A stretch of 64,000 nt of DNA. It comes from Candidatus Omnitrophota bacterium. GTDB lineage: Bacteria > Omnitrophota > Gorgyraeia > Aquiviventales > JACQRC01. The stretch is taken from positions 118-64,117 of the forward strand of contig JACQRC010000015.1 in NCBI GenBank assembly GCA_016206665.1. The letters are read 5' to 3'. Each line of letters opens with the position of its first letter. Position 1 is the stretch's first letter. The position numbers were made by a program, and so were the translations under genes. This document shows, in pieces, positions 1-64,000 of this stretch. The notes under the pieces were generated by a model, which searched no databases, was not told where the DNA came from, and was given only the letters and a program-made list of their open reading frames with translations.

Positions 1-1104
1 TTGGGCCATAACCACCCGGCGGTCCAAGAGGCGATCGGACGGCAACTGCGCGACGGCCTGTCGTTTTCGCTGATGCATCCGCTGGAAGTGGAGGTATCGG
101 AGCGTTTGCTCTCATCGGTGCCATGGGCTGAGATGATCCGGTTTGGCAAATCGGGTTCCGATGTGACCTCCATCGCCGTGCGATTGGCCCGCGCCTCCAC
201 CGGGCGGGAGATGGTCCTGCACTGCGGCTACCACGGCTGGCATGATTGGTACGTGGCCTCGACCAGCCGGCGGCGCGGCATTCCCGAGGCTGTCGCGGCC
301 CTGCAAGCAGCGTTTTCCTACAACGATCTGGAAGCGTTACGACAGTTGTTCAGGACGTTCCGCAACCAGGTGGCGGCGGTCATCATGGAGCCGTACATTG
401 TGACCGAGCCCGCCGCGGGCTTTCTGGAGGGCGTGCGTGAGCTCACCCACGCCAACGGCGCGCTGCTCGTCTTCGATGAGGTGGTCTCCGGCTTCAGGTA
501 TCGGTGGGGCGGTGCGTACGAGTTGTTTGGCGTGACACCGGATCTGATCTGTTTCGGCAAGGCCATAGCCAACGGGTTGCCCCTGTCGGCCATCGCTGGT
601 CCCTCGACGATCATGGAGCTGCTCGAGGATGAGGTGTTTTTCTCCATGACCTTTGGCGGCGAGACGCTGTCGCTCGCCGCCTGCGCCGCGACATTGGGTG
701 AACTGCGCAAGCCCGAGGCCTTCCAGCGCATGTGGCAGGTGGGTCGCCAGCTCCAGGAGGGGCTGCAGGCCCTCGTGGCCAGCTACGGGCTGCAAGCTCA
801 CGTGCAGTGCCTGGGCCGGCCCCCGCGAACGCTGGTGGTCTTCCGCGATCGAGAGGGGAAGGAATCGCTCGCCTTGAAGAGTTTATTCCAGCAGGAAGTC
901 CTCAAACGCGGCATTCTGTTCAACGGTCTCCAGTTGCCGTCGGCGGCCCATACCGAGGCGGACATCGAGCTCACGTTAGGGGCGTTTCAGGAGGCGTTGG
1001 CGATTCTCCGTGAAGCGGTGCAGGACGACAGTGCTGACCGGCGGCTGGAGGGCACGCCCATTCAGCCGGTCTTCCGGCCCTTGCTCCCTGTGGAGCAGCG
1101 GTAG
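1..1104 (+). CDS. Class-III PLP aminotransferase (glutamate-1-semialdehyde aminomutase-like); 5' end cut by window edge
   Basis: The frame is open from nt 1 to TAG 1102-1104, and the TTG at nt 1 is not a real start. Motifs GHNHP, KSGSDV, DEVVSGFR and FGKAIANG (PLP-lysine region) are typical of class-III aminotransferases. Confidence 0.8.
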   Translation: MGHNHPAVQEAIGRQLRDGLSFSLMHPLEVEVSERLLSSVPWAEMIRFGKSGSDVTSIAVRLARASTGREMVLHCGYHGWHDWYVASTSRRRGIPEAVAALQAAFSYNDLEALRQLFRTFRNQVAAVIMEPYIVTEPAAGFLEGVRELTHANGALLVFDEVVSGFRYRWGGAYELFGVTPDLICFGKAIANGLPLSAIAGPSTIMELLEDEVFFSMTFGGETLSLAACAATLGELRKPEAFQRMWQVGRQLQEGLQALVASYGLQAHVQCLGRPPRTLVVFRDREGKESLALKSLFQQEVLKRGILFNGLQLPSAAHTEADIELTLGAFQEALAILREAVQDDSADRRLEGTPIQPVFRPLLPVEQR

Positions 1105-1108
1105 CCTC

Positions 1109-2161
1109 ATGAACCAGCAGCTGACCATTGGCAAGCGTCCGATCGGACCGGGGCAGCCGTGCTTCATCATTGCGGAGGCCGGATCCAATCACAACGGACA
1201 ACTGGACACGGCGTTGGCGCTCATCGATAGCGCGGCGGAGTGCGGCGCGGATGCCGTGAAGTTTCAAACCTTCAACGTCGACCAGCTGGTGGCGCCGACA
1301 CGGCACCCGATCGCCCGTCTCTCGGACCAATTCGGTCAGTTTGGGCAGACCGTCTACGACATGTTCCAGAAGGTGCAGATGCCGCTGGAGTGGCTGCCGC
1401 AACTGTACGAACGCGCCACATCCCGCGGCCTCATCTTTCTGTCAACGCCGTTCGACGAGGCGAGCGTTGATCATCTGGAGCAGTTGGGAGTGCCGGGCTT
1501 CAAGGTCGCCTCCTACGAGATCGTCCATCTGCCCCTGTTGCGATATATCGCCAGCAAGCAGAAGCCCATCCTGCTGTCGACCGGCATGGCGGACTTGGGT
1601 GAGATCGAGGAGGCCCTGAAGGTGATTCATGCCGAAGGGAATGACCAAGTGGCACTCCTGCATTGTGCCATCGGCTATCCTGCCGCTCCCGAGCATGTGC
1701 ATCTGGCGGCGATGGAGACGCTGCGCCAGGCCTTTGGCCTGCCGGTGGGATTTTCCGACCATACGCTGGGCATTGCCGTGCCCCTGGCCGCGGTCGCCCG
1801 CGGGGCCTCGGTGATCGAAAAGCACTTCACGTTGGATGCCCGCGCTCAGGGGCCTGACCACAGCTTCGCGGCCGAGCCAGAGATATTGGCGCAGATGATT
1901 CAAGGTATCCGCGAAGTCGAACGCGCGATCGGTTCTCCTGAGAAACGTTGCCAGCCGAGCGAGGAGCTTCACTATCATCGGGGTCGTCGTGCCATCTTTG
2001 CGGCGGTGGATATCCCTGAAGGGATGCTCATTGCTCCGGAGATGCTGGCCATCCTGCGCCCTGGCGTCGGTCTCAAACCGAAGTTTTTCGACGTGCTGGT
2101 CGGTCGACGAGCCAAGCGAGCCATCCGGGCCTTTGATCCGGTTTCGTGGGATGATGTCTGA
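1109..2161 (+). CDS. NeuB/PseI/LegI-family nonulosonic-acid synthase, copy 1
   Basis: ATG 1109 lies 4 nt after the upstream stop; the track start 1010 is an upstream extension overlapping gene 1. Motifs FIIAEAGSNHNG, AVKFQTF, GFSDHTLG and VIEKHFTLD are present, plus a C-terminal SAF-like segment (IPEGMLIAPEMLAILRPG). Confidence 0.85.
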   Translation: MNQQLTIGKRPIGPGQPCFIIAEAGSNHNGQLDTALALIDSAAECGADAVKFQTFNVDQLVAPTRHPIARLSDQFGQFGQTVYDMFQKVQMPLEWLPQLYERATSRGLIFLSTPFDEASVDHLEQLGVPGFKVASYEIVHLPLLRYIASKQKPILLSTGMADLGEIEEALKVIHAEGNDQVALLHCAIGYPAAPEHVHLAAMETLRQAFGLPVGFSDHTLGIAVPLAAVARGASVIEKHFTLDARAQGPDHSFAAEPEILAQMIQGIREVERAIGSPEKRCQPSEELHYHRGRRAIFAAVDIPEGMLIAPEMLAILRPGVGLKPKFFDVLVGRRAKRAIRAFDPVSWDDV

Positions 2162-3233
2162 GATGGTCTCAAGACGGACAACGCGCAGCGGGGCGAGGGT
2201 CCTGATGAAGGTCGAAGGCGGCGGGCGTTTCGGCTTGGGGCATGTGGTGCGCTCTCTCGAGCTGGCGGCTGTGCTCAGGCGCTCCGGTGTCAGCATCGCG
2301 GGTTTTGCCTGCAATGACGATGCGGCCAGCCGGGCGAGGATTCGCGCCGCGGGCTATCCGTGTGACGTGTTGCCGATATCTCAGCGTGGAAGCTTGGTGC
2401 AGATGGTCGATCGCACCTCGGCGAATGCCATCGTGGTTGATCAACCGACTGACGCGGTGAGGGCATTCCGGGCATTACGGCGGGTACGACCCGGGCTGTT
2501 CTTGGCGGCGCTGGATCCTCCCGTGCCAGATGTGGCGGCCTTCGATGCGGTCATCACGCTGTTCCACCATGGGACGGCGCCACGCCCGGCCCGAACCACA
2601 GGCTATCACGAGGGAGTGGAGTTCGCCGTCCTTGGCTCGCAATTCTCCATGCGCCGCGCTCCACCGAACGGCCTCATAAAGGAGGTCAAAGAGATCTTGG
2701 TGTGCTTTGGCGGCACGGACCCGCAGCGGCTCACCGTGAAGGTCTTGCGTGCGCTGCAAAGAGGATTGCCAGGTACACCAACACTGCACATCGTGTTAGG
2801 GCCGGGATTGACCTTCGGCTCCGTAGTGCGGCAAGCGGCCCGTGACGGCGCCCTGCCGTATGAACTGCACACAGACGTCCATCTGATGTCCCGATTGATG
2901 GCCGGTTGCCAACTCGCCATTTGCAGCGGGGGCGCTACGCTGATGGAGCTCTGTTGCGTGGGATGTCCGGCGCTCGTCATCGCGCAGAATGAGGCCGAAG
3001 CGCGATTCGCCACCTATGTGAGCCGTCGGGGCGCCGCCCGCTACGTGGGGCCCGCGAGACGGGTGACAGAGCGAGAGATCCGCGCCGCGGTGCTGGCGAT
3101 GTGCGCAGCACCAGCCGTCCGACGGCGGCAGGCCGCACACGGCCAGCGACTCATTGATGGGCGCGGCACTCGGCGGACGGCGTCAATCCTGCTGAAGGAG
3201 TTGGAATGGAGTTTGCAAACACACAGTACCTGA
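2151..3233 (+). CDS. PseG/SpsG-like protein (GT-B fold, GT28 C-terminal domain; UDP-sugar hydrolase or transferase), copy 1
   Basis: N-terminal loop GGGRFGLGHVVRSLELA, CFGGTDP, and C-terminal SGGATLMELCCVGCPALVIAQNEAE resemble PseG/SpsG. The start is ambiguous among in-frame ATGs at 2151, 2154 and 2163. Confidence 0.7.
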   Translation: MMSEMVSRRTTRSGARVLMKVEGGGRFGLGHVVRSLELAAVLRRSGVSIAGFACNDDAASRARIRAAGYPCDVLPISQRGSLVQMVDRTSANAIVVDQPTDAVRAFRALRRVRPGLFLAALDPPVPDVAAFDAVITLFHHGTAPRPARTTGYHEGVEFAVLGSQFSMRRAPPNGLIKEVKEILVCFGGTDPQRLTVKVLRALQRGLPGTPTLHIVLGPGLTFGSVVRQAARDGALPYELHTDVHLMSRLMAGCQLAICSGGATLMELCCVGCPALVIAQNEAEARFATYVSRRGAARYVGPARRVTEREIRAAVLAMCAAPAVRRRQAAHGQRLIDGRGTRRTASILLKELEWSLQTHST

Positions 3234-4297
3234 CGCTGAACGGAAAGCGGGCGGTGGCGGACGGCGCTCACCGTGTTCCAAGCTACCAAGAGGCAAAAGG
3301 GCTGCCACCGCTGGTCGTAGACGATCTCTTACGGGTCCACTCGTTTCCCGAGAACCTCGCGCTCCTTGAGCGCTACCGACAGGAGGGCTATCAGCTGGTG
3401 CCGATCCGGCGTCGGCCGGAGCAAGAGCGACCCACCGACTCGCGATTTCCCGGTCGCATCCTGCTCGAGATTACGAGCAAGTGCAACATGAACTGCGTCA
3501 TGTGCCCACGGACGGCCCTGCGGCGGCCTCAACTCCACATGCCGAAGGACGTGGTGCTGCGCTGCATCGATGAGATTCACGCCCACGGTGTTGACGGCCT
3601 CTGGCTGTACAACCTCGGTGAGTCGACGTTGCATCCCCACTTCAAGGAGATCGTTGACTACTGCCATCAGAAGCACCTCGGATCGCTCTGGCTCAGCACC
3701 AACGGCCAGCACATCCCTGAGGAGATCATGGACACTCTCTTCCGCTCCCCGCTGACCTTTTTGAACTACTCGCTCAACGCCATGCGCGCGGAGACGTACC
3801 GTCTCATTTGTCCCACTGGCGACTACGACCGCCTCGTGGCGAATCTCGAACGGCTGTTGGCGAAGAAACGGTCCCAGGGGCGGATGGGCACACCGCCGTG
3901 GATCCGGATCCAGATGATCGAGCAGGCGCAGGTGGCTTCGGAGATTGATTGGTTCCTGACGAACTACGCGACGAAAGGTGAGCTGTTGAGCGTTAACGTG
4001 CTGGAAGCCTTCAACGAGAGTGTCGCCCAAAATGTGGGCTACGCCCAGTGTCGCGAACGGCGGCAGCGGACCCACTGCAATCGCATCGAACGCGGTGACT
4101 GCTTCATCTTTGCGGACGGGGAGGTCTCGTTCTGCGACACGGACTTTAATCACGAGATGTCCATCGGCAACGTCCATGACGCCGCGATCGAAGAAATCTG
4201 GAACGGCGGCCGCCACCGGCACTACACGTCGCTGAACGCGGCGGGCCGGCTGGATGAGGTCCCCATGTGCCGACAGTGCCTGGACTACGACTTGTAA
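3206..4297 (+). CDS. Radical SAM enzyme with C-terminal SPASM/twitch-like Cys cluster, type-1 copy A
   Basis: CxxxCxxC cluster in ITSKCNMNCVMCPR. C-terminal Cys-rich region is CNRIERGDCFIFADGEVSFCDTD...PMCRQCLDY. AAGGAG lies about 7 nt upstream of ATG 3206. It is clearly alignable by eye to the gene at 20447. Confidence 0.8.
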   Translation: MEFANTQYLTLNGKRAVADGAHRVPSYQEAKGLPPLVVDDLLRVHSFPENLALLERYRQEGYQLVPIRRRPEQERPTDSRFPGRILLEITSKCNMNCVMCPRTALRRPQLHMPKDVVLRCIDEIHAHGVDGLWLYNLGESTLHPHFKEIVDYCHQKHLGSLWLSTNGQHIPEEIMDTLFRSPLTFLNYSLNAMRAETYRLICPTGDYDRLVANLERLLAKKRSQGRMGTPPWIRIQMIEQAQVASEIDWFLTNYATKGELLSVNVLEAFNESVAQNVGYAQCRERRQRTHCNRIERGDCFIFADGEVSFCDTDFNHEMSIGNVHDAAIEEIWNGGRHRHYTSLNAAGRLDEVPMCRQCLDYDL

Positions 4298-4311
4298 CGG
4301 GGGAGGAGAGC

Positions 4312-5169
4312 ATGCGCGCGGTTCCTGAGGCAGCTCTACAGCAACATCTCAAGGAGTTGCGCGTCTATGGCTATACCCGCATTGAGCAATTTCTTGACAC
4401 GGCAGAGGTGCAGCGGCTCAAGGCCTTGGTGACCCGGTCTTATGAGGCGACCCGCCAGCTCCAGTATGCCGGCAGGCCCAACCGGGACGCCGCGGATCAG
4501 GTGGTCTATAATTTGCAGAACAAGGACAAGTATTTCATCGACATCCTGGATGACCCATTCATCAGCCGGGTGCTCATGACCATGTTGAACGATCCCTACT
4601 ACCGATTCTTGCCGTCCGATGTCCCCAATTACATCTTGAGCTACTATAATGCGCGGTCCAGCGGCGAGCGGCTCGATCTGCATATTGATTCGGTGATTCC
4701 CGCGCCGGGCGAGCGGACCTGGGCGATGCAAATCGCTTTTGTGCTGGATGACCAGACGCCCGAAAACGGCTGTACCGTCGTGGTGCCTGGTTCCCATCTA
4801 TCGGGCGCCTACACCGACCGAAGCCTGCAGAAGCTCGAGCCCATTCGGGCCCAGGCCGGGGATCTCGTCATGTGGGACAGCCGCCTATGGCATGGGACGA
4901 CGGCCAATGCGTCGGGACGGCCCCGCTGGGCGCTGATTGCCACCTTCGTCATGTGGTGGGTCAAGCAGACCATGCAGATCACCAGATCCCTGCCGGACGC
5001 GATGTACCAAACCCTGACCGACCGCCAAAAAGCCCTGCTGGGTTTTTGCGCCATTCCGCCTGTGGATGAAACGCAGCGCATCAACACCAAGTGCGGTTAC
5101 GACGCACTGTTGCCATCCGTAGAGGATTATCATCGTTGTCAGACGGCCCCATCGGCGGTCGAGGACTGA
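4312..5169 (+). CDS. Phytanoyl-CoA dioxygenase (PhyH)-family Fe(II)/2-oxoglutarate oxygenase
   Basis: ATG 4312 is directly preceded by GGGAGGAGAG. An HxD...H pattern (LDLHIDSVIP ... RLWHGTTAN) and the overall length fit the PhyH family. The track start 4267 is a less likely upstream extension. Confidence 0.75.
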   Translation: MRAVPEAALQQHLKELRVYGYTRIEQFLDTAEVQRLKALVTRSYEATRQLQYAGRPNRDAADQVVYNLQNKDKYFIDILDDPFISRVLMTMLNDPYYRFLPSDVPNYILSYYNARSSGERLDLHIDSVIPAPGERTWAMQIAFVLDDQTPENGCTVVVPGSHLSGAYTDRSLQKLEPIRAQAGDLVMWDSRLWHGTTANASGRPRWALIATFVMWWVKQTMQITRSLPDAMYQTLTDRQKALLGFCAIPPVDETQRINTKCGYDALLPSVEDYHRCQTAPSAVED

Positions 5170-5177
5170 GCGATCTC

Positions 5178-6413
5178 ATGCCGCAAACGAAACAGCGTCT
5201 GCTCATCTTGGGAGCCGGCGTCTATCAGATGCCGGCCATCGCCACCGCGAAGGCGCTGGGACTTCAGGTGATTGCGGTAGACGCGAACCCCGTGGCGCCC
5301 GGCTTCACCTTGGCAGATGTCTCCCGCGTCGTTGATGTGCGTGACATCGCCGGATGTCTCAAGGTCGCCAGAGGATTTCAGGTGGATGGGGTCGTATCCA
5401 TTTGCACGGAATCGGCCGTGGCCACGGTGGCGGCACTGGCGGAGGAACTGGGATTGCCCGGCGTCAGCCGCGCGGCCGCGCAAGCCGCCACGGATAAATT
5501 TGTGATGCGCAGCAGATGGGCCGCCACCGGATTGCCGGGGCCGGCCTTCGCTCAGGCAAGCACCCTCGCCGAGGCCGTGCCGGCGGCGCGAGAGATCGGC
5601 TATCCCGTGGTGGTCAAACCCGTTGACAACGCGGGCAGCCGCGGCGTCTCTCGGATCGACGTGGAGAGTGCACTGCCGGCGGCGTTCGACCGGGCGCTGA
5701 GCCAGTCGCTCAGCCGACGAGTGATCCTTGAGGAGTTCATGGATGGCGTCGAGGCAACGGTAGAATCCTTTACCTGGCAGGGGAAGACGCAGGTATTGGC
5801 GATGTCGGAGAAGGTGCGCATCCCGTTTCCCGCCTGCGTCTCAATCAGTCTGAGCTATCCACCGAGCTTTGCTGCCGAAGTCCAGCAGGCCATTCAGCAG
5901 GTGGTATGCCGGGCCATCAAGGCCTTGGGGATTGACCAGGGACCCACCCACACAGAAGTTCTGGTCACGTCTCGCGGGATCAAGCTGGTCGAGCTCGCCG
6001 CGCGCGGCGGCGGATTCGGCATTGTTCATCAGATCGTGCCGATCGTCTCAGGTGTCGATCTAGTTCGGGCCACGATTCAGGTGGCACTGGGATTGCAGCC
6101 GGACATAACACCGCAGTACGCCAGGGCGGCCGTCCTGCGCTTTTTCCAGCCGCAGGCCTTCGGAACCGTGCGCAGGATCCGCGGCGTCGAGGACGCAAAG
6201 CGGATGGAGGGGATCGTCGAGGTCGTGATGGAGGTCAAGCCGGGGCAGTTGCTGGGGCCCATTACGCGCGACGGCGAACGGCCGGGCTACTTGATCGCCT
6301 CGGCGCCGACGCGCGAGCTGGCCTTGCAGTATGCGGATGCCGCGGAACGTGCGGTTCGTTTCGAGGTCGTCGCCGCCGAACAGGCGACGGCCGGCGCGGC
6401 GGGCCGGCCATGA
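5178..6413 (+). CDS. ATP-grasp family ligase
   Basis: ATG 5178 comes after an 8-nt spacer. There is an N-terminal Rossmann-like RLLILGAGVYQ, then GYPVVVKPVDNAGSRGV, LEEFMDG and VELAARGGG, which are typical ATP-grasp elements. Confidence 0.8.
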   Translation: MPQTKQRLLILGAGVYQMPAIATAKALGLQVIAVDANPVAPGFTLADVSRVVDVRDIAGCLKVARGFQVDGVVSICTESAVATVAALAEELGLPGVSRAAAQAATDKFVMRSRWAATGLPGPAFAQASTLAEAVPAAREIGYPVVVKPVDNAGSRGVSRIDVESALPAAFDRALSQSLSRRVILEEFMDGVEATVESFTWQGKTQVLAMSEKVRIPFPACVSISLSYPPSFAAEVQQAIQQVVCRAIKALGIDQGPTHTEVLVTSRGIKLVELAARGGGFGIVHQIVPIVSGVDLVRATIQVALGLQPDITPQYARAAVLRFFQPQAFGTVRRIRGVEDAKRMEGIVEVVMEVKPGQLLGPITRDGERPGYLIASAPTRELALQYADAAERAVRFEVVAAEQATAGAAGRP

Positions 6414-7195
6414 TCATTGACGGCCACACGCATATTCATCCGCACGCGGACGGCTGGGGGGGCCGGTATGACGCGTCGCTGGCGACGCTGGTCGAAGCTT
6501 TGACCCAAGGGCCTGTCCAGCGGGCGGTGGTGTTGCCGATCGCGCCGAAGGTGTCGAACGATTTCATCGCCGAAAGCTGTCGCCGTTATCCAGACCAGCT
6601 GATCGGTTTCGCGTCGGTGGATCCCATGGCAGCGACGGCGGGGATCGAGGAACTGGAGCGGGCCGTGGGCCAGCTGAAGCTGAAGGGGTTGAAGCTGCAT
6701 CCCCGTCTCCAGGGCTTCGGACGCAACGAATATACGCAGCTGGTGCCGCTGATTCAGCGGGCGGCTCGCCTCAACGTGCCGGTGCTCATTGACGCCTTTC
6801 CCTACGGCAAAGAGCTCTTCGAGACGCGGGCGGTGGAGCTCATCAATGCGCTGGCGGAGGCGGTGCCCGATGCCAACCTGATCATGGCGCACGCCGGCGG
6901 CTACCAGCTGTTTGAGGCTTTCCTGGTGGCCAAGGCGCACCGCAACGTCTTTCTGGACATCTCCTATACGCTGCCCTATTTTCGCGGCAGCTCGATCGAG
7001 ACCGATCTGGGATTCGTCATCCGGAAGATGCATGCGCAGCGCATCATCTACGGTTCAGATCATCCAGAACAGCCCTTGGCCGCGGCCTTCACGGAGACGC
7101 GGGTGGTACTTGAGCGGTACGGTCTGACACCGAAGCAGATGGATGCCGTCCTCGGAGAGAACCTCGCCCCGCTGGTGAATGGGGTCAGTCTATGA
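6410..7195 (+). CDS. Amidohydrolase_2-type metal-dependent TIM-barrel hydrolase/decarboxylase
   Basis: ATGA overlap with the upstream stop. The N-terminal metal site is MIIDGHTHIHPH, with later LKLHP, MAHAGG and YGSDHP. Confidence 0.7.
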   Translation: MIIDGHTHIHPHADGWGGRYDASLATLVEALTQGPVQRAVVLPIAPKVSNDFIAESCRRYPDQLIGFASVDPMAATAGIEELERAVGQLKLKGLKLHPRLQGFGRNEYTQLVPLIQRAARLNVPVLIDAFPYGKELFETRAVELINALAEAVPDANLIMAHAGGYQLFEAFLVAKAHRNVFLDISYTLPYFRGSSIETDLGFVIRKMHAQRIIYGSDHPEQPLAAAFTETRVVLERYGLTPKQMDAVLGENLAPLVNGVSL

Positions 7196-7815
7196 CGCCG
7201 CAAGAACGGACGGAGACGGTCAAACGCTACGCCGACCGGCAGGCCCGGTGGGGTGCGACGGCGCAGACGTTGGGGTGGCGGGATGCGGCCCAGCAGGCCT
7301 TGCGCTTTGCCGTGCTCGCGGAGGTCGGCGACCTGAGCGGTCGGTCGGTCCTCGACGTTGGCTGTGGCTTTGGCGATTTTTATGGCTACCTGCTCGCGCA
7401 AGGCAGGCGGCCGTCATTGTACGTGGGGGTGGATGTTGCGCCCAGTCTCCTGCAGGTGGCGCGCGAGCGGCACCCGGGCATCCGGTTTGAAGAGCGGGAC
7501 ATTGTGACCCAGCCGATGGCCGAGCAGTTTGACTACGTCGTCGAATCGGGCGTGCTCAACCACCGCCTGCAGGATAATGAGCAGGCCGCGCGGGCAATGT
7601 TGGAAGCCATGTACCGTCTGAGCCGGCGAGGCATGGCCGCCAACCTCATGAGCTTCCAGGTCGATTACACGGAACCGCATTTGTACTATTACGACCCGGA
7701 AGCCACGATGCGCTATTGCAGAACCTTGAGCCGGTTCGTCACGCTCCGTCATGACTATCCACTTTACGAGTTCACGATCTATCTCTATCGCCAACCGCTG
7801 GGGGGTGCGCAGTGA
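7192..7815 (+). CDS. Class-I SAM-dependent methyltransferase (1 of 7)
   Basis: ATGA overlap. Motif I is SVLDVGCGFGDF, with the acidic post-I residue in YVGVDVAP. Confidence 0.75.
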   Translation: MTPQERTETVKRYADRQARWGATAQTLGWRDAAQQALRFAVLAEVGDLSGRSVLDVGCGFGDFYGYLLAQGRRPSLYVGVDVAPSLLQVARERHPGIRFEERDIVTQPMAEQFDYVVESGVLNHRLQDNEQAARAMLEAMYRLSRRGMAANLMSFQVDYTEPHLYYYDPEATMRYCRTLSRFVTLRHDYPLYEFTIYLYRQPLGGAQ

Positions 7816-8570
7816 ACGTGGCGGGAACCATCGTCCAGTATCTGCGGCGTAACCGGGTCTCCACGACCGAGGTTGCCGACGCCTTGGGCAAAACGGGTGT
7901 GTTGCCCGGCCTATTACCCATCACCCCCCACGAGTTTAGAGTGGGGAGGGCTCGCTGCATCTTTACCGCACACGATTCCAATCATGACCTGCATGACCAG
8001 ATTCGGCAGGTGCGCGAGGGCGACGTGGTCATCGTCTTCGCCCACGCCTGCGAGGGGCGCGCCCTGTTGGGAGATCTCGTGGCCCGGTATCTGCTGCTCT
8101 ACCGAGGCGCCGAGGCCCTGGTGGTTGACGGACTGGTGCGCGATGCCGCCCGCTTGCGTCGGGAGCGCTATCCGGTGTGGGCGCGCGGGGCAACTCCGCT
8201 GGGCTGCCATAATGTACCGGCTGCGCCGTTTCCGGCGGAGCAGGCAGCCGCCCTGCGTCGGGCGATGGATGGTGGGATCGCCATCTGTGACGACGGTGGG
8301 GTCACCGTCATCGGAGCTCATCAGCTCACGACAGACATCTTGGAGCGCTTAAAACTGATCGAGCTCCAGGAAGACATCTGGTATTACTGCCTCAACACTC
8401 TCAAATGGGATACCAAGCGCATTGTCTGTGACAAGGAGTATCTCAAACAGCGCGAGCTGCTGCCGCCCGCCTACCGCGACCGCTTCGATCAAGGCGGACA
8501 GCCGCTGAAGGCGGTGCGATCGAAGGGCTCTCGAGCAGCCAAGCAGCTCGTGAAGAGCCGCTCACCATGA
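7812..8570 (+). CDS. RraA-like protein (4-hydroxy-4-methyl-2-oxoglutarate aldolase / oxaloacetate decarboxylase family) with C-terminal extension
   Basis: GTG 7812 sits in a GTGA overlap. The core GDVVIVFAHACEGRALLGDLVARYLLLYRGAEALVVDGLVRDAARL...PVWARGATP matches the RraA-fold pattern. An extra tail of about 90 aa is not typical. Confidence 0.6.
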   Translation: MNVAGTIVQYLRRNRVSTTEVADALGKTGVLPGLLPITPHEFRVGRARCIFTAHDSNHDLHDQIRQVREGDVVIVFAHACEGRALLGDLVARYLLLYRGAEALVVDGLVRDAARLRRERYPVWARGATPLGCHNVPAAPFPAEQAAALRRAMDGGIAICDDGGVTVIGAHQLTTDILERLKLIELQEDIWYYCLNTLKWDTKRIVCDKEYLKQRELLPPAYRDRFDQGGQPLKAVRSKGSRAAKQLVKSRSP

Positions 8571-10534
8571 CCGGGCGCATCATCCTATTTGAACGCCTGA
8601 CCCGCTGGCATCTGCCGGTGGTCGCATGGTACCACCTCCGCGGGGACTCCATCTACTACCGGAGCTGCGCGGCTGGCTGCGAGCCGGCGCGCTGGGGCGG
8701 AGCCATCGCCCAGTTCGAGGGCACGCCACCGCTCTACCGGGGTGTCAATGGAGCCACCGATCAGGCCTTCGATCATATTGAAGCGCTCTATGCACGGGCA
8801 TACGCACAGCAGGGGATCATCCGGTTGCTGCGCAATCTCTATGGCAGCGATGAGATCCATCTGGCGTTCAAAAAGGCGCTGCTCAAGGAGCTGTCGGAGT
8901 TTTATTATTGCCGGCTGTTAGCCGAGCGGATCCAGCGCGCCCATCCGCAGGGGCGCCACATTTTCTTGGTGCCGGCTGACCTGGGCCAACCGGAGAGGCA
9001 ACGCGCCTGGGCCGACGTCCTGCCAGCCGCGGCGATGGGCGAGACGCATCTTCCGCCTTGGTCATTTCCCTGCTGGGTCCGCCTCGCCGGCTTGATGCGG
9101 TCGCTGCAGGAGCGGTTGGTGGCAGCAGGGATTCTGGTACGCGTGCTGGCGCGTGCCATCCGGGGCCTGCTACGGCCGTCACGGCAGCCTTCGGTGCACA
9201 CGTACGACGTCGCGCTCACCATCGTGGCCTGGCGCCGGCAGCTGCACGACAATTTACGCTCGGCGGGTTTCCTCATTGATGGGCGATTGATCACCAGGGA
9301 TCGCGTCCTGTTGGTACCGCTGATCCGATTGACGCGACGCCAGATCGCGTGGCTGGCCGGCCGCGCCTTGCAGGTGAGCCCCACGCCTCTGCGGGCGTCT
9401 CGAGCCACCTGCCGCCAGGCGCTGGGAGCTGCCCTGCGGTTGATCGGCCAGCTCCCTCGGCAGGCACCGTGGCTGCTCAGGACCGCGGCGCATCTCATCG
9501 AAGCGTTCTGCATCTGGCGGGCGTTTACGGAGCGATACCGGATCGGTCGCTTCGTTACCCATGCGGATCATGGCATCGGCCATATCGCGAGAAATATCCT
9601 CTTGAAGCAGCAGGGGTCAGCGGTGTGGTCGTACGTGGATTCCGGCAATCTGACCTATCTCCATCCCCATGCCGAAGCGGCGGCTCCACGCTACGAGCTC
9701 TGGGGCTTTCTCTACTATGATGTGATGGTGTGCTGGAATGCCGCCATGGTGCGGTACTTCCAGCGGCACCATCAGCATGTCGAGCGGTACGAAATCATCG
9801 GATGTCTGTGGTCCGAGCATGTGCGGTTGCTTCGCGAGGGGACTCTTCCCATGGCGGTCCGGCAGCAGCTGCTGACGCGGGGCTGGCGTCCGGGACAGCC
9901 GGTTGTGGCCTGGTTTCCCACCTGGTATCAGGCCGACAATCTGACGGATCATCATGACGGCCTGGCGTTCGCGCAAGCCATCCAACAGCTGCTGACGGAG
10001 CTGCCCGACGTGTTTATGGTGGTGAAGGAGAAGCACCAGCGATGGCTGTTTGCCAAGCACCCGGTCTATGGCGGTCCTGAGGCCCGACGCATCTACGAGG
10101 CCTACGAGCAGCTCGAGCGCCACCCACGGTGCTGGTTGCCCGGTCCTACCGCCAACGCCTCCGAGATCGTCGCCGCCAGCGACCTCGTCATCTCCTTTCC
10201 TTTTACATCAGTGACGGTGGAGGCGATGGCTGGCCGGGTCAAGGCCATCTATTATGGCCCGCACGGCAGATACCGCGGTGCCCATTACGATCGGATCCCT
10301 GGCATGGTCGTCCACAGTGGCGATGAGCTGAAACACCGCGTCGCCCAGTTGCTGCATGAAACGTCTGCCGATGAGTATGACCGGTACTTGACGCAGTATG
10401 CGAAGGGCGAGGTCGATCCATTTCTCGACGGACAGGCGCTCACGCGGTTCCGCACGTTGTTGGCGGGCGCAGCGCGTGACGACACACCGGAGGCCCTGCC
10501 ATCGGCCCTGGCGGAAGCGAGAGGATCGTCATGA
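8567..10534 (+). CDS. Large uncharacterised protein with GT-B-like C-terminal half (candidate glycosyl/ulosonate transferase), copy A
   Basis: ATGA overlap; 655 aa. I recognise no N-terminal family. The C-terminal segment EIVAASDLVISFPFTSVTVEAMAGRVKAIYYGP has the shape of the donor-binding Rossmann half of GT-B enzymes and aligns by eye with the 23761 protein. Confidence 0.45.
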   Translation: MTGRIILFERLTRWHLPVVAWYHLRGDSIYYRSCAAGCEPARWGGAIAQFEGTPPLYRGVNGATDQAFDHIEALYARAYAQQGIIRLLRNLYGSDEIHLAFKKALLKELSEFYYCRLLAERIQRAHPQGRHIFLVPADLGQPERQRAWADVLPAAAMGETHLPPWSFPCWVRLAGLMRSLQERLVAAGILVRVLARAIRGLLRPSRQPSVHTYDVALTIVAWRRQLHDNLRSAGFLIDGRLITRDRVLLVPLIRLTRRQIAWLAGRALQVSPTPLRASRATCRQALGAALRLIGQLPRQAPWLLRTAAHLIEAFCIWRAFTERYRIGRFVTHADHGIGHIARNILLKQQGSAVWSYVDSGNLTYLHPHAEAAAPRYELWGFLYYDVMVCWNAAMVRYFQRHHQHVERYEIIGCLWSEHVRLLREGTLPMAVRQQLLTRGWRPGQPVVAWFPTWYQADNLTDHHDGLAFAQAIQQLLTELPDVFMVVKEKHQRWLFAKHPVYGGPEARRIYEAYEQLERHPRCWLPGPTANASEIVAASDLVISFPFTSVTVEAMAGRVKAIYYGPHGRYRGAHYDRIPGMVVHSGDELKHRVAQLLHETSADEYDRYLTQYAKGEVDPFLDGQALTRFRTLLAGAARDDTPEALPSALAEARGSS

Positions 10535-11628
10535 AGACTGTCACGATCACCGGCCTTTCCGTTATGCCATTGACTCCGAGCCAGCACGGCGCGTGGGATC
10601 GGTTCGCGGCCGAGTCGGATACGGCGTGGTTCTGGCATACCACCGCATGGCTGACCTATGCGCGCGCGTTCACCGCAGAGCGATTCATGGACGACCTATC
10701 TTTTATGATCTACAACGGGCCGGAGCTGTGCGCCATCTGCCCGGTGTTCCTGGAAGAGGAGTACGGCATCCGGCGCTTCGCCTGCGTGGGCGAACCGCTG
10801 CCCTTTCCCGCCTACAAGCCTGGCCTGGGCGCGGGCGCGCAATGTCGGGTGCTGGATCTGTACATCGAGACGCTGGCCCGGCTGGCCGAGGAGCACCAGG
10901 CGGCCTACGTATCGGTCCGCGTGCCGCCGGTGGCGGCCGCCTCTCGCGAGAACGCGGCCCTGCCAGTCAACCCGCTGTTGCCATACGGATTTTTTGATCT
11001 AACGGTGCTGACGCAGGTGGTCGATCTGCGGCAGCCCCGCGAGACGCTGTGGGCACAGATCCGCAAAGGCCACAAATCAGACATCAAACGCGGCGGCAAG
11101 TCGTGCGCGGTGACGGTGTGGGATCAGGCGACGATCACGCTGGAGAAATTCCGTCAGTACCAAGAGCTGCACCGGAAGGATGCGGGACGGGCCACCCGCT
11201 CGCAGCGGACCTTCGATCTCATGCTCGACTGGGTGCGAGACGGCCAGGCGATGCTGACCGAAGCGCACATCGGCGATCGTCCCATCGCCTTTGCCCTGGT
11301 GATGCGGTTCGGGGTGGGCGCGTACTACGGGTCGGGCTGCAAGGACCCGGACCATCTCTCTGTGCCGGCCTCCCATCTGATTCAGTGGGAGGCGATGCTC
11401 TGGCTCAAAGCGCACGGCACGCAGTTCTACGATCTCGGGCTGCAGCATTTGGCCCCACAATGGTTTCACGTCCCGACCGCCAAAGAGCTCGGCATCTCCA
11501 GCTTCAAGCGGGGGTTTGGCGGCATGACGGTACCGCTGGCCACCGCTGAGCGGTTCTATGCATTGGACTACCTCAAGGAAACCTTTGCCCGTCGAATGGA
11601 GGCGCATGTCAGCTCATCTCGCGTTTGA
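10531..11628 (+). CDS. FemAB-like / GNAT-fold peptidyl- or aminoacyl-transferase family protein
   Basis: ATGA overlap. The layout and motifs (WDRFAAESDTAWFWHTTAW, IRKGHKSDIKRG, GAYYGSGC, HLIQWEAMLWLKAHG, FKRGFGG) resemble FemAB-family proteins found in EPS loci. Confidence 0.6.
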   Translation: MKTVTITGLSVMPLTPSQHGAWDRFAAESDTAWFWHTTAWLTYARAFTAERFMDDLSFMIYNGPELCAICPVFLEEEYGIRRFACVGEPLPFPAYKPGLGAGAQCRVLDLYIETLARLAEEHQAAYVSVRVPPVAAASRENAALPVNPLLPYGFFDLTVLTQVVDLRQPRETLWAQIRKGHKSDIKRGGKSCAVTVWDQATITLEKFRQYQELHRKDAGRATRSQRTFDLMLDWVRDGQAMLTEAHIGDRPIAFALVMRFGVGAYYGSGCKDPDHLSVPASHLIQWEAMLWLKAHGTQFYDLGLQHLAPQWFHVPTAKELGISSFKRGFGGMTVPLATAERFYALDYLKETFARRMEAHVSSSRV

Positions 11629-12646
11629 GCCGCGCGTGCGGTGGCGCGATTGCCTGGGAGCATCCCGCGTGACGTGGGAGTTGCTCGACGCGCAGGCGAG
11701 CGCGCTCATCGGCTGTCCGGGAGTGGTGGTCCCCTCAATCAGGGTGGCACTCGCCTGGCTCCTGGAGGCGTCAGGGTTCGTGCGGTGGCGTGACCAAGTG
11801 CTGGTGCCGCGCTTCCTCGGGCGCTGCCTCTTGACGCCGATCCTGCGCCACGCACTGCCGGTGGAGTCGCTCACCTCCTCGACGCGGCTGATGCTCGTCG
11901 TGCATCAATTCGGATGTGACCAGCAGCTCGACGAGATTTGGCAGATGTGCCGGCAGCACGGCATCGCCTATGTCGAGGACAGCCCCGGCGGGTTGCGCGA
12001 AACCGAAGGTCTGGGCCCGGGTTCATGGGGCCGCTTTGTCAGTTTGTCGAAGGTGCTGCCGATTCTGCGCGGGGCCTTTTTCATCACCGAAGATGAGCGG
12101 TGGCTCGCGCTGATGCGGCAGCGCCGGCAGGCGAGCCACCCGGCGGCGTGGCTGCTTTTTGGATGGCTGATGCGCAGCCGCCACCATGTGCACGCACCGC
12201 ACGACTCGCCCTGGGGCGATACGCTGACCGAGTTGCAGCTCATGGCGGCCGGCGGTCATGCCCTGCACCGCGTCAACATCCAGCGAGGTCTGGCCCAGCT
12301 CGCGCAGTATAGCCGCTTGGCCCGCCAGCGTCTGGCACGTGCCGCCGCTGCCTTAGGTGATCACGCGGTGTTGCCGGCGACGACGCGGCTCCCATATGTG
12401 GTACCCATCATGGCCCCCGAGGACTCGGCCGCGATGGAGGCGTCTCTGCGTGCGCACGGCTTCGATGCCATGCGTTACCATTTCGATCGCCGCCACCATC
12501 TGCTGGAGCCGGATTATCAGCAGGTGTACTTGTTGCCGCTCAATCCGACGATACCGCAGACGCGGTTTGAGGCGGTGCTCGGGGATCTCGAGCGGATTGT
12601 GCGCACGCAGCCGGCAGATGCCCTGGTGGAGAGCCATGGCCGTTGA
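11606..12646 (+). CDS. Divergent DegT/DnrJ/EryC1-like putative PLP-dependent enzyme
   Basis: ATG 11606 is preceded by GGAGG. LVVHQFGCDQQLDEIWQMCRQHGIAYVEDSPGG and a candidate PLP lysine in SLSKVLPILRGAFF recall sugar aminotransferases. The protein is divergent and the call is tentative. Confidence 0.4.
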   Translation: MSAHLAFEPRVRWRDCLGASRVTWELLDAQASALIGCPGVVVPSIRVALAWLLEASGFVRWRDQVLVPRFLGRCLLTPILRHALPVESLTSSTRLMLVVHQFGCDQQLDEIWQMCRQHGIAYVEDSPGGLRETEGLGPGSWGRFVSLSKVLPILRGAFFITEDERWLALMRQRRQASHPAAWLLFGWLMRSRHHVHAPHDSPWGDTLTELQLMAAGGHALHRVNIQRGLAQLAQYSRLARQRLARAAAALGDHAVLPATTRLPYVVPIMAPEDSAAMEASLRAHGFDAMRYHFDRRHHLLEPDYQQVYLLPLNPTIPQTRFEAVLGDLERIVRTQPADALVESHGR

Positions 12647-13709
12647 GGTCCGGTCGGCACGCCATCACGGTGAGGTCACGCAAGCCTGCACGCTTGCGGC
12701 GCACATTTTTGGCACCGACGTCGAGCAGAGCCGACGACGGCAAGAGGCGTGGCTGCGCCTTGAACCGTGTGCGGATCTGCGGGATCTCGTGCTCGCCTGC
12801 GAGGGCGGCGAGGTGGTGGGTCTGATTCGCATCGTCAACCGCCAGTTCCATTGGTCCGATGGCATGGTCCCAGCCGGCGGCCTCGCGCATGTCGGCCTCC
12901 ACGAGGCGTATCGGGGGCGCGGGCTGGGTGGCCGTATGGTGGAGGCGGCCCTGGCGCGACTCACCGAGCGCCACGACACGCTCGCGGTGCTCTTTGCGCG
13001 CCGTGCCGTGGATGGGTGGTACCCAAAATTCGGGTTCGTCGGGCTCGGCTGCCATCCGGAGCTGCGCGTGGAGCCGGCGGCGCTGTCGGAGACGATGCAG
13101 CCGCGCGAGGTCCAGGTGGAGACAGGCCTGGGCTCCGTGCCTGCCGAGGCATGGCAGACGCTGTATGAGGCGTCGTATCGTGAGCTGCCGCTCAGCTTCT
13201 ACCGCGATGGCCTGTGGTGGGCAGGGTGGGAGGAGCGGCTGGCCATGACGGTGGGCTGTGAGCGGGTGACGCGTTTTTACATGGCGGACCGACTCATTGG
13301 CTATGCGGTCAGCGACGGCGAGCGCGTCGTCGAGGCAGCCGCGGATGTCAGCTGGCAGGCGTCCTGTGCTCAAGCGCTGTGCGCGCAAGCAGCCGAGCAA
13401 GATGAAGGGCTGGCGCTTCGCTTACCGACCGACCACTGGCTAATGCGATGGCTCCAACGGTTGAATCACACGCTGACCATTCGATACGCCTGGGATGGCG
13501 GCCACATGGTGCGACTGATGGGTGCCCGGGCCTTGCAGAGCGTGGAAGCCGCGGAGACAGGTTGGGATGCCAGACAGGCTGTCGGCGTGGCGCGCGCCTC
13601 GCGCTCGCGTCTCGAGGAGCAATGCAGTCGTCTGCTGGAACTGCTGACGGCAGCGCCGCCCGCAGTCGTGCCGTCGCTGCCCACGTGGTCGATTCTGGAT
13701 GAGTTTTAG
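12636..13709 (+). CDS. GNAT acetyltransferase with long C-terminal extension (Eis-like architecture)
   Basis: ATG 12636 has an 11-nt overlap; the track start 12357 is an R/C-rich extension. The GNAT core is VGLIRIVNRQF...HVGLHEAYRGRGLGGRMVEAAL (acetyl-CoA loop RGxGxG). Confidence 0.65.
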   Translation: MAVEVRSARHHGEVTQACTLAAHIFGTDVEQSRRRQEAWLRLEPCADLRDLVLACEGGEVVGLIRIVNRQFHWSDGMVPAGGLAHVGLHEAYRGRGLGGRMVEAALARLTERHDTLAVLFARRAVDGWYPKFGFVGLGCHPELRVEPAALSETMQPREVQVETGLGSVPAEAWQTLYEASYRELPLSFYRDGLWWAGWEERLAMTVGCERVTRFYMADRLIGYAVSDGERVVEAAADVSWQASCAQALCAQAAEQDEGLALRLPTDHWLMRWLQRLNHTLTIRYAWDGGHMVRLMGARALQSVEAAETGWDARQAVGVARASRSRLEEQCSRLLELLTAAPPAVVPSLPTWSILDEF

Positions 13710-14642
13710 ATGAAGCTGGCTCTGCTGAACCTGATTTCGACTCCCGCGGCGGTGCTGCCGAGTCTGGGGCTGCGGCTGCGCATGGGATTGAGTTCTGAAG
13801 ATCCGATGGTCGGCCGCCATCCGTCGGAGCCGTACGACGCGTACCTGAGTGTCTACGCGCCGGATGGGCGATTTGTGAATCGGCTGGCGTTGGGCCGGAT
13901 CCCGCCGCACTGTCGGCAGATGTTTGATATTGATGCGCTCGTCGAGCCGTTGCGTCTGGGGGGTGATCATCTTGTGATCATGCATCGCGTGCCGGCCAGC
14001 TTGGCCGACCGGTACGGCGTCATTGATCAGCCGGTCGAGTTGCCCGACGACACGGACTACATCATGTTCCGCGCCTACGTCCAGTACAGCTATCCGCACG
14101 GCGGCGGCGCGCACGGCGGGGTGATTTACGAGATCCCCCCGCGGCAGAACGAATCGATGCCGGGCAAGTCGCCATCGCAAACGCTCACCTTTACGACGAA
14201 GGCGGTCTGCTCGGACACGGTCGAAACCCACGTACTGCTGCTCAACTGTTCCACCAATCCGCGGTATGCGACGACGGCGGTGTATCGGTTCGCACTGTAC
14301 ACGTGCGGTGGCGAGCAGGTGGCTTCCGGCGCGTGCCCCATCGCGCCGTTCACGCATGGCCGGCTGGATCTGCGCAGGCACCTTCCTGCGGAGACCATCG
14401 GGCGTGAGCTGGATCCTCTCGACGGGCTGGCGCATTTTAGTTTCCACGGCTTCTGCGAGGAGGCCTCCGTGCCGGTGCTGGTCTTGAACTTGTCGCCGAC
14501 GATGGGCGGCGTGAGCGTGGAGCACACGCACCCTCCGCAGGGCTACATGATCGCCTTCACCCCGCAAGACCGGCAGCGGGTCAAGCAGGCTGCCGTGGCG
14601 TCATGGCGGTCACTGCTTGATGCCGTGCCGGCAGGACGGTAG
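13710..14642 (+). CDS. Hypothetical protein, unknown family (first of tandem pair)
   Basis: ATG follows immediately after TAG 13707-13709. Third codon positions read by eye are strongly G/C-biased in this frame. I recognise no motif. It ends with SVEHTHPPQGY... . Confidence 0.6.
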   Translation: MKLALLNLISTPAAVLPSLGLRLRMGLSSEDPMVGRHPSEPYDAYLSVYAPDGRFVNRLALGRIPPHCRQMFDIDALVEPLRLGGDHLVIMHRVPASLADRYGVIDQPVELPDDTDYIMFRAYVQYSYPHGGGAHGGVIYEIPPRQNESMPGKSPSQTLTFTTKAVCSDTVETHVLLLNCSTNPRYATTAVYRFALYTCGGEQVASGACPIAPFTHGRLDLRRHLPAETIGRELDPLDGLAHFSFHGFCEEASVPVLVLNLSPTMGGVSVEHTHPPQGYMIAFTPQDRQRVKQAAVASWRSLLDAVPAGR

Positions 14643-14644
14643 CC

Positions 14645-15520
14645 GTGCTCGCGACGATCAAACGCACTTTGGGTCCCACCGGCCGCCAAGCGGTGCGCCG
14701 GCTGATGCTGCTCACCGGCCGCCACTGGGCCAATCCCTCCCTCGTGGGGCGGGGAACCATCCAGGATTTGTACTACTGGGTCGCCGATGAGCAGTACGAT
14801 ACGGTCGTGCTGCTCAACAACTTTTTCAGTGCGCTTTTTCCCGCGATCCCGACGGCGACCACGGGGACCATGACGCTCTTCGACAGCGACGGCCGGCAGT
14901 TGGGTCGGGAAGAGGTGGCGGTGAGCCATCTGGGGTGCGCCAAGTGGTCGGTGGGACGCAGCGTGCAGACCTGGGCGCGGCAGCGAGCACCGGCACCCAC
15001 GTTTGGGACGGCACTCTTTACCCTCACAATTCCGCCGGCGGTGCTGGAGGCCGTCGCCAAGTACGAGGGGCCGTTCTATTTCTGGCACCGCTTCTACATC
15101 GAATATGTGACGCGCGCGGGGTGGCCGGCCTTCGTGCACTGCGTGGACAAGACGTGGACCTTCCGCCACGGCCGGACCAAGCCGATCCGGTGGTACCGTC
15201 AGCCGCCGCCACGGGATTGGGCGCCGGAGATCCCGCTCAACATTCAAGACTACCGGCGCGTACTAGCCATCGTGACGAACCGCACCGTGCAGCCGGCAAC
15301 GATGACGTTGACGGTGACGGATGGGCAGGACCGCGCGCGGGAATTCTCAACGACCGTCCCGCCCTTCGGTGTGCGCCGGTTTGAGCTCACCGCGGAGGCC
15401 CTGCGCGGCCTGGCGCCGCAGGGGTTGCGGCTGCGGCTGCTCGGCCTGCCCACGACCTGGGCCCGACCCGTGTTGTTCAAGGAGTTTCGCAACGGCACCA
15501 TCTCCGCGATGCACTGCTAA
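14645..15520 (+). CDS. Hypothetical protein, unknown family (second of tandem pair)
   Basis: GTG 14645 lies 2 nt after the upstream stop. The frame is co-linear and tightly packed. I recognise no family. Confidence 0.55.
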   Translation: MLATIKRTLGPTGRQAVRRLMLLTGRHWANPSLVGRGTIQDLYYWVADEQYDTVVLLNNFFSALFPAIPTATTGTMTLFDSDGRQLGREEVAVSHLGCAKWSVGRSVQTWARQRAPAPTFGTALFTLTIPPAVLEAVAKYEGPFYFWHRFYIEYVTRAGWPAFVHCVDKTWTFRHGRTKPIRWYRQPPPRDWAPEIPLNIQDYRRVLAIVTNRTVQPATMTLTVTDGQDRAREFSTTVPPFGVRRFELTAEALRGLAPQGLRLRLLGLPTTWARPVLFKEFRNGTISAMHC

Positions 15521-15524
15521 ACCG

Positions 15525-16514
15525 ATGACGACTCGTGACGTGGAGCGTTTGAACCGCGCACGGATTCCCCACGCGGACGAATACTATGACCGCCTGCAGT
15601 ACGAGCACGATCCGTATGCCGGCTACCGGCTGCGGCCGAACCAGCATCTGCCGCACATCACCATCAACGCCGACGGCTTCCGCGGACGGCCGTGGCGTGG
15701 TGACGAGACGACGCTGCTGTTCGGCGACTCCGTGACCTTCGGAGTCGGCGCGTCGGGCGACGATGCCTGTTTTGCGCGTTTCCTCGAGCGCCGACTGGGA
15801 ACACCCGTCGCCGACGCCTCGGTACGGGCCTACCGGATCGGCCAGCATTTCAGTCGGTTGCCCGCGCTCTGCGAGCGACTGCCGCATCTCCAGCGGGTGG
15901 TGCTGTGGGGTGGATATTTGGATTTGCTATTCTGGGTTATCACCGGTGGCCGCTTAGACGGGGCCTTTCAATTTGCGGAGAAGCACGGGCCGACGCAGGG
16001 GTGGGGCGCCGTCGTCGCCCGCTGGCACCATCGGCTCCGGCTGACGGCACCCTACCAAGTGCTGCGTGGCGTCGTGCGCGCGCGGCATCCGGCGGTGCGC
16101 GAACCGGCGCTGTCCATCGAGGCGCTGGCCGACCATGTCGTGGCCTACGTGCAGGCGATGCATGGCCTCTGTGTCGCTCGCAAGGTCGGGTTCAGTTTTC
16201 TGTTGCAGCCCTTCGTCCACGCAAGGCCTCAGGCGCCCGACCTGCAACGATTGACGGATGCTCACGACGCGCAGGCGCAGCGGAAATGCGGCCGCAGCTG
16301 GTACGAGAGCGCTGCTCGGTATGTCGGCGCGCTGCAGGCGCTCCTCAAGCGCGATGGGACCATCCACTGGACGGATTGTCAGGCCTGGATCGCCGAGGAG
16401 GATTTGCTCGACCAGGTGCACCTGCGGGAGCAGGCGGTGAGCCGCCTCGCCACGCAGGTGGCCCCGCGACTCGGCCCGTGGGTCAAGGCGTCAGCCATGG
16501 AGGTGTTGGCGTGA
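15525..16514 (+). CDS. SGNH/GDSL-type hydrolase or O-acyltransferase-like protein
   Basis: ATG 15525 lies 4 nt after the upstream stop; the track start 15321 is an extension. It has a block-I LLFGDSVTFGVG (GDS) and a C-terminal DQVH (DxxH) catalytic-type motif. Confidence 0.55.
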   Translation: MTTRDVERLNRARIPHADEYYDRLQYEHDPYAGYRLRPNQHLPHITINADGFRGRPWRGDETTLLFGDSVTFGVGASGDDACFARFLERRLGTPVADASVRAYRIGQHFSRLPALCERLPHLQRVVLWGGYLDLLFWVITGGRLDGAFQFAEKHGPTQGWGAVVARWHHRLRLTAPYQVLRGVVRARHPAVREPALSIEALADHVVAYVQAMHGLCVARKVGFSFLLQPFVHARPQAPDLQRLTDAHDAQAQRKCGRSWYESAARYVGALQALLKRDGTIHWTDCQAWIAEEDLLDQVHLREQAVSRLATQVAPRLGPWVKASAMEVLA

Positions 16515-16531
16515 TACTTCGCGAGGGCAGG

Positions 16532-17608
16532 ATGCATACGAATCTTGGCGCGTTCTGCGTGGGGCCCGACTGCTCATTCCGTGAGGCCGTGCGCCACATT
16601 GACGAGAATGGTCTCGGCATCGTGTTAGTGGTGGATCCCGAGCGCCGGCTGCTGGGTACCATCACGGATGGCGACGCGCGGCGGGCCATCCTCGCCAACG
16701 TTAACCTGGAGGCTCCGGTGGCGGCGCTGCTCGCGCTGAAGGCCGGTTCGCGCCATGCGCGGCCGGTCACGGCGCGCGTCGGCACGGATCGCGAGACCTG
16801 TGTGCGGCTGATGCGCAGCCACGGCATTCTCCACCTGCCCTTGCTGGATGCGCAGGAGCGCGTGGCCGGGGTCGTGCGCCTGAATGACTTCGTGCAGGAG
16901 GGTCCTCTGCCGACGCTCCAGGCGGTGGTCATGGCCGGCGGAGCGGGCCGACGGCTGAGCCCCCTCACCGATGAGACACCCAAGCCGATGCTGCCCATCG
17001 GCGACCGGCCGCTCCTGGAGATCATCATCGAGCAATTGCGTGAGGCGGGCATCACCCAGGTGAAGGTGACGACCCATCACAAGCCTGAGAAGATTGTCGA
17101 GCATTTCGGTGATGGCAAAGAGTTCGGGGTGGAGCTCTCCTATATGGAGGAGGACCGGCCGTTGGGGACGGCGGGGGCGCTGGGGTTGCTCGCGGCGCCG
17201 ACCACGACCACCCTGGTCGTCTGCGGTGACATCTTGACGCAGGTGGACTACCGGACCCTGGTCGCCTACCACCGCGGCCATCAGGCGGAGCTGACGATGG
17301 TCGTGCGGCCCCACGACCTGAAGGTGCCGTACGGCGTGGTCGAGTGCGACGGGCCGCTGGTGCGCCGGGTGCGGGAGAAACCCGTCCTCAATTTGTTTGT
17401 CAATGCGGGCATCTACCTACTCGAGCCGTCGGCCTTCACCGATATTCCAAAGGCGCAGCGGTTCGACATGACCGACCTGATCCAATCGCTGCTCGATGCC
17501 GGCCGGCGGGTGGTGAGCTTCCCGCTGTATGAATTTTGGCTCGACATCGGCCAGCATGCGGACTACCGGGAGGCCCAGGAGCAGGTGAAGACATGGAAGA
17601 GTTCATGA
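16532..17608 (+). CDS. Tandem-CBS-domain sugar-phosphate nucleotidyltransferase (PtmE-like architecture)
   Basis: CBS-like segments are GIVLVVDPERRLLGTITDGDARRAIL and ILHLPLLDAQERVAGVVRLNDF. The NTP-transferase signature AVVMAGGAGRRLSPLTDETPKPMLPIGDRPLL follows. ATG 16532 comes after GAGGG, and an alternative GTG 16511 sits in a GTGA overlap. Confidence 0.85.
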   Translation: MHTNLGAFCVGPDCSFREAVRHIDENGLGIVLVVDPERRLLGTITDGDARRAILANVNLEAPVAALLALKAGSRHARPVTARVGTDRETCVRLMRSHGILHLPLLDAQERVAGVVRLNDFVQEGPLPTLQAVVMAGGAGRRLSPLTDETPKPMLPIGDRPLLEIIIEQLREAGITQVKVTTHHKPEKIVEHFGDGKEFGVELSYMEEDRPLGTAGALGLLAAPTTTTLVVCGDILTQVDYRTLVAYHRGHQAELTMVVRPHDLKVPYGVVECDGPLVRRVREKPVLNLFVNAGIYLLEPSAFTDIPKAQRFDMTDLIQSLLDAGRRVVSFPLYEFWLDIGQHADYREAQEQVKTWKSS

Positions 17609-18591
17609 ATTCCTGGAAGGGCAAGCGGGTCGTCGTCACCGGGGCCGGTGGCTTCATCGGCAGCCACCTCACCGAGCGGCTGGTGGAGTTGGGGGCGACG
17701 ACTCGGGCGTTTGTCCACTACCATGCCAATGGGTCGTGGGGGCGGCTCGACGGCTCACCTCATCAAGACGCGATCGAGGTCATCGCCGGCGACATCTGTG
17801 ACCGGGAACGAGTAGCCCAGGCGCTGGAAGGGACCGACGTCGTCTTCCACCTGGCGGCGCTCATCACCATTCCCTACTCGTACGAGGCGCCGCAGTCGTA
17901 CGTGCGGACGATCATCCAGGGCACGCTCAACGTGCTGCAGGCCGCGCGGGACGCGGGGGTGCAGCGGGTGGTTCACACCTCCAGCAGCGAGGTATACGGG
18001 ACGGCCCGCTCCGTGCCGATCGATGAAGCGCATCCGCTCCAAGCGCAATCGCCGTACGCGGCCTGCAAGATTGGGGCCGACAAACTGGCCGAGGCCTTCC
18101 ATCGCTCGTTTGGAGTGCCTGTGGTGACGGTCCGCCCTTTCAACACCTACGGCCCACGGCAGTCGACCCGAGCGATCGTGCCGGCCATCATCACCCAATG
18201 TCTCACCAACGACCGCCTACGGTTAGGCAACCTATCACCGACCCGGGACCTCTTGTTTGTCGCGGACACGGTGGAAGGCTTTGTGCAGGCCGCCGTGGCG
18301 CCGCAGGCCGTGGGCCGGACCATCAATCTGGGGACCGGCCGCGAGATCACGATCGGCGCACTGGCCGAATTGATCGGCCAACTCTGCGGCAGCACCCTGA
18401 CGGTGGAGCGTGATGAGGAGCGCATGCGGCCCACGGGTAGTGAAGTCGGTCGGCTCGTCGCCGACATTCGACTGGCCAGGGAGCTGTTGGGCTGGCAGCC
18501 GTCTGTGTCATTGGAAGAGGGGCTGCGGCGGACGATTCAGTGGTATCGGGAGCATCTCGAGGGTTTTCGCGCCGGCGCCTACGCGCGGTAA
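17605..18591 (+). CDS. NAD-dependent sugar epimerase/4,6-dehydratase (extended SDR)
   Basis: ATG 17605 is in an ATGA overlap; an alternative ATG lies at 17593. Motifs are VVVTGAGGFIGSHL (GxxGxxG), TSSSEVYG and YAACK (YxxxK). Confidence 0.85.
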   Translation: MNSWKGKRVVVTGAGGFIGSHLTERLVELGATTRAFVHYHANGSWGRLDGSPHQDAIEVIAGDICDRERVAQALEGTDVVFHLAALITIPYSYEAPQSYVRTIIQGTLNVLQAARDAGVQRVVHTSSSEVYGTARSVPIDEAHPLQAQSPYAACKIGADKLAEAFHRSFGVPVVTVRPFNTYGPRQSTRAIVPAIITQCLTNDRLRLGNLSPTRDLLFVADTVEGFVQAAVAPQAVGRTINLGTGREITIGALAELIGQLCGSTLTVERDEERMRPTGSEVGRLVADIRLARELLGWQPSVSLEEGLRRTIQWYREHLEGFRAGAYAR

Positions 18592-18617
18592 CGCGGGGGA
18601 GCTGGAGAGCACACGCC

Positions 18618-20420
18618 ATGCAGATTGGTCAACGCCTCATCGATGAACACCGTCCCCTCGTCATCGCCGAGCTCGCCTCGGCGCACGAGGGCAGCATCGA
18701 GCAGGCCTGCACGTGGGTGCGGGCCGTGGCTGAGGCGGGCGGCGAGGCCGTCAAGTTCCAACTGGTCATCGCCAAGGAGCTCGTGACGCACCAGCACCCA
18801 CAAGCAGGCCGCTTTCGCTCACTGGAGCTTGGGCGGGAGGGCTGGGCGACGGTGCTCGCGGAGACGCGGCGGTGCGGGCTCATCCCGTTCGCCGATCTCT
18901 TTGGCGAACAGAGCTTGGCGTTGGCGCAGGAGTTGGGGTTTTCCGCGCTGAAAATTCCCTCGGCGACGTTCACGGATGCCGTCCTGGTCCCGCAGGTCGC
19001 GCGGTTGGGATTGCCGACGTTGTTATCAACGGCCGGGGCATCCCAAGAGGAAATCGGCTGGGTCGTGGAGCAATTCCGTTGCGCCAGACACGAAGCCTTC
19101 GTGCTGCTGCACGGGTTTCAGGGATTTCCGACACCGCCGGAACAAGCCCACTTGGCGCGCCTGGGCTGGCTGCGCGAGCGGTTCGGCTGTCCCGTGGGAC
19201 TCTCCGACCACGCCCCCGGTGATTCGCCGTGGGCGCAGCGGTTGCCGCTCATGGCCTCGGCACTGGGGGCCGTCATCATCGAGAAGCATGTGACGCTGGA
19301 CCGGAGCCGGCACGGCACGGACTGGGTCTCCTCGCTGGAGCCCGGCGAACTGCGCGAATTGATCGCGGCCCTGCGCGCAGCGCCCACGGCGCTGGGCCGG
19401 CCCGGCGGTGTGTGGCAGCCATCGGAGGCGGCCTACCGTCAACAGATGCGGCGACACCTCGTGGCACGGCACGCGCTCGCGGCGGGTGAGATCGTGACGT
19501 CGGAGAAGCTGATGGCGCGGCGGGTCGCGTCCTCTGACGCCATTGACCCGTGGTTTCTTCAACCCGCCGCCGGCCGGCCCGTGGTCGGTCAGAAGGCAGC
19601 GCGTGCGATCGCGGAGGGAGAGGCGCTCACGTGGAGCGATCTTGCCAACCCTGTCATCGCCGTGTGCATCGCGGTGCGTCTCAAGTCTCAACGATTACCG
19701 CGCAAGGCGCTGGCCGATCTGGCCGGCCGCACGGCGGTGGAACGGCTCATTGAGCGGCTCAAGACATCCCGGCGCGCGCAGCGGCTCGTGCTGTGCACCT
19801 CGACCTTGTCAGAAGACCAACCGCTCGTCGTACTCGCACAGCGGCTGGGCATCGCCTGGGTCTGCGGGGATGCCGATGACGTCATGGGGAGGTTTCTTCA
19901 GGCGGCGGATCAGGCGGGTGCCGACGTCATCGTGCGAGCAACGGGTGATAATCCCCTCACCGATGCCGAGACGATCGATCGGATGATCGAGGTTCATCTG
20001 GCCCATGACGCGGAGTACACCTACACGGAGGACTTGCCGGTCGGGACGTGTCCGGAGATTATCGCGGTGCCTGCCTTGCGTCGCCTCCATGGCCAGGCGG
20101 AAGATCCGACCCAGACCGAGTACATGACCTTGTATTTGCGGCAGCCGGGCGCGGTACGGGCCCACCGGTACAGCGTCGAGGATGCGCAGCTGGTGCGGCC
20201 GCAGTACCGCTTGACGTTGGATACGCCAGAAGATTTGGCGCTGCTGCGGGAGCTCTATCGGCGGCTGGGCGGCCGCTCCGACGTGGCCCTGATGGAGGTC
20301 ATCCGGTTGTTGGATGCCACCCCAGCGCTGGCCGGTCTCAACGCGCGGGTCGCGCAGCAGGACTTGTCCGGACGGATCAACACCCGGTTGCGCGCTCCGG
20401 CCGCAACCACGGCGGCCTAA
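18618..20420 (+). CDS. Fusion protein: divergent NeuB-like synthase domain (copy 2) + SpsF/NeuA-type cytidylyltransferase domain
   Basis: ATG 18618 comes after GGGGGAGCTGGAGAG. The N-terminal half has VIAELASAHEGS, AVKFQLV, GLSDHAPG, IIEKHVTLD and a SAF-like GEIVTSEKLMARR. The C-terminal half (IAVCIAVRLKSQRLPRKALADLAGRT...ATGDNPL...) is of the CTP_transf_3 type. Confidence 0.75.
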   Translation: MQIGQRLIDEHRPLVIAELASAHEGSIEQACTWVRAVAEAGGEAVKFQLVIAKELVTHQHPQAGRFRSLELGREGWATVLAETRRCGLIPFADLFGEQSLALAQELGFSALKIPSATFTDAVLVPQVARLGLPTLLSTAGASQEEIGWVVEQFRCARHEAFVLLHGFQGFPTPPEQAHLARLGWLRERFGCPVGLSDHAPGDSPWAQRLPLMASALGAVIIEKHVTLDRSRHGTDWVSSLEPGELRELIAALRAAPTALGRPGGVWQPSEAAYRQQMRRHLVARHALAAGEIVTSEKLMARRVASSDAIDPWFLQPAAGRPVVGQKAARAIAEGEALTWSDLANPVIAVCIAVRLKSQRLPRKALADLAGRTAVERLIERLKTSRRAQRLVLCTSTLSEDQPLVVLAQRLGIAWVCGDADDVMGRFLQAADQAGADVIVRATGDNPLTDAETIDRMIEVHLAHDAEYTYTEDLPVGTCPEIIAVPALRRLHGQAEDPTQTEYMTLYLRQPGAVRAHRYSVEDAQLVRPQYRLTLDTPEDLALLRELYRRLGGRSDVALMEVIRLLDATPALAGLNARVAQQDLSGRINTRLRAPAATTAA

Positions 20421-20446
20421 ACCGGACCGCCGGCCAAGGAGACATC

Positions 20447-21544
20447 ATGGGGCTGGTCAACTTCTACGTGGAACGGGGATGGCTGCGACGCAAAGCCGCC
20501 TGGGTGCGGGAGCTCTGGCAGCGCGGCTTCGACTGGCGCTTCCTCGTCTACCGCGCCAAGTTCAATTGGTCACACCGCCTCGATCGGCCGGGCCGCTTTC
20601 CAGCCCACCTCGACATCGAGACGACCGACGCCTGCAACCTGCGGTGCGTCATGTGCGTCCAGGGCATCGGCGAGGGCGTGCAGAACACCGGCATGATTGA
20701 CATGGACTTCGCGAAGCGGCTCATCGACCAGGGCGCCACGCATGGCCTCTACTCGATCAAGTTCAACTGGCGGGGTGAACCGGCGCTGCACGCGGGCCTC
20801 GTGGAGTTGGTGCGGTATGCCAAGTCACGGGGGATTCTCGAGGTGCAGTTCAACACGAACGGCATTCCCTACACCGAATCCAAGATTCGGGAGCTCGTCC
20901 TCTCCGGCCTCGACCGGATCATCTTCTCCATGGATGGGGCGACCAAGGCCACCTACGAGAAGATTCGCGTCGGCAGCGATTATGACAAGCTGGTCGAGAA
21001 TGTGAAACGCTTCCATGCCATCCGGACGGAGCTCAAGCGGGAACGCCCCTTCATCCGCATCCAGATGGTACGGATGAAGGACAACCAGCACGAGGTGGAC
21101 CAGTTCATCGCGATGTGGAAGCCGTTTGTCGATGATATCCGCGTCGATGATGTGTCGAATCGCGGGCAGGGGAACCAAATGTCGGTCGGCGACTGGGTCT
21201 CCACAGGCCGCAAACGCTGCCCGCAGCCGTGGCAGCGGATGATCGTCTCCCGCGACGGCAAGGTGCTGCCGTGCTGCGCCGACTGGAACCGGGAGTTCAT
21301 CATCGGTGACGCCACGAAGGAGCCCTTGACGCAGATTTGGCGCGGCAAGCGGATGGAGATGATGCGCCAGGTGCAGCGGGACATCCGGTTGAACGAGATC
21401 GACCCCTGCCGCTACTGTTACGTCAAGGAAAGCTACACGTGGCAGCGGATGGACCGGCAGGTTCCGCCGGCGGCGCCTCCGAACCCGCCGGGGGAGCCGA
21501 TCTTGGAACCTGCCGCGCATGCGACGCCGGTGGCGGCGTGCTAA
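20447..21544 (+). CDS. Radical SAM enzyme with SPASM/twitch-like C-terminus, type-1 copy B
   Basis: ATG 20447 is preceded by AAGGAGA. Motifs are TTDACNLRCVMC (CxxxCxxC), FIRIQMV, and the C-terminal CPQPWQRMIVSRDGKVLPCCADWN...PCRYC. It is a paralogue of the 3206 gene by eye. Confidence 0.8.
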   Translation: MGLVNFYVERGWLRRKAAWVRELWQRGFDWRFLVYRAKFNWSHRLDRPGRFPAHLDIETTDACNLRCVMCVQGIGEGVQNTGMIDMDFAKRLIDQGATHGLYSIKFNWRGEPALHAGLVELVRYAKSRGILEVQFNTNGIPYTESKIRELVLSGLDRIIFSMDGATKATYEKIRVGSDYDKLVENVKRFHAIRTELKRERPFIRIQMVRMKDNQHEVDQFIAMWKPFVDDIRVDDVSNRGQGNQMSVGDWVSTGRKRCPQPWQRMIVSRDGKVLPCCADWNREFIIGDATKEPLTQIWRGKRMEMMRQVQRDIRLNEIDPCRYCYVKESYTWQRMDRQVPPAAPPNPPGEPILEPAAHATPVAAC

Positions 21545-21558
21545 GCGGAGAGCGAGCG

Positions 21559-22653
21559 ATGGCGACGATTACAATCGGCAACAAGCGCGTCGGTCCTGGC
21601 CGGCCCACCTTCGTCATTGCCGAGGCCGGGTGTAATCACGAGTGCAACCTGACGACGGCGAAGCGGATGGTCCGCGAGGCGGCCCGGGCCGGCGCGGACG
21701 CCATCAAATTCCAAACCTACAAAGCCGAGACCTTGGCGACGCGCACGGCACCCAAATACTGGAAGCACATCCCCGGCTCTCCGAGGACGCAGTTCGAGTT
21801 CTTCAAGCAGCTGGACCATTTCGGCCGGCGGGAGTTTGCCGCGCTGGCGCAGGAGTGCCGGCGCGCGGGCATCCTGTTCTTGTCCACGCCGTGGGACCTG
21901 CGCAGCGCGGATCTGCTCGATGACCTGGGCATGCCGGCCTTCAAGATCGGCTCGGCGGATCTGACCTACCTGCCGCTCATCCGCCACTGCGCGGCGAAGG
22001 GCAAGCCGATGATCTTGTCCACCGGTGCGGCGACGCTGGCGGAGATGCGGCAGGCCGTGAACGCCGTGCTGGAGACCGGCAACCGGCAACTCATCCTGCT
22101 GCACTGCATTCTGGCGTATCACACCGAGCCGCCGGACGTCCATCTGGCCATGATCGGCGAGCTGCAACGGCGGTTTCCAGACGTGCCCATCGGCTTCTCG
22201 GACCACACCATCGCCGACGCCTGTCTGACAATCCAAACAGCGGCGGTCGCCGCGGGCGCACGCGTGGTGGAGAAGCACTTTACGTTGAACCAGCGCGCAT
22301 CAGGGAACGACCACTGGCATTCCCTAGAGCCCGGCAGCTTGGCGCAGATGGTCAAGAATTTCCGCGTAGTGGAGCAGGCCCTGGGACAGGCGGGCCCCCG
22401 CCGACCGCTCGCTTGCGAACTGCCCGCGAGGCGGCTGGCGCGTCGCAGCGTCGTCGCCATCCGCGAGATCCCGCGCGGTGCGCGGATTGAGGAAGGATGG
22501 CTGACAGGCAAACGGCCGGGCACCGGCATTTCGCCGGCGCAGTTGTCCCGCATCGTCGGGCGCCGCGCGCGGCGGACCATTCCGGAAGACACGGTGATCA
22601 CCTGGTCCATGATTGGTGGGGCGCGCAAACTCGATGAGGCGATCGCCGTCTAA
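21559..22653 (+). CDS. NeuB/PseI/LegI-family nonulosonic-acid synthase, copy 3
   Basis: ATG 21559. Motifs are VIAEAGCNHECN, AIKFQTY, GFSDHT and VVEKHFTLN, with a C-terminal SAF-like region (IPRGARIEEGWLTGKRPGTG). Confidence 0.85.
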   Translation: MATITIGNKRVGPGRPTFVIAEAGCNHECNLTTAKRMVREAARAGADAIKFQTYKAETLATRTAPKYWKHIPGSPRTQFEFFKQLDHFGRREFAALAQECRRAGILFLSTPWDLRSADLLDDLGMPAFKIGSADLTYLPLIRHCAAKGKPMILSTGAATLAEMRQAVNAVLETGNRQLILLHCILAYHTEPPDVHLAMIGELQRRFPDVPIGFSDHTIADACLTIQTAAVAAGARVVEKHFTLNQRASGNDHWHSLEPGSLAQMVKNFRVVEQALGQAGPRRPLACELPARRLARRSVVAIREIPRGARIEEGWLTGKRPGTGISPAQLSRIVGRRARRTIPEDTVITWSMIGGARKLDEAIAV

Positions 22654-22654
22654 G

Positions 22655-23764
22655 ATGCTCATGCCGAGGCCACGGGTCACGATTCATCTGCACGCCAGCG
22701 AGCAGATTGGGACGGGACATCTGTTCCGCATGCTCTGGCTGGCCCGCCGCCTGCGCCAGCAGGGTGTGACGGTGGAGATGCTGCTTCGGGGGAAGGCCGC
22801 GGTGGCGGCATCCATTCGGCGATGGGGTATTGCCGTGCAGGCCTATCCGGATGCTGTCCCCATGCGCCAGGCGGTAACACGGTATCTGCTGGGTCTGCGC
22901 CGCCGGCCGTCGGTGTGGGTGAACGATTGTTTGACCGTTCCCCGCACGGTGAACGTGGCCATCCAGCGCCACCGCATTCCGATTGTGACGCTGGATGACC
23001 TGGCGCGCGGTTTGTCGTCGGAGGATTGCGTGGTGAACGCCCAGCCGTCCTTTTGGCACACTGTCCGGCTCACCACCCCCGCCCAGGTGTGTCAGGGGCC
23101 GAGGTACAAGGTGCTGCATCCGGCGGTCCAGCAGTACCACGACCGTCCCAAACGCCTCGCGCGCCGCCGGCGGTACCACGTCGCCGTGACCTTCGGTGGC
23201 ACCGACCAGCACGGGCTGCTCTTTGAGGTCCTGCGCGCCATGCGCCGGGTCCAGCACCCGGTGCAGTGGCACCTTTTTCTCGGGCCGATGTTTGCCCATC
23301 GCCGGCGTCTGGGTGCGTGGCGGCGCCGGCTGGCGGGCGGCGCCGTGCGGGTCCGGTGGCACGACGGGAGTTGGAACGTGATTCCGCTCTTTGCCCGGAT
23401 GGACGCGGCGATCTGCTCCTGCGGGTTAACCATTTTCGAGATGATGGGCGTCGGCACGCCTGCGCTGGCGGTTGCCAACGCGCCGCACGAGGCGCACAAC
23501 GGCCGGTATTTTGCGTCGGAGGGCGGGTGTCAGTTTCTGGGCCTCCATCGCCGCGTCACGGCGCGCGCCATCGCCGACGCGCTCGACGATTTGTTGGAGG
23601 ACGGGGCGCGCCGGGCCGCCATGTCACGGCGTGGCAAGGCGCTGGTGGACGGCCGGGGTCTGGAGCGGGTGACGGAGCTCATCATGGAGCGGCTGTCGGC
23701 TCCCGCGCCCCGTTGCGCGCGGGCGCGCAACGGGGCAGCTCATCTGGTCGGAGCGTCGACGTGA
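22655..23764 (+). CDS. PseG/SpsG-like protein (GT-B fold), copy 2
   Basis: ATG 22655 lies 1 nt after the upstream stop. Motifs are ASEQIGTGHLFRMLWLARRL, VTFGGTDQ and CSCGLTIFEMMGVGTPALAVANAPHE. Confidence 0.7.
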   Translation: MLMPRPRVTIHLHASEQIGTGHLFRMLWLARRLRQQGVTVEMLLRGKAAVAASIRRWGIAVQAYPDAVPMRQAVTRYLLGLRRRPSVWVNDCLTVPRTVNVAIQRHRIPIVTLDDLARGLSSEDCVVNAQPSFWHTVRLTTPAQVCQGPRYKVLHPAVQQYHDRPKRLARRRRYHVAVTFGGTDQHGLLFEVLRAMRRVQHPVQWHLFLGPMFAHRRRLGAWRRRLAGGAVRVRWHDGSWNVIPLFARMDAAICSCGLTIFEMMGVGTPALAVANAPHEAHNGRYFASEGGCQFLGLHRRVTARAIADALDDLLEDGARRAAMSRRGKALVDGRGLERVTELIMERLSAPAPRCARARNGAAHLVGAST

Positions 23765-25578
23765 CACAGCCCATCGTGATCATCGGCAATCATCCGCAGC
23801 GTATCGTGCAGGCGGCCGGCAGGGGACGGAGCCTGCGATATCTGCTGCCGGTCGAAACACCCGAGCTGCGGCGCGTGGCGGAGCGCCTCGAGGCGGACGG
23901 CGCAGCGCAGGAGGTGCCGCGGGCGAGCTGGCATGGGCAGCGGGCGGAGTTTCGCCGTCAGTACATCGCCTGCCTCGGTGCGGTGAATCGTCGGCACCGC
24001 AGCCCCGCGTGGTGGGCAAGGACCTTTACGACCAAGCATGCGCTGTCCTCGCCGTTGTGCCGGCAGATGTTCACCTGTTGGCTGGCCGCCCAGGTGATGC
24101 GCCGCGACCCGGCGTCGTCGATGGTGGTGTTGACGGACGATGCGGTAGTGGCATCGGCGCTGGCGCGCTGGGCGCGGCCCGCCGGCTGGCGGTGCGTCAC
24201 GGCGGTGCGGCAGTCCGGGGGTGTCGGGCAGCGTCTCCGGCGCTCGCGGCTCTGCGTGTTCACGGTGGCGCTGCTGCGGTTCCTGCGCGTGTGGTGGGCG
24301 ACCCGGCACTTACGGCCCCGCGGGTCGGGGGATGAGCACGTGATCCTCCTGAGCCTCATCCACCCGCGCTATTCCTGGACCGCAGACGGCCGCTACCAGG
24401 ATGCCTATTTCGGACGCCTGGTGGACTATCTGGGGACTCGTCAGCCGCCCACGCTCATCCTCGGCGTGTTGGATGGCGCGTGGTGGGAGAATCCGCAGTG
24501 GCTCAAGCGCCTCGACGGCCCGGTTCCCGTTGTGCCGGTGCCGGCCTGCGTGACCTGGCCGGCACTGGTGCGAAGCATGGCGCGAACGCTGCGGGCCTTT
24601 GGCTATCCGGAGACGGTGCAGCGGTCGGTGAAACTGGACGACATGGATTTGACGACGCTGGTCGAGCACGCGATGCGCGATCCGAGACAGGTCGGTCAGT
24701 ATCTGCTCAATCTGACGGTGGAGGAGGCGGTGCGCTTTCTGGCCCGGCGGCTGCGGGTGAGCCGATGCATCTATCCCTACGAGAATCGGGCCTTTGAAAA
24801 ACTGGCGCTGCTGGCGTTCCGCGAGGTCTCGCCGCACACGCGGCTCATCGGCTATCAGCATGCCAGCATCTCGCACAACCATCCCAATCTCTTCTTTGCC
24901 GAGGGGGAAGCCGCCGCAACACCGCTGCCCGATGTCATCATCACGATGGGTGAGATCACCCGTCACTGGCTGGAGCAGGAAGGCCGGTACCCGCCAGGGC
25001 TGCTGCGAGCCGGTTGCGCGTTGCGGCAGCGCACGCTGGAGCGTCGGCCGGAGCCGAAATCCTGGTCACGGCCCGTGCGCCATCTGTTAGCGGCGCTGGC
25101 GACAGGCGGCTGGGAGTACGCCAGGACCTTGGAGTGGTTGCAGGAGGTGGCCGCGGAGCCATCCTATCAGGTGCGCGTGCGTCCCCATCCCGGCATTCCG
25201 CTCGACGAAGCGTTCCGCATCGCGCCCGTGTTGCGCCGGGATTTCTTTTCGGTCAGCAGCGGGTCACTCGAAGACGATCTGCGGTGGGCGGATGTCGTGC
25301 TCTACGCTTCCTCCACCGCCGGATTGGAAGCGATGGCCTGGGGGCTGCCGGTCGTCTATCTCGACCTGGGCGGGGCGATCAACTCCGATCCCATCGTGGG
25401 CGGGGCGGCATTCAAATGGTCGGCCGCCACGCCGGAGCAGTTGCGGGAAATGCTGGATGCCATCGGCGCCCTGTCCGAGGACGAGGCGGCGCGGCAGCGG
25501 GCATTGGCAGGGGAGTACGCGGCGCGGTACCTGCGGCCGGTCACGACCGACCGGCTGCAAGCCTTTGTGGAGGTCTGA
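23761..25578 (+). CDS. Large uncharacterised protein with GT-B-like C-terminal half, copy B
   Basis: GTG 23761 sits in a GTGA overlap; the track start 23266 runs through the upstream gene in another frame. The C-terminal DDLRWADVVLYASSTAGLEAMAWGLPVVYLDLGG is GT-B-like and alignable to the 8567 protein. Confidence 0.45.
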   Translation: MTQPIVIIGNHPQRIVQAAGRGRSLRYLLPVETPELRRVAERLEADGAAQEVPRASWHGQRAEFRRQYIACLGAVNRRHRSPAWWARTFTTKHALSSPLCRQMFTCWLAAQVMRRDPASSMVVLTDDAVVASALARWARPAGWRCVTAVRQSGGVGQRLRRSRLCVFTVALLRFLRVWWATRHLRPRGSGDEHVILLSLIHPRYSWTADGRYQDAYFGRLVDYLGTRQPPTLILGVLDGAWWENPQWLKRLDGPVPVVPVPACVTWPALVRSMARTLRAFGYPETVQRSVKLDDMDLTTLVEHAMRDPRQVGQYLLNLTVEEAVRFLARRLRVSRCIYPYENRAFEKLALLAFREVSPHTRLIGYQHASISHNHPNLFFAEGEAAATPLPDVIITMGEITRHWLEQEGRYPPGLLRAGCALRQRTLERRPEPKSWSRPVRHLLAALATGGWEYARTLEWLQEVAAEPSYQVRVRPHPGIPLDEAFRIAPVLRRDFFSVSSGSLEDDLRWADVVLYASSTAGLEAMAWGLPVVYLDLGGAINSDPIVGGAAFKWSAATPEQLREMLDAIGALSEDEAARQRALAGEYAARYLRPVTTDRLQAFVEV

Positions 25579-26570
25579 TGATGGCCGTGCCTGATCTGTC
25601 ACTCATCTTTCCGGTCCGCAATGAAGCCGGCAACCTCGAGGCGCTCTACACGCGGGTGCGCGACGCGCTGCGCCAGGCGCAGGTCTCCTACGAACTGCTG
25701 TTTGTCGACGACGGCAGCACGGACCGCTCGCTGGAGCTCATCAAGGAACTGCGCGCGCGAGATGGGCAGGTGCGGTACCTGTCGCTCTCCCGTTCGTTCG
25801 GCCATCAGGCGGCGCTCTTCGCGGGGCTGTGCGCGGTGCGGGGCCGGGCAGTCATCATGATGGACGCTGACTTGCAGCATCCGCCGGAGCTCATCCCCGA
25901 GATGATCCGTTTGTGGCGGGAAGGGTACGAGGTCGTCTACACGACGAAGCGCCAGCAGGCACTGCCATGGTGGTGGCGGTGGCAGATGCAGATGTTTTAC
26001 GCCGTCGTGTCGAAGCTGTGCGGGCTCAAGCTCTCGCCGGGCCAGTCCGACTACCGGCTGCTGGACTGCCGGGTGGCGGAGGTCCTGCGGTCCATGCCGG
26101 AGTACAAGAAATTCCTCCGGGGACTGGTCAGCTGGGTCGGCTTCAAGCAGTACGGAATCGAGTACACGCTGCCGGCGCGCCAGGAGGGCCGCTCCCAGTA
26201 CATCTATCGCGACCGCTTGGAGCTGGCCCTTGATGGGATCTTTGCCTTCTCGGTCGTGCCGCTGCGGTTGCTGCTCCTCTTCGGCCTCATCGTCGCCACG
26301 CTGACCTTTCCTTATATCGTGGTGATCGTCGTGCTCGGTGTCGGCCGGTGGCTGGGCAGCCCCGTCTATCTGCCGCCAGGGTGGGCGACGGTGGCCGTCT
26401 CGGTCCTGTGGCTGGGGAGCATCCAGCTGATCGCCATCGGGATCTTAGGCGAGTACATCGCCCGCATCTACGACCAGACCAAGGCCCGGCCGGCGTTCAT
26501 CATTCGCGAGGCATCCGACGCAGGCGCCTCATCCACGATGGCATCGTCCCTGCTGGTCGAGGAGGCGTAG
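25578..26570 (+). CDS. GT2 polyprenyl-phosphate sugar synthase (GtrB/ArnC/DPM1-like, two C-terminal TM helices)
   Basis: TGATG junction. Motifs are LSLIFPVRNE, FVDDGSTD and MDADLQHPP (DxD), with C-terminal hydrophobic helices (LLLLFGLIVATLTF..., VSVLWLGSIQLIAIGILGEY). Confidence 0.85.
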   Translation: MMAVPDLSLIFPVRNEAGNLEALYTRVRDALRQAQVSYELLFVDDGSTDRSLELIKELRARDGQVRYLSLSRSFGHQAALFAGLCAVRGRAVIMMDADLQHPPELIPEMIRLWREGYEVVYTTKRQQALPWWWRWQMQMFYAVVSKLCGLKLSPGQSDYRLLDCRVAEVLRSMPEYKKFLRGLVSWVGFKQYGIEYTLPARQEGRSQYIYRDRLELALDGIFAFSVVPLRLLLLFGLIVATLTFPYIVVIVVLGVGRWLGSPVYLPPGWATVAVSVLWLGSIQLIAIGILGEYIARIYDQTKARPAFIIREASDAGASSTMASSLLVEEA

Positions 26571-26572
26571 GC

Positions 26573-27451
26573 GTGCCAGACACGGCGGTGGTGACGGCCA
26601 CCAAGCGCTGCGTGGTCTGCGGTGCGAGCGCTTTCAGGACCGGTGTGCTCGGCACCCTGGCGCAGTGTGAGCTCTGCGGGCATATCTGCTATCCGGCCCA
26701 GTCGACGGTGTCAGCCGCCGAGCTGTACGGCAACGACTACTTCACCGGCGCCGAATACCTGGACTATTCCTCTCAGCAAGGGACGCTGGCGAAAAACTTT
26801 CGACGGTATCTACGGCTGATGCGGCGGTATGGGGCGGCGGGCGGTCGGCTGCTCGAGGTGGGGTGCGCCTACGGCTTCTTTCTGCAGGAGGCGCGGGAGG
26901 CCTTCCGGGTCGAGGGCATTGACGTCGCCGCCGAGGCTGTCGCCTTCGCGGCCGAGCAGCTGCAGGTGCCGGCCCGGAAGCTTGAGTTTCCCACGCTGCA
27001 GGCGGAGGAGCCCTACGATGTCGTGTGCTTGTGGGATACGCTGGAGCATCTGGCGGAGCCGGACGTCTATATCGCGAAGGCGTCGGAGGTGGTGCGGGAG
27101 GGCGGGCACCTCTTCCTGACCACCGTCGATATCGGCAGCTATCTGGCGCGCGTGCAAGGGCGGCGGTGGCGGCAGATTCATCCACCCACGCATCTGCACT
27201 ATTTTTCGCGGGCCACGATGCGCCGGCTGTTGGAGCGGTCAGGCTTCGAGGTGCTGGGCATCACGGCAGTGGGGACGCACCGCGAGATCACGAATATGCT
27301 GCGGGGGCTGAGCCTGTTCGGCAAAAGCCGGGTTGTCCGGCAGCTCGCCGAGCAGATGTTGGAGAAGACCGGCAGGATGTGGGGGCATACCAGCGTGTAT
27401 CTGAACCTGGGAGACAACATGTTTGTCGCGGCCCGGCGGCGACGGCCGTGA
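26573..27451 (+). CDS. Class-I SAM methyltransferase with N-terminal CxxC...CxxC zinc-ribbon (2 of 7)
   Basis: GTG 26573 lies 2 nt after the upstream stop. The ribbon is CVVCGAS...CELCGH and motif I is RLLEVGCAYGFF. Confidence 0.75.
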   Translation: MPDTAVVTATKRCVVCGASAFRTGVLGTLAQCELCGHICYPAQSTVSAAELYGNDYFTGAEYLDYSSQQGTLAKNFRRYLRLMRRYGAAGGRLLEVGCAYGFFLQEAREAFRVEGIDVAAEAVAFAAEQLQVPARKLEFPTLQAEEPYDVVCLWDTLEHLAEPDVYIAKASEVVREGGHLFLTTVDIGSYLARVQGRRWRQIHPPTHLHYFSRATMRRLLERSGFEVLGITAVGTHREITNMLRGLSLFGKSRVVRQLAEQMLEKTGRMWGHTSVYLNLGDNMFVAARRRRP

Positions 27452-29274
27452 GCACACTCACGGCTCCACCGCAGACGGTGACGCTACCGCGGCTCTCCAC
27501 GCACGGCTTGATGCAGACGGCGCTCCATCGCTGGCCGCTCTGGCTGGCCTGCCTCTTCAGCCTCGCGCTGGCGCTGCCGACCATTCAACCCCGCATCGCC
27601 GATCCCAATCTGATTGTCTATCAGAATGCGGACGAAGGCGGGATGATGGATTTGATGTGGTCCTATTACAGCGGTGAGCGGCGGGACAGCTTTCAGTGGG
27701 ATGTCGATTATGGGCTGGAGATGGTCTGGCTCTCCGGCCTGGCGCGTGTCGTCCTGGCGCCTGCGATGACGGTGACACCGGTGACGCTGGCGGTCCTGTT
27801 GCGGTGGTTGCATCTCGCCGCATGGCTGGCGGCGCTCGGCCTCATGTGGCGACTCGTGGGACGCCATGTCGGACGCGGCTATCCGCAGGCCGTGGCGGTC
27901 GCCCTGCTCGCCGTGCGGCCGGCCTTCGTGCATCTGACGACCTACTGGCAACCGGAGCCGGTGGTGCTGGCGTTGCTGCTGCTGGGGCTGGACGAGGCCT
28001 TGACCCACGCCGAGCGGCCCGCCTGGTGGCACATCGTGGCGGCGGTGGCCTGTGCCTCGCTGGCCTTTCTGGTGAAATACGCCGGGCTCTTTCTCCTGCC
28101 GGCGGTTGCGGCGTCCCTGGTGCTGGCAGCGCGGCGCACCCCGGGAGGTCCCGGCGCGGTGCCGCGCGTGCGCGGTGCGTGGCTGGTCTACGCTCTCGTC
28201 GGCGCGGTGATGGTGGGCTGCACCCTGACGGCCCTGGCGCACTACGTGCGGCATGCGACCGGCCGCACCTGGCTGCAGGAATACGGATGGTGGGGGAGCC
28301 TCACGGTGAATCCTGCGGCGATGGCGGTGTGCGTGGCCGGGGCGGGCTTGATGGGCCTGTCGCTGCTGTGCTGGCTGGTCAACCGCATCCGGGAACAGCA
28401 ACTCTGGAACACCATCAACAGCGCCCTGATGATGGTGGGGGGGCTCTTCGCCGCGTGGACGCTGCTGTTCGGATGCTGGTGGCTTGGGCATCCGGAGCGA
28501 TGGCTGTCCGCTTACAGCCAGATGGCGCCGGCCGCGCTGTCGACGAGGGAGGCCTTCCTCCAGCGGCTGGCGGGCCGGGTGCAGGCGTTTGATCCGTTGC
28601 TCGTGCTGTTGGCGGCCATCGTGGGTGGCGTCGCGATGACGGCCAGAGGCCGCCGCGTGATGTCTGAGACGATGGCGCACGACAAACGGAGGGTCCTCTT
28701 GTGGTTTGTCGTCCCGTTCATCGCGGTCATGGTGGCTCCGGTCCGCGTAGAGCGGCACCACATGCTGCCGTTCGTGGCGGCGGCGGTCGTGTGGATCTTG
28801 AGCAGCCTGCGGGGGCTTCGCAGCTTGCGGTTCCTGGCAGTTGCGGTGCTGGTGCTCGATCTGCTGCTCAACGCGGCGATCGTGGTGAGGGAACGGTCGT
28901 ATCAGGCCCGCCAGGGGGACGACATCGCGTTCGCGTTGGCCGGCTGGTGGGCAGGGCACATCCCACGCAGTGCCACCGTCGTGGCCGACCATTACCGGCG
29001 CGTCTACGTGCCGTCCGGCCATCCGAAGCTCAAGGTCTTCCGGGGCTCCGAGCATCTGGATAGCTGGGTCGAGCAGCTGCGCGATGCCGTGTCGCGATAC
29101 CATCCCGACTACGTGTACTACAACGCGGCTCCGGTGGCCGGCGCCATCGTGCCGCCGATTGAGGAGTTGCTGCCACGCACCAGCGTCGAGCTGGTACGGC
29201 AGTTCAGCAGCGAGGGCCGCGGCTACCGGCGCCTGGAGGGAGACCGATTTCTCATCTATCGGATCCTGCGATGA
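27448..29274 (+). CDS. Polytopic membrane protein, GT-C (ArnT/PMT_2-like) glycosyltransferase candidate, 1 of 3
   Basis: GTG 27448 sits in a GTGA overlap. It has many hydrophobic segments, an acidic first-loop motif NADEGGMMD, and a soluble C-terminal domain. The family call is tentative. Confidence 0.55.
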   Translation: MSTLTAPPQTVTLPRLSTHGLMQTALHRWPLWLACLFSLALALPTIQPRIADPNLIVYQNADEGGMMDLMWSYYSGERRDSFQWDVDYGLEMVWLSGLARVVLAPAMTVTPVTLAVLLRWLHLAAWLAALGLMWRLVGRHVGRGYPQAVAVALLAVRPAFVHLTTYWQPEPVVLALLLLGLDEALTHAERPAWWHIVAAVACASLAFLVKYAGLFLLPAVAASLVLAARRTPGGPGAVPRVRGAWLVYALVGAVMVGCTLTALAHYVRHATGRTWLQEYGWWGSLTVNPAAMAVCVAGAGLMGLSLLCWLVNRIREQQLWNTINSALMMVGGLFAAWTLLFGCWWLGHPERWLSAYSQMAPAALSTREAFLQRLAGRVQAFDPLLVLLAAIVGGVAMTARGRRVMSETMAHDKRRVLLWFVVPFIAVMVAPVRVERHHMLPFVAAAVVWILSSLRGLRSLRFLAVAVLVLDLLLNAAIVVRERSYQARQGDDIAFALAGWWAGHIPRSATVVADHYRRVYVPSGHPKLKVFRGSEHLDSWVEQLRDAVSRYHPDYVYYNAAPVAGAIVPPIEELLPRTSVELVRQFSSEGRGYRRLEGDRFLIYRILR

Positions 29275-30191
29275 GATCCATCCCACGGACGGCGAGGGAT
29301 GAGGGCGCACCCTGCCTGGCCTGCGGCCATCCCGGCTCCGCCCACAGCACCGACCAGGCGCTCGCCCTCTATCGTTGCCGCGCGTGCACGCACATGTTTA
29401 CCGGGGTGCCAGCCGGGCATCTCGATGAGCTGTACACACCAGCCTACTATCTTGAGGAGCATAAGAATTGGTTTACGCATCCCAACACGGCCCTGTTCCA
29501 GTGGCTCTACGAACAGATGGAACGCTGGGCGGCTGGTCGCTCGGCTGCGCTGCTGGACGTCGGCTGCGGCCGGGGCGATTTGTTGAAATATCTGCGGTCC
29601 CGTGACCGTCGGCTGACACTGGTGGGTATCGACGTCACGGCCAACACTGCACCAGGGATTACCTTTGTCCAGGGCGATTTCCTGGCGCAGAGGCTCGAGC
29701 AGGAGTTTGATGTCATCTGTGGCCTGGCGGTGCTCGAACATGTTGAGCAGCCGGATCGCTTCCTGGAGCATGCCGCCGCGCATCTGCGGCCGGGGGGCCT
29801 CTTATTTCTGATGACCGTGAATAACGACGGCGGGTTTTACCGGGTGGCGCGTGCGCTGCGCCGTGTGGGGTTTTCGGCCGCCTATCGCCGCCTGTACAGC
29901 CCGCACCACCTGCACCATTTCACGAACCGGTCCCTGCGGCAGCTGGTCGAGCGGTATGGGTTCCGTGTCCTGGCGCAGCGCAACCACAACACCCCGCTTT
30001 CGGCGGTGGATGTGCCGGCAGCACGACCGCTCCTCGCAGGGTGCTACCGGCTGGCGGTGGCGGCGCTGTTCACCGCGTCGGCCATGGTGCGCGATGGGAT
30101 CCTCCAGACGGTCATCTGCGAAAAGGCTGATGGACGACTCCGACCAACAATGCAGGTGGACATGGCGAGGGAGGGCAGTCATGTTGCGTAA
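29271..30191 (+). CDS. Class-I SAM methyltransferase with N-terminal zinc-ribbon (3 of 7)
   Basis: ATGA overlap. The ribbon is CLACGHP...CRACTH and motif I is ALLDVGCGRGDL. Confidence 0.75.
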   Translation: MRSIPRTARDEGAPCLACGHPGSAHSTDQALALYRCRACTHMFTGVPAGHLDELYTPAYYLEEHKNWFTHPNTALFQWLYEQMERWAAGRSAALLDVGCGRGDLLKYLRSRDRRLTLVGIDVTANTAPGITFVQGDFLAQRLEQEFDVICGLAVLEHVEQPDRFLEHAAAHLRPGGLLFLMTVNNDGGFYRVARALRRVGFSAAYRRLYSPHHLHHFTNRSLRQLVERYGFRVLAQRNHNTPLSAVDVPAARPLLAGCYRLAVAALFTASAMVRDGILQTVICEKADGRLRPTMQVDMAREGSHVA

Positions 30192-31320
30192 GTCGGGACC
30201 GCGTTGGCTCATCCGTGCGCAGACGCTGATGGGTTACCACCTGCCGAATGTGGTGCGCACGGAGCTGCTGCGGCGGCTTCCGGCGCTCTATTCGGCATGG
30301 CCGATGCGGCCCCTCTATGCCGGCCTGAACGTCACCGAGAACTGCAATATGCAGTGCATCATGTGCAACTCTTGGCGGGCGACCTCGCGCGAGGAGCTGA
30401 CCACCAAGGAGTGGCAGGATGCCATCCGACAGTTGCGGCGTGCCGGGGTGCGCTACGTCGGATTCGCCGGCGGCGAACCGTTGTTGCGCAAGGATCTGCC
30501 GGAGCTGGTGGCCCAGGCCCACCGTCTTGGGATGCATACGGAGCTGACGACCAGCGGCTATCTGCTGGACGAGGCGCGGCTCCAAGCGCTGCTGGCGGCT
30601 GGCCTGGACTCGGCGGTCATTTCCATCGATGGGGTGGGCGCCCAGTACGAGGCGATTCGCCACCGGGAGTGGCCGCGCGTCGAGCAGGCCTGCGAGCTGC
30701 TGGCGCGATCCCGCCGGGAGGGGACCCTGCAGGTGGTGATCGGATTCGTCTTGATGAAACCAACCCTCGATCATCTCGAGGGCGTACAGGCGTTGTGCGC
30801 GCGGCTCGACCTGCCGCTCGTGATCTCGTTGCTCGACGCCTCGACCTATCTCTTTGCGCTTGAGGAGAACACGAACGGGTTCTGGATCCGCGACGAGGCG
30901 GACCGGCGCAAGCTCGCCGCCGTGCAGGCGAGCTTGGTACAGGAGAAGGAGCGCGGGGGTCTGGTGCGGGATGATTTCTCGGTCATCGAGTGGTTCGGCA
31001 AATATTTTCAGGATCCGCGGCAGGCCGCGCTGCCGTGCGGCGTGTCGCAGACCCGCATCCTCATCGATGGCCACGGGATGGTCTTCGGCGGCTGCTGGGC
31101 GCTGGGCAGCTACGGCTGTCTGCGCCAGCAGTCGTTGCGGGAGATTCTGGGGTCGGCCGGCTATCGCGAGGCGCACCGGAAGATGTTTGCGAAGCAGTGC
31201 CCTGGCTGTTCCTGCGGGTACAAGGTGACACTGAAGTCCTCGCTGCCGACGCAGATGCGCGAGCTGCGGCTGCGGTGGTCAAAACGATTGCGCGACCAGG
31301 TGTTCAACCACCATGACTGA
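30181..31320 (+). CDS. Radical SAM/SPASM enzyme, type 2 (distinct from the 3206/20447 pair)
   Basis: ATG 30181 has an 11-nt overlap. Motifs are NVTENCNMQCIMCNSW (CxxxCxxC) and FAGGEPLL, with C-terminal cysteines ...LPCGVSQ...GGCWALGSYGC...KQCPGCSCG. Confidence 0.8.
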   Translation: MLRKSGPRWLIRAQTLMGYHLPNVVRTELLRRLPALYSAWPMRPLYAGLNVTENCNMQCIMCNSWRATSREELTTKEWQDAIRQLRRAGVRYVGFAGGEPLLRKDLPELVAQAHRLGMHTELTTSGYLLDEARLQALLAAGLDSAVISIDGVGAQYEAIRHREWPRVEQACELLARSRREGTLQVVIGFVLMKPTLDHLEGVQALCARLDLPLVISLLDASTYLFALEENTNGFWIRDEADRRKLAAVQASLVQEKERGGLVRDDFSVIEWFGKYFQDPRQAALPCGVSQTRILIDGHGMVFGGCWALGSYGCLRQQSLREILGSAGYREAHRKMFAKQCPGCSCGYKVTLKSSLPTQMRELRLRWSKRLRDQVFNHHD

Positions 31321-32212
31321 GCATCGGCTGGCCCTCATCATCCCGACGAAGGACCGGCCGCAGCCGTTGACGCGGTTGCTCGCGTCGGTGCGTCGGCAGA
31401 CGCGCGGCCCCGACCAGGTGATCATTGTGGACAGCAGCGCCGCGCGCACGGACGATTGGGTCCGACGGTTCGGAGCGCAGGGGCCGCTGCGCTACCTGTG
31501 GACCCAGCCGCCGTCGCTCGTGAGACAAAAGAACCTCGGCATCGCAGCGCTGGATCCCGGCATCACGCTGGTGGCGTTTCTCGACGACGACTTGGTGCTG
31601 GAAGACGACACGCTGGAGGCGATGCTCGCGTTCTGGGCCGCGGCTGGATCCGACGTGGGCGGGGCGGGGTTGGTCATCCCCGACGCGCGGCCGCATCGGG
31701 GGCTGTGGTTCAAACGGCCGTTCGGCCTCGATGGCCGGGCGAGCGGATGCGTGCTGCGCTCCGGGTATAACACGCCGCTGCGGCCGGCCGCGCAGCCGTA
31801 CCGAGTCCAGTGGTTGAGCGGGGGGGCCTCCGTCTGGCGGCGTGACGTGGTTGATGCCGAGCGGTTTGACGAATGGTTCACCGGCTACAGTTATCTGGAG
31901 GACATTGACTACAGCCTGCGCGTGGGCCGGCGCTATCAGATGGTGGCGGTCCCGTCGGCGCGCGTGCGCCATGACACCCCGATGATTGCGGCGCGCCAAC
32001 CCTTCCGGCTGGGCCGGTGGGAAGTGACGAACCGGTTCTACCTGGCAACGAAGCATCCCGAGCTGTCACGCAGTCGATGTCTCTGGGCCCTCGTGGGACA
32101 GGGAGTGCTGAACGTGGCGCGGGGCTGTGTCGCCTGGCGCTCGGGGGGATTATTGCGCGTTGCCGGGAACCTCGTGGGCTGGACACGCCTCGTGGGTGGG
32201 GTGTCTCGATGA
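31313..32212 (+). CDS. GT2 family glycosyltransferase
   Basis: Motifs are LALIIPTKDRP, VIIVDSS and FLDDDLV (DxD). Confidence 0.8.
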   Translation: MTEHRLALIIPTKDRPQPLTRLLASVRRQTRGPDQVIIVDSSAARTDDWVRRFGAQGPLRYLWTQPPSLVRQKNLGIAALDPGITLVAFLDDDLVLEDDTLEAMLAFWAAAGSDVGGAGLVIPDARPHRGLWFKRPFGLDGRASGCVLRSGYNTPLRPAAQPYRVQWLSGGASVWRRDVVDAERFDEWFTGYSYLEDIDYSLRVGRRYQMVAVPSARVRHDTPMIAARQPFRLGRWEVTNRFYLATKHPELSRSRCLWALVGQGVLNVARGCVAWRSGGLLRVAGNLVGWTRLVGGVSR

Positions 32213-32841
32213 GCAGCCGACCATCGCTGGCAGATCGGTTGTGGCACTGGTGCTATCGGTGCTTGGAGCAGCCGTACCTGTTCGAATTGTCGCGGTTGCC
32301 GCAGCGTCGGATGACGCAGCGGCTGATCGCCCAGGAGTTGCCACCCACACCCGGGCGGCGTCTACTCGACATCTGCTGCGGCATCGGTACGTACCGAGTC
32401 AGCAAGCCGGACACGTTCTACATCGGCCTGGACCGGGAACCGTCGTATGTCGCGTACGCGGCCGCCCGTCACAACGGCCATCCCGGCACGACCTTTCTGG
32501 TGGCGGACGCCACGGCGCTGCCGTTTCGGCCGCAGACCTTCACCGACGTGATGTGGCTCTACAGTCTGCACCATTTCGCCGACGATCCGGCGCGGGCGAT
32601 CTTGAGCAGCGTCGCCCGGATGCGGCCGCGCCGGCTGCTCATTTTGGATGCGGTGGGCGACCATCTGCGCGGCCACAAGCGGATGCTGGCCGCGCGCGAC
32701 CGGGGGGCCTATGTGCGGCCGATCGCAGCACAACGGGCGCTGATTGAGCGGGACTGGGTGATTGAGACCTCCGGCGTGGAAACGCATCCGGTGGTGCTGG
32801 ACACGGTCTACTACCGGTGCGTGCCGAAATTGGGAGATTAG
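32209..32841 (+). CDS. Class-I SAM methyltransferase (4 of 7)
   Basis: ATG 32209 is in an ATGA overlap. Motif I is RLLDICCGIGTY, followed by LVADATALPF. Confidence 0.7.
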   Translation: MSSRPSLADRLWHWCYRCLEQPYLFELSRLPQRRMTQRLIAQELPPTPGRRLLDICCGIGTYRVSKPDTFYIGLDREPSYVAYAAARHNGHPGTTFLVADATALPFRPQTFTDVMWLYSLHHFADDPARAILSSVARMRPRRLLILDAVGDHLRGHKRMLAARDRGAYVRPIAAQRALIERDWVIETSGVETHPVVLDTVYYRCVPKLGD

Positions 32842-32850
32842 CGAGGGGCC

Positions 32851-34827
32851 ATGTGCGGCATCTGCGGTGACATTCGGACGCCCCACGGCGGCCTGGCGGC
32901 CCCCGGGCTGTTGACCGCCATGAACGAGGCCCAACGCCACCGGGGACCGGACGATACCGGTCTCTGGTGCGAGGGCCCCGTGGGGCTGGGCCATCAGCGC
33001 CTGGCGATTCTGGATCTGGACGGCGGCCGCCAGCCGATGGCCGATTCCTCCGGGCAGGTCGTGGTGACCTACAACGGCGAAATCTACAACTTCGTCGAGC
33101 TGCGCGAGCAACTCCGGGGATTGGGCCATCAGTTTCGCAGCACGGGCGACACCGAGGTCCTGTTACACGCCTACCTCGAGTGGGGGCTCGAGATGCTCCC
33201 GCGGCTGAGCGGGATGTTCGCGTTTGGCGTGTACGATGCGCGCCGCCGCTGGCTCTTTGCGGCGCGGGATCCGATGGGGCAAAAGCCCTTCCTCTATTAT
33301 CAGGATGCCGACGGCCTGGTCTTCGCCTCAGAGCTGACGGCGCTGCTGCGCCATCCCCGCGTGCCGCGCCGGCTGGATCTGACGGCGGTGGCCGGCTATC
33401 TGGTGCGCGAATATTTCACGGCGCCGGAAACACCGCTACAGGATGTCCGCAAGCTCCAACCGGGCGAGGCGATGCTCTATGAGCCGTCCACCGGCCGACT
33501 GCGCTGCTGGCGGTACTGGGATCCGATGGACGCGGTGCGGCGGCCCTTCCTGGACCGGCCGCCGACCATCGAGGACGAGGAGACGCTGGCGCAGGAACTG
33601 CGCACCGCCGTGGAGCGCCATTTGCGCAGCGACGTGCCGGTGGGGGTCTATTTAAGCGGCGGCGTGGACTCGACGGCGCTCGCCGCCCTGGCCTGTGACG
33701 TCATCGGGGGACAAAACCTCCAGACCTTCACGATCGGCTACGCCGATCCCTCCTTTGACGAATCGGCCGCCGCGCGGCGCACCGCGCAGCAACTGGGCAC
33801 GCGGCACCACGAACTGCGCTTGAGCCCCCAGGAATGCGTGGCCGCCGTGCCGGATGCGGTCGCCCATCTGGATGAGCCGCTCGCCGATCCCGGGTACCTG
33901 TCGGTCATCCAGGCGGCGAGCCTGGCGTCGCGCCACGTGAAGGTGGTGGTGGCCGGCGACGGCGGCGATGAATTACTGTGCGGCTACGAGACCTTCAAGG
34001 TGTGGGAGGCAGCCGACTGGATGCATCGGCAGCTGCCCGCCGGCGTGCGCGGCTTGCTGCGCGCCTGCGTGGCGCTCACACCGGCGCAGTATGGCTACAT
34101 GGGGCTGGGCTACCGCGCGCGCTATTTTCTACGCGGGCTCGACGTGCCGGCGGCCTGGCGCAATACCTGTTGGATCGGGGCCTTCACGCCGGATGAGGCC
34201 CGGGCCGTGCTGCGCGGCGGCGACGACACGCAGAGCCTGCGCGGCGACCACGGCTGGCCAACACTGTTCGACCATGTCCAGGAATTGCACCGGCTCGCCG
34301 CCCGGCACGACGGCCTCACGCGGCTAGGCCTGGAATACCAGCAGACCTATCTGCCGGGTGCCATCTGCGCGCATACGGACAAGGCGAACATGCGCTTCTC
34401 ACTTGAGGCGCGCAGTCCCTTACTAGACCCTGCGGTGGTGCAGTGCCTCAACCGCTTGCCGTCGTCGTGGAAGCTGCGCGGCTGGCAGTCGAAGTGGCTG
34501 CTGCGGCGCTGGCTCACCCGGCGGCTCGGGCGCGCGCTGCCGGTCAAGAAGCACGGATTCGCAGCGCCGCTGGCGCTGTGGCTGCGCCGCGAATTGCGGA
34601 CATTTGCCGAGACGCACCTCAACCGGGACGCCATCGAAGCGGCCGGCGTGTTCCATCCCGAGAAGGTCGCGCGGCTGTGGCAGGAGCACGCCGGCGGCCG
34701 GGCCAACCATGCGAAGCCGCTGTGGACCGTGCTGGTCTTCCAGGTCTGGCACCGTCAGCACCTGCAGGCGCCGGTGGCGCGCGAGGCGGCGACCAGGTTG
34801 ACGCAGATGAAGGAGGTTGCGGCATGA
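32851..34827 (+). CDS. Asparagine synthase (glutamine-hydrolysing)-family amidotransferase, copy 1
   Basis: It has the N-terminal nucleophile MCGI, then HRGPDD, YNGEIYN and the PP-loop VYLSGGVDS. Confidence 0.9.
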   Translation: MCGICGDIRTPHGGLAAPGLLTAMNEAQRHRGPDDTGLWCEGPVGLGHQRLAILDLDGGRQPMADSSGQVVVTYNGEIYNFVELREQLRGLGHQFRSTGDTEVLLHAYLEWGLEMLPRLSGMFAFGVYDARRRWLFAARDPMGQKPFLYYQDADGLVFASELTALLRHPRVPRRLDLTAVAGYLVREYFTAPETPLQDVRKLQPGEAMLYEPSTGRLRCWRYWDPMDAVRRPFLDRPPTIEDEETLAQELRTAVERHLRSDVPVGVYLSGGVDSTALAALACDVIGGQNLQTFTIGYADPSFDESAAARRTAQQLGTRHHELRLSPQECVAAVPDAVAHLDEPLADPGYLSVIQAASLASRHVKVVVAGDGGDELLCGYETFKVWEAADWMHRQLPAGVRGLLRACVALTPAQYGYMGLGYRARYFLRGLDVPAAWRNTCWIGAFTPDEARAVLRGGDDTQSLRGDHGWPTLFDHVQELHRLAARHDGLTRLGLEYQQTYLPGAICAHTDKANMRFSLEARSPLLDPAVVQCLNRLPSSWKLRGWQSKWLLRRWLTRRLGRALPVKKHGFAAPLALWLRRELRTFAETHLNRDAIEAAGVFHPEKVARLWQEHAGGRANHAKPLWTVLVFQVWHRQHLQAPVAREAATRLTQMKEVAA

Positions 34828-35846
34828 CACCACCCACCACGCTCGGTACGGCCCCCCGCGTGAAACCGCCGCCGGATCGCGTCGGCACACCGGAGGTGTC
34901 GATCGTCGTGCCGATTCATAATGAGCAGGACAGCCTCGCTGCGCTCGTTGAGCAGATCCGTGCCGCCCTGGAGCCGACGCCGTGGCCCTGGGAGATCCTG
35001 GGCGTGGACGACGGCAGCTCGGATGGCAGCGCCGAAGCGTGGACGCGGCTGGTCATGGAGGACTCGCGCCTGCGGCAGGTACAGTTGACCCGCCGCTTCG
35101 GCCAGACCGCGGCCATCGCCGCCGGGATCGCAGCGGCGCGGGGCCAGTATGTGGTGCTGTTGGATGCCGATTTGCAGAATGACCCGGCTGATATTCCCGA
35201 GATGGTCACGCATCTTGAGTCCGGCTACGACGTGGTGAGTGGCTGGCGCCAGGACCGGCAGGATTCCTGGCTGACGCGGCGCCTGCCGTCGCAGATGGCC
35301 AATGCCCTCATCTCGCGGGTCAGCGGGGTCAGGCTCCACGATTATGGCTGCACCCTGAAGGTGTACCGGCGGGAATGCCTGGAGGGGCTGCAGCTCTTCG
35401 GGGAGATGCACCGCCTGATCCCTCTCTACCTGGCCTGGCAGGGAGCCCGCATCATGGAGATGCCCGTCCACCACCGGCCGCGGCTCGCGGGCCGCTCCAA
35501 GTACGGGTTGTCGCGCCTGCCGCGCGTCATCCTCGATGTGGGCGTGGCCATGTTTCTGATTCGGTATTCGGACCGGCCGATGCGCGTCTTCGGCGGCTTC
35601 GGCCTGGTGAGCATCGGGGCCGCGTGCGTGTGCGCCGTCTGGGCCATCTACTGGAAGTTGGTCCAGGGGGTCGCATTCATCGTCACGCCCCTGCCGCTGC
35701 TGACGGTGTTCTTCTTCCTCGTGGGGGCGCTGGCCCTGCTGATGGGCCTGTTGGCGGAGATCATGGTGCGGACCTATTACGATGCGTCGCCCCGCCCCTA
35801 TTACCGCGTCAAGGAAGTCACGGGATCTGTGGACCGTGTGACATGA
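34824..35846 (+). CDS. GT2 polyprenyl-phosphate sugar synthase (GtrB/ArnC-like, C-terminal TM helices)
   Basis: ATGA overlap. Motifs are VSIVVPIHNE, GVDDGSSDGS and LDADLQNDP, with C-terminal hydrophobic helices. Confidence 0.85.
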   Translation: MTPPTTLGTAPRVKPPPDRVGTPEVSIVVPIHNEQDSLAALVEQIRAALEPTPWPWEILGVDDGSSDGSAEAWTRLVMEDSRLRQVQLTRRFGQTAAIAAGIAAARGQYVVLLDADLQNDPADIPEMVTHLESGYDVVSGWRQDRQDSWLTRRLPSQMANALISRVSGVRLHDYGCTLKVYRRECLEGLQLFGEMHRLIPLYLAWQGARIMEMPVHHRPRLAGRSKYGLSRLPRVILDVGVAMFLIRYSDRPMRVFGGFGLVSIGAACVCAVWAIYWKLVQGVAFIVTPLPLLTVFFFLVGALALLMGLLAEIMVRTYYDASPRPYYRVKEVTGSVDRVT

Positions 35847-37135
35847 AGCGCAAGCTGATGGCGGCAGCCGGACTGGTCACGTTCCTGCTGCGGCTGGGCC
35901 TGGTACTCGCCACGCAGAGTTACCGGCATCCCACGACGTGGGAGTTCGAGCGGGTGACGCAGAATATGATGGCGGGGCGCGGTTTCATGCTGCCGCATCT
36001 GGGGATTCCGTACTATTCCCTGCATCCGCCGCTCTATGATCTGCTGTCGCTCATGGTCTACACCCTCGTCGGGCATCACCAGGCGGCCATCCTGGTCATG
36101 CAGGCGGTCTTTAGCAGTCTGCTGGCCGCCCTGACCGTGCATCTGGCCCATCGGTTCACCGGGTCGCTGGCGGCCGGCATCCTCGCGGGAGGCTTGGTGG
36201 CGACCCATCCGGGTCTGCTCTACTACGACATCCACCATCTCCATCCCCTGAGTTTTGGGGCGCTGCTCTTTGCCCTCATTCTCTGGGCCGCCATGCGCTG
36301 GTGGGTGTACCGCCGCATCCGGGATGCGGCCTGGCTGGGCGCGGCCGTGGCCCTCGCCATGCATGAGCGGGGCACCGCCGGCCTGTTCCTGCTGCCGGCC
36401 ATGGTCTGGATGGGATGGCATCTGCGCGTCCACCGGCGGCGTGTGGCCGCGTCCCTCGGCGCGCTCGTGGCCGGGTGCGTCCTCGTGCTGGCCCCCTGGA
36501 CGATCCGTAACTATCTCGTCCACGGGCGCTTCGTGCTCATGATCACGCTGAAGAACGAACATCTGTGGCTGGGGAACAATCCGCGGTTCTCCGGCTCAGC
36601 GCTGACCCAGGCCAACGAACCCATTTTCAACGCCATCCCACCTGAGCTGCTCAGCCGCTTGGAGGCTCAAACCAATGAGGTGGACCAGCAGCGAATCTTC
36701 GGGGAGGTAGCGTGGGCCTACATCCGCCAGGATCCCGGCGCCTTCGTGGTGCGCACGCTGCGCAAGCTGTACTACTTTTTCTGGTTCTCGCCCCAATCCG
36801 GGTTGTGGTACCCGCAGCGCTACCTGCACTGGTATCGTCTCTACTATGGGTCAGTGCTGGGGCTCGCGATGGTGGGCTGGGTCCGAAGCGTGCGGGCCGC
36901 CGCCCCGCGGACGCGGGCCATGGCTTGGGCGATGGTGGGACTGATCCTGAGTGTTGCGGTGGCTCAGAGTCTGTGCTATGTGGAAGGCCGGCACCGCTGG
37001 GGGATTGAACCGCTCCTGCTGATGTTTACCGCTGGCGGCGGCGCGTGGCTGGTGGAGCGACTCCGGCAATGTTGGTGGACGATGCGGGCGAACGCAGGGC
37101 CGTTCGTCATCGGGGATGCGCGACGTTGGAAATAG
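35843..37135 (+). CDS. GT-C (ArnT/PMT_2-like) membrane glycosyltransferase, 2 of 3
   Basis: ATGA overlap. The N-terminus is MKRKLMAAAGLVTFLLRLGLVLATQSYRHPTTWEFERVTQNMMAGRGF, and the protein is polytopic and hydrophobic throughout. Confidence 0.7.
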   Translation: MKRKLMAAAGLVTFLLRLGLVLATQSYRHPTTWEFERVTQNMMAGRGFMLPHLGIPYYSLHPPLYDLLSLMVYTLVGHHQAAILVMQAVFSSLLAALTVHLAHRFTGSLAAGILAGGLVATHPGLLYYDIHHLHPLSFGALLFALILWAAMRWWVYRRIRDAAWLGAAVALAMHERGTAGLFLLPAMVWMGWHLRVHRRRVAASLGALVAGCVLVLAPWTIRNYLVHGRFVLMITLKNEHLWLGNNPRFSGSALTQANEPIFNAIPPELLSRLEAQTNEVDQQRIFGEVAWAYIRQDPGAFVVRTLRKLYYFFWFSPQSGLWYPQRYLHWYRLYYGSVLGLAMVGWVRSVRAAAPRTRAMAWAMVGLILSVAVAQSLCYVEGRHRWGIEPLLLMFTAGGGAWLVERLRQCWWTMRANAGPFVIGDARRWK

Positions 37136-37866
37136 CGACGTACGAAGTTGAGGCTGCTGTCGAAGCGACGCATTGGTGGTTTGTGGCCCGGCGGCGGCTG
37201 CTCGCCAGCGTGATCCGCACGCTGGTCGTTCCCACGGAGTCGCCCGTCCTTGACATCGGGACGAGTACGGGGAGCAATCTGCGCTTGCTCCAGGACCTCG
37301 GCTACCGGAATGTGGTGGGCGTAGATACCAGCGACACCGCCATCCGTTACTGCACCGACAAGGGGTTCGGGTCGGTCCGCCACGGCGATATGCGTCAATT
37401 GCCGTTTGAGCGCGGTCGATTTCAACTCATCCTGGCGACGGATGTGCTCGAGCATATTGATGATGACCTCGGGGCATTGGCGGAATTGACGAGAGTCCTG
37501 GCTCCAGGAGGCACGGCCATCGTGACGGTGCCGGCCTTCCCCTGCCTGTGGGGTTTGCAGGATGACGTCGCGCACCACAAACGGCGATACCGGATGAAAC
37601 CCTTTGCGGCGCGTCTGCGTGCGGCCGGATTGTCTTGCCGAGAACAGTTCCATTTCAATTACCTCTTATTCGGACCGATTTGGTTGGCGCGCCGGTTGAT
37701 CCGCTTGTTCCGGATCTCAGTCATGAGTGAAAACCAGATCAATGCTCGCTGGCTCAACCGCTTCCTGACGACGATCTTTACCTTCGATGTCTGGTCGGCG
37801 CGCTGGTTGCGACCGCCGTTTGGGGTGTCCATCCTGGCCGTGGCACATAAGGAGTCGTCAACCTAA
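37126..37866 (+). CDS. Class-I SAM methyltransferase (5 of 7)
   Basis: Motif I is VLDIGTSTGSN, followed by VVGVDTS and ILATDVLEHIDDD. The start is uncertain: TTG 37126 gives a 10-nt overlap and ATG 37069 gives a 67-nt overlap. Confidence 0.65.
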   Translation: MEIATYEVEAAVEATHWWFVARRRLLASVIRTLVVPTESPVLDIGTSTGSNLRLLQDLGYRNVVGVDTSDTAIRYCTDKGFGSVRHGDMRQLPFERGRFQLILATDVLEHIDDDLGALAELTRVLAPGGTAIVTVPAFPCLWGLQDDVAHHKRRYRMKPFAARLRAAGLSCREQFHFNYLLFGPIWLARRLIRLFRISVMSENQINARWLNRFLTTIFTFDVWSARWLRPPFGVSILAVAHKESST

Positions 37867-37882
37867 GGTGGAGGCTTCGGTC

Positions 37883-39232
37883 ATGATTCCCACGCTGGAG
37901 GGGCATCGTGGATCCGGCCGGCGGACGACGTGGCTCGTCATCGGCCTCTTTGTGCTGGCCTGCCTGCTGCGTTTGGGGGCCGTGCAGGTCGCCTTGCGCG
38001 GCCAGTACAACCCCTACCATCAACTCTACGGGGACATGGCGGCCTACGTGACGTTGGCGGTGAGTCTGGCGCACGGCGAGGGATATTCCAACCATTATGA
38101 ACCGGTCCTCGCCGATGTCTTTCGCGATCCGGAACACACGCGTACACTTATGCCGCCGCGGCCGACGGCCCGCAAGGCCATCGGCTATCCGTTGTTTCTT
38201 GCGATCCTCTTCCGTCTCTTTGGCTACCATCTGGTGCCGGTGCTGGTTGTCCAGGCAATCTTGAGCGCGGTATCGGCGCTCCTCATCTACGCCATCGGGC
38301 GGCGGGCCGGCTCACCGAAGGCAGCCCTGATCGCCTATGCGATCGCCGTGTGCTACTATCCGTTTTGGTATAAGGCCATTACGCTCCTGGTGGAAACCGT
38401 GCTGGTCTTTCTGCTGTTGTGCGCCATCTACGGATTCGTGCGCTGGTTCGAGCGTCCGTCGATCTGGACGGCCTGCTGGACAGGCCTGGCGGTGGGCGCG
38501 TCGATCCTGGTGAAGCCGCTGCTCTGGCCCCTCCTGCCCGCCATTTTTCTCGCGGCATATCTCGTTCAACGGCGGCGGGGGCTGGCCCGGGCCTTCCTGA
38601 CCAGCGCCCCGGTCCTGGTCGTGACGACGGCCCTCGTGCTAGCACCCTGGGTGCTACGCAACTACCGCCACACCGGCCGGTGGGAGGTGAGCGCGTCCTT
38701 CGGCGGCAAACATCTGCGGTTCTTGTACAGCCCGCTCAACATGCACAATGAGATCTATGCCAAGCCGGGCTTCGTCAACGAGTTCTATCCGCAAGAGCCG
38801 ATCACCCTGCCCCGCACCACCCCACCGGTGCTGGCTGAATATCTGCAGGACGATGTCTATGGCCGGTCCGCCAAGCAGTTCCTCCTGAGCGATCCAGGAT
38901 TCTTTTTCCGGGCGATGCCTGGCACGCTGTGGAACACCTGGCGGCCCGATTACCCGGGTGCCAAGTGGTACCGCGTGTGGAGCAATTACATCTTGTATGT
39001 GGGCCTGATTCCCTTTTTCCTCCTCGGGGTGGCGCTGGCGGTCAAGCGCCGCCACCTGCCGGCGCTGGTGTTGCTCGGCTTCATCGTGGCCCTCGTCGGT
39101 TTCCACGCCGTCGTCGCATCGCAGATTCGGTATCGGATCACGATCATGCCGTTCTACTTTGTGCTGGCCGCATCGGGGTTGGAGGCCGCCTGGCAGCGGC
39201 TGCGCGGCCGGCCGGCCTTGGAGGGTCGGTGA
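37883..39232 (+). CDS. GT-C (ArnT/PMT_2-like) membrane glycosyltransferase, 3 of 3
   Basis: ATG 37883 comes after AAGGTGGAGG. LRLGAVQVALRGQYNPYHQLYGDMAAYVTLAVSLAHGEGYS is followed by many TM segments. Confidence 0.7.
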   Translation: MIPTLEGHRGSGRRTTWLVIGLFVLACLLRLGAVQVALRGQYNPYHQLYGDMAAYVTLAVSLAHGEGYSNHYEPVLADVFRDPEHTRTLMPPRPTARKAIGYPLFLAILFRLFGYHLVPVLVVQAILSAVSALLIYAIGRRAGSPKAALIAYAIAVCYYPFWYKAITLLVETVLVFLLLCAIYGFVRWFERPSIWTACWTGLAVGASILVKPLLWPLLPAIFLAAYLVQRRRGLARAFLTSAPVLVVTTALVLAPWVLRNYRHTGRWEVSASFGGKHLRFLYSPLNMHNEIYAKPGFVNEFYPQEPITLPRTTPPVLAEYLQDDVYGRSAKQFLLSDPGFFFRAMPGTLWNTWRPDYPGAKWYRVWSNYILYVGLIPFFLLGVALAVKRRHLPALVLLGFIVALVGFHAVVASQIRYRITIMPFYFVLAASGLEAAWQRLRGRPALEGR

Positions 39233-40014
39233 TGAGCCTGCAGGTGGAGTGGCGGCCGGAGGACGGGGTGGCAGTTGAGGGCGCGGATAACTCCCTCGAG
39301 GCCTCGGTTATCGTCCCGACTTATAATGAGCGGCAGAATATCGTGGAGCTCGTGGAGGCCGTCGCTGAGGTGCTCGAGGGATGCTCCTTCGACATGATCG
39401 TGGTGGACGATGATTCGTCGGATGGGACGGCCGACGCGGTCGCCGCTCTGGCCACGACCCGGCCGTGGCTCTCCGTGATCCGGCGCCAGGCCGAGCCATC
39501 GCTCGGTGGGTCGGTCATGGACGGGTTGCAGCGAGCCCACGGCCGCGTGCTCTGCGTGATGGATGCCGATCTGTCCCATGACCCGGCGCTCCTATCCGAG
39601 CTGGTGGCTCGAGTGCGCGGGGGTGCGGAGCTCGCCATCGGCTCGCGCCGGGTGCCTGGCGGCGGGGCGGAAGCGTGGCCCTGGCACCGCCGTTGCTTGA
39701 GCGATGCGGGCAACCGGCTGGCGCGATGGTTGCTGCAGGTGCCTCTGGCGGACACGACCAGCGGATACTTCGCCATGGACCGCCGCTTCTACGAGCGGGT
39801 GCGCGACAGCGTGCGACCGCGCGGCTACAAGATTCTGCTGGAGTTCTGTGTGCGCGGCCGGCCTCGGACCGTGGTGGAGCTGCCCTATCTTTTCCGAGAC
39901 CGCCAACACGGCGACAGCAAACTGACCCCGCGCGTGATGATGGACTACCTCTGCATGCTGGGAGAGCTGACATGGCAGACGTGGGTGGACGCCGCACGGA
40001 AGGGGCGCGGATGA
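39232..40014 (+). CDS. GT2 DPM1/Ppm1-like polyprenol-phosphate sugar synthase (soluble type)
   Basis: TGATG junction. Motifs are ASVIVPTYNE, VVDDDSSDGT, MDADLSHDP and TSGYFAM. Confidence 0.8.
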   Translation: MSLQVEWRPEDGVAVEGADNSLEASVIVPTYNERQNIVELVEAVAEVLEGCSFDMIVVDDDSSDGTADAVAALATTRPWLSVIRRQAEPSLGGSVMDGLQRAHGRVLCVMDADLSHDPALLSELVARVRGGAELAIGSRRVPGGGAEAWPWHRRCLSDAGNRLARWLLQVPLADTTSGYFAMDRRFYERVRDSVRPRGYKILLEFCVRGRPRTVVELPYLFRDRQHGDSKLTPRVMMDYLCMLGELTWQTWVDAARKGRG

Positions 40015-40862
40015 AGAGCGCAGATGCGGTGCCGTCGCACGTCTTCGTCGTCATCCCCGCCTACAACGAAGCGCTCAATCTGCCGGCCTTGCTGACAGGC
40101 GTCCACCAGGTGCTGGCGGCGCAGCAGGAGTCGATGACCCTGATCGTCGTCGATGACGGCAGCGAGGACGAGACCGCGGAGGTGGTGCGACAGCTGGCCG
40201 TGACGCGGCCCATCGAACTCCTCCGTCATGCGCAGAATCGCGGGGTCGGAGCCGTGTTCCGCACGGGATTCTCGGCCGCCTGCGCACAGGCGGCTCCTCA
40301 CGATGTCATCGTGCTCATGGAAGGGGATGGGACGAGCGATCCTGCGGTGTTGCCGGCGATGCTGGGCCGAATCCACCAAGGCGCTGATCTCGTGATCGGC
40401 TCTCGTTACCGGCCTGGCGGGGGATACGGGGGATTTTCGGTGCGCCGGATGGCGCTCAGTCTGGGGGCCAATCTCCTGTTGCGTCTGCGATTTCCCATGG
40501 CCGGCGTCCGTGACTACACGATCTTTTTCCGCGCCTATCGAGCCGGCCTCTTGCAGCGAGGCTTTCAGCGCTTCGGCGAGCGTCTCACGGAACTGCGGAC
40601 CTTTGCCTGTAACGCGGAGCTGCTCATCAAGCTGCGCGCCCTGCGGCCGAACATTGCCGAGGTGCCTCTGCGCTATTGTTATGGGGTGAAACGCGGACGC
40701 AGCAAGCTGGCGGTGCGGCGGACGATTGCCGAATATCTGGCCTTCATGGCGACCGCACGAACCCGCCCGTGGTCGCGGCTGTCTGGGGTGGCTGACGGTG
40801 ACGAGGCCCCATCCCTGGTGCCAGCCGACGCACGCGCTCCGCAGGAGGGGGTACTCCCATGA
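40011..40862 (+). CDS. GT2 DPM1-like glycosyltransferase
   Basis: ATGA overlap. Motifs are VFVVIPAYNE, VVDDGSEDET and MEGDGTSDP. Confidence 0.8.
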   Translation: MKSADAVPSHVFVVIPAYNEALNLPALLTGVHQVLAAQQESMTLIVVDDGSEDETAEVVRQLAVTRPIELLRHAQNRGVGAVFRTGFSAACAQAAPHDVIVLMEGDGTSDPAVLPAMLGRIHQGADLVIGSRYRPGGGYGGFSVRRMALSLGANLLLRLRFPMAGVRDYTIFFRAYRAGLLQRGFQRFGERLTELRTFACNAELLIKLRALRPNIAEVPLRYCYGVKRGRSKLAVRRTIAEYLAFMATARTRPWSRLSGVADGDEAPSLVPADARAPQEGVLP

Positions 40863-41848
40863 CCGCCGGCAGAACCGGAGCCACGACACTCCCGCCGAAC
40901 GCGCCGGAGCTGGAAACCGTGGCCTGCAATCTGTGCGGCGGCGATCAGGTGGCAGAGCTCTTTGCGGCGAACGCCTCCCTGGCGCAGCGACGCGAGGGCC
41001 GGCTGCGGTGCACCGATGATGGCCTCGGGCAGCATGGCCGGATCGTGCGTTGCCGGCGCTGCGGTCTCGTGTATACCAATCCCCGGTGCCGGCAAGGATT
41101 GATTCACGAGGCCTATGAGCAGGTGGAGGACCCGACCTACGTGGCAGAGACCGAGGGCCGGCTGCTCACCTTTGGACGTGCGCTCGATCTGCTGGAGCAG
41201 CACCACCCGGTCCGCGGGCGTTTGTTGGACGTGGGCTGCTATACAGGGGTGTTCTTGCAGGTGGCCCGCACGCGCGGCTGGGAGGTGGCGGGTCTCGAGC
41301 CCAGTCGCTGGGCGTGCGACGTCGCGGCCCGGCAGACGGGACTGGCGGTGCAGGCGGGCACGCTGGCCGGCGCGCCATGGCCGCCGGCCGGGTTTGACGT
41401 CATCACGCTGTGGGACGTGCTGGAGCATCTCACCGATCCGCTCGGCGATCTGCGCAGGATGGCAGCACTGCTGGTACCCGGGGGCCATCTGGCCCTGACG
41501 ACCGTGGATATCGGCAGCCAGAGCGCCCGGTGGCTCGGCACGCGGTGGTGGTGGCTGATGGAGATGCACCTGTATTACTTCACGCGTGACACCGTCACCC
41601 GGCTGCTCCGCCAGGCGGGGTTCGAGGTGGTGCTCATCGAGCCGCACGTGCGCGTGGTCAGCCTGCGCTATCTCTGGAGCCGGCTGGCACCGTATCTGGG
41701 CGGTGCGGCACGGCTGCTGGAGCGCGCCGGCCGCTGGTGGCGCTGGAACGACTGGCATGCGACCATCACGGGAGCGGGTCTCATGACCGTGATCGCCCGC
41801 AAGCCGATGGGAGAGCCGCCCGTTGTGGGCAGGACGGACCAGCCATGA
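40859..41848 (+). CDS. Class-I SAM methyltransferase with N-terminal zinc-ribbon (6 of 7)
   Basis: ATGA overlap. The ribbon is CNLCGGD...CRRCGLVYTNP and motif I is RLLDVGCYTGVF. Confidence 0.75.
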   Translation: MTAGRTGATTLPPNAPELETVACNLCGGDQVAELFAANASLAQRREGRLRCTDDGLGQHGRIVRCRRCGLVYTNPRCRQGLIHEAYEQVEDPTYVAETEGRLLTFGRALDLLEQHHPVRGRLLDVGCYTGVFLQVARTRGWEVAGLEPSRWACDVAARQTGLAVQAGTLAGAPWPPAGFDVITLWDVLEHLTDPLGDLRRMAALLVPGGHLALTTVDIGSQSARWLGTRWWWLMEMHLYYFTRDTVTRLLRQAGFEVVLIEPHVRVVSLRYLWSRLAPYLGGAARLLERAGRWWRWNDWHATITGAGLMTVIARKPMGEPPVVGRTDQP

Positions 41849-43716
41849 TTCGCGGCGAGAACATCCTGTGCATCTCCTCGATTGACTGGGACTTCATCTG
41901 GCAGGGCCACCAGGAGATCATGTCCACCCTGGCCGCCCAGGGCAACCGCGTCTTGTTTATCGAAAACACCGGCGTGCGCCGGGTGCGGCTGTCCGACTGG
42001 TCCCGCCTGCAGCGGCGCCTCCGCAATTGGCGCAAGGGCATCGGCGGCATCCGGCAGGAGCGCGAGCGGCTCTACGTCTACTCGCCGCTGGTGCTGCCCT
42101 TTCCCTATTCCCGGCTGGCGCGCCGGATCAACCGGTGGCTGCTGCTGCGGACGATCCGCCGCTGGATGAAGGCGATGGACTTTTACCATCCAATCATCTG
42201 GACTTTTTTGCCGACGGCCATCACCATCGACCTCGTCCGCCAGGTGGACTACAAGCTGCTCATCTACTACTGCATCGACAGCTTCATCGACAGCTCGGCG
42301 GCCGCGAAGCGCATCGTCGAGAGCGAACGCCGGCTGATCGCCATGGCCGACCTCGTCTTTGTCACCTCCCATCGCCTGCAGGAGCACTGCCGGCCGCACA
42401 ATGCCGCGGTGCACGTCTTTCCCTTCGGGGTCAGCAGCAAGTGGTTCGACGGGAGTCAGCCGGCCGCCGGCGAGGCCCCGCCGGACATCGCCGCCATCCC
42501 GCATCCGCGGATCGGGTATGTAGGCGGGTTGCATCAGTGGGTGGATCAACCGCTGCTCGCCCAGCTCGCGCAGCGGCAGCGCGGGTACTCCTTCGTCTTT
42601 GTGGGCCCCATCCAAACCGACGTGGCCACGCTGCAGCGACAGGCCAACGTCCATTTCCTCGGCCAGAAGCCGGCCGAGCAGCTGCCCCAGTACATTCAGG
42701 CCTTCGATGTCTGCCTGATTCCCTATCGACTGACCGACTACACGCACAGCGTCTATCCCACCAAGCTGAACGAGTACTTGGCGCTGGGCAAGCCGGTCAT
42801 CTCCACGGCGCTGCCGGAGGTGAGCCACTTCAACGAGCGCCACGGTGCCCTCGTCCTGTTGGGCAGGACACCGGAGGAATTTGCCCAGCTCGTCGACCGC
42901 GCCCTGCATGACACGGGCGACGGCGAGCTCTTGGAGCGTCGGCGCTCCGTGGCCCGCTTGAATACCTGGGATGTCAAAATGGCATCGATGAGCGCACTGA
43001 TCGCCGAGGCGATCCAGCGCCGGCAGACGGCGCGCGCCAGCGGCTGGCAGGAGGCGGTGGTGCGCTGGATCCGGCGCTCACGGCACCAGTTCCTGCGCTG
43101 GGCGGTGGGCAGCGCCCTGCTCTACGGCCTGGCGTTTCACACGCCGCTCGTCTGGTGGGCGGCCAGCCCGCTGAAGGTCGCCGATCCGCTGCGGCCGGTC
43201 GATGCGATCATCGTCCTGGGTGGCGGCGTCGGAGAATCGGGCCGGGCCGGCCAGGGGTATGAGGAGCGCATCCAGTACGCGGTGCAGCTCTACCGGGACG
43301 GGTACGCGCCGGCGCTCATCTGCTCCTCCGGCTACGTCTTCGTGATCCAGGAGGCCGAGGTCATGAAGGCACTGGCCGTGTCGCTGGGGGTGCCGGAGCA
43401 GGCGATCATCCTGGAGCAGCGCTCCGCCAACACCTATCAAAACGCCGTGTACACGGCCGAGATTTTGCGCCACCGGGGCTGGCACTCCGCGATGGTGGTG
43501 ACGAGTCCCTACCATGCGCGCCGCGTGACCCTCGTCTATCAGACGGTCGCACCCGACCTGACGGTGCTGTTGGCGCCGCTGCCCCACAGCGTCTTCTTCG
43601 GTGGCGGCGGCCCACCCGTGCAGCTGCGCCAGATGCAGGCCATCCTGCATGAATATGCGGGCATCGTGTATTACCGATTCAAGGGCTACATTCGACCACA
43701 CCGTCAGGCAGGGTGA
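41845..43716 (+). CDS. Fusion: TuaH-like GT-B glycosyltransferase + TM segment + DUF218 (YdcF/SanA/ElyC-like) domain
   Basis: ATGA overlap. The N-terminus NILCISSIDWDFIWQGHQEIMSTLAAQGNRVLFIEN is of the GT4/TuaH type. The hydrophobic segment is FLRWAVGSALLYGLAF. The C-terminus DAIIVLGGGVGE...YAPALICSSG...TSPYHARR is DUF218-like. Confidence 0.65.
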   Translation: MIRGENILCISSIDWDFIWQGHQEIMSTLAAQGNRVLFIENTGVRRVRLSDWSRLQRRLRNWRKGIGGIRQERERLYVYSPLVLPFPYSRLARRINRWLLLRTIRRWMKAMDFYHPIIWTFLPTAITIDLVRQVDYKLLIYYCIDSFIDSSAAAKRIVESERRLIAMADLVFVTSHRLQEHCRPHNAAVHVFPFGVSSKWFDGSQPAAGEAPPDIAAIPHPRIGYVGGLHQWVDQPLLAQLAQRQRGYSFVFVGPIQTDVATLQRQANVHFLGQKPAEQLPQYIQAFDVCLIPYRLTDYTHSVYPTKLNEYLALGKPVISTALPEVSHFNERHGALVLLGRTPEEFAQLVDRALHDTGDGELLERRRSVARLNTWDVKMASMSALIAEAIQRRQTARASGWQEAVVRWIRRSRHQFLRWAVGSALLYGLAFHTPLVWWAASPLKVADPLRPVDAIIVLGGGVGESGRAGQGYEERIQYAVQLYRDGYAPALICSSGYVFVIQEAEVMKALAVSLGVPEQAIILEQRSANTYQNAVYTAEILRHRGWHSAMVVTSPYHARRVTLVYQTVAPDLTVLLAPLPHSVFFGGGGPPVQLRQMQAILHEYAGIVYYRFKGYIRPHRQAG

Positions 43717-43740
43717 CGCCATCAGAGAGGGTGACGACGC

Positions 43741-44337
43741 ATGCGAGTGATTGATGCCTCAGGCCGGCTGTTCGGGAAGATCAACCTCATCGATTTCTGC
43801 TGTCTGGCTCTCGTGGCCGGCGTGGGCGCGCTGGTCGTGGCGGGCCGGATGCATCTGAAGATCGCCGCCCCCCGTGACGTCGTGTACTTTCAAATGGAGC
43901 GGCCGCTCACCATCGAGCAGTGGCACCAGTACAAAGCCGGCTTCGTCCCGCTCGTGCTGGATGTGGAGGTGATCTGTCCAGGGATGTCTGCTGAGGAAGT
44001 AGCCGTCCTGAAGCCGGGGGAGCGCCAGGTGGACGAACACGGCCGGGTGCTGCTGGAGGTGCTCAGCGTGGAGCCACCGACGGTCCACACCCGCCCGGTC
44101 GATCTGGAGGGCGGGCTCGTGCTCCAGGTTCCGGTGCAGGGGCAATGGCGCGTCAAGGCCCTGCTCCGGCTGCATGGGGGGTTGGAGGATCGGCGCTTTT
44201 ATTTCCAGTTTGTGCCGGTCCAAAAAAACTTGTCGATCCCGATCGAGATCCGGGGCCGGCGATTCTTTGGGAATGTGCAACAGGCCGCGTTTCCCCCCGG
44301 CGGGCCGACGCCGGTGCCGGCCCTGCCCTCCTCATGA
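43741..44337 (+). CDS. DUF4330-like membrane-anchored protein
   Basis: ATG 43741 follows a 24-nt spacer. The N-terminus MRVIDASGRLFGKINLIDFCCLALVAGVGALVVAG matches the characteristic DUF4330 start as I remember it. Confidence 0.5.
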   Translation: MRVIDASGRLFGKINLIDFCCLALVAGVGALVVAGRMHLKIAAPRDVVYFQMERPLTIEQWHQYKAGFVPLVLDVEVICPGMSAEEVAVLKPGERQVDEHGRVLLEVLSVEPPTVHTRPVDLEGGLVLQVPVQGQWRVKALLRLHGGLEDRRFYFQFVPVQKNLSIPIEIRGRRFFGNVQQAAFPPGGPTPVPALPSS

Positions 44338-44783
44338 GCCTCGTGTGGCAGCGCGCGTGGGCGACGAGCTGGTTGCAGCGCTGGACGCGGCCTCCGGGCG
44401 GTCTCGGCCGCCTGCCGGAGGAGAGTGTCGCGGTGAGGACCTGGCGCGCGGCCTGGCAGACGATGACGCGATGGTGGCGTGTCCAGGGCGAGCGGAGCTG
44501 GTGCGTGGCGTGGTGGCGGCGGCAACGGCTGGAGTGGTCCGCCGCGGCCACGACCGCGGCGGCCTCCTGGTCGCTCGGTATCCTGTTGGGCTACGGCGTG
44601 ACCTGCTGGATCCTGCATCGGGCCCCGACGCCGCTGGAATGGGTGGGGCTGACGGTGGTATGTAGCCTGGGCCTGGTAGGCTGGGGAATATCACTGTCGT
44701 GGCGGACGCTGGTGCAGGACAGCTGGGTGGCGCGCCATGCCTTCCAGCGCTCCGGAAACGGGTTCCCTCACGGAGAACGATGA
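44334..44783 (+). CDS. Small Trp/Arg-rich protein with two predicted TM helices (unknown family)
   Basis: ATGA overlaps occur at both ends (44334 and 44780). Third positions read by eye are far more G/C-rich in this frame than in the competing frame (44174..44665). I count 18 Trp in 149 aa. Hydrophobic stretches are SLGILLGYGVTCWIL and VGLTVVCSLGLVGWGISL. Confidence 0.5.
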   Translation: MSLVWQRAWATSWLQRWTRPPGGLGRLPEESVAVRTWRAAWQTMTRWWRVQGERSWCVAWWRRQRLEWSAAATTAAASWSLGILLGYGVTCWILHRAPTPLEWVGLTVVCSLGLVGWGISLSWRTLVQDSWVARHAFQRSGNGFPHGER

Positions 44784-45766
44784 ACGCGCACACCTTGACG
44801 AGATCGTGGCGCTGTCCCGTTTGCAGCGGAGCGCTGATCGCGGAGGCGAGCCGGCTGCGGTGCGGCTGTGGTGCCGACTATCCGATCATCGCCGGCATTC
44901 CGCGATTGCTCCCTGCCGGCGGCGCAGGGTCGGGCGCGGCGGCGCACCGCGAGATGATGGAACGGACGCGCCAAAGCTTCGGCTTCCAGTGGACCCGGTT
45001 CGGAGAAATGGTCTGCGACTTCGAGGAGAATTTCTTGAACTACGTCCAGCCGCTGCCGCCGGAGTTCTTCCTCGGTAAGCGAGGCCTCGACGCGGGCTGC
45101 GGCTTTGGGAGGCATTTGTTCAACGCCGCCAAGCTGGGGGCGGAGATGGTGGGCATCGACCTGAGCGCCGCGATCGATGTGAGCGCCCGCAACACCGCGC
45201 AGCTGCCCAACGTCACCCTGGCCCAGGCGGACATCTACCATCCGCCGCTGGCCGACGGGAGTTTCGATTTTGTCTATTCCATCGGTGTGCTGCATCACCT
45301 GCCCGATCCGGAGGCCGCGTTTCAGCGATTGGCACGCCTCGTCAAGCCAGGCGGCACGATGGCGATCTGGGTCTACAGCAAGCATCGCCGGCTGACACGG
45401 CATCTCCTCGAGGCGGTGCGGCGCGTGACCGCCCATCTGCCGCATCCGGTGGTGAAGGCGCTCTCCTGGCTGGCGGCCTCGATCGAGTGGTGGGGGTATA
45501 TCCGGCCCTATCAGCTGCTGCATCGTCTGCCGGGTCTCGGCCCTTGGGTTGAGCGGTGGACGCTGTCGCGGATCAAGGTCTATGCCGCCTATCCGTTTCA
45601 GGTCTCCTATGCCGACTGGTTTGACCGGCTGGCCGCGCCCATCCGCTTTTATTATGATCCGGAGGAGCTAGACAGCTGGTTCGCGCGCGCGGGGTTGGGC
45701 GAGCCGCAGCTCTCGCCGACAGGCAATTATGGCTGGCGGGCGGTTGGGGTCAAGCCGGCGTCATGA
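44780..45766 (+). CDS. Class-I SAM methyltransferase with Trm112-like N-terminal zinc-ribbon (7 of 7)
   Basis: ATGA overlap. The ribbon is CPVCSGAL...CGCGADYPIIAGIPRLL and motif I is GLDAGCGFGRH. Confidence 0.75.
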   Translation: MNAHTLTRSWRCPVCSGALIAEASRLRCGCGADYPIIAGIPRLLPAGGAGSGAAAHREMMERTRQSFGFQWTRFGEMVCDFEENFLNYVQPLPPEFFLGKRGLDAGCGFGRHLFNAAKLGAEMVGIDLSAAIDVSARNTAQLPNVTLAQADIYHPPLADGSFDFVYSIGVLHHLPDPEAAFQRLARLVKPGGTMAIWVYSKHRRLTRHLLEAVRRVTAHLPHPVVKALSWLAASIEWWGYIRPYQLLHRLPGLGPWVERWTLSRIKVYAAYPFQVSYADWFDRLAAPIRFYYDPEELDSWFARAGLGEPQLSPTGNYGWRAVGVKPAS

Positions 45767-46959
45767 GGATTCTCTTTGTCCGCAATCTGTTTCAACCGGA
45801 CGAGCTGGGAGGCAACCGGTATCCGGTGGAGGTCTGCGCCCGGCTGGCGGCGCGGGGTCATGCGGTCACCGTGGTCAGCAGCCGGACCACGGCCACGGTC
45901 GAGGCCGCGCTGCCTTCGGTGCGCCGCATCGGCTATCCGGTCGTTCGTTGGCATCCGGTGACGACGCACGTCAGCAACATCTGGTCGGCGAGGCGCTGTG
46001 TGGCGCGCCTGCTGCGCCAGGAATCCTTCGATGTGGTGCTGGTTAGCTCCTATGACGCTGCCGTGGGCACTCTGGCCTTGCGCGGCCTCAGGGACCTGCC
46101 GACCATCTTCATCTATCACAGCAGCCTCTATCATCCATGGCTGCACGCGACAGGCACCAACGGCCATCCCTGGTGGCTGGACCTGCCTGGCATCCGCCCC
46201 GCCGCCCAGGCGTACGTGGAGGGCGTGGAGCGGTTCGCCTTCGGCCGGGTGCGGCGCATTGTCGCGGTGAGCCGATTTTCCGAACGGGAGATTGCTGCGG
46301 TCGCACCATCGGCCCAGCCGCGGACCCTCGTGATTCCGACCGGGGTGGACACGCGCATCTTTGCGCCAGCCGCGGACCGATCCGCCGCTAAGACCGCGCT
46401 GGGGCTCGCTTCGGAGCGGCCGTTGGTCATCGGCGTCGGGCGGCTGACCGCGGTAAAGCGGTTCGACCGCTGGTTGCGGGCGATGGCGGCGGTGCACACC
46501 GCGCCATCCTGGCAGGGGGCGATCATCGGCGGCGGGCCGGCCGACACAGGCCTGCGGCAGCTGGCAGAGGAACTGGGGCTCTCCTCGCGGATCATCTTCA
46601 CGGGGTATGCACCGAGCACGACGGTGGCGGCCTGGATGCGCGCGGCCGATTTGGAGCTCTGCTCCAGCCAATTCGAAAATCAGAGTCTCGCCATCCTCGA
46701 GGCGCTCTCCTGCGGCACGCCGGTGGCCGGGCCACCGGTGGGCGGCGTGCCGGAGGCCATTACGCGGGTCGATCCCGCGCTGGTCGCCGGGCAAGACAGC
46801 GTCGAAGCCTTGACCGCGTGTGTGCGGGCATATCTGCGGCGCACACCCGAGGAGCAGCATGCCGTACGCGAGCGGTGCCGGGAACTGGCCGTTTCGACGC
46901 ATGACTGGGAACGCGTCGTGGATCAGTTAGAGCAGGTGTTGCAGGGAGTGGTGGGGTGA
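45763..46959 (+). CDS. GT4 family glycosyltransferase
   Basis: ATGA overlap. The N-terminus is MRILFVRNLFQPDELGGN, and the C-terminal SQFENQSLAILEALSCGTPV is of the E(x7)E type. Confidence 0.8.
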   Translation: MRILFVRNLFQPDELGGNRYPVEVCARLAARGHAVTVVSSRTTATVEAALPSVRRIGYPVVRWHPVTTHVSNIWSARRCVARLLRQESFDVVLVSSYDAAVGTLALRGLRDLPTIFIYHSSLYHPWLHATGTNGHPWWLDLPGIRPAAQAYVEGVERFAFGRVRRIVAVSRFSEREIAAVAPSAQPRTLVIPTGVDTRIFAPAADRSAAKTALGLASERPLVIGVGRLTAVKRFDRWLRAMAAVHTAPSWQGAIIGGGPADTGLRQLAEELGLSSRIIFTGYAPSTTVAAWMRAADLELCSSQFENQSLAILEALSCGTPVAGPPVGGVPEAITRVDPALVAGQDSVEALTACVRAYLRRTPEEQHAVRERCRELAVSTHDWERVVDQLEQVLQGVVG

Positions 46960-48107
46960 AGCCGTTGCGCCTGCTGCTGATCACCAACAGCCTCGAGGTC
47001 GGCGGCGTGGAAACGAATCTCGTCGCGCTGGCCCACGGATTTCGACGGCGTGGCCATGCCGTGACCGTCGCGGCTGCACCTGGCCCGCTGCGGGCAGCGC
47101 TGCCAAGCGAGATCCGCTACGCCGCGGTGCCCGCCGATGGCGGTCTACCGTGGATCTGGTGGCGGGCCGCGGCCGGGGTCGCGCGGGTATTGCGGGAAGC
47201 GGAGATCGGCGTCATCCACGCCTTCTCACCGCGCGCCACGTTGATCGCCGATCTGGCCCGGTGGCAACTGGGTGGTTTGAACGGGCATCGCGTGATCCGA
47301 CCGCTGCTCGTGAGCGTGCCGGGCGGGCTGCAGGAGTCGCCGGCGGAGAGCGCCGTCGTAACCTACGGCCGGCTCTGGCCGCTGTGGGGGGCGGACCGCA
47401 TTCTCGCGATCTCGCAGGAGATCCGAAAGACGGTGAACCGGCTGCCCGGCCTGGCTGCGCGCGTCACGTCGCTGTGCCACATCGGGCTGGACCTCAGCAA
47501 GTTTCAGGCGGTCGCCCCGGAGACGGCAGTGCGGCTGCGGCAGACGTGGGGATGGGATGCCGCGACCCCCATCATCGGCACCATCGGTGCCCTGGCCGAA
47601 CGCAAGAGCCATGACCTGTTTCTGCGCACCGCCAGTCTGGTGCACCGCCGGCATCCGGAGGCACGATTCGTGATCGTCGGAGAGGGGCCGCTGCGTCAGC
47701 GATTGACGGCGCTGGCCCAGGAGCTCGGGCTGGGGGAGGCGGTGCGGTTTCTCGGGTTGCGGCACGACATCCCTGAGATTCTGGCGGCGCTCGATCTGTA
47801 CATCAAGCCTGGCATCGTCGAAGGTTTTGTCGGGATCACCGTGCTGGAGGCGATGGCGATGGCCAAACCGGTCATCGCTTTTGAGACGGAGGATGTCAAA
47901 GCGGCGATTCGTGACGGCCAGACAGGGTTGCTGGTGCCGTGCGGGGATGTGGCGGCGCTGGCCGAAGCCACCATCTCGCTGGTGGAGCAACCGATGCTGC
48001 GCCAGCGATACGGGCAGGCGGGGCACCGCCTCGTCGAAGCAGAATTTGAAGTTTCGCGGGTCACGGAACGCTTGGAGCAATTTTACGCGGAGGCGCTGGG
48101 TGCTTAA
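46956..48107 (+). CDS. GT4 family glycosyltransferase
   Basis: GTG 46956 sits in a GTGA overlap. Motifs are LLLITNSLEVGGVE and GIVEGFVGITVLEAMAMAKPVI. Confidence 0.85.
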   Translation: MKPLRLLLITNSLEVGGVETNLVALAHGFRRRGHAVTVAAAPGPLRAALPSEIRYAAVPADGGLPWIWWRAAAGVARVLREAEIGVIHAFSPRATLIADLARWQLGGLNGHRVIRPLLVSVPGGLQESPAESAVVTYGRLWPLWGADRILAISQEIRKTVNRLPGLAARVTSLCHIGLDLSKFQAVAPETAVRLRQTWGWDAATPIIGTIGALAERKSHDLFLRTASLVHRRHPEARFVIVGEGPLRQRLTALAQELGLGEAVRFLGLRHDIPEILAALDLYIKPGIVEGFVGITVLEAMAMAKPVIAFETEDVKAAIRDGQTGLLVPCGDVAALAEATISLVEQPMLRQRYGQAGHRLVEAEFEVSRVTERLEQFYAEALGA

Positions 48108-49164
48108 GGTCGCCATCATCGGCTGCGGCTATTGGGGACAGAACCTGATCCGCAACTGCCAGGATACGGACGGGGTGTCGGTGGTGGCGTGCGTCGACGC
48201 TCGGCCGGACCGGCTGGCCTACATCCGTCAGCGATTTCCCCACGTCGGGCTCTACGATGACTGGTCCCGCCTCGTGCAAGCCGAGGCCTCGGGAGGGCTC
48301 CAGGTCGACGCGGTCGTCGTCGCCACCCCGCCCTCGAGCCATGCGGCGCTGGCGAAGGCGGCGCTGGAACTGGGCAAACATGTGCTCGTTGAAAAGCCCT
48401 TCACGCTCCGCTCCGAAGAGGCCGCGGCGCTGGTGGCGCTGGCGAAGGCGCGCGGGGTGCGGTTGATGGTGGATTTCACCTTTGTCTACGCGGGGGCCGT
48501 GCGGCGCATCAAGGAGCTGATCGACGACGGTGAGTTGGGGGAGCTGTACTACTTCGACTCCAGCCGGATCAACCTGGGGCTGCTCCAGCCGGACACGAAC
48601 GTCGTGTGGGACCTGGTGGCGCATGATGTCTCGATGCTGTTGTATCTGACCGGCCAACATCCCATCGCCGTCTCGGCACACGGCGGCTCCTTCATCCGCG
48701 AGGGTATCCCGGAGATCGCCTACGTCAACCTCACCTTCCCACAGGGGCTGATGGCGCACATCGCCGTGAGCTGGCTCTCGCCGGTCAAGGTGCGCCAGAC
48801 GCTCATCGGCGGCAGTAAGAAGATGGTCTTGTACGATGACATCGAAAACATCGAAAAGGTGCGCGTCTACGACAAGGGCGTCCTGCTGAATGCCTCGGAG
48901 CCGCAGGGGCTGTTAGAGCGCCAGCTCACCTATCGTACGGGCGACGTCTGGGTGCCGAAGCTCGACACGACCGAGCCGCTCAAGGCGATGTGTGCGCATT
49001 TCCGGGACAGCATCGACGATCCACGGCGGGTGCTGCTGACCGATGGGCAGTTCGGATGGGAAGTGGTGCGGATCCTGGAGCGGGTCGAGGCCTCGATGCA
49101 GCGGCGCGGCCAGGAGCTGCGCATCGAAACCCCGGCCGCTCAGCCGAAGGAGTTGACGGCGTGA
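48100..49164 (+). CDS. Gfo/Idh/MocA-family NAD-dependent sugar oxidoreductase (WbpB-like)
   Basis: GTG 48100 has an 8-nt overlap. Motifs are KVAIIGCGYWGQN and HVLVEKP. Confidence 0.85.
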   Translation: MLKVAIIGCGYWGQNLIRNCQDTDGVSVVACVDARPDRLAYIRQRFPHVGLYDDWSRLVQAEASGGLQVDAVVVATPPSSHAALAKAALELGKHVLVEKPFTLRSEEAAALVALAKARGVRLMVDFTFVYAGAVRRIKELIDDGELGELYYFDSSRINLGLLQPDTNVVWDLVAHDVSMLLYLTGQHPIAVSAHGGSFIREGIPEIAYVNLTFPQGLMAHIAVSWLSPVKVRQTLIGGSKKMVLYDDIENIEKVRVYDKGVLLNASEPQGLLERQLTYRTGDVWVPKLDTTEPLKAMCAHFRDSIDDPRRVLLTDGQFGWEVVRILERVEASMQRRGQELRIETPAAQPKELTA

Positions 49165-49255
49165 CCCCACCACCTGGCGCGCCCCGCCGTCCCTGCGGGG
49201 CGTCGGCCGTACGCCCGACAGGCCCTACGGGCCGTGCGGCAGGTGGTGGGGTGAC
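49161..49255 (+). repeat. 95-bp palindromic intergenic repeat, copy 1 (REP/MITE-like)
   Basis: GTGAC direct repeats lie at 49161-49165 and 49251-49255. A perfect 13-bp terminal inverted repeat pairs ACCCCACCACCTG (49164-49176) with CAGGTGGTGGGGT (49240-49252). An internal perfect 8-bp stem pairs CGCCCCGC (49180-49187) with GCGGGGCG (49195-49202). A second copy lies at 58007-58101. Confidence 0.85.
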
Positions 49256-49931
49256 GCGGCAGGACGCGCAGATTTTTCCGAAGGTGACGCTGGGCCGTCC
49301 GGCCGAGGTGGCCGGCCCCTGCATTCTGGGCCAGCCGCCCCGCGGCCGCCGCGCCGGCGAACTACCGTTGGTGATCGGGCCACACGCCACGATCCGCGCC
49401 TTCACCGTCATCTACGCGGGCACGACGATCGGTGCGCATCTCTCCACCGGCCACGGGGCGTTGATTCGCGAGGACAACCGCCTGGGGGACGATGTCAGCG
49501 TCGGCACGCATGCGGTGCTGGAGCATGGCAACCGGATCGGCAGCCACGTGCGCATCCACTCCGGCAGCTTCCTGGAACTGGTGATCCTCGATGACCACGT
49601 CTTCATCGGGCCGGGCGTCGTCTTCACCGATGACCCGCACCCGATGTGCCCGCGCTACGAGGAGTGCGTGCGCGGGGCGACGGTGCGCGCGTGGGCCAAG
49701 ATCGGGGGGAACGCGACGATCCTGCCCGGGGTGGTCATCGGTGCCCATGCCTTGGTGGGGGCGGGTTCGGTGGTGACGGAAGATGTGCCGGAGGCAGCGG
49801 TGGTGGCGGGTAATCCGGCCCGCATCATTAAGCGGGTGGAAGAGCTGCGCTGCATCAAAGGCTATTTTGAGCGGGTGTACGAGTGGGAAACCGCGAAAAC
49901 ACCGCGTCTGGCGCGGCCGGCGGCACGGTAA
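49251..49931 (+). CDS. Left-handed beta-helix (hexapeptide-repeat) acetyltransferase (WbpD-like)
   Basis: Hexapeptide repeats include IGPHATIRAFTVIYAGTTIGAHLSTGHGALIREDNRLGDDVSVGTHAVLEHGNRIGSHVRIHSGS. The start is probably GTG 49251 at the right end of the repeat. GTG 49161 is also in frame and would add 30 repeat-encoded codons. Confidence 0.75.
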   Translation: MTRQDAQIFPKVTLGRPAEVAGPCILGQPPRGRRAGELPLVIGPHATIRAFTVIYAGTTIGAHLSTGHGALIREDNRLGDDVSVGTHAVLEHGNRIGSHVRIHSGSFLELVILDDHVFIGPGVVFTDDPHPMCPRYEECVRGATVRAWAKIGGNATILPGVVIGAHALVGAGSVVTEDVPEAAVVAGNPARIIKRVEELRCIKGYFERVYEWETAKTPRLARPAAR

Positions 49932-49941
49932 CCAGACGACC

Positions 49942-51846
49942 ATGTGCGGCATCTGCGGGGTGTGGCATTGGACGGAGGAACCGGTGACGGAGCAGCTGCT
50001 GCAACGGATGGCGGCTCAGCTGCGCCACCGCGGCCCCGACGATGAAGGGACCGCGCGCCCCGCGCCAGGCGTGGGCCTGGGCCACACGCGGCTGAGCATC
50101 ATCGACTTGAGCGCCGCCGGCCATCAGCCGATGGCCAACGCCGCCAAGACGGCGTGGATCGTCTACAACGGCGAGATCTACAATTACCGCACGCTGCGGG
50201 ACGAACTGCAGCGAGCCGGCGCCGTCTTCGTCAGTCAATCGGATACCGAAGTGATTCTCCACGCCTACGAGCGGTGGGGACTGGACTGTCTCGAGCATCT
50301 CGACGGGATGTTCGCCTTCGGCCTGTGGGATGCCCGCCAGCAACAGCTCTTCTGCGCCCGCGACCGCACCGGCAAGAAGCCGCTCTTCTATTATGAGGGG
50401 CCGTCGGTGTGGGCCTTCGCCTCGGAGATCAAGGCGCTGCTGGTTCATCCGGGCATCCCGGACGAGATTAACCTCGAGGCCCTGCCGGCATACCTCGCCC
50501 ACGGGTATGTCCCATCGCCTGACACCTTCTATCGCGGGATCCGGCAGCTGCCGCCAGGGTGCCGCCTCGTCCTGAGCCGCCAGCGGCGGACGGCCGAGGT
50601 CACACCGTACTGGGAGGTGCACCGCCGCGTCCGACGGACGGAGCCATCCGCGGCCGAGGCCCGCACCGAAGTGCGCCGCCTCGTGACGGAGGCGGTGCGC
50701 AAACGGCTCATCGCCGACGTACCGTTAGGGGCGTTCTTGAGCGGCGGGCTCGATTCGACGATCGTCGTCGGCGTGATGAGCCAATTGATGGACCAGCCCG
50801 TGCGCACCTTCAGCATTGGCTTCTCCGGCGATGCGCGCTTTGACGAGACCCGGTACGCCCGGATCGCCGCGCGGCGGTTTGGGACCCGGCACACCGAGTT
50901 CATCGTCGAGCCGCAGGCCTTCGAGCTGCTGGATACCCTGGTCTACCATCACGACCAGCCCTTCGGCGACTCCTCGGCGATTCCCGCCTTTTTGCTGTCG
51001 CGGCTGACACGGCAGCAGGTGACGGTGGCCCTCAATGGTGACGGGGGGGATGAGCTGTTCGCCGGCTATCTGCGGTTCGCGGTCTGCGTCCGGGCCGAAC
51101 GCTGGCCGCTGTGGATGCGGCGCCGGATGCACCACCTCGCTCAGCGGCTGGCCGGCTGGTCCGGTCGTCACCACGCGCTGGCGAGCGCTGCGCGTCTGTG
51201 CGAGGCGGCCCGGCTGCCCCCGGCGGAACGGCTCTTCCGGCTGACCGCGTACTTCCCTCAGCCGGAAGAGGTGCTGCACCCCGAGTTGGCCGGCCTCGTG
51301 CGGGACGATCGGCTCATGGGAAATTTTCGCGAGATCTTTCAGGCGTCGCCCAACGGCACGCTGCTCTCCAAGCTCTTGTACGTGAATCTGCGTGAATATC
51401 TCGCCGGCGACTTGCATGTGAAGATGGACCGGTGTAGCATGGCCCATGGGCTGGAGACGCGCTCGCCCCTGCTCGACACGGCGCTCATCGAATATGCACT
51501 GGGATTGCCGGACGCCATGAAGTTGCGTGGCTGGCGGACCAAAGTGATCCTGCGGGACGCCTTCGCGGATTTGTTGCCGCCGGAGATTCAGCATCGTGGG
51601 AAATGGGGATTCGGCGTGCCGCTCGGGGCGTGGTTTCGGACTTCGCTGCGCGCGCGGCTTCAGGAACTCCTGCTCGATCCCCAGGCGCAGTGGTTGGCCT
51701 ACCTACGGCGTGAAGCCGTGCAACAGTTGGTGGACGAACATCTCCTGGGAGCGCGCGATCACAGTCAGCGGTTGTGGTCGTTGTTGACGCTGGAAACGTG
51801 GCTGCGGTTGCGCAAGGCAGGCGCCTTGCTGGTCAGCCATGCGTGA
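49942..51846 (+). CDS. Asparagine synthase (glutamine-hydrolysing)-family amidotransferase, copy 2
   Basis: ATG 49942. Motifs are MCGICG, HRGPDD, YNGEIYN and AFLSGGLDS. Confidence 0.9.
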   Translation: MCGICGVWHWTEEPVTEQLLQRMAAQLRHRGPDDEGTARPAPGVGLGHTRLSIIDLSAAGHQPMANAAKTAWIVYNGEIYNYRTLRDELQRAGAVFVSQSDTEVILHAYERWGLDCLEHLDGMFAFGLWDARQQQLFCARDRTGKKPLFYYEGPSVWAFASEIKALLVHPGIPDEINLEALPAYLAHGYVPSPDTFYRGIRQLPPGCRLVLSRQRRTAEVTPYWEVHRRVRRTEPSAAEARTEVRRLVTEAVRKRLIADVPLGAFLSGGLDSTIVVGVMSQLMDQPVRTFSIGFSGDARFDETRYARIAARRFGTRHTEFIVEPQAFELLDTLVYHHDQPFGDSSAIPAFLLSRLTRQQVTVALNGDGGDELFAGYLRFAVCVRAERWPLWMRRRMHHLAQRLAGWSGRHHALASAARLCEAARLPPAERLFRLTAYFPQPEEVLHPELAGLVRDDRLMGNFREIFQASPNGTLLSKLLYVNLREYLAGDLHVKMDRCSMAHGLETRSPLLDTALIEYALGLPDAMKLRGWRTKVILRDAFADLLPPEIQHRGKWGFGVPLGAWFRTSLRARLQELLLDPQAQWLAYLRREAVQQLVDEHLLGARDHSQRLWSLLTLETWLRLRKAGALLVSHA

Positions 51847-53041
51847 GGCGCGTCCCATCCGCATCCTGCGCATCATCGCGCGGCTCAACATCGGGGGGCC
51901 GGCCCGCCAGGCGCTGCTGTTGAGCGAGACGCTGAATGGCGGGTCATTCGCCTCGCGATTGGTCTACGGCCGACCGGCGCCGGATGAGGGGGATTGGTCG
52001 GACCGGCTCAACGCGTCGGCCTCCCGCATCCGTCTGAACCGTTTCGGGCGGGAGCTCCATCCGATCAATGACGTGGCCACCCTGTGGCAGCTCTGCCGGG
52101 TCGTGGCCGAGTTCCGGCCGGACATCATTCACACGCACACGGCGAAGGCCGGCGCGCTCGGCCGGCTGGCGGGAGGACTCATGAACGCCCGCTGGCGCTG
52201 GTCGCATGACCGGCACCGGGCAGTACTCGTCCACACCTTTCACGGTCACGTCCTCGCGGGCTATTTTCCTCAGGTGATGACCCGGCTCTTTCTCGGGATC
52301 GAGCGCGCCCTGGCCCGACGGACCGACCGCATCATCGCCGTCAGCCCCTCGGTGCGGGAAGAGTTGCTGCGTCTGGGCATCGGGGATGCCGAGCGCGTCA
52401 CCGTGGTGCGCCTGGGCCTGCCGCTGGATGATTTGCTCGCGGTAGAGCCGCCGCCCGCCCCTGCGCGGCCGTGCCGGGTGGGCATCATCGGCCGGCTCGT
52501 GCCGATCAAACGCCACGAGCTCTTCCTGCAGATGGCGCAGCGCTGCCGCATGGAGGCCCCGGGGACCGACTGGCGGTTTGCCGTCGTGGGCGATGGCGAG
52601 CGGCGGTCCGAGCTGGAGGGCCTCGCCCAACGGCTGGGCTTGCACGGTACGTTGACCTTCACCGGCTGGCAGTCCGATTTGCCGGCGGTCTACCGCGGGC
52701 TCGATGTCGTCTGTCTCACCTCAGCCAATGAGGGGACCCCGGTCTCCCTCATTGAGGCGCTCGCCGCGCACCGCGCGGTGGTGGCGACCGAGGTCGGCGG
52801 GGTGCGCGACATCGTCGGGCCGACGGTCACCAGACAGGAAGGCATCCAGATCGCCGAGCGGGGGCTGCTCATCGGTCACGGCGACAGCGCCGCGCTCTCC
52901 CGCGCCGTGCAGATGCTGGCCGCGCAGGACGAGCTACGGCTCCGGCTGGGCCGGGCCGGCCGACAATTTGTGCAGCACCACTACAGTGCGGAGCAACTCA
53001 TCCATCATCTGACACAACTCTACGAGGAACTGGTGCCATGA
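51839..53041 (+). CDS. GT4 family glycosyltransferase
   Basis: Motifs are IRILRIIARLNIGGPA and SANEGTPVSLIEALAAHRAVVATEVGG. Confidence 0.8.
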   Translation: MREARPIRILRIIARLNIGGPARQALLLSETLNGGSFASRLVYGRPAPDEGDWSDRLNASASRIRLNRFGRELHPINDVATLWQLCRVVAEFRPDIIHTHTAKAGALGRLAGGLMNARWRWSHDRHRAVLVHTFHGHVLAGYFPQVMTRLFLGIERALARRTDRIIAVSPSVREELLRLGIGDAERVTVVRLGLPLDDLLAVEPPPAPARPCRVGIIGRLVPIKRHELFLQMAQRCRMEAPGTDWRFAVVGDGERRSELEGLAQRLGLHGTLTFTGWQSDLPAVYRGLDVVCLTSANEGTPVSLIEALAAHRAVVATEVGGVRDIVGPTVTRQEGIQIAERGLLIGHGDSAALSRAVQMLAAQDELRLRLGRAGRQFVQHHYSAEQLIHHLTQLYEELVP

Positions 53042-54018
53042 AAACACTCATCACAGGCGGGGCAGGCTTCATCGGGTCGCATCTGTCGGAGCTGCTGCTC
53101 CAGCAGGGCCATGAGGTGACGGCCCTGGATAACTTGTCCACAGGCCGGTACGAAAACATCGCTCATCTGGACGGTCACGCCGGATTCCAGTTTGTCAACG
53201 GCTCCATCCTGGAGGCGTCCCTCGTCGACAAACTCGTCGAGCGCGCGCAGGTGGTCTTTCATTTGGCGGCTGCCGTGGGTGTGGAGCTGATCATCAAGCG
53301 GCCGCTGGAGTCGCTCACCACCAACATCAAGGGCAGCGAGATCGTCCTCGACATGGCGCACCGCTACCGGCGCAAGGTGCTGGTGGCGTCCACCTCGGAG
53401 ATCTACGGCAAGAACACCAACGGCCCCTTGAAGGAGGACGAAGACCGCATCCTGGGCTCGCCGCTTAAGAGCCGGTGGAGCTACTCGACCGCCAAGGCCA
53501 TTGATGAGATCCTGGCCTACATCTATTATAAGGAGAAGGGGGTGCCCACGGTCATCGTGCGGCTGTTCAACACCGTCGGCCCGCGCCAGACGGGCGCGTA
53601 TGGGATGGTCATTCCGCGGTTCGTGGGGCAGGCGATCGCGGGCAAGCCCCTGTCGGTCTACGGTGACGGCAAGCAAACGCGCTGCTTCCTGCACGTGAAG
53701 GACGTGGTGGCTGCGCTGGCGAAATTAGCGGAGCATGCCGGGGCGGTGGGGGAGGCGTTCAATCTGGGCAGTCAGGAAGAAGTGGCCATCAATGAGCTGG
53801 CCCAGCGCATCATCGAGTTGGCCGGCAGCAATTCCCAGGTCGTCCATGTGCCGTACGACGAGGCCTACGAAGAGGGGTTTGAGGACATGCAGCGCCGGGT
53901 GCCGGATACCACCAAGTTGCAGCGGCTGATCGGATTCAAGCCGACGCGGAAACTGGACGATATCATCCGGGACGTGATCGAGACCATGCGCCGCGCGCCG
54001 CAAGGAGTCCAACGGTAA
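53038..54018 (+). CDS. NAD-dependent sugar epimerase/dehydratase (UDP-glucuronate decarboxylase / 4-epimerase-like extended SDR)
   Basis: ATGA overlap. Motifs are MKTLITGGAGFIGSHL, STSEIYG and YSTAK (YxxxK). Confidence 0.85.
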   Translation: MKTLITGGAGFIGSHLSELLLQQGHEVTALDNLSTGRYENIAHLDGHAGFQFVNGSILEASLVDKLVERAQVVFHLAAAVGVELIIKRPLESLTTNIKGSEIVLDMAHRYRRKVLVASTSEIYGKNTNGPLKEDEDRILGSPLKSRWSYSTAKAIDEILAYIYYKEKGVPTVIVRLFNTVGPRQTGAYGMVIPRFVGQAIAGKPLSVYGDGKQTRCFLHVKDVVAALAKLAEHAGAVGEAFNLGSQEEVAINELAQRIIELAGSNSQVVHVPYDEAYEEGFEDMQRRVPDTTKLQRLIGFKPTRKLDDIIRDVIETMRRAPQGVQR

Positions 54019-55808
54019 TGCTCCAGCGTGCCCTGGGCGCCGCAACACTCGCCGCGCTCATCAGCACAGCGATGCTTCCTTTCATCCGGCGCGTGGCCCT
54101 GCGTTGGGGGTGGGTGGCCAAGCCCCGCCACGAACGGTGGCACCGTCGGGTGGTGACCCAGTTCGGCGGAGTGGCCATCTGGGCCGGCTTCATCGTGGCT
54201 GCGGTGGCGCTCGGGCCGCGCACGCCAAAATTCTGGGCCGTGTTGGGCGGAGGGACGGCCCTGTTTGTGTTAGGGCTGTTGGATGATTTTATCCGGATCA
54301 AGCCCTATTCCAAGGTCCTGGGCCAGGTAATCGTGGCCTGTGGATTGCTGCTCGCCGGCATCCGCGTCGAGATCATCCCGTGGGAGTGGGTCGCGGTGCT
54401 GGTCACGATCGTGTGGTTTGTGCTGTTGACCAACGCCATCAATCTGCTCGATAACATGGACGGCCTCGCGGCCGGTGTCGTGGCGATTGCCGCCTGCTTT
54501 CTGGCGATTCACGGCTGGTGGGGCGGGTCCGCCCCCGTCCTCGTGCTCTCGACGGCCCTGGCCGGCGCGTCCATCGGGTTTCTTCGTTATAACTTTCCCC
54601 CTGCGCGCAGTTTCATGGGTGATGCCGGCAGCCAGTTCCTGGGCGGGACGCTGGCAGCCGTCGCGTTGATGGGCACCTGGAAGCACACCACCCAGCTGGT
54701 GAGCGTCCTGGCGATTCCCGTGCTGATTCTCTCGGTGCCCATTTTTGACACCGTGTTTGTGACGGTCCTGCGGCTCATGAACAAGCGCCGGCCCTTTCAA
54801 GGGGGCACCGACCACATCTCGCACCGGCTGGCCATCATGGGGCTGACGGAGCGGCAGGTGGTGCTGAGCCTGTATGGCGTGAGCCTCGGCTTCGGATTGT
54901 TGAGCATCTACTGTGCAGCGTGCCGGCCGGTCACGATGTGGGTGATCCTGCCGTTGTCACTCATCGGGCTGCTCATCTGCGGCGCCTATCTGGCGAAGGT
55001 CAAGGTCTATCAATTGGAACGGCTCACGACGGACCGCCAGGCCCAAACCTCGAGGGGCCAGGTCGTCATCGAGACCACGCTGTGGTACAAGCGTCGGATC
55101 GTTGAAGTCGTGACGGACGTGGTGCTGATCGGTGTGGCCTTTGTGGGAGCGCATCTGCTGCGGTTCGAGGGGATGCTCTCCTACGACCTGCAGCGCTTGA
55201 TCGTGCAGGCGCTGCCGGTGTTGGTGGTCCTGAAGATTACCATGTTCTATCTATGCGGCCTCTATCGGGGACTATGGCGGTACGCGAGCCTCACCGATGT
55301 CATCGCCATCTTCAAGGCGGTCAGTTTGGGCTCCGTCGCATCGGCCGTGGCCCTCGTCCTGCTGTGGCGGTTCATCGGCTACTCCCGGGCCGTGCTCATC
55401 ATCGACTGGCTGCTGCTCTTCTTAGGGGTCTGCGGGACCCGTGTGGCGGAGCGGCTGCTCGACGAGCTCATTACCTCGGCCACGGTCAGCCAACGGCAGG
55501 TGGTCATCTTCGGCGCCGGCGATGCGGGGGAGCTGGCCTTGCGCAAGTTGAAGCAGCACCGCCTGCTGCGGCCGAAGGTCGTGGGTTTTGTGGATGAGGA
55601 TCTGCTCAAGGTGGGCCAGTCCATCCATGGGGTGCCGATCATGGGTACCCGCGAGCAACTGACAGAGCTGGCGCAGGTCAGCCGCATCGACGAATTGATC
55701 GTGGCCGTGCCCGGACTGTCACGCCAGGCGCTGGGCGAGATCACCGAACAGTGCCGCCTGCTCGGCATCCGGCTGCGGAGCCTCAGCGACGTGCTGGTGG
55801 ATGAGTAG
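54018..55808 (+). CDS. WecA/MraY-family polyprenyl-phosphate HexNAc-1-phosphate transferase fused to a CapD/WbpM-N-terminal-like TM + Rossmann-like module
   Basis: TAATG junction. N-terminal motifs are NAINLLDNMDGLAAG, FMGDAGSQFLG and PIFDTVFV. The C-terminal part has 4 hydrophobic helices, YRGLWRYASLTD and QVVIFGAGDAGELALRKL...VVGFVDED...IHGVPIMG...IDELIVAVP. Confidence 0.8.
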   Translation: MLQRALGAATLAALISTAMLPFIRRVALRWGWVAKPRHERWHRRVVTQFGGVAIWAGFIVAAVALGPRTPKFWAVLGGGTALFVLGLLDDFIRIKPYSKVLGQVIVACGLLLAGIRVEIIPWEWVAVLVTIVWFVLLTNAINLLDNMDGLAAGVVAIAACFLAIHGWWGGSAPVLVLSTALAGASIGFLRYNFPPARSFMGDAGSQFLGGTLAAVALMGTWKHTTQLVSVLAIPVLILSVPIFDTVFVTVLRLMNKRRPFQGGTDHISHRLAIMGLTERQVVLSLYGVSLGFGLLSIYCAACRPVTMWVILPLSLIGLLICGAYLAKVKVYQLERLTTDRQAQTSRGQVVIETTLWYKRRIVEVVTDVVLIGVAFVGAHLLRFEGMLSYDLQRLIVQALPVLVVLKITMFYLCGLYRGLWRYASLTDVIAIFKAVSLGSVASAVALVLLWRFIGYSRAVLIIDWLLLFLGVCGTRVAERLLDELITSATVSQRQVVIFGAGDAGELALRKLKQHRLLRPKVVGFVDEDLLKVGQSIHGVPIMGTREQLTELAQVSRIDELIVAVPGLSRQALGEITEQCRLLGIRLRSLSDVLVDE

Positions 55809-57006
55809 CCGCTTCCTGCGCGGCGGGCTCTACGTCCTCGCCGTCTGCCTCCCATTTTCCATTGCCCTCGTGGAGGTGAGCTTCGGCGTGATGCTCTTCG
55901 CCTGGGCGGGACGCCTGTGGGAACGCCGGCGGAGCCGGGCGGCCTGCTGGACGCTGCCGGCGCAACTCACGTGGCCGCTGGCCGCCTACGTGGTAGCGTG
56001 CCTGCTCTCAGTGGCGTGGAGCACGGATTGGCGTTTGAGCCTGACCGGGTTGATCGGCAAAACCCTCGAGTACCTGGGGTTTCTCGTGATCGTCGCCGAC
56101 GTGGCGCGTGACCGCGCCGTGGTCCGCAGGGCGGTGATGCTCTTCGGCATCTCGGCGGTCCTGGTCTGCCTGGATGGGTGGCTGCAGGAGTGGACAGGGT
56201 CGGATCTGCTCCGGCACACCATGGCCCGCACCGGCTACGGGCGCATGACCGGGCCGTACCGGAGCCCCAACGATCTGGCGACGTACTTGATGGTCACGCT
56301 CCTGCTGGCGTGGGCAGCCTGGTCGCAACCGGGGCGGGCCGGGCGGTGGTGGCGCCTCGGCGGTCTGCTCCTGCTCTTCATCACCTTTGTGCGGACCGAC
56401 TCGCAGGGGGCCTGGCTGGGCGTGGGAGCCGGCGGGCTGCTCCTCGTGCGGCGCCTCAAACGCGCGTGGCAGCCGCTCGTGGTCGGCCTGCTGCTGCTTC
56501 TGGCCGGCGCCGTGGTGGTGTGGCGGCATCATGGCCTGCCGTCGTACGCGCAGGCGATCGGTCACGGTCCCGAGGATCGGTGGTTCATGTGGCAGGCAGG
56601 GCTCGGCATGGTGCGGGACCATCCGTGGACCGGGGTGGGGCTCAACACCTTCATGGCCAACTACCTGCAGTATTGGGTGGGCGGGGAGCAGATGCCGCGT
56701 TATGCGCACAACTGTTATCTGCAGACGGCCGCGGAAGTCGGCATCCCGGGTCTGCTCGCTTTTCTGTGGCTACTGGCGGCACTCCTCGTGACGTGGTGGC
56801 GCCGTCTGGGCGATCTGGCGCCTGAGGCGGACCGTGCCCTCCTCGTCGGTCTCTCGGCAGCTGCGCTGGCTTTTCTTGTCCAGTCGGCCGTGGACACGAA
56901 TTTTTACGCCCTCCGGCAGGTTGTCCTGTTCTGGGTCGTGGCCGGACTGGCGACGGGCCTGGCCCAGTCCGCCGCCGCCCGTCCCGCCGCCATCGGTTCC
57001 TCCTGA
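55801..57006 (+). CDS. O-antigen ligase / Wzy_C-family polytopic membrane protein
   Basis: It is polytopic. The loop with RTDSQGAWLG and the later AHNCYLQTAAEVGIPGLLAF (HN..L...E.G motif) are typical of WaaL/Wzy_C proteins. Confidence 0.7.
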   Translation: MSSRFLRGGLYVLAVCLPFSIALVEVSFGVMLFAWAGRLWERRRSRAACWTLPAQLTWPLAAYVVACLLSVAWSTDWRLSLTGLIGKTLEYLGFLVIVADVARDRAVVRRAVMLFGISAVLVCLDGWLQEWTGSDLLRHTMARTGYGRMTGPYRSPNDLATYLMVTLLLAWAAWSQPGRAGRWWRLGGLLLLFITFVRTDSQGAWLGVGAGGLLLVRRLKRAWQPLVVGLLLLLAGAVVVWRHHGLPSYAQAIGHGPEDRWFMWQAGLGMVRDHPWTGVGLNTFMANYLQYWVGGEQMPRYAHNCYLQTAAEVGIPGLLAFLWLLAALLVTWWRRLGDLAPEADRALLVGLSAAALAFLVQSAVDTNFYALRQVVLFWVVAGLATGLAQSAAARPAAIGSS

Positions 57007-58010
57007 TGGATGCGCCGCCACAGGCGCTGGATCCCCGCGCCGTTGTGTGGATTCGTCTCGACCGATTCGGGGAGGTGTTGTTGAACCTGCCGGCGGTCGG
57101 GGTCCTGCGCCGCGCCTATCCCGCCGCCCGCATCACCCTGCTCGTCCAGCCGTATCTCAGCGAATTAGTGGCCGGCTCTCCGGACGTGAACGAGGTCCTC
57201 AGCTACGCGCCGTCATCCGGTGATGCCTGGTGGCGTGAAGCGTGGCGTGTCGCGCGGTTGCTGCGACCGCACCGGTTCGATGTGGCGGTCGTGGCGCATC
57301 CCAAGAAATCGCTGCACCTCGCCGCCGCGTTGGCCGGGATTCCGCGGCGGCTGGGCTATGATCGGAAGTGGGGCTGGCTCCTGACGCATCGTCTTGCGGA
57401 TGACAAGGTGGCACGGCGCCGGCATGAGGTGGATGCCAACGTCCATCTGCTGGAACGGCTGGGGATTGTCGCTGAACCGGTCCCGCTGTCGCTCCCGGTC
57501 GCTGCGAAGACGGCCATCCGCGTCGCCGCCCTGCTCAGACAGGAGGGAATCCACGATGGCGATTGCATAGTGGGCCTGCACCCGTGGACGTCCCATCCGC
57601 GCAAGCAGTGGCCGGTCGAGCGCTTCAGGCAATGTCTCGAACGGCTCGCCACGACCACGCCGGCGGTGCCGGTTATCCTCGGCGGCGTCGAGGAGGCCGA
57701 AGCCGCCCGACGGCTCTGCGCAGGGCTCGGCTCGCGGCCGGTGTCGCTGGCCGGCCGCGTGAATCTTCTGGAACTGGCGGCGCTATTGCAGCGGTGCCGG
57801 GTGTTGCTCACCAATGACAGCGGCCCCATGCATCTGGCTGCCGCGGTGGGCACACCGGTCGTCGCGCTCTTCGGCGGCAGCGACCCTGCCGCCTCGCCGG
57901 AGCGGTGGGCTCCGCGGGGTGACGGCCATACCGTGTTGCGCGCCGAGGAGCTCTCCGCGATTTCGGTGGAGCAGGTCGTGCAGGCCGTCCAGCGTTACCT
58001 GGCGTCATGA
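57006..58010 (+). CDS. GT9 family glycosyltransferase (heptosyltransferase-like), copy 1
   Basis: TGATG junction. Motifs are IRLDRFGEVLLNLPAVGVLRRAYP and the GT9 signature LLTNDSGPMHLAAAVGTPVVALFG. Confidence 0.8.
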   Translation: MDAPPQALDPRAVVWIRLDRFGEVLLNLPAVGVLRRAYPAARITLLVQPYLSELVAGSPDVNEVLSYAPSSGDAWWREAWRVARLLRPHRFDVAVVAHPKKSLHLAAALAGIPRRLGYDRKWGWLLTHRLADDKVARRRHEVDANVHLLERLGIVAEPVPLSLPVAAKTAIRVAALLRQEGIHDGDCIVGLHPWTSHPRKQWPVERFRQCLERLATTTPAVPVILGGVEEAEAARRLCAGLGSRPVSLAGRVNLLELAALLQRCRVLLTNDSGPMHLAAAVGTPVVALFGGSDPAASPERWAPRGDGHTVLRAEELSAISVEQVVQAVQRYLAS

Positions 58011-58101
58011 CCCCACCACCTGCCGCATGGCCCGTAGGGCCGGGCCCGCCGATGGCGGGCCGCCCGCCGTTCCGGCGGGGCGCGTCAGGTGGTGGGGTGA
58101 C
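58007..58101 (-). repeat. 95-bp palindromic intergenic repeat, copy 2 (inverted relative to copy 1)
   Basis: ATGAC (58007-58011) and GTGAC (58097-58101) flank the TIR ACCCCACCACCTG (58010-58022) / CAGGTGGTGGGGT (58086-58098). The reverse complement aligns by hand to copy 1 at both ends (about 27/29 and 31/35 identities). The central part is divergent but still self-complementary. Confidence 0.85.
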
Positions 58102-59176
58102 CCCCCAGCGCGTGCTGATCGTGAACCCCTTTGGCATCGGAGATGTCCTCTTCACGACACCGGTGATTCGCGCGCTGCGGCAGGCCTGGCCGCAGGCCTA
58201 TCTAGCCTTTCTCGGCAACCGCCGCACCGAACCGCTGCTACGGCACAATCCGCACGTCAACGAGGTCGTGGTGTTTGAGAAGGACGAGTTTCGCCAATGT
58301 TGGCGTCACGAGTCGCCGTGGGCGTGCCTGCGTCGGCTCTGGGCATGGGTGCGCGAGTTGCGGGCCAAGCGGTTTGAGCTGGCGCTGGATTTCTCCTTCA
58401 ACAGCCGCGTCGGCTTTCTGCTGTGGCTGATGGGCATTCCCCGGCGCGTGGGCTTCGATTACCGTCGGCGCGGGCTGTTCCTCACGGAGCGTGTCCCCTT
58501 GGCCGGTTTCGACGACAAGCCCGTGGTGGATTACTACTTTGACTTGCTCGCCGAATTGGGCATTACGGCCGCTGACCGTCACCTGGAGGTGGTCGTGCCA
58601 CCAGAACTCCAGCGGTGGGCGCAAAAGCGCCTGCGAGAGATGGGCATCCGTGCTGGGGAGGCCTTGGTCGGGCTCATCCCCGGTGGTGGGGCGAGCTGGG
58701 GTACCTCCGCTTCGCTTCGTCGTTGGCATGCGGAGGGTTTCGCGGCCGTGGCACAGCGGCTCAAGCGCCGGCCTGGCATGCAGCTCCTCCTCTTTGGCGA
58801 TCACGCGGACCGTGAGTTGTGCCCACCCATCGTGAGCCTCGTTCCCGACATCCATGATCTATGCGACCAGCTCAGTTTAATGGAGTTTGTGGCCTTGTTG
58901 GCTCAGTGCCGGGTCGTAGTGTGCAACGACGGTGGTCCCTTACACTTGGCGGTAGCGGTCGGCACCCGCACGGTGTCCGTCTTTGGACCGGTGAGCGAGC
59001 AGGTCTACGGTCCGTACGCGCCCGACGGCGCTCATCGGGTCATCAGCTACGACCCGGGCTGCCGCCCTTGCTACCAACGATTCCATCTGCCGCCGTGCCC
59101 CATCGACCGCGAGTGCCTGCGGCGGATCACGGCCGACGACGTGGCCCGGGCCGCGGAGGAGCTACTCGCGGCATGA
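58097..59176 (+). CDS. GT9 family glycosyltransferase (heptosyltransferase-like), copy 2
   Basis: Motifs are RVLIVNPFGIGDVLFTTPVIRAL and VVCNDGGPLHLAVAVGTRTVSVFGP. The start is probably GTG 58097 at the right end of the repeat. ATG 58007 is in frame and would add 30 repeat-encoded codons. Confidence 0.8.
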   Translation: MTPQRVLIVNPFGIGDVLFTTPVIRALRQAWPQAYLAFLGNRRTEPLLRHNPHVNEVVVFEKDEFRQCWRHESPWACLRRLWAWVRELRAKRFELALDFSFNSRVGFLLWLMGIPRRVGFDYRRRGLFLTERVPLAGFDDKPVVDYYFDLLAELGITAADRHLEVVVPPELQRWAQKRLREMGIRAGEALVGLIPGGGASWGTSASLRRWHAEGFAAVAQRLKRRPGMQLLLFGDHADRELCPPIVSLVPDIHDLCDQLSLMEFVALLAQCRVVVCNDGGPLHLAVAVGTRTVSVFGPVSEQVYGPYAPDGAHRVISYDPGCRPCYQRFHLPPCPIDRECLRRITADDVARAAEELLAA

Positions 59177-60066
59177 GGGTGGCGCTCATCTTCAACTGGG
59201 ACCGGGCCGACACGGTGGGGCTGTATTTCCAGCGGGCCCTCGCCGGCACCGGCCACACGGTCGATCACTACTGGACCAAGGCGGCCGCGGCGATCCCGCG
59301 GACCTACGACCTCTACCTGCGGGTCGATCACGGTGACTACACAGACGATCTGCCCGCCGATCTGCAACCTTGCGTCTTTGTGGTGGTGGACACCCATCTG
59401 CCCAAGCCCTACAAGAAGATCCGGCGGCAGGTGACGCATTATGATCTGGTCTGCTGCGCCCAGCAGGAGGGAGCGCTCCGGCTCCAGCGCGACACGGGGA
59501 CGCCCTGTTGCTGGCTGCCGCTCGGCTGCGATCCGGAGATTCATCGGAGGCTGGAGGTTCCCAAACAGTACGACATCGGCTTTGTCGGAACGGATGGCAA
59601 GAAGAGCCTGCGCAAGCAACTGCTCGCCCAGCTGACGCAGCGGTATCCCCGCAGCCGGATCGGGACCGCGCCCCACACCGAGATGGCGTCGATCTACAGC
59701 GCCGCACGAATTGCCTTTAATTATTCGCTGCGGAATGATATTAATATGCGGATGTTCGAAGTCCTCAGTTGCGGGGCCCTCCTGGTCACGAACGCCATCC
59801 ACGACAACGGCTTCGGGCAGCTGTTTCGCGACCGGGAACACCTGGTGAGCTACCAATCGCCGGACGAGTTGTGGCGGCTCATCGACTATTACCTCGCCCA
59901 TGAAGCGGAGCGTGAGGCGATCGCCGCGCGCGGGCGCCATCTGGCGACGGCTGCGCACACCTATCGCCACCGCGTGGGCGTCCTGCTCGAGCTGGTGGGT
60001 CGCCTGCTGGGCGGCCGCTATCCATCGCTCGCCATGTTGAAGGAGTCGACATGCGCATCCTCGTAA
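59173..60066 (+). CDS. CgeB-like glycosyltransferase (DUF3880 / Glyco_trans_1_2-type)
   Basis: ATGA overlap. YDIGFVGTDGKKSLRKQLL..., NMRMFEVLSCGALLVTN and ...YYLAHEAEREAIAARG resemble CgeB/YkvP-type proteins. Confidence 0.6.
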   Translation: MRVALIFNWDRADTVGLYFQRALAGTGHTVDHYWTKAAAAIPRTYDLYLRVDHGDYTDDLPADLQPCVFVVVDTHLPKPYKKIRRQVTHYDLVCCAQQEGALRLQRDTGTPCCWLPLGCDPEIHRRLEVPKQYDIGFVGTDGKKSLRKQLLAQLTQRYPRSRIGTAPHTEMASIYSAARIAFNYSLRNDINMRMFEVLSCGALLVTNAIHDNGFGQLFRDREHLVSYQSPDELWRLIDYYLAHEAEREAIAARGRHLATAAHTYRHRVGVLLELVGRLLGGRYPSLAMLKESTCASS

Positions 60067-61163
60067 CAGGCGGGGCCGGGTTCATCGCCTCGCATCTGGT
60101 CGATGGTCTGGTGGCCGCCGGTCACCGGGTGACGGTGCTGGACAATTTTGATCCGCAGGTCCATCAGCGCAGCCGTCCGGCCTACCTGAATCCCCGGGCC
60201 GAGTACGTCACGGGCGAGGTGCAGGACCGATCTGCGCTTGAGCGGTTGATCCCGCAGGCGGAGGTGCTCTATCACCAGGCGGCCGCGGTCGGCGTCGGCC
60301 AGTCGATGTACCAGATCGCTCATTACATGCAGGCCAACACCCAGGCCACCGCGGTGCTGTTGGATGTGCTGGTCAACACGAAGGCGAAACTGCGCAAACT
60401 GATCGTCGCCAGCTCCATGAGCATCTATGGGGAGGGCCTGTACCGGTGCGTATCCTGCGGGCCGGTCGCCCCGCAGCTGCGCCAGCCAGAGCAACTGGCG
60501 CGGCATGAATGGGAAGCGCGCTGTCCGCGGTGCGGCCGGCCCGCCACGCCGATCCCCACGACGGAAGACAAACCACGCCATCCCACCTCCATCTACGCGT
60601 TGTCCAAGCAGGACCAGGAAGCGATGTGCCTGCTGATCGGCACCGCCTACAAGATTCCGACGGTGGCCCTGCGGTACTTCAACGTCTACGGACCGCGGCA
60701 GTCGCTCTCCAATCCCTACACCGGGGTGTGCGCCATCTTCTCCTCGCGGATCAAGAACGGGCATGCGCCCCTCATTTATGAGGACGGGTTGCAGTCGCGC
60801 GACTTCATCCATGTCGCCGATATCGTCCAGGCGAATCTGCTGGCGCTTGAGCGTCCGGAGGCGGACGGCCAGGTCTTCAACGTCGGCACCGGAACGCCCA
60901 CCACCATTCTGGATATCGCGCGGGTCCTGGCCAAACTGTACGGCTCATCGGTCGCCCCGCAGATCGTCGGCAAGTACCGCACCGGCGATATCCGCCACTG
61001 CATCGCGGATGTCTCCCGGTTGCAGGCGCTGGGTTTCCAGCCCGCGCACACGCTGGAGACCGGTTTGCGCGATCTGGTGGCCTGGGGCAAGGCCACGGAG
61101 GCGGTCGACCGGGTCGACGAGGCCGCGCAAGAGCTGGAGGCGCGGGGGCTGTGTCAGGGGTAG
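60051..61163 (+). CDS. NAD-dependent sugar epimerase/dehydratase (extended SDR) with an internal CxxC...CxxC zinc-ribbon insertion
   Basis: Motifs are MRILVTGGAGFIASHL, SSMSIYG and YALSK. The insertion CVSCGPVAPQLRQPEQLARHEWEARCPRCG lies between the Ser and Tyr-Lys catalytic motifs. Confidence 0.85.
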   Translation: MRILVTGGAGFIASHLVDGLVAAGHRVTVLDNFDPQVHQRSRPAYLNPRAEYVTGEVQDRSALERLIPQAEVLYHQAAAVGVGQSMYQIAHYMQANTQATAVLLDVLVNTKAKLRKLIVASSMSIYGEGLYRCVSCGPVAPQLRQPEQLARHEWEARCPRCGRPATPIPTTEDKPRHPTSIYALSKQDQEAMCLLIGTAYKIPTVALRYFNVYGPRQSLSNPYTGVCAIFSSRIKNGHAPLIYEDGLQSRDFIHVADIVQANLLALERPEADGQVFNVGTGTPTTILDIARVLAKLYGSSVAPQIVGKYRTGDIRHCIADVSRLQALGFQPAHTLETGLRDLVAWGKATEAVDRVDEAAQELEARGLCQG

Positions 61164-62293
61164 ACGCAGGAGGAACCATCCGCTGCGATCTGGTCCTGCT
61201 GACGTGGGACCATCTCGAAGAAACGCGGCCATGCCTGGAGTCGCTCTTCGCGCACACGCGGGTGCGGTGCCGGCTGTTCATCGTCGATAACGGCAGCGTC
61301 TCGCCCGCGAAGGAGTATCTCGACAAGGTCCGCGGAAACGACTGGATCGAGGTCCAGCTACTGCGCAACGCGACCAACGAAGGCTTCCCGTGCGGGATGA
61401 ACCGCGGCCTGCGCGCCTCCACCGCGCCGTGCGTCTGTCTGCTCAATAACGATCTGCTGTTTACGCCAGGGTGGCTGGAGCGCTTGCTGGAAGTGGCGGA
61501 CGCCCATCCCGAGCTGGGCGTGCTCAATCCGGCCAGCAACAACTTCAGCGAACTCCCGCCGCGGGGGATGTCGTTGGCGGCCTATGCCGGCGAGCTCGAA
61601 GCGCAACGCGGGCAGTACCGCGAGATCGGGACCTGCGTCGGTTTCTGCATGCTCATCACGCGGCCGGTCATCGAGCGGATCGGCCTCTTGGATGAGACGG
61701 TGAACCAGATCTTCTTTGAGGACACCGACTATTGCCGCCGCGCCGTCGCGGCCGGCTTTCGGTGCGCTCTCGTGCCGTCGTCCTATGTCTGGCATCATGA
61801 GCATCGGACCGTCCGGAAGATGGCGCAGCGGGAGGAGATCTTTCAGGAGAACCGACGGCGGTTCGAGCAGCGCTGGGGCCGGCCGCTGCGCATCCTGTAT
61901 GCCCGGCGGCGCCCGCTGGTCCCCGGGGACCCTGCCACGCGGCAGGAGCTGGCGCGCAGCGTGGACTGGGCCCGGCGGGGGGCCTTCATCCAGCTCTACC
62001 ATCCGCAGGCTAACGGCGGCGCGGACCGGGCGAAGCTCTTCCGCGCCGCCGGGCTGGCGGAGCACGCGGACGTGACGGTCACCCCGGTGACGGTGGGCGG
62101 GTGGCGCTGGGTGGTCCTGGCGCGGCTGCTGGCGCGCCGCAAGAAGCCCTTCGATTTGTTGGTGACGGACGACGCGCAGCTGCTGCGATGGGCGAGACGG
62201 CTGCGCGCGTGCCACCACGCCCTCGCCGTCGACGCCGAGGATGAGACAGGATTCCAGCAGGCATGGCAACAACAGTCCCACTCTCCGTCGTAA
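61151..62293 (+). CDS. GT2 family glycosyltransferase with about 130-aa C-terminal extension
   Basis: GTG 61151 has a 13-nt overlap. Motifs are DLVLLTWDHLEETRPCLESL, FIVDNGS, NEGFPCGMNRG, LLNNDLLF and FFEDTDYC. Confidence 0.75.
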   Translation: MSGVDAGGTIRCDLVLLTWDHLEETRPCLESLFAHTRVRCRLFIVDNGSVSPAKEYLDKVRGNDWIEVQLLRNATNEGFPCGMNRGLRASTAPCVCLLNNDLLFTPGWLERLLEVADAHPELGVLNPASNNFSELPPRGMSLAAYAGELEAQRGQYREIGTCVGFCMLITRPVIERIGLLDETVNQIFFEDTDYCRRAVAAGFRCALVPSSYVWHHEHRTVRKMAQREEIFQENRRRFEQRWGRPLRILYARRRPLVPGDPATRQELARSVDWARRGAFIQLYHPQANGGADRAKLFRAAGLAEHADVTVTPVTVGGWRWVVLARLLARRKKPFDLLVTDDAQLLRWARRLRACHHALAVDAEDETGFQQAWQQQSHSPS

Positions 62294-63036
62294 TCATCAC
62301 GAAGAACGAAGCCGCGCGCCTGCCGGCGTGCCTGAAGAGCGCGGCTTGGGCGGCCGAGCGGCTGGTCGTCGACGATGAATCGACCGACGGCACGGTCGCC
62401 GTGGCCGAAGGTCTGGGCGCGCGGGTGCTACGCCGGAAGATGGATATCGAAGGCCGCCACCGCAACTGGGCATATGCCCAGGCGACCCAGCCCTGGATCT
62501 TTTCGCTCGATGCGGACGAGCAGTTCACCCCGGAACTGCAGCAGGAGATCACCGCGCTCCTGGCGGGAGCGCCGGCCGTCAATGTGTATGCCGTGCCCCG
62601 GCGCAACTACATCGGCTCGACGTGGATCCGCCACGGCGGCTGGTATCCCAGCGAGCAGGTGAAGCTGTTCAAGCAGGGCACCTTTCAGTGGGAGGAGGCC
62701 GAGGTCCATCCGCGGGCCCTCACCGAGGGGCCGTGGGGCACACTCAAGAGCGACCTGCTCCACTATTCGTACCGTGACTTCAATGACTTTCTCGAGAAGT
62801 TGAACGGCCAGACCCGGCGAGAGGCAGTCAAGTGGCATCGCACCGGCCGCCGGGTGAGCCTGGGCAAATGCCTGTGGCGGGCGACCGACCGGTTCTGGCG
62901 GAGCTGGCTGCTGAAGGCCGGCTACCGCGACGGCTTCGTGGGATTCATGGTGGCCTGCTTTGCCGGGTGGTATCAATTGATGAGCTACGCCCACTACTGG
63001 GAGCTGACGCACGGGACCACCTCCAATGCCGCGTGA
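62263..63036 (+). CDS. GT2 family glycosyltransferase (WaaE/KdtX-like LPS-core type), paralogue 1
   Basis: Motifs are LSVVIITKNEAARL, VVDDESTDGT and SLDADE. Confidence 0.8.
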   Translation: MATTVPLSVVIITKNEAARLPACLKSAAWAAERLVVDDESTDGTVAVAEGLGARVLRRKMDIEGRHRNWAYAQATQPWIFSLDADEQFTPELQQEITALLAGAPAVNVYAVPRRNYIGSTWIRHGGWYPSEQVKLFKQGTFQWEEAEVHPRALTEGPWGTLKSDLLHYSYRDFNDFLEKLNGQTRREAVKWHRTGRRVSLGKCLWRATDRFWRSWLLKAGYRDGFVGFMVACFAGWYQLMSYAHYWELTHGTTSNAA

Positions 63037-63829
63037 ACGTTTATCGGCCGTCATCCTGACGAAGAACGAGGAGCATCAGATCGTCCGGTGCCTCGAGAGC
63101 GTGCGCTGGGCCGATGAGATCATCGTGGTTGACGGGATGAGCACCGACCGCACCGTGGAGATCTGCCGGCGTTACGGGGCGCAGGTCATCGCGCGGCCCT
63201 TTTCAGGCAGTTTCGGCGAGGAGCGCAACGCGGGCGCCGAGGCCGCGTCGGGAGAGTGGATCATCCAGCTCGACGGCGACGACGAAGTCAGTGCGGAGCT
63301 GCGTCAGGCCATCGGCCAGGTGCTGACCGGCGGCACGACGCACGCGGCCTTTCAGATTCGGCGCAAAAATAATTTCCTGGGCCACTGGATGACGCATGGC
63401 GGCTGGTACCATTACTATCCGCACTTCTACCATCGGGCGTCGTGCCGGTACGAGGGGCGGGTGCATCATCTGCTGAAGACCAGCGGCACCATCGGCAAGC
63501 TGGAAGCGGCGGTGCTCCACTATCCATTCACCAGTCTCGAGCAGTTCGTGGTTCGCCAGAACCGCTACACCTCGCTCGAGGCGCAGGAGATGCTCGACAC
63601 GCAAGGCGTCCTGCCGCAGCGGCTGGTGCGGTACAACCTGACCTGGCGGCCGGTCAAACTGTTCTGGAAGAGCTATGTAAAAAAGCAGGGCCGCCGCGAG
63701 GGATGGCACGGCCTCGTCTTCGCCATCCTCTATGCGTGGGTCCATTTCTTGAAGTGGGCGAAATATTGGGAGCTGATCCGCGACCGCCAACGACAGGAGA
63801 TTGCATGCGCGTCCTCATCACAGGGATAA
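63026..63829 (+). CDS. GT2 family glycosyltransferase (WaaE/KdtX-like LPS-core type), paralogue 2
   Basis: Motifs are LSAVILTKNEEHQI, VVDGMSTDRT and QLDGDDE. It has the same length and layout as the preceding gene. Confidence 0.8.
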   Translation: MPRERLSAVILTKNEEHQIVRCLESVRWADEIIVVDGMSTDRTVEICRRYGAQVIARPFSGSFGEERNAGAEAASGEWIIQLDGDDEVSAELRQAIGQVLTGGTTHAAFQIRRKNNFLGHWMTHGGWYHYYPHFYHRASCRYEGRVHHLLKTSGTIGKLEAAVLHYPFTSLEQFVVRQNRYTSLEAQEMLDTQGVLPQRLVRYNLTWRPVKLFWKSYVKKQGRREGWHGLVFAILYAWVHFLKWAKYWELIRDRQRQEIACASSSQG

Positions 63830-64000
63830 CCGGGTTCGTCGGCAGTCATCTGACGGAATGGCTGCTCACCCAGCGCGGAATCGAGGTCTTCGGCATCGAG
63901 CGCTGGCGCAGCAAGACCGACAACATCGACCACTTGAAGGACCGCATCACGATGTTCAACTGCGACATGCGCGACGCCTCCTCCGTGCACCGGGCGCTGG
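63805..64000 (+). CDS. NAD-dependent epimerase/dehydratase (GDP-mannose 4,6-dehydratase/reductase-like); 3' end cut by window edge
   Basis: This ORF is not in the track because no stop falls inside the window. ATG 63805 comes after GGAGA. My translation is MRVLITGITGFVGSHLTEWLLTQRGIEVFGIERWRSKTDNIDHLKDRITMFNCDMRDASSVHRAL, which has the GxxGxxG Rossmann start. Confidence 0.75.
   Translation, partial: MRVLITGITGFVGSHLTEWLLTQRGIEVFGIERWRSKTDNIDHLKDRITMFNCDMRDASSVHRAL

Follow-up and report, generated by a model that had tools for sequence, protein, structure and literature searches.

The window analyzed here, by which we mean the whole stretch of 64,000 nucleotides from Candidatus Omnitrophota bacterium, has a GC content of 65.8%, is encoded on one strand throughout, and reads as a surface-glycan operon. 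It contains three NeuB paralogues, a CMP-transferase, radical-SAM/SPASM enzymes, GT2, GT4, and GT9 enzymes, three PMT_2-type enzymes, two AsnB-like amidotransferases, a WbaP-like initiating transferase, a Wzy_C protein, and six class I methyltransferases, as well as several large ORFs that lack a Pfam match. No flippase, Wzx protein, ABC exporter or transporter, or kinase domain was recognized among the window ORFs scanned. Between a glycosyltransferase fusion and a methyltransferase lie two small genes, referred to below as gene 1 and gene 2, whose products are identical to the database proteins with locus tags HY597_01085 and HY597_01090. According to the original prediction, every other gene in the right half carries an enzymatic signature, and this holds for the ORFs scanned. 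Gene 2 has relatives at three further loci (L001 to L003). The features of the region, all on the plus strand, are as follows.

41845 to 43716, plus strand: fusion of a GT4 glycosyltransferase (TuaH-like) with a DUF218/ElyC-like part, from Pfam and NCBIfam
43725 to 43731, plus strand: Shine-Dalgarno-like GAGAGGG, 9 nt before the gene 1 ATG, read from the sequence and identical in L001
43741 to 44337, plus strand: gene 1, a predicted bitopic membrane protein of 198 aa, from a PF14221 match, hydropathy, and homologues
44334 to 44337, plus strand: ATGA overlap of the gene 1 stop and gene 2 start; the same ATGA in L001, GTGA in L002 and L003
44334 to 44783, plus strand: gene 2 (HY597_01090, annotated as hypothetical), a Trp/Arg-rich small membrane protein of 149 aa plus stop
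44334 to 44546, plus strand: gene 2 residues 1-71, Trp/Arg-rich (12 Trp, 12 Arg), predicted cytoplasmic and interfacial, with three predicted helices
44547 to 44702, plus strand: gene 2 residues 72-123, predicted helical hairpin, from hydropathy, octanol-scale windows, invariant columns, and AF2
44703 to 44780, plus strand: gene 2 residues 124-149, short basic tail with 4 Arg, predicted cytoplasmic from hydropathy and charge distribution
44780 to 44783, plus strand: ATGA overlap of the gene 2 stop and methyltransferase start, with GGAG 7 nt upstream; GTGA in L003
44780 to 45766, plus strand: soluble class I SAM methyltransferase of 328 aa (Methyltransf_11, 1.6e-24)

The fusion gene is recognized by both of its parts (Pfam DUF218, 4.8e-30, and Glyco_trans_1_4, 1.2e-14; NCBIfam TuaH, 2.9e-35, and ElyC, 1e-5), its likely ATG at 41845 overlaps the stop of the preceding methyltransferase as ATGA, and its C-terminal part shares 94% DNA identity with L001. 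It is followed by the only real intergenic gap of the stretch (43717-43740), a spacer that is likewise identical in L001. Elsewhere in the operon, adjacent genes as a rule share 4 nt between stop and start, and the ATGA overlaps that had been reported at both ends of gene 2 are real. No Shine-Dalgarno sequence was found upstream of the gene 2 start, and the ATGA at 44334-44337 points to translational coupling, such that gene 2 is probably co-translated. As overlaps of this kind occur operon-wide, the coupling speaks for co-expression but does not point to a particular complex. Nothing meaningful emerged when the region was scanned for Rfam families, promoters, and terminators. The methyltransferase downstream carries a CxxC...CxC zinc-ribbon-like segment at its N-terminus and shows no TM segment (maximum KD19 of 1.05).

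Gene 1 begins with a short basic cytoplasmic N-terminus that bears the DUF4330 signature (MRVIDASGRLFGKINLID), followed by a TM helix at approximately residues 14-35 and a beta-rich body of approximately 160 aa that is probably extracytoplasmic. Its earlier description as DUF4330-like stands for the N-terminus: gene 1 scores 28.2 bits against PF14221 (E=2.5e-6), above the gathering threshold of 27.6, and the alignment is limited to residues 1-32, which correspond to profile positions 1-33 of 167, so that the description does not extend to the rest of the domain model. Both gene 1 and the DUF4330 family share the N-terminal pattern M-x-[VI]-ID-x-x-GRLFG-x-[IL]N-[LI]-ID and one TM helix after it, whereas the body of gene 1 is unrecognized by the model, and DUF4330 is itself uncharacterized; no paper in the literature searched mentions it. 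Homologues of gene 1 were found in L001 (P0003, 86% identity), L003 (53%), and L002 (43%). Of these, P0003 scores 27.1 against PF14221, just under the threshold, and the L003 product (3-452), which is without its N-terminus, gave no match. A word-indexed protein search with gene 1 returned only itself and the 86% homologue, and its alignment found no relatives among genome contigs. The AF2 model of gene 1 (pLDDT 43) was too poor for fold comparison.

Several lines of evidence bear on whether gene 2 is read in the annotated frame. The original prediction preferred this frame over an alternative at 44174-44665, in part for its strong third-position G/C bias, and the codon-position GC values (0.62/0.65/0.85) agree, with a GC3 of 0.85 versus 0.65 in the alternative. 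In a Nei-Gojobori comparison of the window with L001, dN/dS was 0.25 in the annotated frame, similar to gene 1 (0.32) and the upstream gene (0.29), versus 2.37 and 0.88 in the two other forward frames, of which 0.88 belongs to 44174-44665, and 0.58-1.15 in the three reverse frames. The annotated frame is the sole frame that is open in all four loci, while every other frame is interrupted by a stop in at least one of them. Cross-locus BLOSUM scores were 243, 198, and 292 in the annotated frame versus at most 151, 109, and 204 in the others, and the single indel between L001 and the window measures 3 bp and leaves the frame open. Low dN/dS together with openness in four loci refutes the alternative 44174-44665 frame, which contains a stop in L001 and is not conserved among the homologues. 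Judged from these substitution patterns, 44334-44783 is almost certainly a genuine protein-coding gene under purifying selection.

Gene 2 is also the fastest evolving among gene 1, gene 2, and the methyltransferase. Over the 72 codons that can be compared with L001, which belong to its N-terminal half, its dS was 0.71 versus 0.23 in the neighbors, and its dN was 0.17 versus 0.075 for gene 1. Both values are raised in a small sample, and it is possible that they reflect alignment noise near the indel or a segment that is evolving faster.

The most conspicuous property of gene 2 is its composition. A recount agreed with every number given previously: 18 of its 149 residues are Trp (12.1%), at positions 5, 9, 13, 17, 37, 41, 47, 48, 56, 60, 61, 68, 79, 92, 103, 117, 123, and 131, together with 17 Arg, no Lys, and 7 Asp and Glu combined. 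In 35 Pfam-supported genes of the window, Trp accounts for 2.3% of residues on average and 5.7% at most. When the same 35 genes are read +1 off-frame, Trp rises to 5.4%, as the +1 reading of GC-rich DNA turns CTG-G into many TGG codons. A protein of 149 residues would carry 18 or more Trp with a probability of 1.3e-8 if Trp occurred at the in-frame frequency, and of 1.2e-3 at the off-frame frequency; the Trp content of gene 2 exceeds chance. An origin by off-frame translation or overprinting received no real support from composition likelihood. Within the first 70 residues, Trp pairs spaced i,i+4 occur 5 times versus 1.8 expected (P=0.015, uncorrected for the eight spacings tested). Evidence that a WxxAW unit is triplicated within the protein was marginal, with one pair at P=0.03 and the others not significant. 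To our knowledge, 11%-12% Trp over 127-149 residues under selection would place these products among the most Trp-rich natural proteins.

Relatives of gene 2 are few. An exhaustive phmmer search of 1.84 billion representatives identified P0004 (138 aa, 38% identity, E=9e-11) on L002 and P0006 (127 aa, approximately 40% identity, E=4.5e-8) on L003. The third relative lies on L001, a metagenome contig of 1,059 bp carrying P0003, where 75 open codons after P0003 (835-1059) are 72% identical to gene 2. Gene order in L001 to L003 is as in the window, namely a DUF4330-like gene, the Trp-rich gene, and a Zn-ribbon methyltransferase; in L002 and L003, the gene 1 homologue precedes the Trp-rich gene and the methyltransferase homologue comes next. 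Most of the junctions within this order carry a start/stop overlap of 4 nt. All family members contain 11%-12% Trp, approximately 9%-15% Arg, and a C-terminal hydrophobic hairpin of two helices. Conservation of the Trp positions, which the original prediction proposed to check, is extensive, as 9 of the 18 are invariant across the three full-length members.

Other searches extended the family no further. Gene 2 alone retrieved only itself in a word-indexed search of 5.8 billion protein clusters, and the family profile retrieved only the three known full-length members in a word-indexed protein search. Gene 2 has no match in Pfam, NCBIfam, PADLOC, PDB sequences, or PDB folds, and the region has none in Rfam. 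The family alignment gave chance-level results against Pfam (best E=0.1, one member each), as did the PDB sequence searches (sortase, E=0.92; TMEM141, E=0.22 with the family alignment). A tblastn search of plasmids gave no match, and neither a paralogue nor a remnant was found elsewhere in the window or in the outgroup loci L004 to L010. One phmmer match, P0005 (3265 aa, matched in five stretches), was set aside as a chance or compositional hit, being a repeated acidic extracellular module with 'AAWQEILRWTE'. In the literature searched, nothing relevant was found on Trp-rich small membrane proteins in polysaccharide synthesis. The gene 2 family is thus tiny, previously undescribed, and new to curated libraries, with four known loci among approximately 15 billion predicted proteins, all but one of them on contigs of approximately 1 kb.

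The methyltransferase is the best conserved of the three genes and was used as the anchor for outgroup scans. It is 65% identical over the alignment to the partial product of L002, with a near-invariant core block, 54% identical to that of L004, and 49% identical to that of L007. In L004, an Acidobacteria MAG, the gene directly upstream of the methyltransferase encodes a protein of 281 aa that bears the DUF4330 signature at its N-terminus, carries an additional IPT/TIG domain, and is related to gene 1 in its C-terminal domain as well (E of approximately 5e-5 for the N-terminus and for the C-terminal domain). Its TGA overlaps the methyltransferase GTG as GTGA, and gene 2 is absent. The same C-terminus and GTGA junction are present in L007, a JGI contig, again with gene 2 absent. 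Upstream genes differ in L005 and L009, no DUF4330-like or Trp-rich ORF was found upstream of the methyltransferase in L008, and scans with the methyltransferase alignment returned outgroups only and no further Trp-rich locus. Judging by these gene orders, the DUF4330-like gene coupled to the methyltransferase gene is the older, two-gene module. As L004 and L007 join the two genes directly, the Trp-rich gene is lineage-specific and was either added here or lost elsewhere. Moreover, the related methyltransferases of L004 and L007 do without gene 2, which therefore cannot be essential to the module.

Two hydrophobic helices had been predicted to follow the Arg-rich N-terminal half of gene 2, and hydropathy and octanol-scale windows place them at residues 72-95 (TM1) and 101-123 (TM2), approximately, with equivalents in P0004 and P0006. 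The loop between them comprises approximately 5 residues (RAPTP) and is similarly short in both relatives. Conserved residues include R96, P100, and E102 in or beside the loop and Y87, G88, W92, L94, G116, W117, and W123 in the helices. Of the basic residues (Arg and Lys), 12 lie within residues 1-71, a single one in the loop, and 4 in the tail; from this distribution, the positive-inside rule predicts an N-in/C-in topology. By hydropathy and this rule, gene 2 probably encodes a hairpin in the inner membrane whose two ends face the cytoplasm. The suggestion that its Trp/Arg-rich segments bind carbohydrate on the outside is unlikely to apply, as the Arg distribution (12 in the N-terminal region versus 1 in the loop) predicts that the Trp-rich part lies in the cytoplasm.

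AF2 predicted helices at residues 2-18, 32-52, 56-95, 100-118, and 123-140, with the third running straight into TM1. The model was built from an alignment of three sequences (pLDDT 65, pTM 0.28) and is usable for its secondary structure alone; helices 56-95 and 100-118 reached pLDDT 71-80. A Foldseek comparison of this pLDDT 65 model with PDB folds returned nothing. The N-terminal helices are predicted to be amphipathic and interface-seeking, as had been anticipated. Helix 32-52 has a hydrophobic moment of up to 0.69 (residues 32-50), with its Trp face approximately 140 degrees from its Arg face, and helix 2-18 aligns four Trp in one stripe with a Wimley-White interfacial free energy of approximately -5 kcal/mol. 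We infer that the first 70 residues or so form three helices, at 2-18, 32-52, and 56-71, lying in the cytoplasmic membrane interface.

Genomic context leans slightly toward the product of gene 2 being a non-enzymatic accessory subunit of the glycan-methylation step. This reading follows from the conserved order with a DUF4330-like gene and a methyltransferase lacking TM segments, inside a glycan operon. That gene 2 has a role in this glycan module is, in our estimation, evenly balanced, and that it specifically tethers the methyltransferase at the membrane is conceivable, though not probable. In such an arrangement, the hairpin would sit in the inner membrane with the N-terminal helices along the cytoplasmic interface, the Trp side chains would sit in that interface, and the Arg residues would point toward lipid phosphates or the cytoplasm. 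Gene 2 could then hold the soluble methyltransferase, the DUF4330-like partner, or both where the lipid-linked glycan is built. A fuller scenario, to which we assign a rather low likelihood, is that gene 2 arose recently within one lineage, by insertion into or birth at the boundary between the two coupled genes, and now acts in trans as an interfacial adaptor. Its Trp stripe would lie in the cytoplasmic leaflet and its Arg face on the methyltransferase or on a pyrophosphate-sugar head group, such that methylation might be coupled to the membrane and, with the TM hairpin and gene 1 as intermediaries, to the periplasm.

It is also imaginable, if rather unlikely, that gene 2 acts on the lipid-linked glycan or the membrane and not on the methyltransferase. 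It might bind the Und-PP-sugar head group, with Arg contacting phosphate and Trp contacting sugar, for handover to a flippase or polymerase, or it might disturb the bilayer locally, in the manner of Trp-rich pre-transmembrane segments. The position of the Trp/Arg-rich interfacial helices directly before TM1 would suit such an activity, as would the fact that none of the ORFs scanned in the 64 kb was recognized as a dedicated Wzx or ABC exporter, and the presence there of large ORFs that Pfam does not match. However, gene 2 is always located beside the methyltransferase and the DUF4330-like gene and never beside a flippase. The earlier suggestion of a flippase accessory factor is purely compositional, and no similarity to such factors was found. 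A scaffold, which the original prediction also put forward, is likewise conceivable.

Another reading, which we consider unlikely, holds that gene 2 is a young and fast-evolving passenger that contributes little or nothing to the pathway and may have arisen de novo at the junction. Its rarity among predicted proteins, its absence from the L004 and L007 pair, its rate of evolution, and its odd composition would all be expected of such a gene. However, a passenger would not readily account for a dN/dS of 0.25 or for the retention of Trp residues, hairpin, and coupling at 38%-40% identity, and off-frame translation does not explain the composition. A toxin-like, holin-like, or antimicrobial-type membrane-active protein outside glycan synthesis is highly improbable: cationic, amphipathic Trp/Arg-rich segments are typical of membrane-active peptides and the product is small with two TM helices, but the gene lies within a biosynthetic operon, is coupled to a biosynthetic gene on either side, and keeps the same neighbors in all loci, with no phage, defense, or immunity context, no PADLOC match, no signal peptide, and no plasmid homologue.

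Least credible, to the point of being nearly dismissed, is that no gene exists at 44334-44783, the region being spacer or the true gene being 44174-44665 or an antisense ORF at 44332-44793, with Trp and Arg as off-frame by-products; +1 off-frame translation here is indeed rich in Trp (5.4%) and Arg (16.7%), one off-frame stretch of 149 codons elsewhere also contains 18 TGG, a GC2 of 0.65 is atypical of genes, and the composition of residues 1-71 is marginally closer to the +1 off-frame than to the in-frame model, but low dN/dS is confined to the annotated frame, the 44174-44665 frame fails on its L001 stop, its dN/dS of 0.88, and its GC3 of 0.65, the other frames combine stops with far weaker cross-locus similarity, the indel is in frame, the hairpin and Trp positions persist in relatives of 38%-40% identity, and 12% Trp is more than twice the off-frame level.

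If the accessory-subunit reading is correct, a soluble glycan-modifying enzyme would be brought to the membrane by a separate mini-subunit, one made almost entirely of interfacial residues. As a lineage-specific gene inside an otherwise conserved overlapping pair, gene 2 may also be useful for studies on the origin of small proteins. It answers no long-standing question, and its provenance from an uncultured MAG limits its practical impact.

The accessory-subunit reading can be compared with characterized systems. PgaD, which depends on the adjacent processive GT2 synthase PgaC and jointly with it binds c-di-GMP, is a small synthase accessory protein with two TM helices at its N-terminus and a cytoplasmic C-terminal part. 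Gene 2 resembles it in size (approximately 130-150 aa), in combining two TM helices with a cytoplasmic segment, and in being encoded in a glycan operon beside a partner enzyme. However, the order of TM and cytoplasmic parts is reversed, the immediate neighbors of gene 2 encode a DUF4330-like protein and a methyltransferase, and searches by sequence and by fold found no similarity.

Trp-rich interfacial segments are otherwise known from short secreted peptides of the indolicidin and tritrpticin class and from the pre-TM regions of viral fusion proteins. These share with gene 2 a dense occurrence of Trp and Arg, strong predicted partitioning into the interface, and a Trp-rich helix leading into a TM segment. 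In contrast, gene 2 encodes an integral protein of 149 aa within an operon, and its Trp-rich part is predicted to be cytoplasmic. Antimicrobial peptides are shorter than 40 aa, secreted, cationic, and free of TM segments, whereas gene 2 has two TM helices, no signal-peptide-like N-terminus, and an operon-internal position. A chain-length determinant in the Wzz/PCP sense, as the original prediction also proposed, requires two TM segments flanking a periplasmic coiled-coil of at least 150-200 aa, and the loop of approximately 5 residues in gene 2 leaves no room for a large periplasmic domain.

The E. coli O9a O-antigen terminating kinase/methyltransferase WbdD is held at the membrane by a C-terminal amphipathic helix (PMC3447403). 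The likeness, by analogy only, is that a soluble methyltransferase here adjoins a protein with amphipathic Trp/Arg helices, and gene 2 might thus be a separate-subunit counterpart, acting in trans, of the WbdD-type anchor in cis. WbdD, however, carries its anchor in cis, has coiled coils that set chain length, and belongs to an ABC-transporter pathway, whereas here the hairpin is a separate protein, the methyltransferase has neither an anchor nor a TM segment, no coiled coil, kinase domain, or ABC transporter was recognized among the ORFs scanned, and there is no sequence similarity. Gene 2 represents a very narrow and uncharacterized family in which an extreme Trp content is conserved.

Several of the genes around the DUF4330-like gene and the Trp/Arg-rich two-TM gene encode glycan enzymes, including paralogues of the nonulosonic acid synthase NeuB and class I SAM methyltransferases:

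1010-2161, 18540-20420 and 21337-22653, NeuB-family paralogues (three, single operon)
26348-27451, 29271-30191, 32017-32841, 37045-37866, 40859-41848 and 44780-45766, class I SAM methyltransferases (six, same cluster)

One of the three NeuB paralogues carries a fused cytidylyltransferase and, together with the accompanying radical-SAM/SPASM, PhyH, ATP-grasp and GNAT genes, the three suggest that the cluster produces an elaborate, modified nonulosonic-acid glycan. The six methyltransferases imply that the product is heavily methylated. Among the window ORFs scanned, neither a Wzx nor an ABC exporter was recognised, and the following long ORFs had no Pfam match at E<=1e-5:

1989-3233, 8567-10534, 11558-12646, 13710-14642, 14645-15520, 15321-16514 and 23266-25578, + strand, long ORFs without Pfam match

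Some of these could be genuine genes that have yet to be characterised, among which the missing export functions might lie; others could be artefacts, overlapping reading frames that stay open because the DNA is GC-rich.

Trp-rich readings also arise elsewhere. An off-frame 149-codon stretch at about 27680 (+), within a PMT_2-like membrane-protein gene (27025-29274), likewise holds 18 TGG codons but is broken by stops, which shows that the CTG-G-rich genes of this genome yield Trp-rich off-frame readings. In the exhaustive protein search, P0005, a giant acidic repeat protein of 3265 aa, matched the Trp-rich protein (E=2e-10) via a Trp-containing module, AAWQEILRWTE, present in five copies; it was rejected as a relative and judged a chance or compositional match.

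Most neighbouring genes in the right half are joined by start-stop overlaps, which gives the entire stretch the look of a single super-operon with translational coupling:

40859, 41845, 44334, 44780, 45763, 46956, 53038 and 58007, 4-nt overlaps (ATGA/GTGA)

A true gap, rare in this stretch, is the 24-nt spacer (43717-43740) upstream of the DUF4330-like gene, on which side a fusion gene adjoins:

41845-43716, TuaH-like GT4 glycosyltransferase fused with a DUF218/ElyC-like domain

The DUF218/ElyC-like domain has been tied to undecaprenyl-phosphate-dependent envelope biogenesis.

Finally, two outgroup loci that lack the Trp-rich gene, L004 (Acidobacteria MAG) and L007 (JGI contig), place the DUF4330-like gene directly before a Zn-ribbon methyltransferase gene:

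L004 5051-5896 and 5893-6966, DUF4330-like gene, then methyltransferase gene
L007 1-75 and about 73 onward, the same pair

Their DUF4330-like protein is a longer form, with an IPT/TIG domain in the L004 version, and their methyltransferases are 49-54% identical to that of the window (44780-45766). In both loci a GTGA overlap couples the two genes, which points to an uncharacterised two-gene module conserved in glycan clusters.

Follow-up and report, generated by a model that had tools for sequence, protein, structure and literature searches.

The locus raises the question of how a short, GC-rich and extremely stable palindromic sequence can lie exactly where the stop codon of one operon gene overlaps the start codon of the next. 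The window, meaning the whole 64,000-nt stretch of DNA analysed here, comes from an Omnitrophica MAG and carries two copies of such a sequence in a plus-strand glycan operon, both placed on GTGA/ATGA stop-start overlaps. They probably represent a new MITE-like family of Omnitrophota, inserted at stop/start overlaps and tolerated because ribosomes translate through them. The two copies are laid out as follows:

49162-49164, plus strand: left TGA of copy 1, the duplicated target triplet and stop of the upstream gene
49165-49251, no strand assigned: element copy 1, 87 bp, 82% G+C
49165-49176 and 49178-49180, paired with 49236-49238 and 49240-49251: closing stem of copy 1
49181-49201, 49202-49219 and 49221-49233: hairpins of copy 1
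49252-49254, plus strand: right TGA of copy 1, the duplicated target triplet
58008-58010, plus strand: left TGA of copy 2, the duplicated triplet and stop of the upstream gene
58011-58097, no strand assigned: element copy 2, 87 bp, 83% G+C, in the orientation opposite to copy 1
58098-58100, plus strand: right TGA of copy 2; with G58097, its TG forms a regenerated GTG start

An earlier note on this DNA had described a two-copy palindromic repeat of 95 bp with perfect inverted ends. The arm ACCCCACCACCTG and its complement indeed have exactly four exact sites in the window, at 49164-49176 (+), 49240-49252 (-), 58010-58022 (+) and 58086-58098 (-), and the arms of both copies are perfect. When up to two mismatches are allowed, eight matches are found in the window against 2.19 expected, a number reached in none of 100 shuffles. 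The proposed 13-bp terminal repeat is also perfect, but its outermost A and T are part of a duplicated TGA target triplet and not of the element. The size is thereby refined from 95 bp to 87 bp plus a TGA target-site duplication (TSD), and the insertion, including one TGA, amounts to 90 bp per window copy. Along their full length the two 95-nt stretches show 80% complementarity, which agrees with the opposite internal orientations reported before, and the GC-rich hairpin CGCCCCGC-N7-GCGGGGCG is present in copy 1.

Folding gives the same architecture for both copies, a closing stem of 13+3 bp (16 bp) enclosing three GC-rich hairpins. The copies fold at -70.2 and -75.5 kcal/mol, and at -68.2 and -74.0 kcal/mol when the opposite strand is taken; z-scores range from -4.5 to -6.5, and for both copies and both strands none of 200 shuffles was as stable. 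Chance similarity, or an assembly artefact limited to this contig, can be regarded as already refuted: no support for it was found, and it is contradicted by the four exact 13-nt arms, by the 80% identity over 95 nt and by hundreds of dispersed copies in many genomes, from independent assemblies of several projects.

Two collection scans revealed at least 114 loci in genomes and at least 120 in metagenomes, and the family comprises at least 242 non-redundant elements, 200 of them with a well-formed inner stem. Its form is Y-CCCACCACCTG...CAGGTGGTGGG-R, with element ends YCCCACCACCTG and a 3-bp target duplication that is most often TGA. The ends consist of 12 bp (Y plus 11) and four covarying pairs, and the arms, which contain no stop codon in any frame, are conserved across genomes of 46-67% G+C; both this conservation and the element length of about 64-152 bp are partly imposed by the search pattern (exact 11-nt arms with a 55-80-nt spacer). 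The interiors are highly diverse and retain their hairpins; tandem clusters and nested insertions occur, an example being the tandem array at locus L227. Matches outside Omnitrophota (Actinobacteria, delta-proteobacteria and Burkholderiales) were rejected as chance, since they lack the inner stem and fall within conserved coding sequence. A scan of viral contigs gave no match, and none of the fetched loci is nearly identical to the window. Literature on the arm sequences, on Omnitrophota repeats and palindromes, on MITEs at stop/start overlaps and on coupling repeats did not yield a description of the family, which is common in Omnitrophota and apparently undescribed.

The target duplication is a first line of evidence for mobility. 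Positions -4 to -2 and +2 to +4 are identical in 74-77% of copies in the first set and in 81-83% in the second, and the central base of the triplet is complementary in just 7% and 5% of copies, respectively, which makes the triplet a direct repeat rather than a continuation of the inverted one. Two other delimitations were rejected. A 5-bp duplication (RTSAY) does not hold, as the outer positions match in just 36-45% of copies while positions -1/+1 are complementary in about 90% (89-90%), and an inverted repeat extended through TSA is contradicted by a central base that is identical, not complementary, on both sides. Perfect TSDs are found in 137 of 200 elements (TGA/TCA 88, TAA/TTA 15, CCA/TGG 21, and others); 103 of the 137 are TNA, arbitrary triplets are duplicated too, and a recognisable TSD is absent in about 38 of the 200.

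This duplication bears directly on whether the family could be of REP/REPIN type, whose hairpins a RAYT (IS200/IS605-like Y1) transposase mobilises as single-stranded DNA. GNA triloops are unusually stable in DNA, and the hairpins of the family are GC-rich perfect palindromes, mostly with 3-nt loops, GNA/TNC accounting for 97 of 168 such loops; pairing that is symmetric on both strands and the presence of tandem clusters would also fit. However, IS200/IS605-type and REP elements insert without target duplication, whereas a clear 3-bp TSD, arbitrary triplets included, is found here, and the conserved GTAG-like tetranucleotide beside the palindromes is not seen. Such an origin is very improbable.

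The second line of evidence comes from empty sites. In the closest relatives, L115-L118, both window junctions are empty and the operon is kept. The empty site of L115 reads gtcATGAcgcc, while its window counterpart is ATGA + 87 bp + TGA, and L116, L117 and L118 have plain 4-nt overlaps (empty ATGA) at the junction of copy 1. Five more filled/empty pairs were found among the fetched loci. The family is far from confined to two copies, and the 90 nt, instead of being conserved as coding sequence at orthologous junctions, are absent there. In a search for a parental insertion sequence, arms with up to two mismatches were paired at distances of 400-4000 bp if they shared a 3-bp repeat, and every hit proved to be two arms from different short elements or a chance match. 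The 1.45 Mb of fetched loci yielded no transposase and no autonomous element bounded by such ends, so that it is the TSD and the empty sites that point to mobilisation by a DDE-type transposase, which we infer.

The stable folds could also be taken as a host-encoded structured RNA between cistrons (a terminator or attenuator, an RNase III site or a REP/BIME-like stabilising hairpin) that is selected rather than selfish. Many copies do sit precisely at the junctions of co-transcribed genes, covariation is seen at four pairs within the conserved arm, and arm conservation over a range of 46-67% G+C would also fit, as would the very stable folding. Nevertheless, the closest relatives keep the operon with no element at the junctions, arbitrary triplets are duplicated at the target, both orientations relative to transcription occur, even within the window, and the same element is found in frame inside mutS, dxs and uvrA. 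A T run 3' of the stem is absent at both window copies, and Rfam covariance models gave no match at E<=1 over 48900-58400 on both strands. Arms and inner stems are almost pure Watson-Crick (G:T 38 versus A:C 37), and no excess of G:U pairs was found on the sense strand (47 sense versus 74 antisense); without it, the maintained pairing is not demonstrably a constraint at the RNA level. Strand-specific RNA selection was likewise rejected, the sense and antisense energies being alike (27 more versus 33 less stable, p = 0.44). A selected host RNA is unlikely on balance, and the mobile-element reading is preferred.

The position of the copies relative to the flanking genes indicates how such an element could be tolerated. 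The genes are:

48100-49164, plus strand: gene upstream of copy 1, a Gfo/Idh/MocA-type oxidoreductase, with its stop TGA at 49162-49164
49251-49931, plus strand: gene downstream of copy 1, a hexapeptide-repeat acetyltransferase
57006-58010, plus strand: gene upstream of copy 2, a glycosyltransferase family 9 protein, with its stop TGA at 58008-58010
58097-59176, plus strand: gene downstream of copy 2, a glycosyltransferase family 9 (GT9) heptosyltransferase-like protein

The oxidoreductase gene starts at GTG 48100 after GGAGG, with the N-terminus VLKVAIIGCG, and its syntenic orthologue in L116 contains PF01408; the syntenic orthologue of the gene at 57006-58010 is L115 1261-2265 (PF01075). At copy 1, G49161 and the left TGA form the former GTGA overlap, and a GTG start is regenerated from G49251, the final base of the element, with T49252 and G49253; an AGGTG motif (49241-49245) lies 5 nt upstream. 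The public gene call P0121 (226 aa) begins at this regenerated GTG, and the orthologues start at the aligned position. The acetyltransferase frame is already open from GTG 49161, from which the protein would gain 30 element-encoded residues (VTPPPGAPRRPCGASAVRPTGPTGRAAGGG). At copy 2, A58007 and the left TGA form the original ATGA overlap, and AGGTG at 58087-58091 again precedes the regenerated GTG by 5 nt. Nine homologues, including P0002 (74% identity), start at the position aligned with 58097, and the GT9 frame is open from ATG 58007, where the NCBI annotation P0001 (389 aa) starts, thus including 30 element residues (MTPPPAAWPVGPGPPMAGRPPFRRGASGGG). Both window copies add 90 bp, in frame and free of stops, with no separate mini-ORF (class 0 below). 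The exact stop/start placement, the regenerated start, the reading frame through the element and the intragenic in-frame members had escaped the earlier note.

The same codon geometry is found throughout the family. Of 105 TGA-type elements, 101 have ATG, GTG or TTG as the codon that ends in the left TG, and the right codon is always ATG or GTG. The terminal purine and the duplicated TG rebuild an ATG/GTG start, which follows the AGGUG Shine-Dalgarno-like motif of the right arm at a distance of 5 nt. Reading frames entered from this right RTG have a median length of 176 codons, compared with 0 and 31 for the two remaining frames. Gene context was assigned by frame statistics and homology, as a longest-ORF heuristic proved unreliable at 60-67% G+C.

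Taken modulo 3, the inserted length at TGA junctions puts 67 copies into class 2, 30 into class 0 and 8 into class 1. The 67 class-2 copies contain a mini-ORF, MIPPP...QVVG*, that bridges the two genes with an ATGA overlap at either end. Read from the left start, it ends exactly at the right TGA in 65 of the 67 and meets a stop in two, while flipping the same elements would introduce a stop into 32 of the 67 (Fisher p = 8e-10); counted by cluster (48 sequence clusters), the stops are 2 versus 24. In the first 37 copies, each of the other two sense frames has stops in 23. The rule, first established with the genome set, held again in the metagenome set, which is independent of it. The 30 junction copies of class 0, in frame with the downstream gene and including both window copies, have a stop in 2 of 30 versus 3 of 30 when flipped, a comparison that is uninformative for this in-frame class of 82% G+C; selection on the reading frame of the window copies is thus extrapolated from the rest of the family.

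About half of the copies lie on start/stop codons. Of 34 elements whose TSD is not TNA, 30 lengthen the sequence by a multiple of 3 (p = 5e-11). Alignment to solved homologues places in-frame insertions in MutS, between E. coli residues 108 and 109, in Dxs, between residues 480 and 487, and in UvrA; the Dxs orthologue of L074 is insertion-free. The intragenic insertions are 28-35 residues long and rich in Pro, Gly and Arg. Taken together, the frames indicate that elements would survive only where ribosomes can read straight through.

These counts also bear on the idea that the element is removed or skipped at expression, by RNA excision or by ribosomal bypassing between the direct repeats, and never appears in protein. 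Bypassing has precedents in T4 gene 60 and in mitochondrial 'byp' elements; identical triplets flank a very stable structure here, formally resembling take-off and landing sites, and some insertions lie inside essential genes. Skipping or excision would, however, lift the constraints on length and on stops, and both are seen: intragenic copies are multiples of 3 in 30/34, and junction mini-ORFs are stop-free in 65/67 when 32/67 would have stops flipped. We regard skipping as highly improbable, even more so than a REP/REPIN origin.

Among known systems, MITEs offer the best match, the shared features being short length, the lack of a transposase gene, terminal inverted repeats (TIRs), a foldback structure, a 3-bp TSD with a strong preference for TNA, a large number of dispersed copies, insertions that are nested or in tandem, and filled/empty polymorphism. 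Of the types suggested in the earlier note (REP/BIME-, Correia- or MITE-like), the MITE assignment holds on account of TIRs, 3-bp TSD, hundreds of copies and empty relatives, while REP/BIME and Correia fail on the duplication. Both IS5-family (IS1031/IS427-group) and PIF/Harbinger-Tourist elements generate 3-bp TNA/TWA duplications, and we take TNA duplication to be diagnostic of IS5-family (IS1031/IS427-like) or PIF/Harbinger-type groups; by target type, the nearest MITEs would be derivatives of the IS5 family (IS1031/IS427 group) and of PIF/Harbinger-Tourist, following ISfinder-type classifications. IS5-family ends are of the GG/GA type, unlike the (Y)CCCACCACCTG ends of this family. In contrast to IS5/PIF MITEs, the interiors here are diverse with their hairpins kept, and the termini are such that a stop and a start codon are both restored upon insertion into (A/G)TGA. 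REP/BIME/REPIN and Correia (NEMIS) repeats are also GC-rich palindromes or inverted repeats found between operon genes in both orientations. REP-type elements depend on RAYT and make no target duplication, and Correia elements, specific to Neisseria, duplicate TA and have 26-bp ends, unlike the 3-bp TSD, the different 12-bp ends and the Omnitrophota host of the present family. To our knowledge, neither type has been reported to keep an ORF across itself.

Two other families resemble this one in their relation to coding sequence. Rickettsia palindromic elements (RPE; Ogata et al. 2000), as summarised in PMC10969869, are about 100-150 bp long and lie in frame inside unrelated housekeeping genes, to which they add a peptide. 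At the family level, the Omnitrophota elements are likewise in frame in MutS, Dxs, UvrA and others, the window copies being at junctions. They differ from RPE in phylum and sequences, in their sharp 12-bp ends and measurable 3-bp TSD, and in that about half of the copies are on start/stop codons and not inside genes; homology to the RPE families is unlikely, as phylum and G+C differ. MIRU elements (Supply et al. 1997) are intercistronic in operons, with small ORFs overlapping the flanking genes, direct repeats, empty sites, GC-rich internal inverted repeats and tandem arrays, as summarised in PMC3184786. The mini-ORF overlapping both flanking genes in 65/67 class-2 copies recalls this organisation, as does the occasional tandem array. 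MIRU elements have 4-nt direct repeats and only imperfect terminal repeats and are best known as tandem minisatellites of one genus, whereas the present family shows perfect ends, a 3-bp duplication and mostly single copies, and it colonises coding sequence too. Neisseria REP2 and Borrelia IR repeats served as further comparisons with the closest known systems (PMC3184786). REP2 lacks terminal inverted repeats and contains a promoter, while the present element gives only the purine of the start codon, the rest being duplicated target. The family is one that combines RPE-like behaviour (in-frame insertion) with MIRU-like behaviour (an overlapping mini-ORF).

A mechanism can be proposed on this basis. 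Each window copy probably entered a 4-nt stop/start overlap of two co-translated genes, at the TGA within GTGA or ATGA. With the left TGA the upstream stop is retained, and the purine of the element, with the right TG, remakes a GTG start for the downstream gene. As this start, the SD-like motif and the stop are locked in a structure of -70 kcal/mol, the element would be tolerated only via translation through it. A ribosome ending the upstream gene could restart at the old overlapping start and melt the structure while reading M-T/I-P-P-P onward, in line with the RNA-unfolding and reinitiation models of translational coupling (PMC12548453). In the 90-bp window copies the frame would run on into the downstream enzyme, which would either bear a 30-residue N-terminal extension or start at the regenerated GTG once the stem is open. 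In most junction members (2 mod 3) the ribosome would stop at the right TGA, overlapping the new ATG, and the class-2 element would act as a bridging mini-cistron through which translational coupling is passed on. Copies inside genes would survive only if they add a multiple of 3 without a stop. Actual translation through the element and the relay of coupling are what we infer from these reading frames.

It is conceivable, though clearly less probable than the mechanism above, that the ends have evolved as a 'translation-transparent' cassette with a bridging mini-cistron, and that hosts have co-opted some copies as coupling-dependent gates. The obligatory opening M-(I/T)-P-P-P is located on the left arm of the stem; in a co-opted gate, an EF-P-sensitive ribosome pause at PPP would keep the stem open and expose the downstream start. 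If the cassette reading is true, the stop-free arms, the start-rebuilding purine, the SD-like AGGUG and the mini-cistron would explain how a selfish element could colonise operon junctions and coding sequence, the most tightly packed regions of compact genomes, across the phylum.

The family shows, with replicated statistics, that a small mobile element can persist in packed operons and essential genes by being readable to the ribosome. Gene callers already mis-annotate N-termini, as in the NCBI GT9 protein of this locus with its 30 element-encoded residues, and homology searches with Omnitrophota proteins will encounter Pro/Gly-rich insertions that are spurious. For the models of coupling by RNA unfolding and reinitiation, the elements provide natural test cases, and they may serve as markers for the population genomics of Omnitrophota.

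In a glycan-biosynthesis operon of the window, two palindromic elements have inserted in frame on GTGA/ATGA junctions. Their surroundings form a single long plus-strand gene array with many 4-nt overlaps:

48100-49164, plus strand, Gfo/Idh/MocA-type oxidoreductase gene, 5' neighbour of copy 1
49165-49251, copy 1 of the element (87 bp)
3' neighbour of copy 1, plus strand, hexapeptide acetyltransferase gene
58011-58097, copy 2 of the element (87 bp)
either side of copy 2, plus strand, two glycosyltransferase family 9 genes

At both copies the sequence reads (G/A)TGA-C-CCCACCACCTG...CAGGTGGTGGG-G-TGA. The upstream gene stops at the left TGA, and the final G of the element forms, with the next TG, the GTG heading the downstream gene. 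Each insertion adds 90 bp, counting one TGA, and from the old starts (GTG 49161 and ATG 58007) the frame runs open into the downstream protein. In the NCBI annotation, P0001 matches exactly the 389-aa reading that begins at ATG 58007 (to 59176), including 30 element-encoded residues; its nine aligned homologues, one of them at 74% identity, have their start opposite GTG 58097, and the remaining listed homologues span only about 88-96% of the query. At copy 1, the public gene call P0121 (226 aa) starts at the regenerated GTG instead. The site of copy 2 is empty in the syntenic contig of the closest homologue (plain overlap gtcATGAcgcc), and simple 4-nt overlaps occupy the site of copy 1 in the three contigs with the closest acetyltransferase homologues (77-78% identity). 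Given these empty junctions in relatives and the duplicated TGA, both copies are insertions into stop/start overlaps. Their read-through seems probable by analogy with the family and from the geometry, an open frame being expected in any case at 82-83% G+C.

An element-free GTGA junction of the window (46942-46959; gene end 46959, next gene start 46956) is preceded by CAGG-GAG-TGGTGGG-G-TGA, which equals the right arm of the element plus a 3-nt insert. The protein ending at 46959 has the tail ...LQGVVG*, resembling the QVVG* described below for element-encoded mini-ORFs. This sequence may be a solo-arm relic absorbed into the gene, or chance.

The earlier note had described a highly structured repeat in two copies of opposite orientation, and both parts of this description are borne out. 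Exact matches to ACCCCACCACCTG or its complement number four in the window (49164-49176, 49240-49252, 58010-58022 and 58086-58098), and the arm with up to two mismatches has eight matches against 2.2 expected, a number reached by none of the shuffles. The two 95-nt stretches are mutually complementary at 80% from end to end, and are therefore two copies of one element with opposite internal orientation. Either strand of both copies folds into a 13+3-bp closing stem enclosing three GC-rich hairpins, with energies of -68 to -75.5 kcal/mol and z-scores of -4.5 to -6.5.

The search for further copies that the note had proposed, run with the pattern CCCACCACCTG-N55-80-CAGGTGGTGGG (exact arms, bounded spacer), recovered at least 114 loci in species-representative genomes and at least 120 in metagenomes, with zero matches in viral contigs. 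The genome loci listed carry the following labels, as assigned by depositors:

Omnitrophota/Omnitrophica, 62 loci in 15 MAGs
'Planctomycetia/-ales', 35 loci in 12 MAGs
'Uncultured bacterium', 5 loci (no MAG count)
Other, 12 loci (no MAG count)

MAG names suggest Omnitrophota-group hosts of 46-67% G+C. Of the 12 'other' loci, most were rejected as chance matches, because they have no inner stem and lie inside conserved coding sequence. The matches listed comprise 242 non-redundant elements, with a well-formed inner stem in 200. Element length among them is 64-152 bp (modes 81 and 104), a range biased, like copies per genome and arm conservation, by the exact arms, the bounded spacer and the use of listed matches only. 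Rfam has no matching family and the open-access full text searched contains no description, although an earlier report elsewhere is possible; the family of palindromic mini-transposons is phylum-wide and apparently undescribed.

The interiors are highly variable, yet two or three perfect hairpins are retained, mostly with 3-nt loops (GNA/TNC in 97 of 168). Four positions internal to the conserved 11-mer are paired in 71-86% of copies, with 3-4 pair types each, and at the fifth only 12% are paired; this gives a closing stem of 16 bp that shows covariation. Compensating changes on both sides distinguish the arm variant CCCATCACCTG/CAGGTGATGGG. This variant forms a 143-nt family (460-602 in L067, 4853-4995 in L087 and about 3990 in L105, all loci fetched from other assemblies, as are those below) that directly adjoins a canonical element, itself nested. 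A right arm on its own, AGCAGGTGGTGGG, directly separates a TAA stop from an ATG start in L047 (1140-1175); it has no left arm near it and may be a deletion derivative retaining the SD-like arm.

Insertion has left a direct repeat. The base adjoining the left arm is Y and its counterpart at the right arm R; the two are complementary in 89-90% of copies, and the next three bases outward are identical on both sides in 74-83%. A longer inverted repeat was rejected because the central base of this triplet is complementary in just 5-7% of copies, and a 5-bp duplication because only the three flanking bases repeat, next to the complementary Y/R pair. The triplet is a 3-bp direct repeat, distributed over 137 perfect duplications as follows:

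TGA/TCA, 88 of 137
CCA/TGG, 21 of 137
TAA/TTA, 15 of 137
other, 13 of 137

Several CCA/TGG duplications, the second commonest, are ATGG start contexts (L031 and L114 are examples), so the target preference may be wider than TNA. About 15 TAA/TTA copies, in low-G+C Omnitrophota MAGs, lie in TATAAT/ATTATA contexts (tataaT-CCC...GGG-Ataat; L002, L015, L028, L037, L044, L084 and L102), so that a putative -10-like hexamer is rebuilt at both sides of the element.

Beyond the two window junctions, five more filled/empty site pairs were found, and the family includes nested and tandem insertions. In L227 (300-1100, minus strand), five tandem elements occupy one junction, with ATGA between each and a nested element in one; the first two mini-ORFs are broken, and the last three chain exactly (797->587, 588->468, 469->349) into a GspF/PilC-like gene. 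On sequence grounds, duplication, empty sites and nested or tandem copies are the signature of cut-and-paste or replicative insertion, pointing to a transposase with 3-bp staggered cuts.

The MITE-like reading of the earlier note is supported by the target-site duplication, the empty orthologous sites and the dispersed copies. The family has the defining features of MITEs except for a parent IS, and no IS-sized element with these ends was found in 1.45 Mb of fetched DNA. TNA target preference is a feature of IS5-family (IS1031/IS427-type) and PIF/Harbinger elements; these are alike in that preference, but their ends are unlike those found here. Identity with REP/REPIN is rejected because a target-site duplication is present, and identity with Correia elements because both the duplication and the ends differ. 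Functionally, the family is like the Rickettsia palindromic elements, in-frame insertion in genes being common to both (PMC10969869). It also resembles MIRUs, which are reported to have ORFs overlapping the flanking cistrons, direct repeats and empty sites in relatives (PMC3184786), and Neisseria REP2, both the family and REP2 supplying translation-initiation signals (PMC3184786).

Three rules, derived on the genome set and tested on the independent metagenome set before the two were combined, describe where copies survive. First, the triplet ending in the left TG is ATG, GTG or TTG in 101 of 105 TGA-flanked elements, and the right triplet (element purine plus TG) is ATG or GTG in all 105. The ORF from the right RTG has a median of 176 codons, versus 0 and 31 in the other frames. 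The elements thus sit at start codons that have A as the next base, very often at an ATGA overlapping the stop before it.

Second, at junctions the inserted length leaves remainder 2 on division by 3 in 67 copies, 0 in 30 and 1 in 8. With remainder 2, the old start is in frame with the right TGA. This creates a mini-ORF (M-I/T-P-P-P ... Q-V-V-G-stop) that overlaps the upstream stop with its start codon and the new start with its stop codon. It is intact in 65 of 67 copies, AT-rich ones included, whereas 32 of the 67 would be interrupted by a stop if flipped (Fisher p = 8e-10); over 48 sequence clusters, 2 are stop-bearing as found versus 24 flipped. For each of the two remaining sense frames, 23 of 37 copies in the genome set have stops. 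With remainder 0, the class of both window copies, the old and new starts share a frame, which is open in 28 of 30.

Third, for copies inside genes, elements with a non-TNA duplication add a multiple of three in 30 of 34 cases (p = 5e-11). Clean in-frame insertions in three proteins were placed by alignment to solved structures:

MutS, between E. coli residues 108 and 109
Dxs, between residues 480 and 487
UvrA

The Dxs orthologue of L074 has no insertion. In L012 (4108-4223, minus strand), a 116-nt element lies at the extreme N-terminus of uvrA with a non-start right triplet (ATC); this UvrA may start within element sequence, since the sole in-frame ATG is inside the element.

An insertion that duplicates TGA at a stop/start overlap keeps the stop, regenerates the start and requires an open frame. 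Excision or ribosomal bypass is disfavoured, since either would abolish the frame and stop constraints. The AGGUG motif, together with the stop and the new start, would lie hidden within the 16-bp stem of a very stable fold, and the new start would therefore be inaccessible to free 30S subunits. AGGUG is complementary to CACCU of the canonical anti-SD and is plausibly a weak SD, because the window organism uses the canonical GGAGG, which precedes at least one of its genes. Neither the energy nor the counts of G:U against A:C distinguish sense from antisense, so that the maintained pairing cannot be ascribed to the RNA level as opposed to the DNA level; it could just as well stem from what the transposition machinery requires, or from hairpin-templated repair.

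In the mechanism proposed here, a ribosome arriving from the upstream gene would restart at the old overlapping start and read through the element, unwinding the fold. At the window copies it would run on into the downstream enzyme; in the mini-cistron relay it would terminate on ATGA and then reinitiate. This proposal agrees with the RNA-unfolding and reinitiation models of translational coupling (reviewed in PMC12548453). The element would be harmless only with such restart and read-through and, as judged from the arrangement of the copies, family members persist only in ribosome-readable configurations.

Follow-up and report, generated by a model that had tools for sequence, protein, structure and literature searches.

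Mycobacterial MIRUs are 46-101-bp units, often arranged in tandem arrays, that are not known to have terminal inverted repeats or a defined target duplication, or to occur outside mycobacteria. Tourist elements insert at TWA, and members of the IS1031 group at a TNA motif. An insertion site of three nucleotides has been documented for this group, which belongs to the IS5 family (PMC2516522). Rickettsia palindromic elements (RPEs) are often inserted in frame in unrelated protein-coding genes, where they add a peptide while the protein is spared (reviewed in PMC10969869). The REP and REPIN sequences show long-term persistence, with a structure that is conserved beyond sequence (PMC3337134, PMC3116915).

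Two spacers in a surface-polysaccharide operon resemble several of these systems. They lie at two gene junctions, A and B, within the 64-kb stretch of DNA analysed here (the window), in which the genes are for glycan synthesis only. It is highly likely that each spacer is a copy of a non-autonomous, MITE-like transposable element, and our comparisons are best read as placing it closest to RPEs in its in-frame insertion and to MIRUs in its insertion at start codons. The two junctions are composed as follows.

48100-49164, plus strand: Gfo/Idh/MocA-type oxidoreductase, upstream gene of junction A (GTG start at 48100; Pfam GFO_IDH_MocA, E 1.9e-27)
49161-49164, plus strand: old GTGA start-stop overlap of junction A (putative pre-insertion start GTG at 49161-49163, stop TGA at 49162-49164)
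49162-49164, plus strand: left target copy at junction A, which is the TGA stop of the oxidoreductase ORF
49165-49251, no strand assigned: element copy A (left repeat 49165-49176, CCCCACCACCTG; right repeat 49240-49251, CAGGTGGTGGGG; three interior hairpins)
49251-49254, plus strand: rebuilt GTGA of junction A (the element's final G followed by the right TGA at 49252-49254; in-frame GTG at 49251)
49251-49931, plus strand: hexapeptide-repeat acetyltransferase, downstream gene of junction A (Pfam Hexapep, E 2.4e-22; possibly 30 codons longer if translated from 49161)
57006-58010, plus strand: GT9 glycosyltransferase, upstream gene of junction B (Pfam Glyco_transf_9, E 5e-32; its stop TGA at 58008-58010 is the left duplication copy)
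58007-58010, plus strand: old ATGA start-stop overlap of junction B (putative pre-insertion start ATG at 58007-58009)
58011-58097, no strand assigned: element copy B, opposite to A (repeats 58011-58022 and 58086-58097; three interior hairpins)
58097-58100, plus strand: rebuilt GTGA of junction B (the element's final G followed by the right TGA at 58098-58100; in-frame GTG at 58097)
58097-59176, plus strand: second GT9 glycosyltransferase, downstream gene of junction B (Pfam Glyco_transf_9, E 4.1e-31; possibly 30 codons longer if translated from 58007)

The initial annotation, made from the sequence of the window, had noticed that GTGAC recurs at 49161 and 49251, and that ATGAC at 58007 is followed by GTGAC at 58097, each pair 90 nt apart. 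It had proposed that a 90-bp element with a 5-bp duplication of GTGAC was inserted into former start-stop overlaps. The 5-mers do read as given, but the flanks of the wider family and the empty sites described below redefine the unit as an 87-bp element with a 3-bp duplication of TGA. In the left-hand repeat the C after TGA is the element's first base and the duplicated target is the central TGA only; in the right-hand GTGAC the leading G is the element's last base and the trailing C is native flank. So delimited, the two copies measure 87 bp end to end, are mutually inverted, and each fills exactly the gap from the upstream stop to the downstream in-frame GTG. The remainder of that proposal agrees with the sequence and the ORF ends at both junctions: the left unit provides the upstream TGA stop, the right unit provides an in-frame GTG, and other junctions of the operon do overlap as (A/G)TGA (GTGA at 46956, ATGA at 53038). 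The 30-codon read-throughs are stop-free in both copies, with the translations originally quoted.

Both copies are bounded by perfect 12-nt terminal inverted repeats, and they share 70 of 87 positions when one is reverse-complemented, against 46 of 87 in the same orientation. The exact 11-mer CCCCACCACCT occurs in the window only at the four element ends, and a scan with at most one mismatch gave 10 matches where 1.45 would be expected by chance. No further copy was found in the 64-kb window, even with four mismatches tolerated in the ends. Copy A, which can be aligned to 65 other copies, folds at -70.2 kcal/mol (z -5.4) and copy B at -75.5 kcal/mol (z -6.1); RNA folding of both strands of the window copies gave -68 to -75 kcal/mol (z -4.5 to -6.5). 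An independent assembly of the window region ends 29 nt inside the element; assemblies often break at repeats.

Orthologous junctions that have no element were predicted by the initial annotation, and related contigs contain them for both sites, each with a single ATGA or GTGA. Junction B is empty in a related metagenome contig (L061), which reads GTCATGACGCC, with one ATGA and no spacer; the orthologue of the second GT9 in this contig is 74% identical and begins MTPGRVLMVNPFGIGDV at that ATGA. Junction A is empty in three contigs with unchanged gene order, as ATGA in L075 and L076 and as GTGA in L077. These sites bear out insertion into former NTGA overlaps with preservation of both flanking genes. 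As close relatives do without the elements at the same junctions, the elements are not needed for operon function.

The element belongs to a dispersed family. Our set comprises 62 copies, from 60 loci found by a genome scan (Omnitrophota, Planctomycetia and Elusimicrobia MAGs, phyla as labelled in the record titles) plus the window. At least 10 loci fall in the Omnitrophota MAG JACPSQ01, and several other MAGs have 3-4; CAYJXB01 and JAKLQJ01 are further examples of MAGs rich in copies. Family-wide the elements are 64-96 bp long and have no capacity to encode a transposase. The 12-nt ends are identical across genomes of 38% to 68% GC and are extended inward by 2-5 co-varying pairs, while the interior varies and the fold is kept; variant ends (CCCCACCCCCTG, TCCCATCACCTG and TCCCACTACCTG) also occur. 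Within a single genome, the ends stay perfect in copies whose interiors are very unlike in sequence and length. Alignment and folding together give the layout end, hairpin (GNA), variable middle, hairpin (TNC), end, with the two or three interior hairpins preserved by compensatory changes despite sequence divergence. Among perfect triloop hairpins, 67 of 130 are of the GNA/TNC type. Orientation relative to the host gene is evenly divided (20 same, 20 opposite), and mismatches show no strand bias (13 G.T versus 10 A.C). Phage carriage was considered as a route between phyla, and the viral contig collection held no exact match. Our literature search turned up no relevant paper that contains either of the end sequences, and none in which MITEs are connected with these phyla; the family is apparently undescribed.

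The flanks of these copies identify the target. Identical 3-nt flanks border 42 of the 62 copies, against 1 in 64 by chance, and they differ in step from copy to copy, which places them in the target and outside the element. TGA/TCA accounts for 26 of the 42 duplications, although it makes up only 3% of trinucleotides in these loci, followed by TAA/TTA (6), TGG/CCA (5) and TCG/CGA (3); the share of TNA type among perfect duplications is 32/42. Three copies have identical flanks of 4 nt, TTGA. A perfect duplication is absent from the other 20 copies, some of which are nested or decayed.

The family is compatible with coding sequence. Lengths are a multiple of three in 50 of the 62 copies (remainder 1 in 5, remainder 2 in 7). 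The repeat ends are free of stops in all six frames, and across whole elements 297 of 390 frames are open, compared with 273.9 +/- 6.1 after shuffling (maximum 288 among 200 shuffles). An uninterrupted long frame spans at least 20 copies. In NuoF an in-frame copy encodes residues 290-315, to which 3 residues of the solved NuoF 8qby_F correspond. In a Mg-chelatase/ComM-like AAA domain the insert forms residues 283-309, and the best of the two stretches of the Pfam match resumes shortly beyond it, at profile position 70 (residue 312). Other in-frame copies within genes lie in an MBL hydrolase, a radical SAM protein, OEP, ComEC and a Wzy_C protein. The placement at gene junctions that was initially proposed therefore holds for both window copies but is no exclusive preference of the family, many copies of which are in frame in genes. 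Junctions are occupied elsewhere too: nuoJ|nuoK (80 nt), argininosuccinate lyase|GATase (71 nt), CBM48|CoaX (75 nt), an unassigned 433-aa ORF|YaeQ (74 nt) and murE|murF (92 nt).

Insertion duplicates 3 bp of target, usually TGA, and the window copies struck the TGA of an NTGA overlap. The left TGA still serves as the stop of the upstream gene. The element's last G and the right TGA form GTGA again, so that the downstream gene's native second codon follows an in-frame GTG. Because the element and its duplication add up to 90 nt and are stop-free in that frame, the old start, which still overlaps the upstream stop, stays in frame. Translation from it would lengthen the N-terminus by 30 residues, among which Pro, Gly and Arg are abundant. 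Initiation may instead occur at the rebuilt GTG, 2-4 nt after the Shine-Dalgarno (SD)-like AGGTGGTG of the right repeat. The loss of translational coupling that had been suggested for these sites is not implied, with the left overlap intact and GTGA rebuilt on the right.

An SD-like AAGGAG lies upstream of the old GTGA overlap at junction A. The 30-codon extension of the initial annotation is plausible and, judged from the sequence, favoured for copy A, where the old SD and GTG are both intact. In an independent Logan contig, the gene caller picked exactly the protein that begins at the rebuilt GTG of junction A (P0001, 226 aa, 100% identity), and acetyltransferase homologues that are 78% and 77% identical have starts within a few codons of 49251. 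In pairing with the anti-SD, the right end of the element reaches -12.3 kcal/mol and a GGAGG reference -11.6 kcal/mol. However, a stem of 13 bp or more encloses the rebuilt GTG and the SD-like motif, which makes use of this start uncertain. At nuoJ|nuoK, argininosuccinate lyase|GATase, the 433-aa ORF|YaeQ and murE|murF the old start lies in another frame, which leaves initiation to the rebuilt GTG or to a relay mini-ORF with its stop at the right TGA. The stop-free ends, the stop and start information that they carry, and lengths that are mostly multiples of three together explain how the family persists in dense genomes and why surviving copies are found at gene ends or at tolerant in-frame positions. 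The insertions are probably tolerated rather than useful.

Four other readings of the spacers were weighed. It is unlikely that the element is REPIN-like and moved by a single-strand HUH/RAYT-type enzyme, its halves being REP units (the 12-nt head with the adjacent small hairpin) and the inverted pair a mobile hairpin. The two-fold symmetry fits this reading, each strand presenting a conserved head and then a c-GNA-g triloop hairpin, as do a fold conserved where sequence is not, mismatches without strand bias, unbiased orientation relative to host genes and the want of a matching IS in 635 kb; known REPINs are likewise inverted REP doublets with a spacer (PMC3337134). Yet direct 3-nt flanks that co-vary (TGA, TAA, TGG, CCA, TCG, AAG, ACA) are a signature of staggered cleavage that HUH transposition does not make, the GTAG-type head is absent, and copies are frequent in genes whereas REP and REPIN sequences are extragenic by definition. 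Lower still do we rate the chance that the copies in this operon have been co-opted as cis-acting RNA, whether as an attenuator, an RNase III or other processing site, an mRNA stabiliser or a tuner of coupling. Both strands do fold very stably, and the downstream start region is sequestered in a stem whose opening would need translation through the element, as in the RNA-unfolding model of translational coupling, where translation opens the structure (reviewed in PMC12548453). But a hairpin acting as attenuator or stabiliser, which the initial annotation had envisaged, finds no T-tract after the stem, and the oppositely oriented window copies, like the even split of orientations in the family, argue against a strand-specific RNA role; nor are G.U pairs favoured over A.C mismatches, and the same junctions are element-free in close relatives. 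An intrinsic terminator was rejected, as the sequences after the stems, TGACGCGG and TGACCCCC, have no T-run and the terminator scan calls neither element, and a promoter scan likewise gave no call at either. A known RNA family was also rejected: against Rfam 15 the window has no match at the gathering score, and the matches below threshold over copy B all have E > 1 (the best, E = 1.4).

Programmed translational bypass or removal at the RNA level, with the identical triplets at the stem foot as take-off and landing sites and the element left untranslated, has very little probability. A strong hairpin does stand between identical triplets, and at three loci (L014, L052 and L056) a long open frame appears only once the element has been precisely removed in silico. 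Two of these, however, are ordinary junctions with a rebuilt GTGA (L014, murE|murF; L052, nuoJ|nuoK), and L056 gave no protein-family match. We reject bypass on the frame and stop statistics, because the excess of lengths divisible by three, the copies within uninterrupted long frames and the depletion of stops would not be selected if the element were skipped. Least probable of all, and in our judgement refuted, is an immobile native palindrome, intergenic or N-terminal coding, with the similarity of A and B due to local duplication or gene conversion. The presence of just two copies in 64 kb, both in the same operon, would suit it, but the orthologous sites are empty at both junctions, identical ends and 3-nt duplications recur at 60 more loci in unrelated contexts and taxa, and the independent assembly breaks within the element.

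Under the preferred MITE-like reading, the family has the small size, terminal inverted repeats, fixed-length duplication, dispersed copies and filled versus empty sites by which MITEs are recognised. The 3-bp duplication suggests a putative cut-and-paste enzyme that would cleave its target with a 3-bp stagger. In the 635 kb of fetched loci, neither an autonomous element nor a transposase bounded by these ends turned up. A search for a parent, which paired ends 120-3500 bp apart, allowed no more than 2 mismatches in either end and 3 overall, and required the 3-nt flanks to agree, gave only longer or nested non-coding variants (L017, 142 nt; clusters at L029, L042 and L048), and an end pair at L047 is likely due to chance. 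The hairpins kept by compensatory change are not predicted by a plain deletion-derived MITE and hint at a structure-dependent mechanism or function. It is tempting to speculate, and we do so only tentatively, that the family is a long-lived, horizontally spreading element evolved to be invisible to translation. Its ends would be a portable stop, SD-like and GTG module either way, and its six open frames and Pro/Gly-rich end codons would yield benign surface loops; the DNA-type c-GNA-g mini-hairpins would serve a structure-dependent class of enzyme not yet tied to 3-bp duplications. If true, this would be a new kind of structure-defined transposon common to three phyla of mostly uncultivated bacteria.

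Several consequences follow from the preferred, MITE-like reading. Two odd 90-nt spacers of a surface-polysaccharide operon would be explained as recent transposon insertions whose empty sites are known. For genome annotation, copies cause spurious N-terminal extensions, breaks in MAG contigs, and split or fused gene calls, as at murE|murF and at a TAA-ending ORF that precedes a CoaB-domain ORF. For the study of mobile DNA, the family poses the questions of which enzyme acts on the constant 12-nt ends and why the fold persists. For protein evolution, it supplies naturally occurring insertions of 23-31 residues within conserved enzymes. The family also joins two rare traits, residence in frame within essential genes, as in RPEs, and insertion into start-stop overlaps with coupling kept, as in MIRUs.

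Set beside the described systems, the family shares features with each. Like RPEs, which we compare here by description, it consists of short palindromic mobile repeats that reside in frame, in this case in nuoF, a comM-like gene, an MBL hydrolase and others. However, RPEs are about 100-150 bp long and found in Rickettsia only, while this family is 64-96 bp long and found in Omnitrophota, Planctomycetia and Elusimicrobia MAGs. A conserved peptide product marks each RPE family, whereas here only the 12-nt ends and the secondary structure are conserved, the element is used in all three frames, and a 3-bp duplication of TGA type is clear. MIRUs have been described as mobile repeats with insertions at start codons, and the copies in the window and at nuoJ|nuoK, murE|murF and CBM48|CoaX are inserted in this way too, but in contrast to MIRUs this element has one copy per site, perfect inverted ends and a 3-bp duplication, and lies within genes as well.

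With REP and REPIN sequences the family has in common inverted conserved heads, each with a small palindrome, and a variable spacer between them; it departs from these extragenic elements, with their GTAG-type head and no target duplication, in its 3-bp duplication and its frequency in coding sequence. The gap of T4 gene 60 and the mitochondrial byp elements are also bounded by matched triplets around a structured insert in coding sequence, but the insert here is in frame, stop-free and evidently translatable, and needs no bypass. With bacterial MITEs (Correia/NEMIS, ERIC, Nezha, MITEAba12) it shares small size, inverted ends, target duplication, many copies, the lack of a transposase gene and a foldable transcript, and the predominance of TNA-type 3-bp duplications recalls the IS1031 group and PIF-Harbinger (Tourist-type MITEs). 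It differs from these MITEs in having no known parent IS and in interiors that vary while their hairpins are kept by compensation, and in ends that are stop-free in six frames and rebuild both GTG and TGA.

The spacers at the oxidoreductase/acetyltransferase junction (junction A) and the GT9/GT9 junction (junction B) are two copies of one mobile, MITE-like element. They are oppositely oriented, as identity is higher after reverse-complementing one copy (70/87) than in the same orientation (46/87). The genes flanking both copies are genuine, and all four are part of a long one-strand surface-glycan gene cluster.

48100-49164, Gfo/Idh/MocA oxidoreductase, upstream gene of junction A
49165-49251, copy A, 87 nt, perfect 12-nt inverted ends CCCCACCACCTG / CAGGTGGTGGGG
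49251-49931, hexapeptide acetyltransferase, downstream gene of junction A
57006-58010, GT9, upstream gene of junction B
58011-58097, copy B, 87 nt, perfect 12-nt inverted ends CCCCACCACCTG / CAGGTGGTGGGG
58097-59176, second GT9, downstream gene of junction B
18540-20420, NeuB-cytidylyltransferase fusion, elsewhere in the window
32851-34827 and about 49930-51846, two asparagine-synthase paralogues

The initial annotation placed repeat units GTGAC at 49161 and 49251, ATGAC at 58007 and GTGAC at 58097, 90 nt apart in each pair, and a check of the sequence agrees. The start-stop overlaps at further operon junctions (GTGA at 46956, ATGA at 53038) and the stop-free 30-codon read-throughs of both copies, with the translations quoted there, are likewise present. 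Exact matches to the 11-mer CCCCACCACCT occur in the window only at the four element ends; allowing up to one mismatch gives 10 matches in total, against 1.45 expected by chance. No third copy was found in the window with up to 4 end mismatches allowed. The whole window (1-64000) is a single very large surface-glycan cluster, with nearly all long ORFs on the + strand and positive GC skew throughout. Besides the NeuB fusion, the asparagine-synthase paralogues and the two GT9 genes, it carries several GT4 genes, a PMT_2 protein, a Wzy_C ligase, an ATP-grasp ligase and a radical SAM protein; no Pfam match was obtained for several window ORFs of 580-770 aa (8567-10534, 23266-25578, 27025-29274, 35375-37135).

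Orthologous junctions, which the initial annotation proposed to compare, supplied empty sites for both copies. The metagenome contig L061 carries a GT9 gene 74% identical to that of the window and preceded, as there, by Wzy_C and GT9 genes; its GT9/GT9 junction reads ...CTACCTGCCGTCATGACGCCTGGGCGTGTGCTG..., one ATGA overlap followed by MTPGRVLMVNPFGIGDV; pairwise alignment with junction B leaves a single clean 90-nt gap. The closest acetyltransferase homologues (P0002, 78%, and P0003, 77% identical) share the window's gene order of oxidoreductase, acetyltransferase and asparagine synthase, and the spacer-free oxidoreductase/acetyltransferase junction is a 4-nt overlap, ATGA in contigs L075 and L076 and GTGA in L077. 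Both window spacers are therefore insertions. On a separate Logan contig, the gene caller starts the acetyltransferase (P0001) at the GTG rebuilt at the element's right end. This contig is 1032 nt long, and the Logan assembly of the window region (L078, SRR12113385) ends 29 nt into copy B; independent short-read assemblies break inside or beside the element, a pattern that fits a repeat causing breaks in MAG assemblies.

The element inserts with a 3-bp target duplication and a strong TGA bias. Identical 3-nt direct repeats flank 42 of 62 copies, against 1 in 64 by chance, and their co-variation from copy to copy marks them as duplicated target, not element sequence. The duplicated triplets (n=42) are TGA/TCA in 26, TAA/TTA in 6, TGG/CCA in 5, TCG/CGA in 3, AAG in 1 and ACA in 1, with TGA/TCA making up only 3% of trinucleotides in the family loci. 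These flanks replace the 5-bp GTGAC duplication first proposed; the five-base unit is therefore the element's last G, the 3-bp duplication and a C that is the element's first base on the left and native on the right. The empty site in L061 also has ATGAC. A purine precedes T[GA]A in 24/32 copies (background 49%), which fits survival at ATG/GTG codons.

Further members of the family, with some ambiguity of gene context in high-GC loci, occupy gene junctions in just the way copies A and B do:

L052, 80 nt, nuoJ/nuoK
L050, 71 nt, argininosuccinate lyase/GATase
L059, 74 nt, unassigned 433-aa ORF/YaeQ
L014, 92 nt, murE/murF
L047, 75 nt, CBM48 protein/type III pantothenate kinase

The junction copies in L052, L050, L059 and L014 have lengths of 2 mod 3, so that the frame from the old NTG start stops at the right-hand TGA overlapping the rebuilt GTG, a relay mini-ORF. 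Judged from these frames, the downstream gene would have to start at the rebuilt GTG. None of the family copies found at two-gene junctions has a length of 1 mod 3. In L014 (5470-5561, minus strand) the first gene reads through the element to the right-hand TGA and the second begins at the overlapping GTG; virtual removal of the 92-nt element and one TGA yields a single 1042-codon murE-like and murF-like frame. Possible explanations are a fused gene split by the element or a one-base error in the assembly. At L010:1670-1747, a 212-aa ORF stops at the duplication's left TAA and a DFP (CoaB) frame passes through the element; a CoaBC-type fusion may have been split, or bridged, at the insertion.

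The element survives at gene ends and also at in-frame positions. The initial annotation had it inserting into gene junctions; the family is not limited to these, and many copies lie in frame within genes. Hosts that are genuine proteins include NuoF, a Mg-chelatase/ComM-type AAA protein, a metallo-beta-lactamase-fold hydrolase, a radical SAM protein, a TolC-like OEP, ComEC and a Wzy_C protein. In the NuoF host, residues 290-315 stand where the solved NuoF 8qby_F has 3 residues. The AAA host has two reported stretches of Pfam match, the best of which picks up again at profile position 70 (residue 312), immediately past the insert at residues 283-309. All three reading phases occur (PHHL...QVVG, (T)PPP...GGG(V), PTT...RWWG). 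Length is a multiple of 3 in 50/62 copies, all six frames of the 12-nt end are free of stops, and a long uninterrupted frame spans many copies. Over whole elements 297/390 frames are open, compared with 273.9 +/- 6.1 when the interior is dinucleotide-shuffled (maximum 288 in 200 shuffles). Where a subfamily has A as the first interior base (CCTGA...; L019:4111-4123, L009:1301-1313), a TGA forms at the end of the left repeat; the upstream gene stops 12 nt inside the element and its native C-terminus is replaced by ...DPTT.

Our scan of GTDB species-representative genomes for two exact ends 45-70 nt apart recovered at least 60 loci, all of those listed belonging, by record titles, to Candidatus Omnitrophota, Planctomycetia/Planctomycetales or Elusimicrobia MAGs; their GC ranges from 0.38 to 0.68, and the MAG JACPSQ01 alone holds at least 10. 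Variant ends CCCCACCCCCTG, TCCCATCACCTG and TCCCACTACCTG leave layout and TGA flanks unchanged, so the exact-end scan undercounts and covers only part of a larger family. Sister subfamilies with these ends or TCCCACCACCTG (L009:1930-1998, L059 about 5786-5860, L010 about 1243-1313, L017:6544-6685), one copy being a 142-nt version, keep the same layout and flanks. Nested or abutting copies form clusters, each bounded by TGA...TGA (L029:343-604, L042:4721-4997, L048:3864-4108).

Both strands of copies A and B are predicted to fold into a 13-17-bp outer stem around three hairpins (-68 to -75 kcal/mol, z -4.5 to -6.5). Among 65 distinct copies, the interior by itself folds more stably than its shuffles (median z -2.8, with 75% of copies below -2), and the MFE fold of the whole element has 2 or 3 hairpins in 52. 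In an alignment of 20 copies, biased by being picked for folding into three hairpins, both sides changed in 14/27 pairs (57 cells); 0/500 shuffles reached the observed values and slid controls were far lower. Loops are mostly C-G-closed triloops, GNA and its complement TNC accounting for 67/130 perfect-stem triloop hairpins, and on each strand the 5'-most hairpin tends to be of GNA type; in DNA, d(cGNAg) forms a mini-hairpin of unusual stability. Stem mismatches do not favor G.T (13, vs 10 A.C), orientation relative to the host gene is balanced (20 same, 20 opposite, 20 ambiguous) and the window copies are opposed, a combination better explained by a constraint on the DNA with two-fold symmetry than by a strand-specific RNA. 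At the window copies there is no T-run past the stem and no terminator call, and an Rfam search of the window gave no match.

GTGA is rebuilt at the element's right end. In the window copies the left TGA, overlapping the old start, would still stop the upstream ribosome. At copy A an SD-like AAGGAG (-10.7 kcal/mol) is retained 8 nt ahead of the old GTG. Anti-SD pairing at the old start of copy B is -3.3 kcal/mol (empty site -1.5); this gene would never have had an SD and would rely on termination-reinitiation. The old start is in frame in both copies, so the default expectation is a 30-residue N-terminal extension, predicted as VTPPPGAPRRPCGASAVRPTGPTGRAAGGG or MTPPPAAWPVGPGPPMAGRPPFRRGASGGG. 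The rebuilt GTG is preceded by AGGTGGTG, with anti-SD pairing of -12.3 kcal/mol (GGAGG, -11.6), which would be sequestered by the stem as long as no ribosome opens it; the 2-mod-3 copies elsewhere suggest that this start can suffice. In any copy the right repeat AGGTGGTG (49240-49254, 58086-58100 in the window) matches the Shine-Dalgarno consensus AGGAGGTG at 7/8 positions and the left repeat resembles the anti-SD CACCTCCT; the element's stem thus mimics an SD/anti-SD duplex.

The mobilizing enzyme would make 3-nt staggered cuts, for which the IS5 family is the nearest precedent. The target site of its IS1031 group is a TNA motif. Elements of this group recognize three nucleotides (PMC2516522). 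No parent element with the same ends was found in 635 kb of fetched locus DNA or in viral contigs. A known parent IS excepted, the element has the formal features of a MITE. Functionally, it shares in-frame insertion within genes with Rickettsia palindromic elements (PMC10969869) and occurrence at start codons with MIRUs, whose start-codon insertions have a coupled internal ORF and a 4-nt overlap (PMC12548453). It shares with REPINs the head-hairpin-spacer-hairpin-head layout (PMC3337134); unlike REPINs, which are extragenic by definition and lack a duplication, it is also intragenic and has a 3-bp duplication. Our literature search on the end sequences and on MITEs in Omnitrophota, Planctomycetia and Elusimicrobia found no description. 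Each single property has precedents; what is without known precedent is the combination of a TGA-type 3-bp duplication, stop and start rebuilt by the ends, six-frame openness, an interior conserved only in structure, and a spread over three phyla (by record titles).
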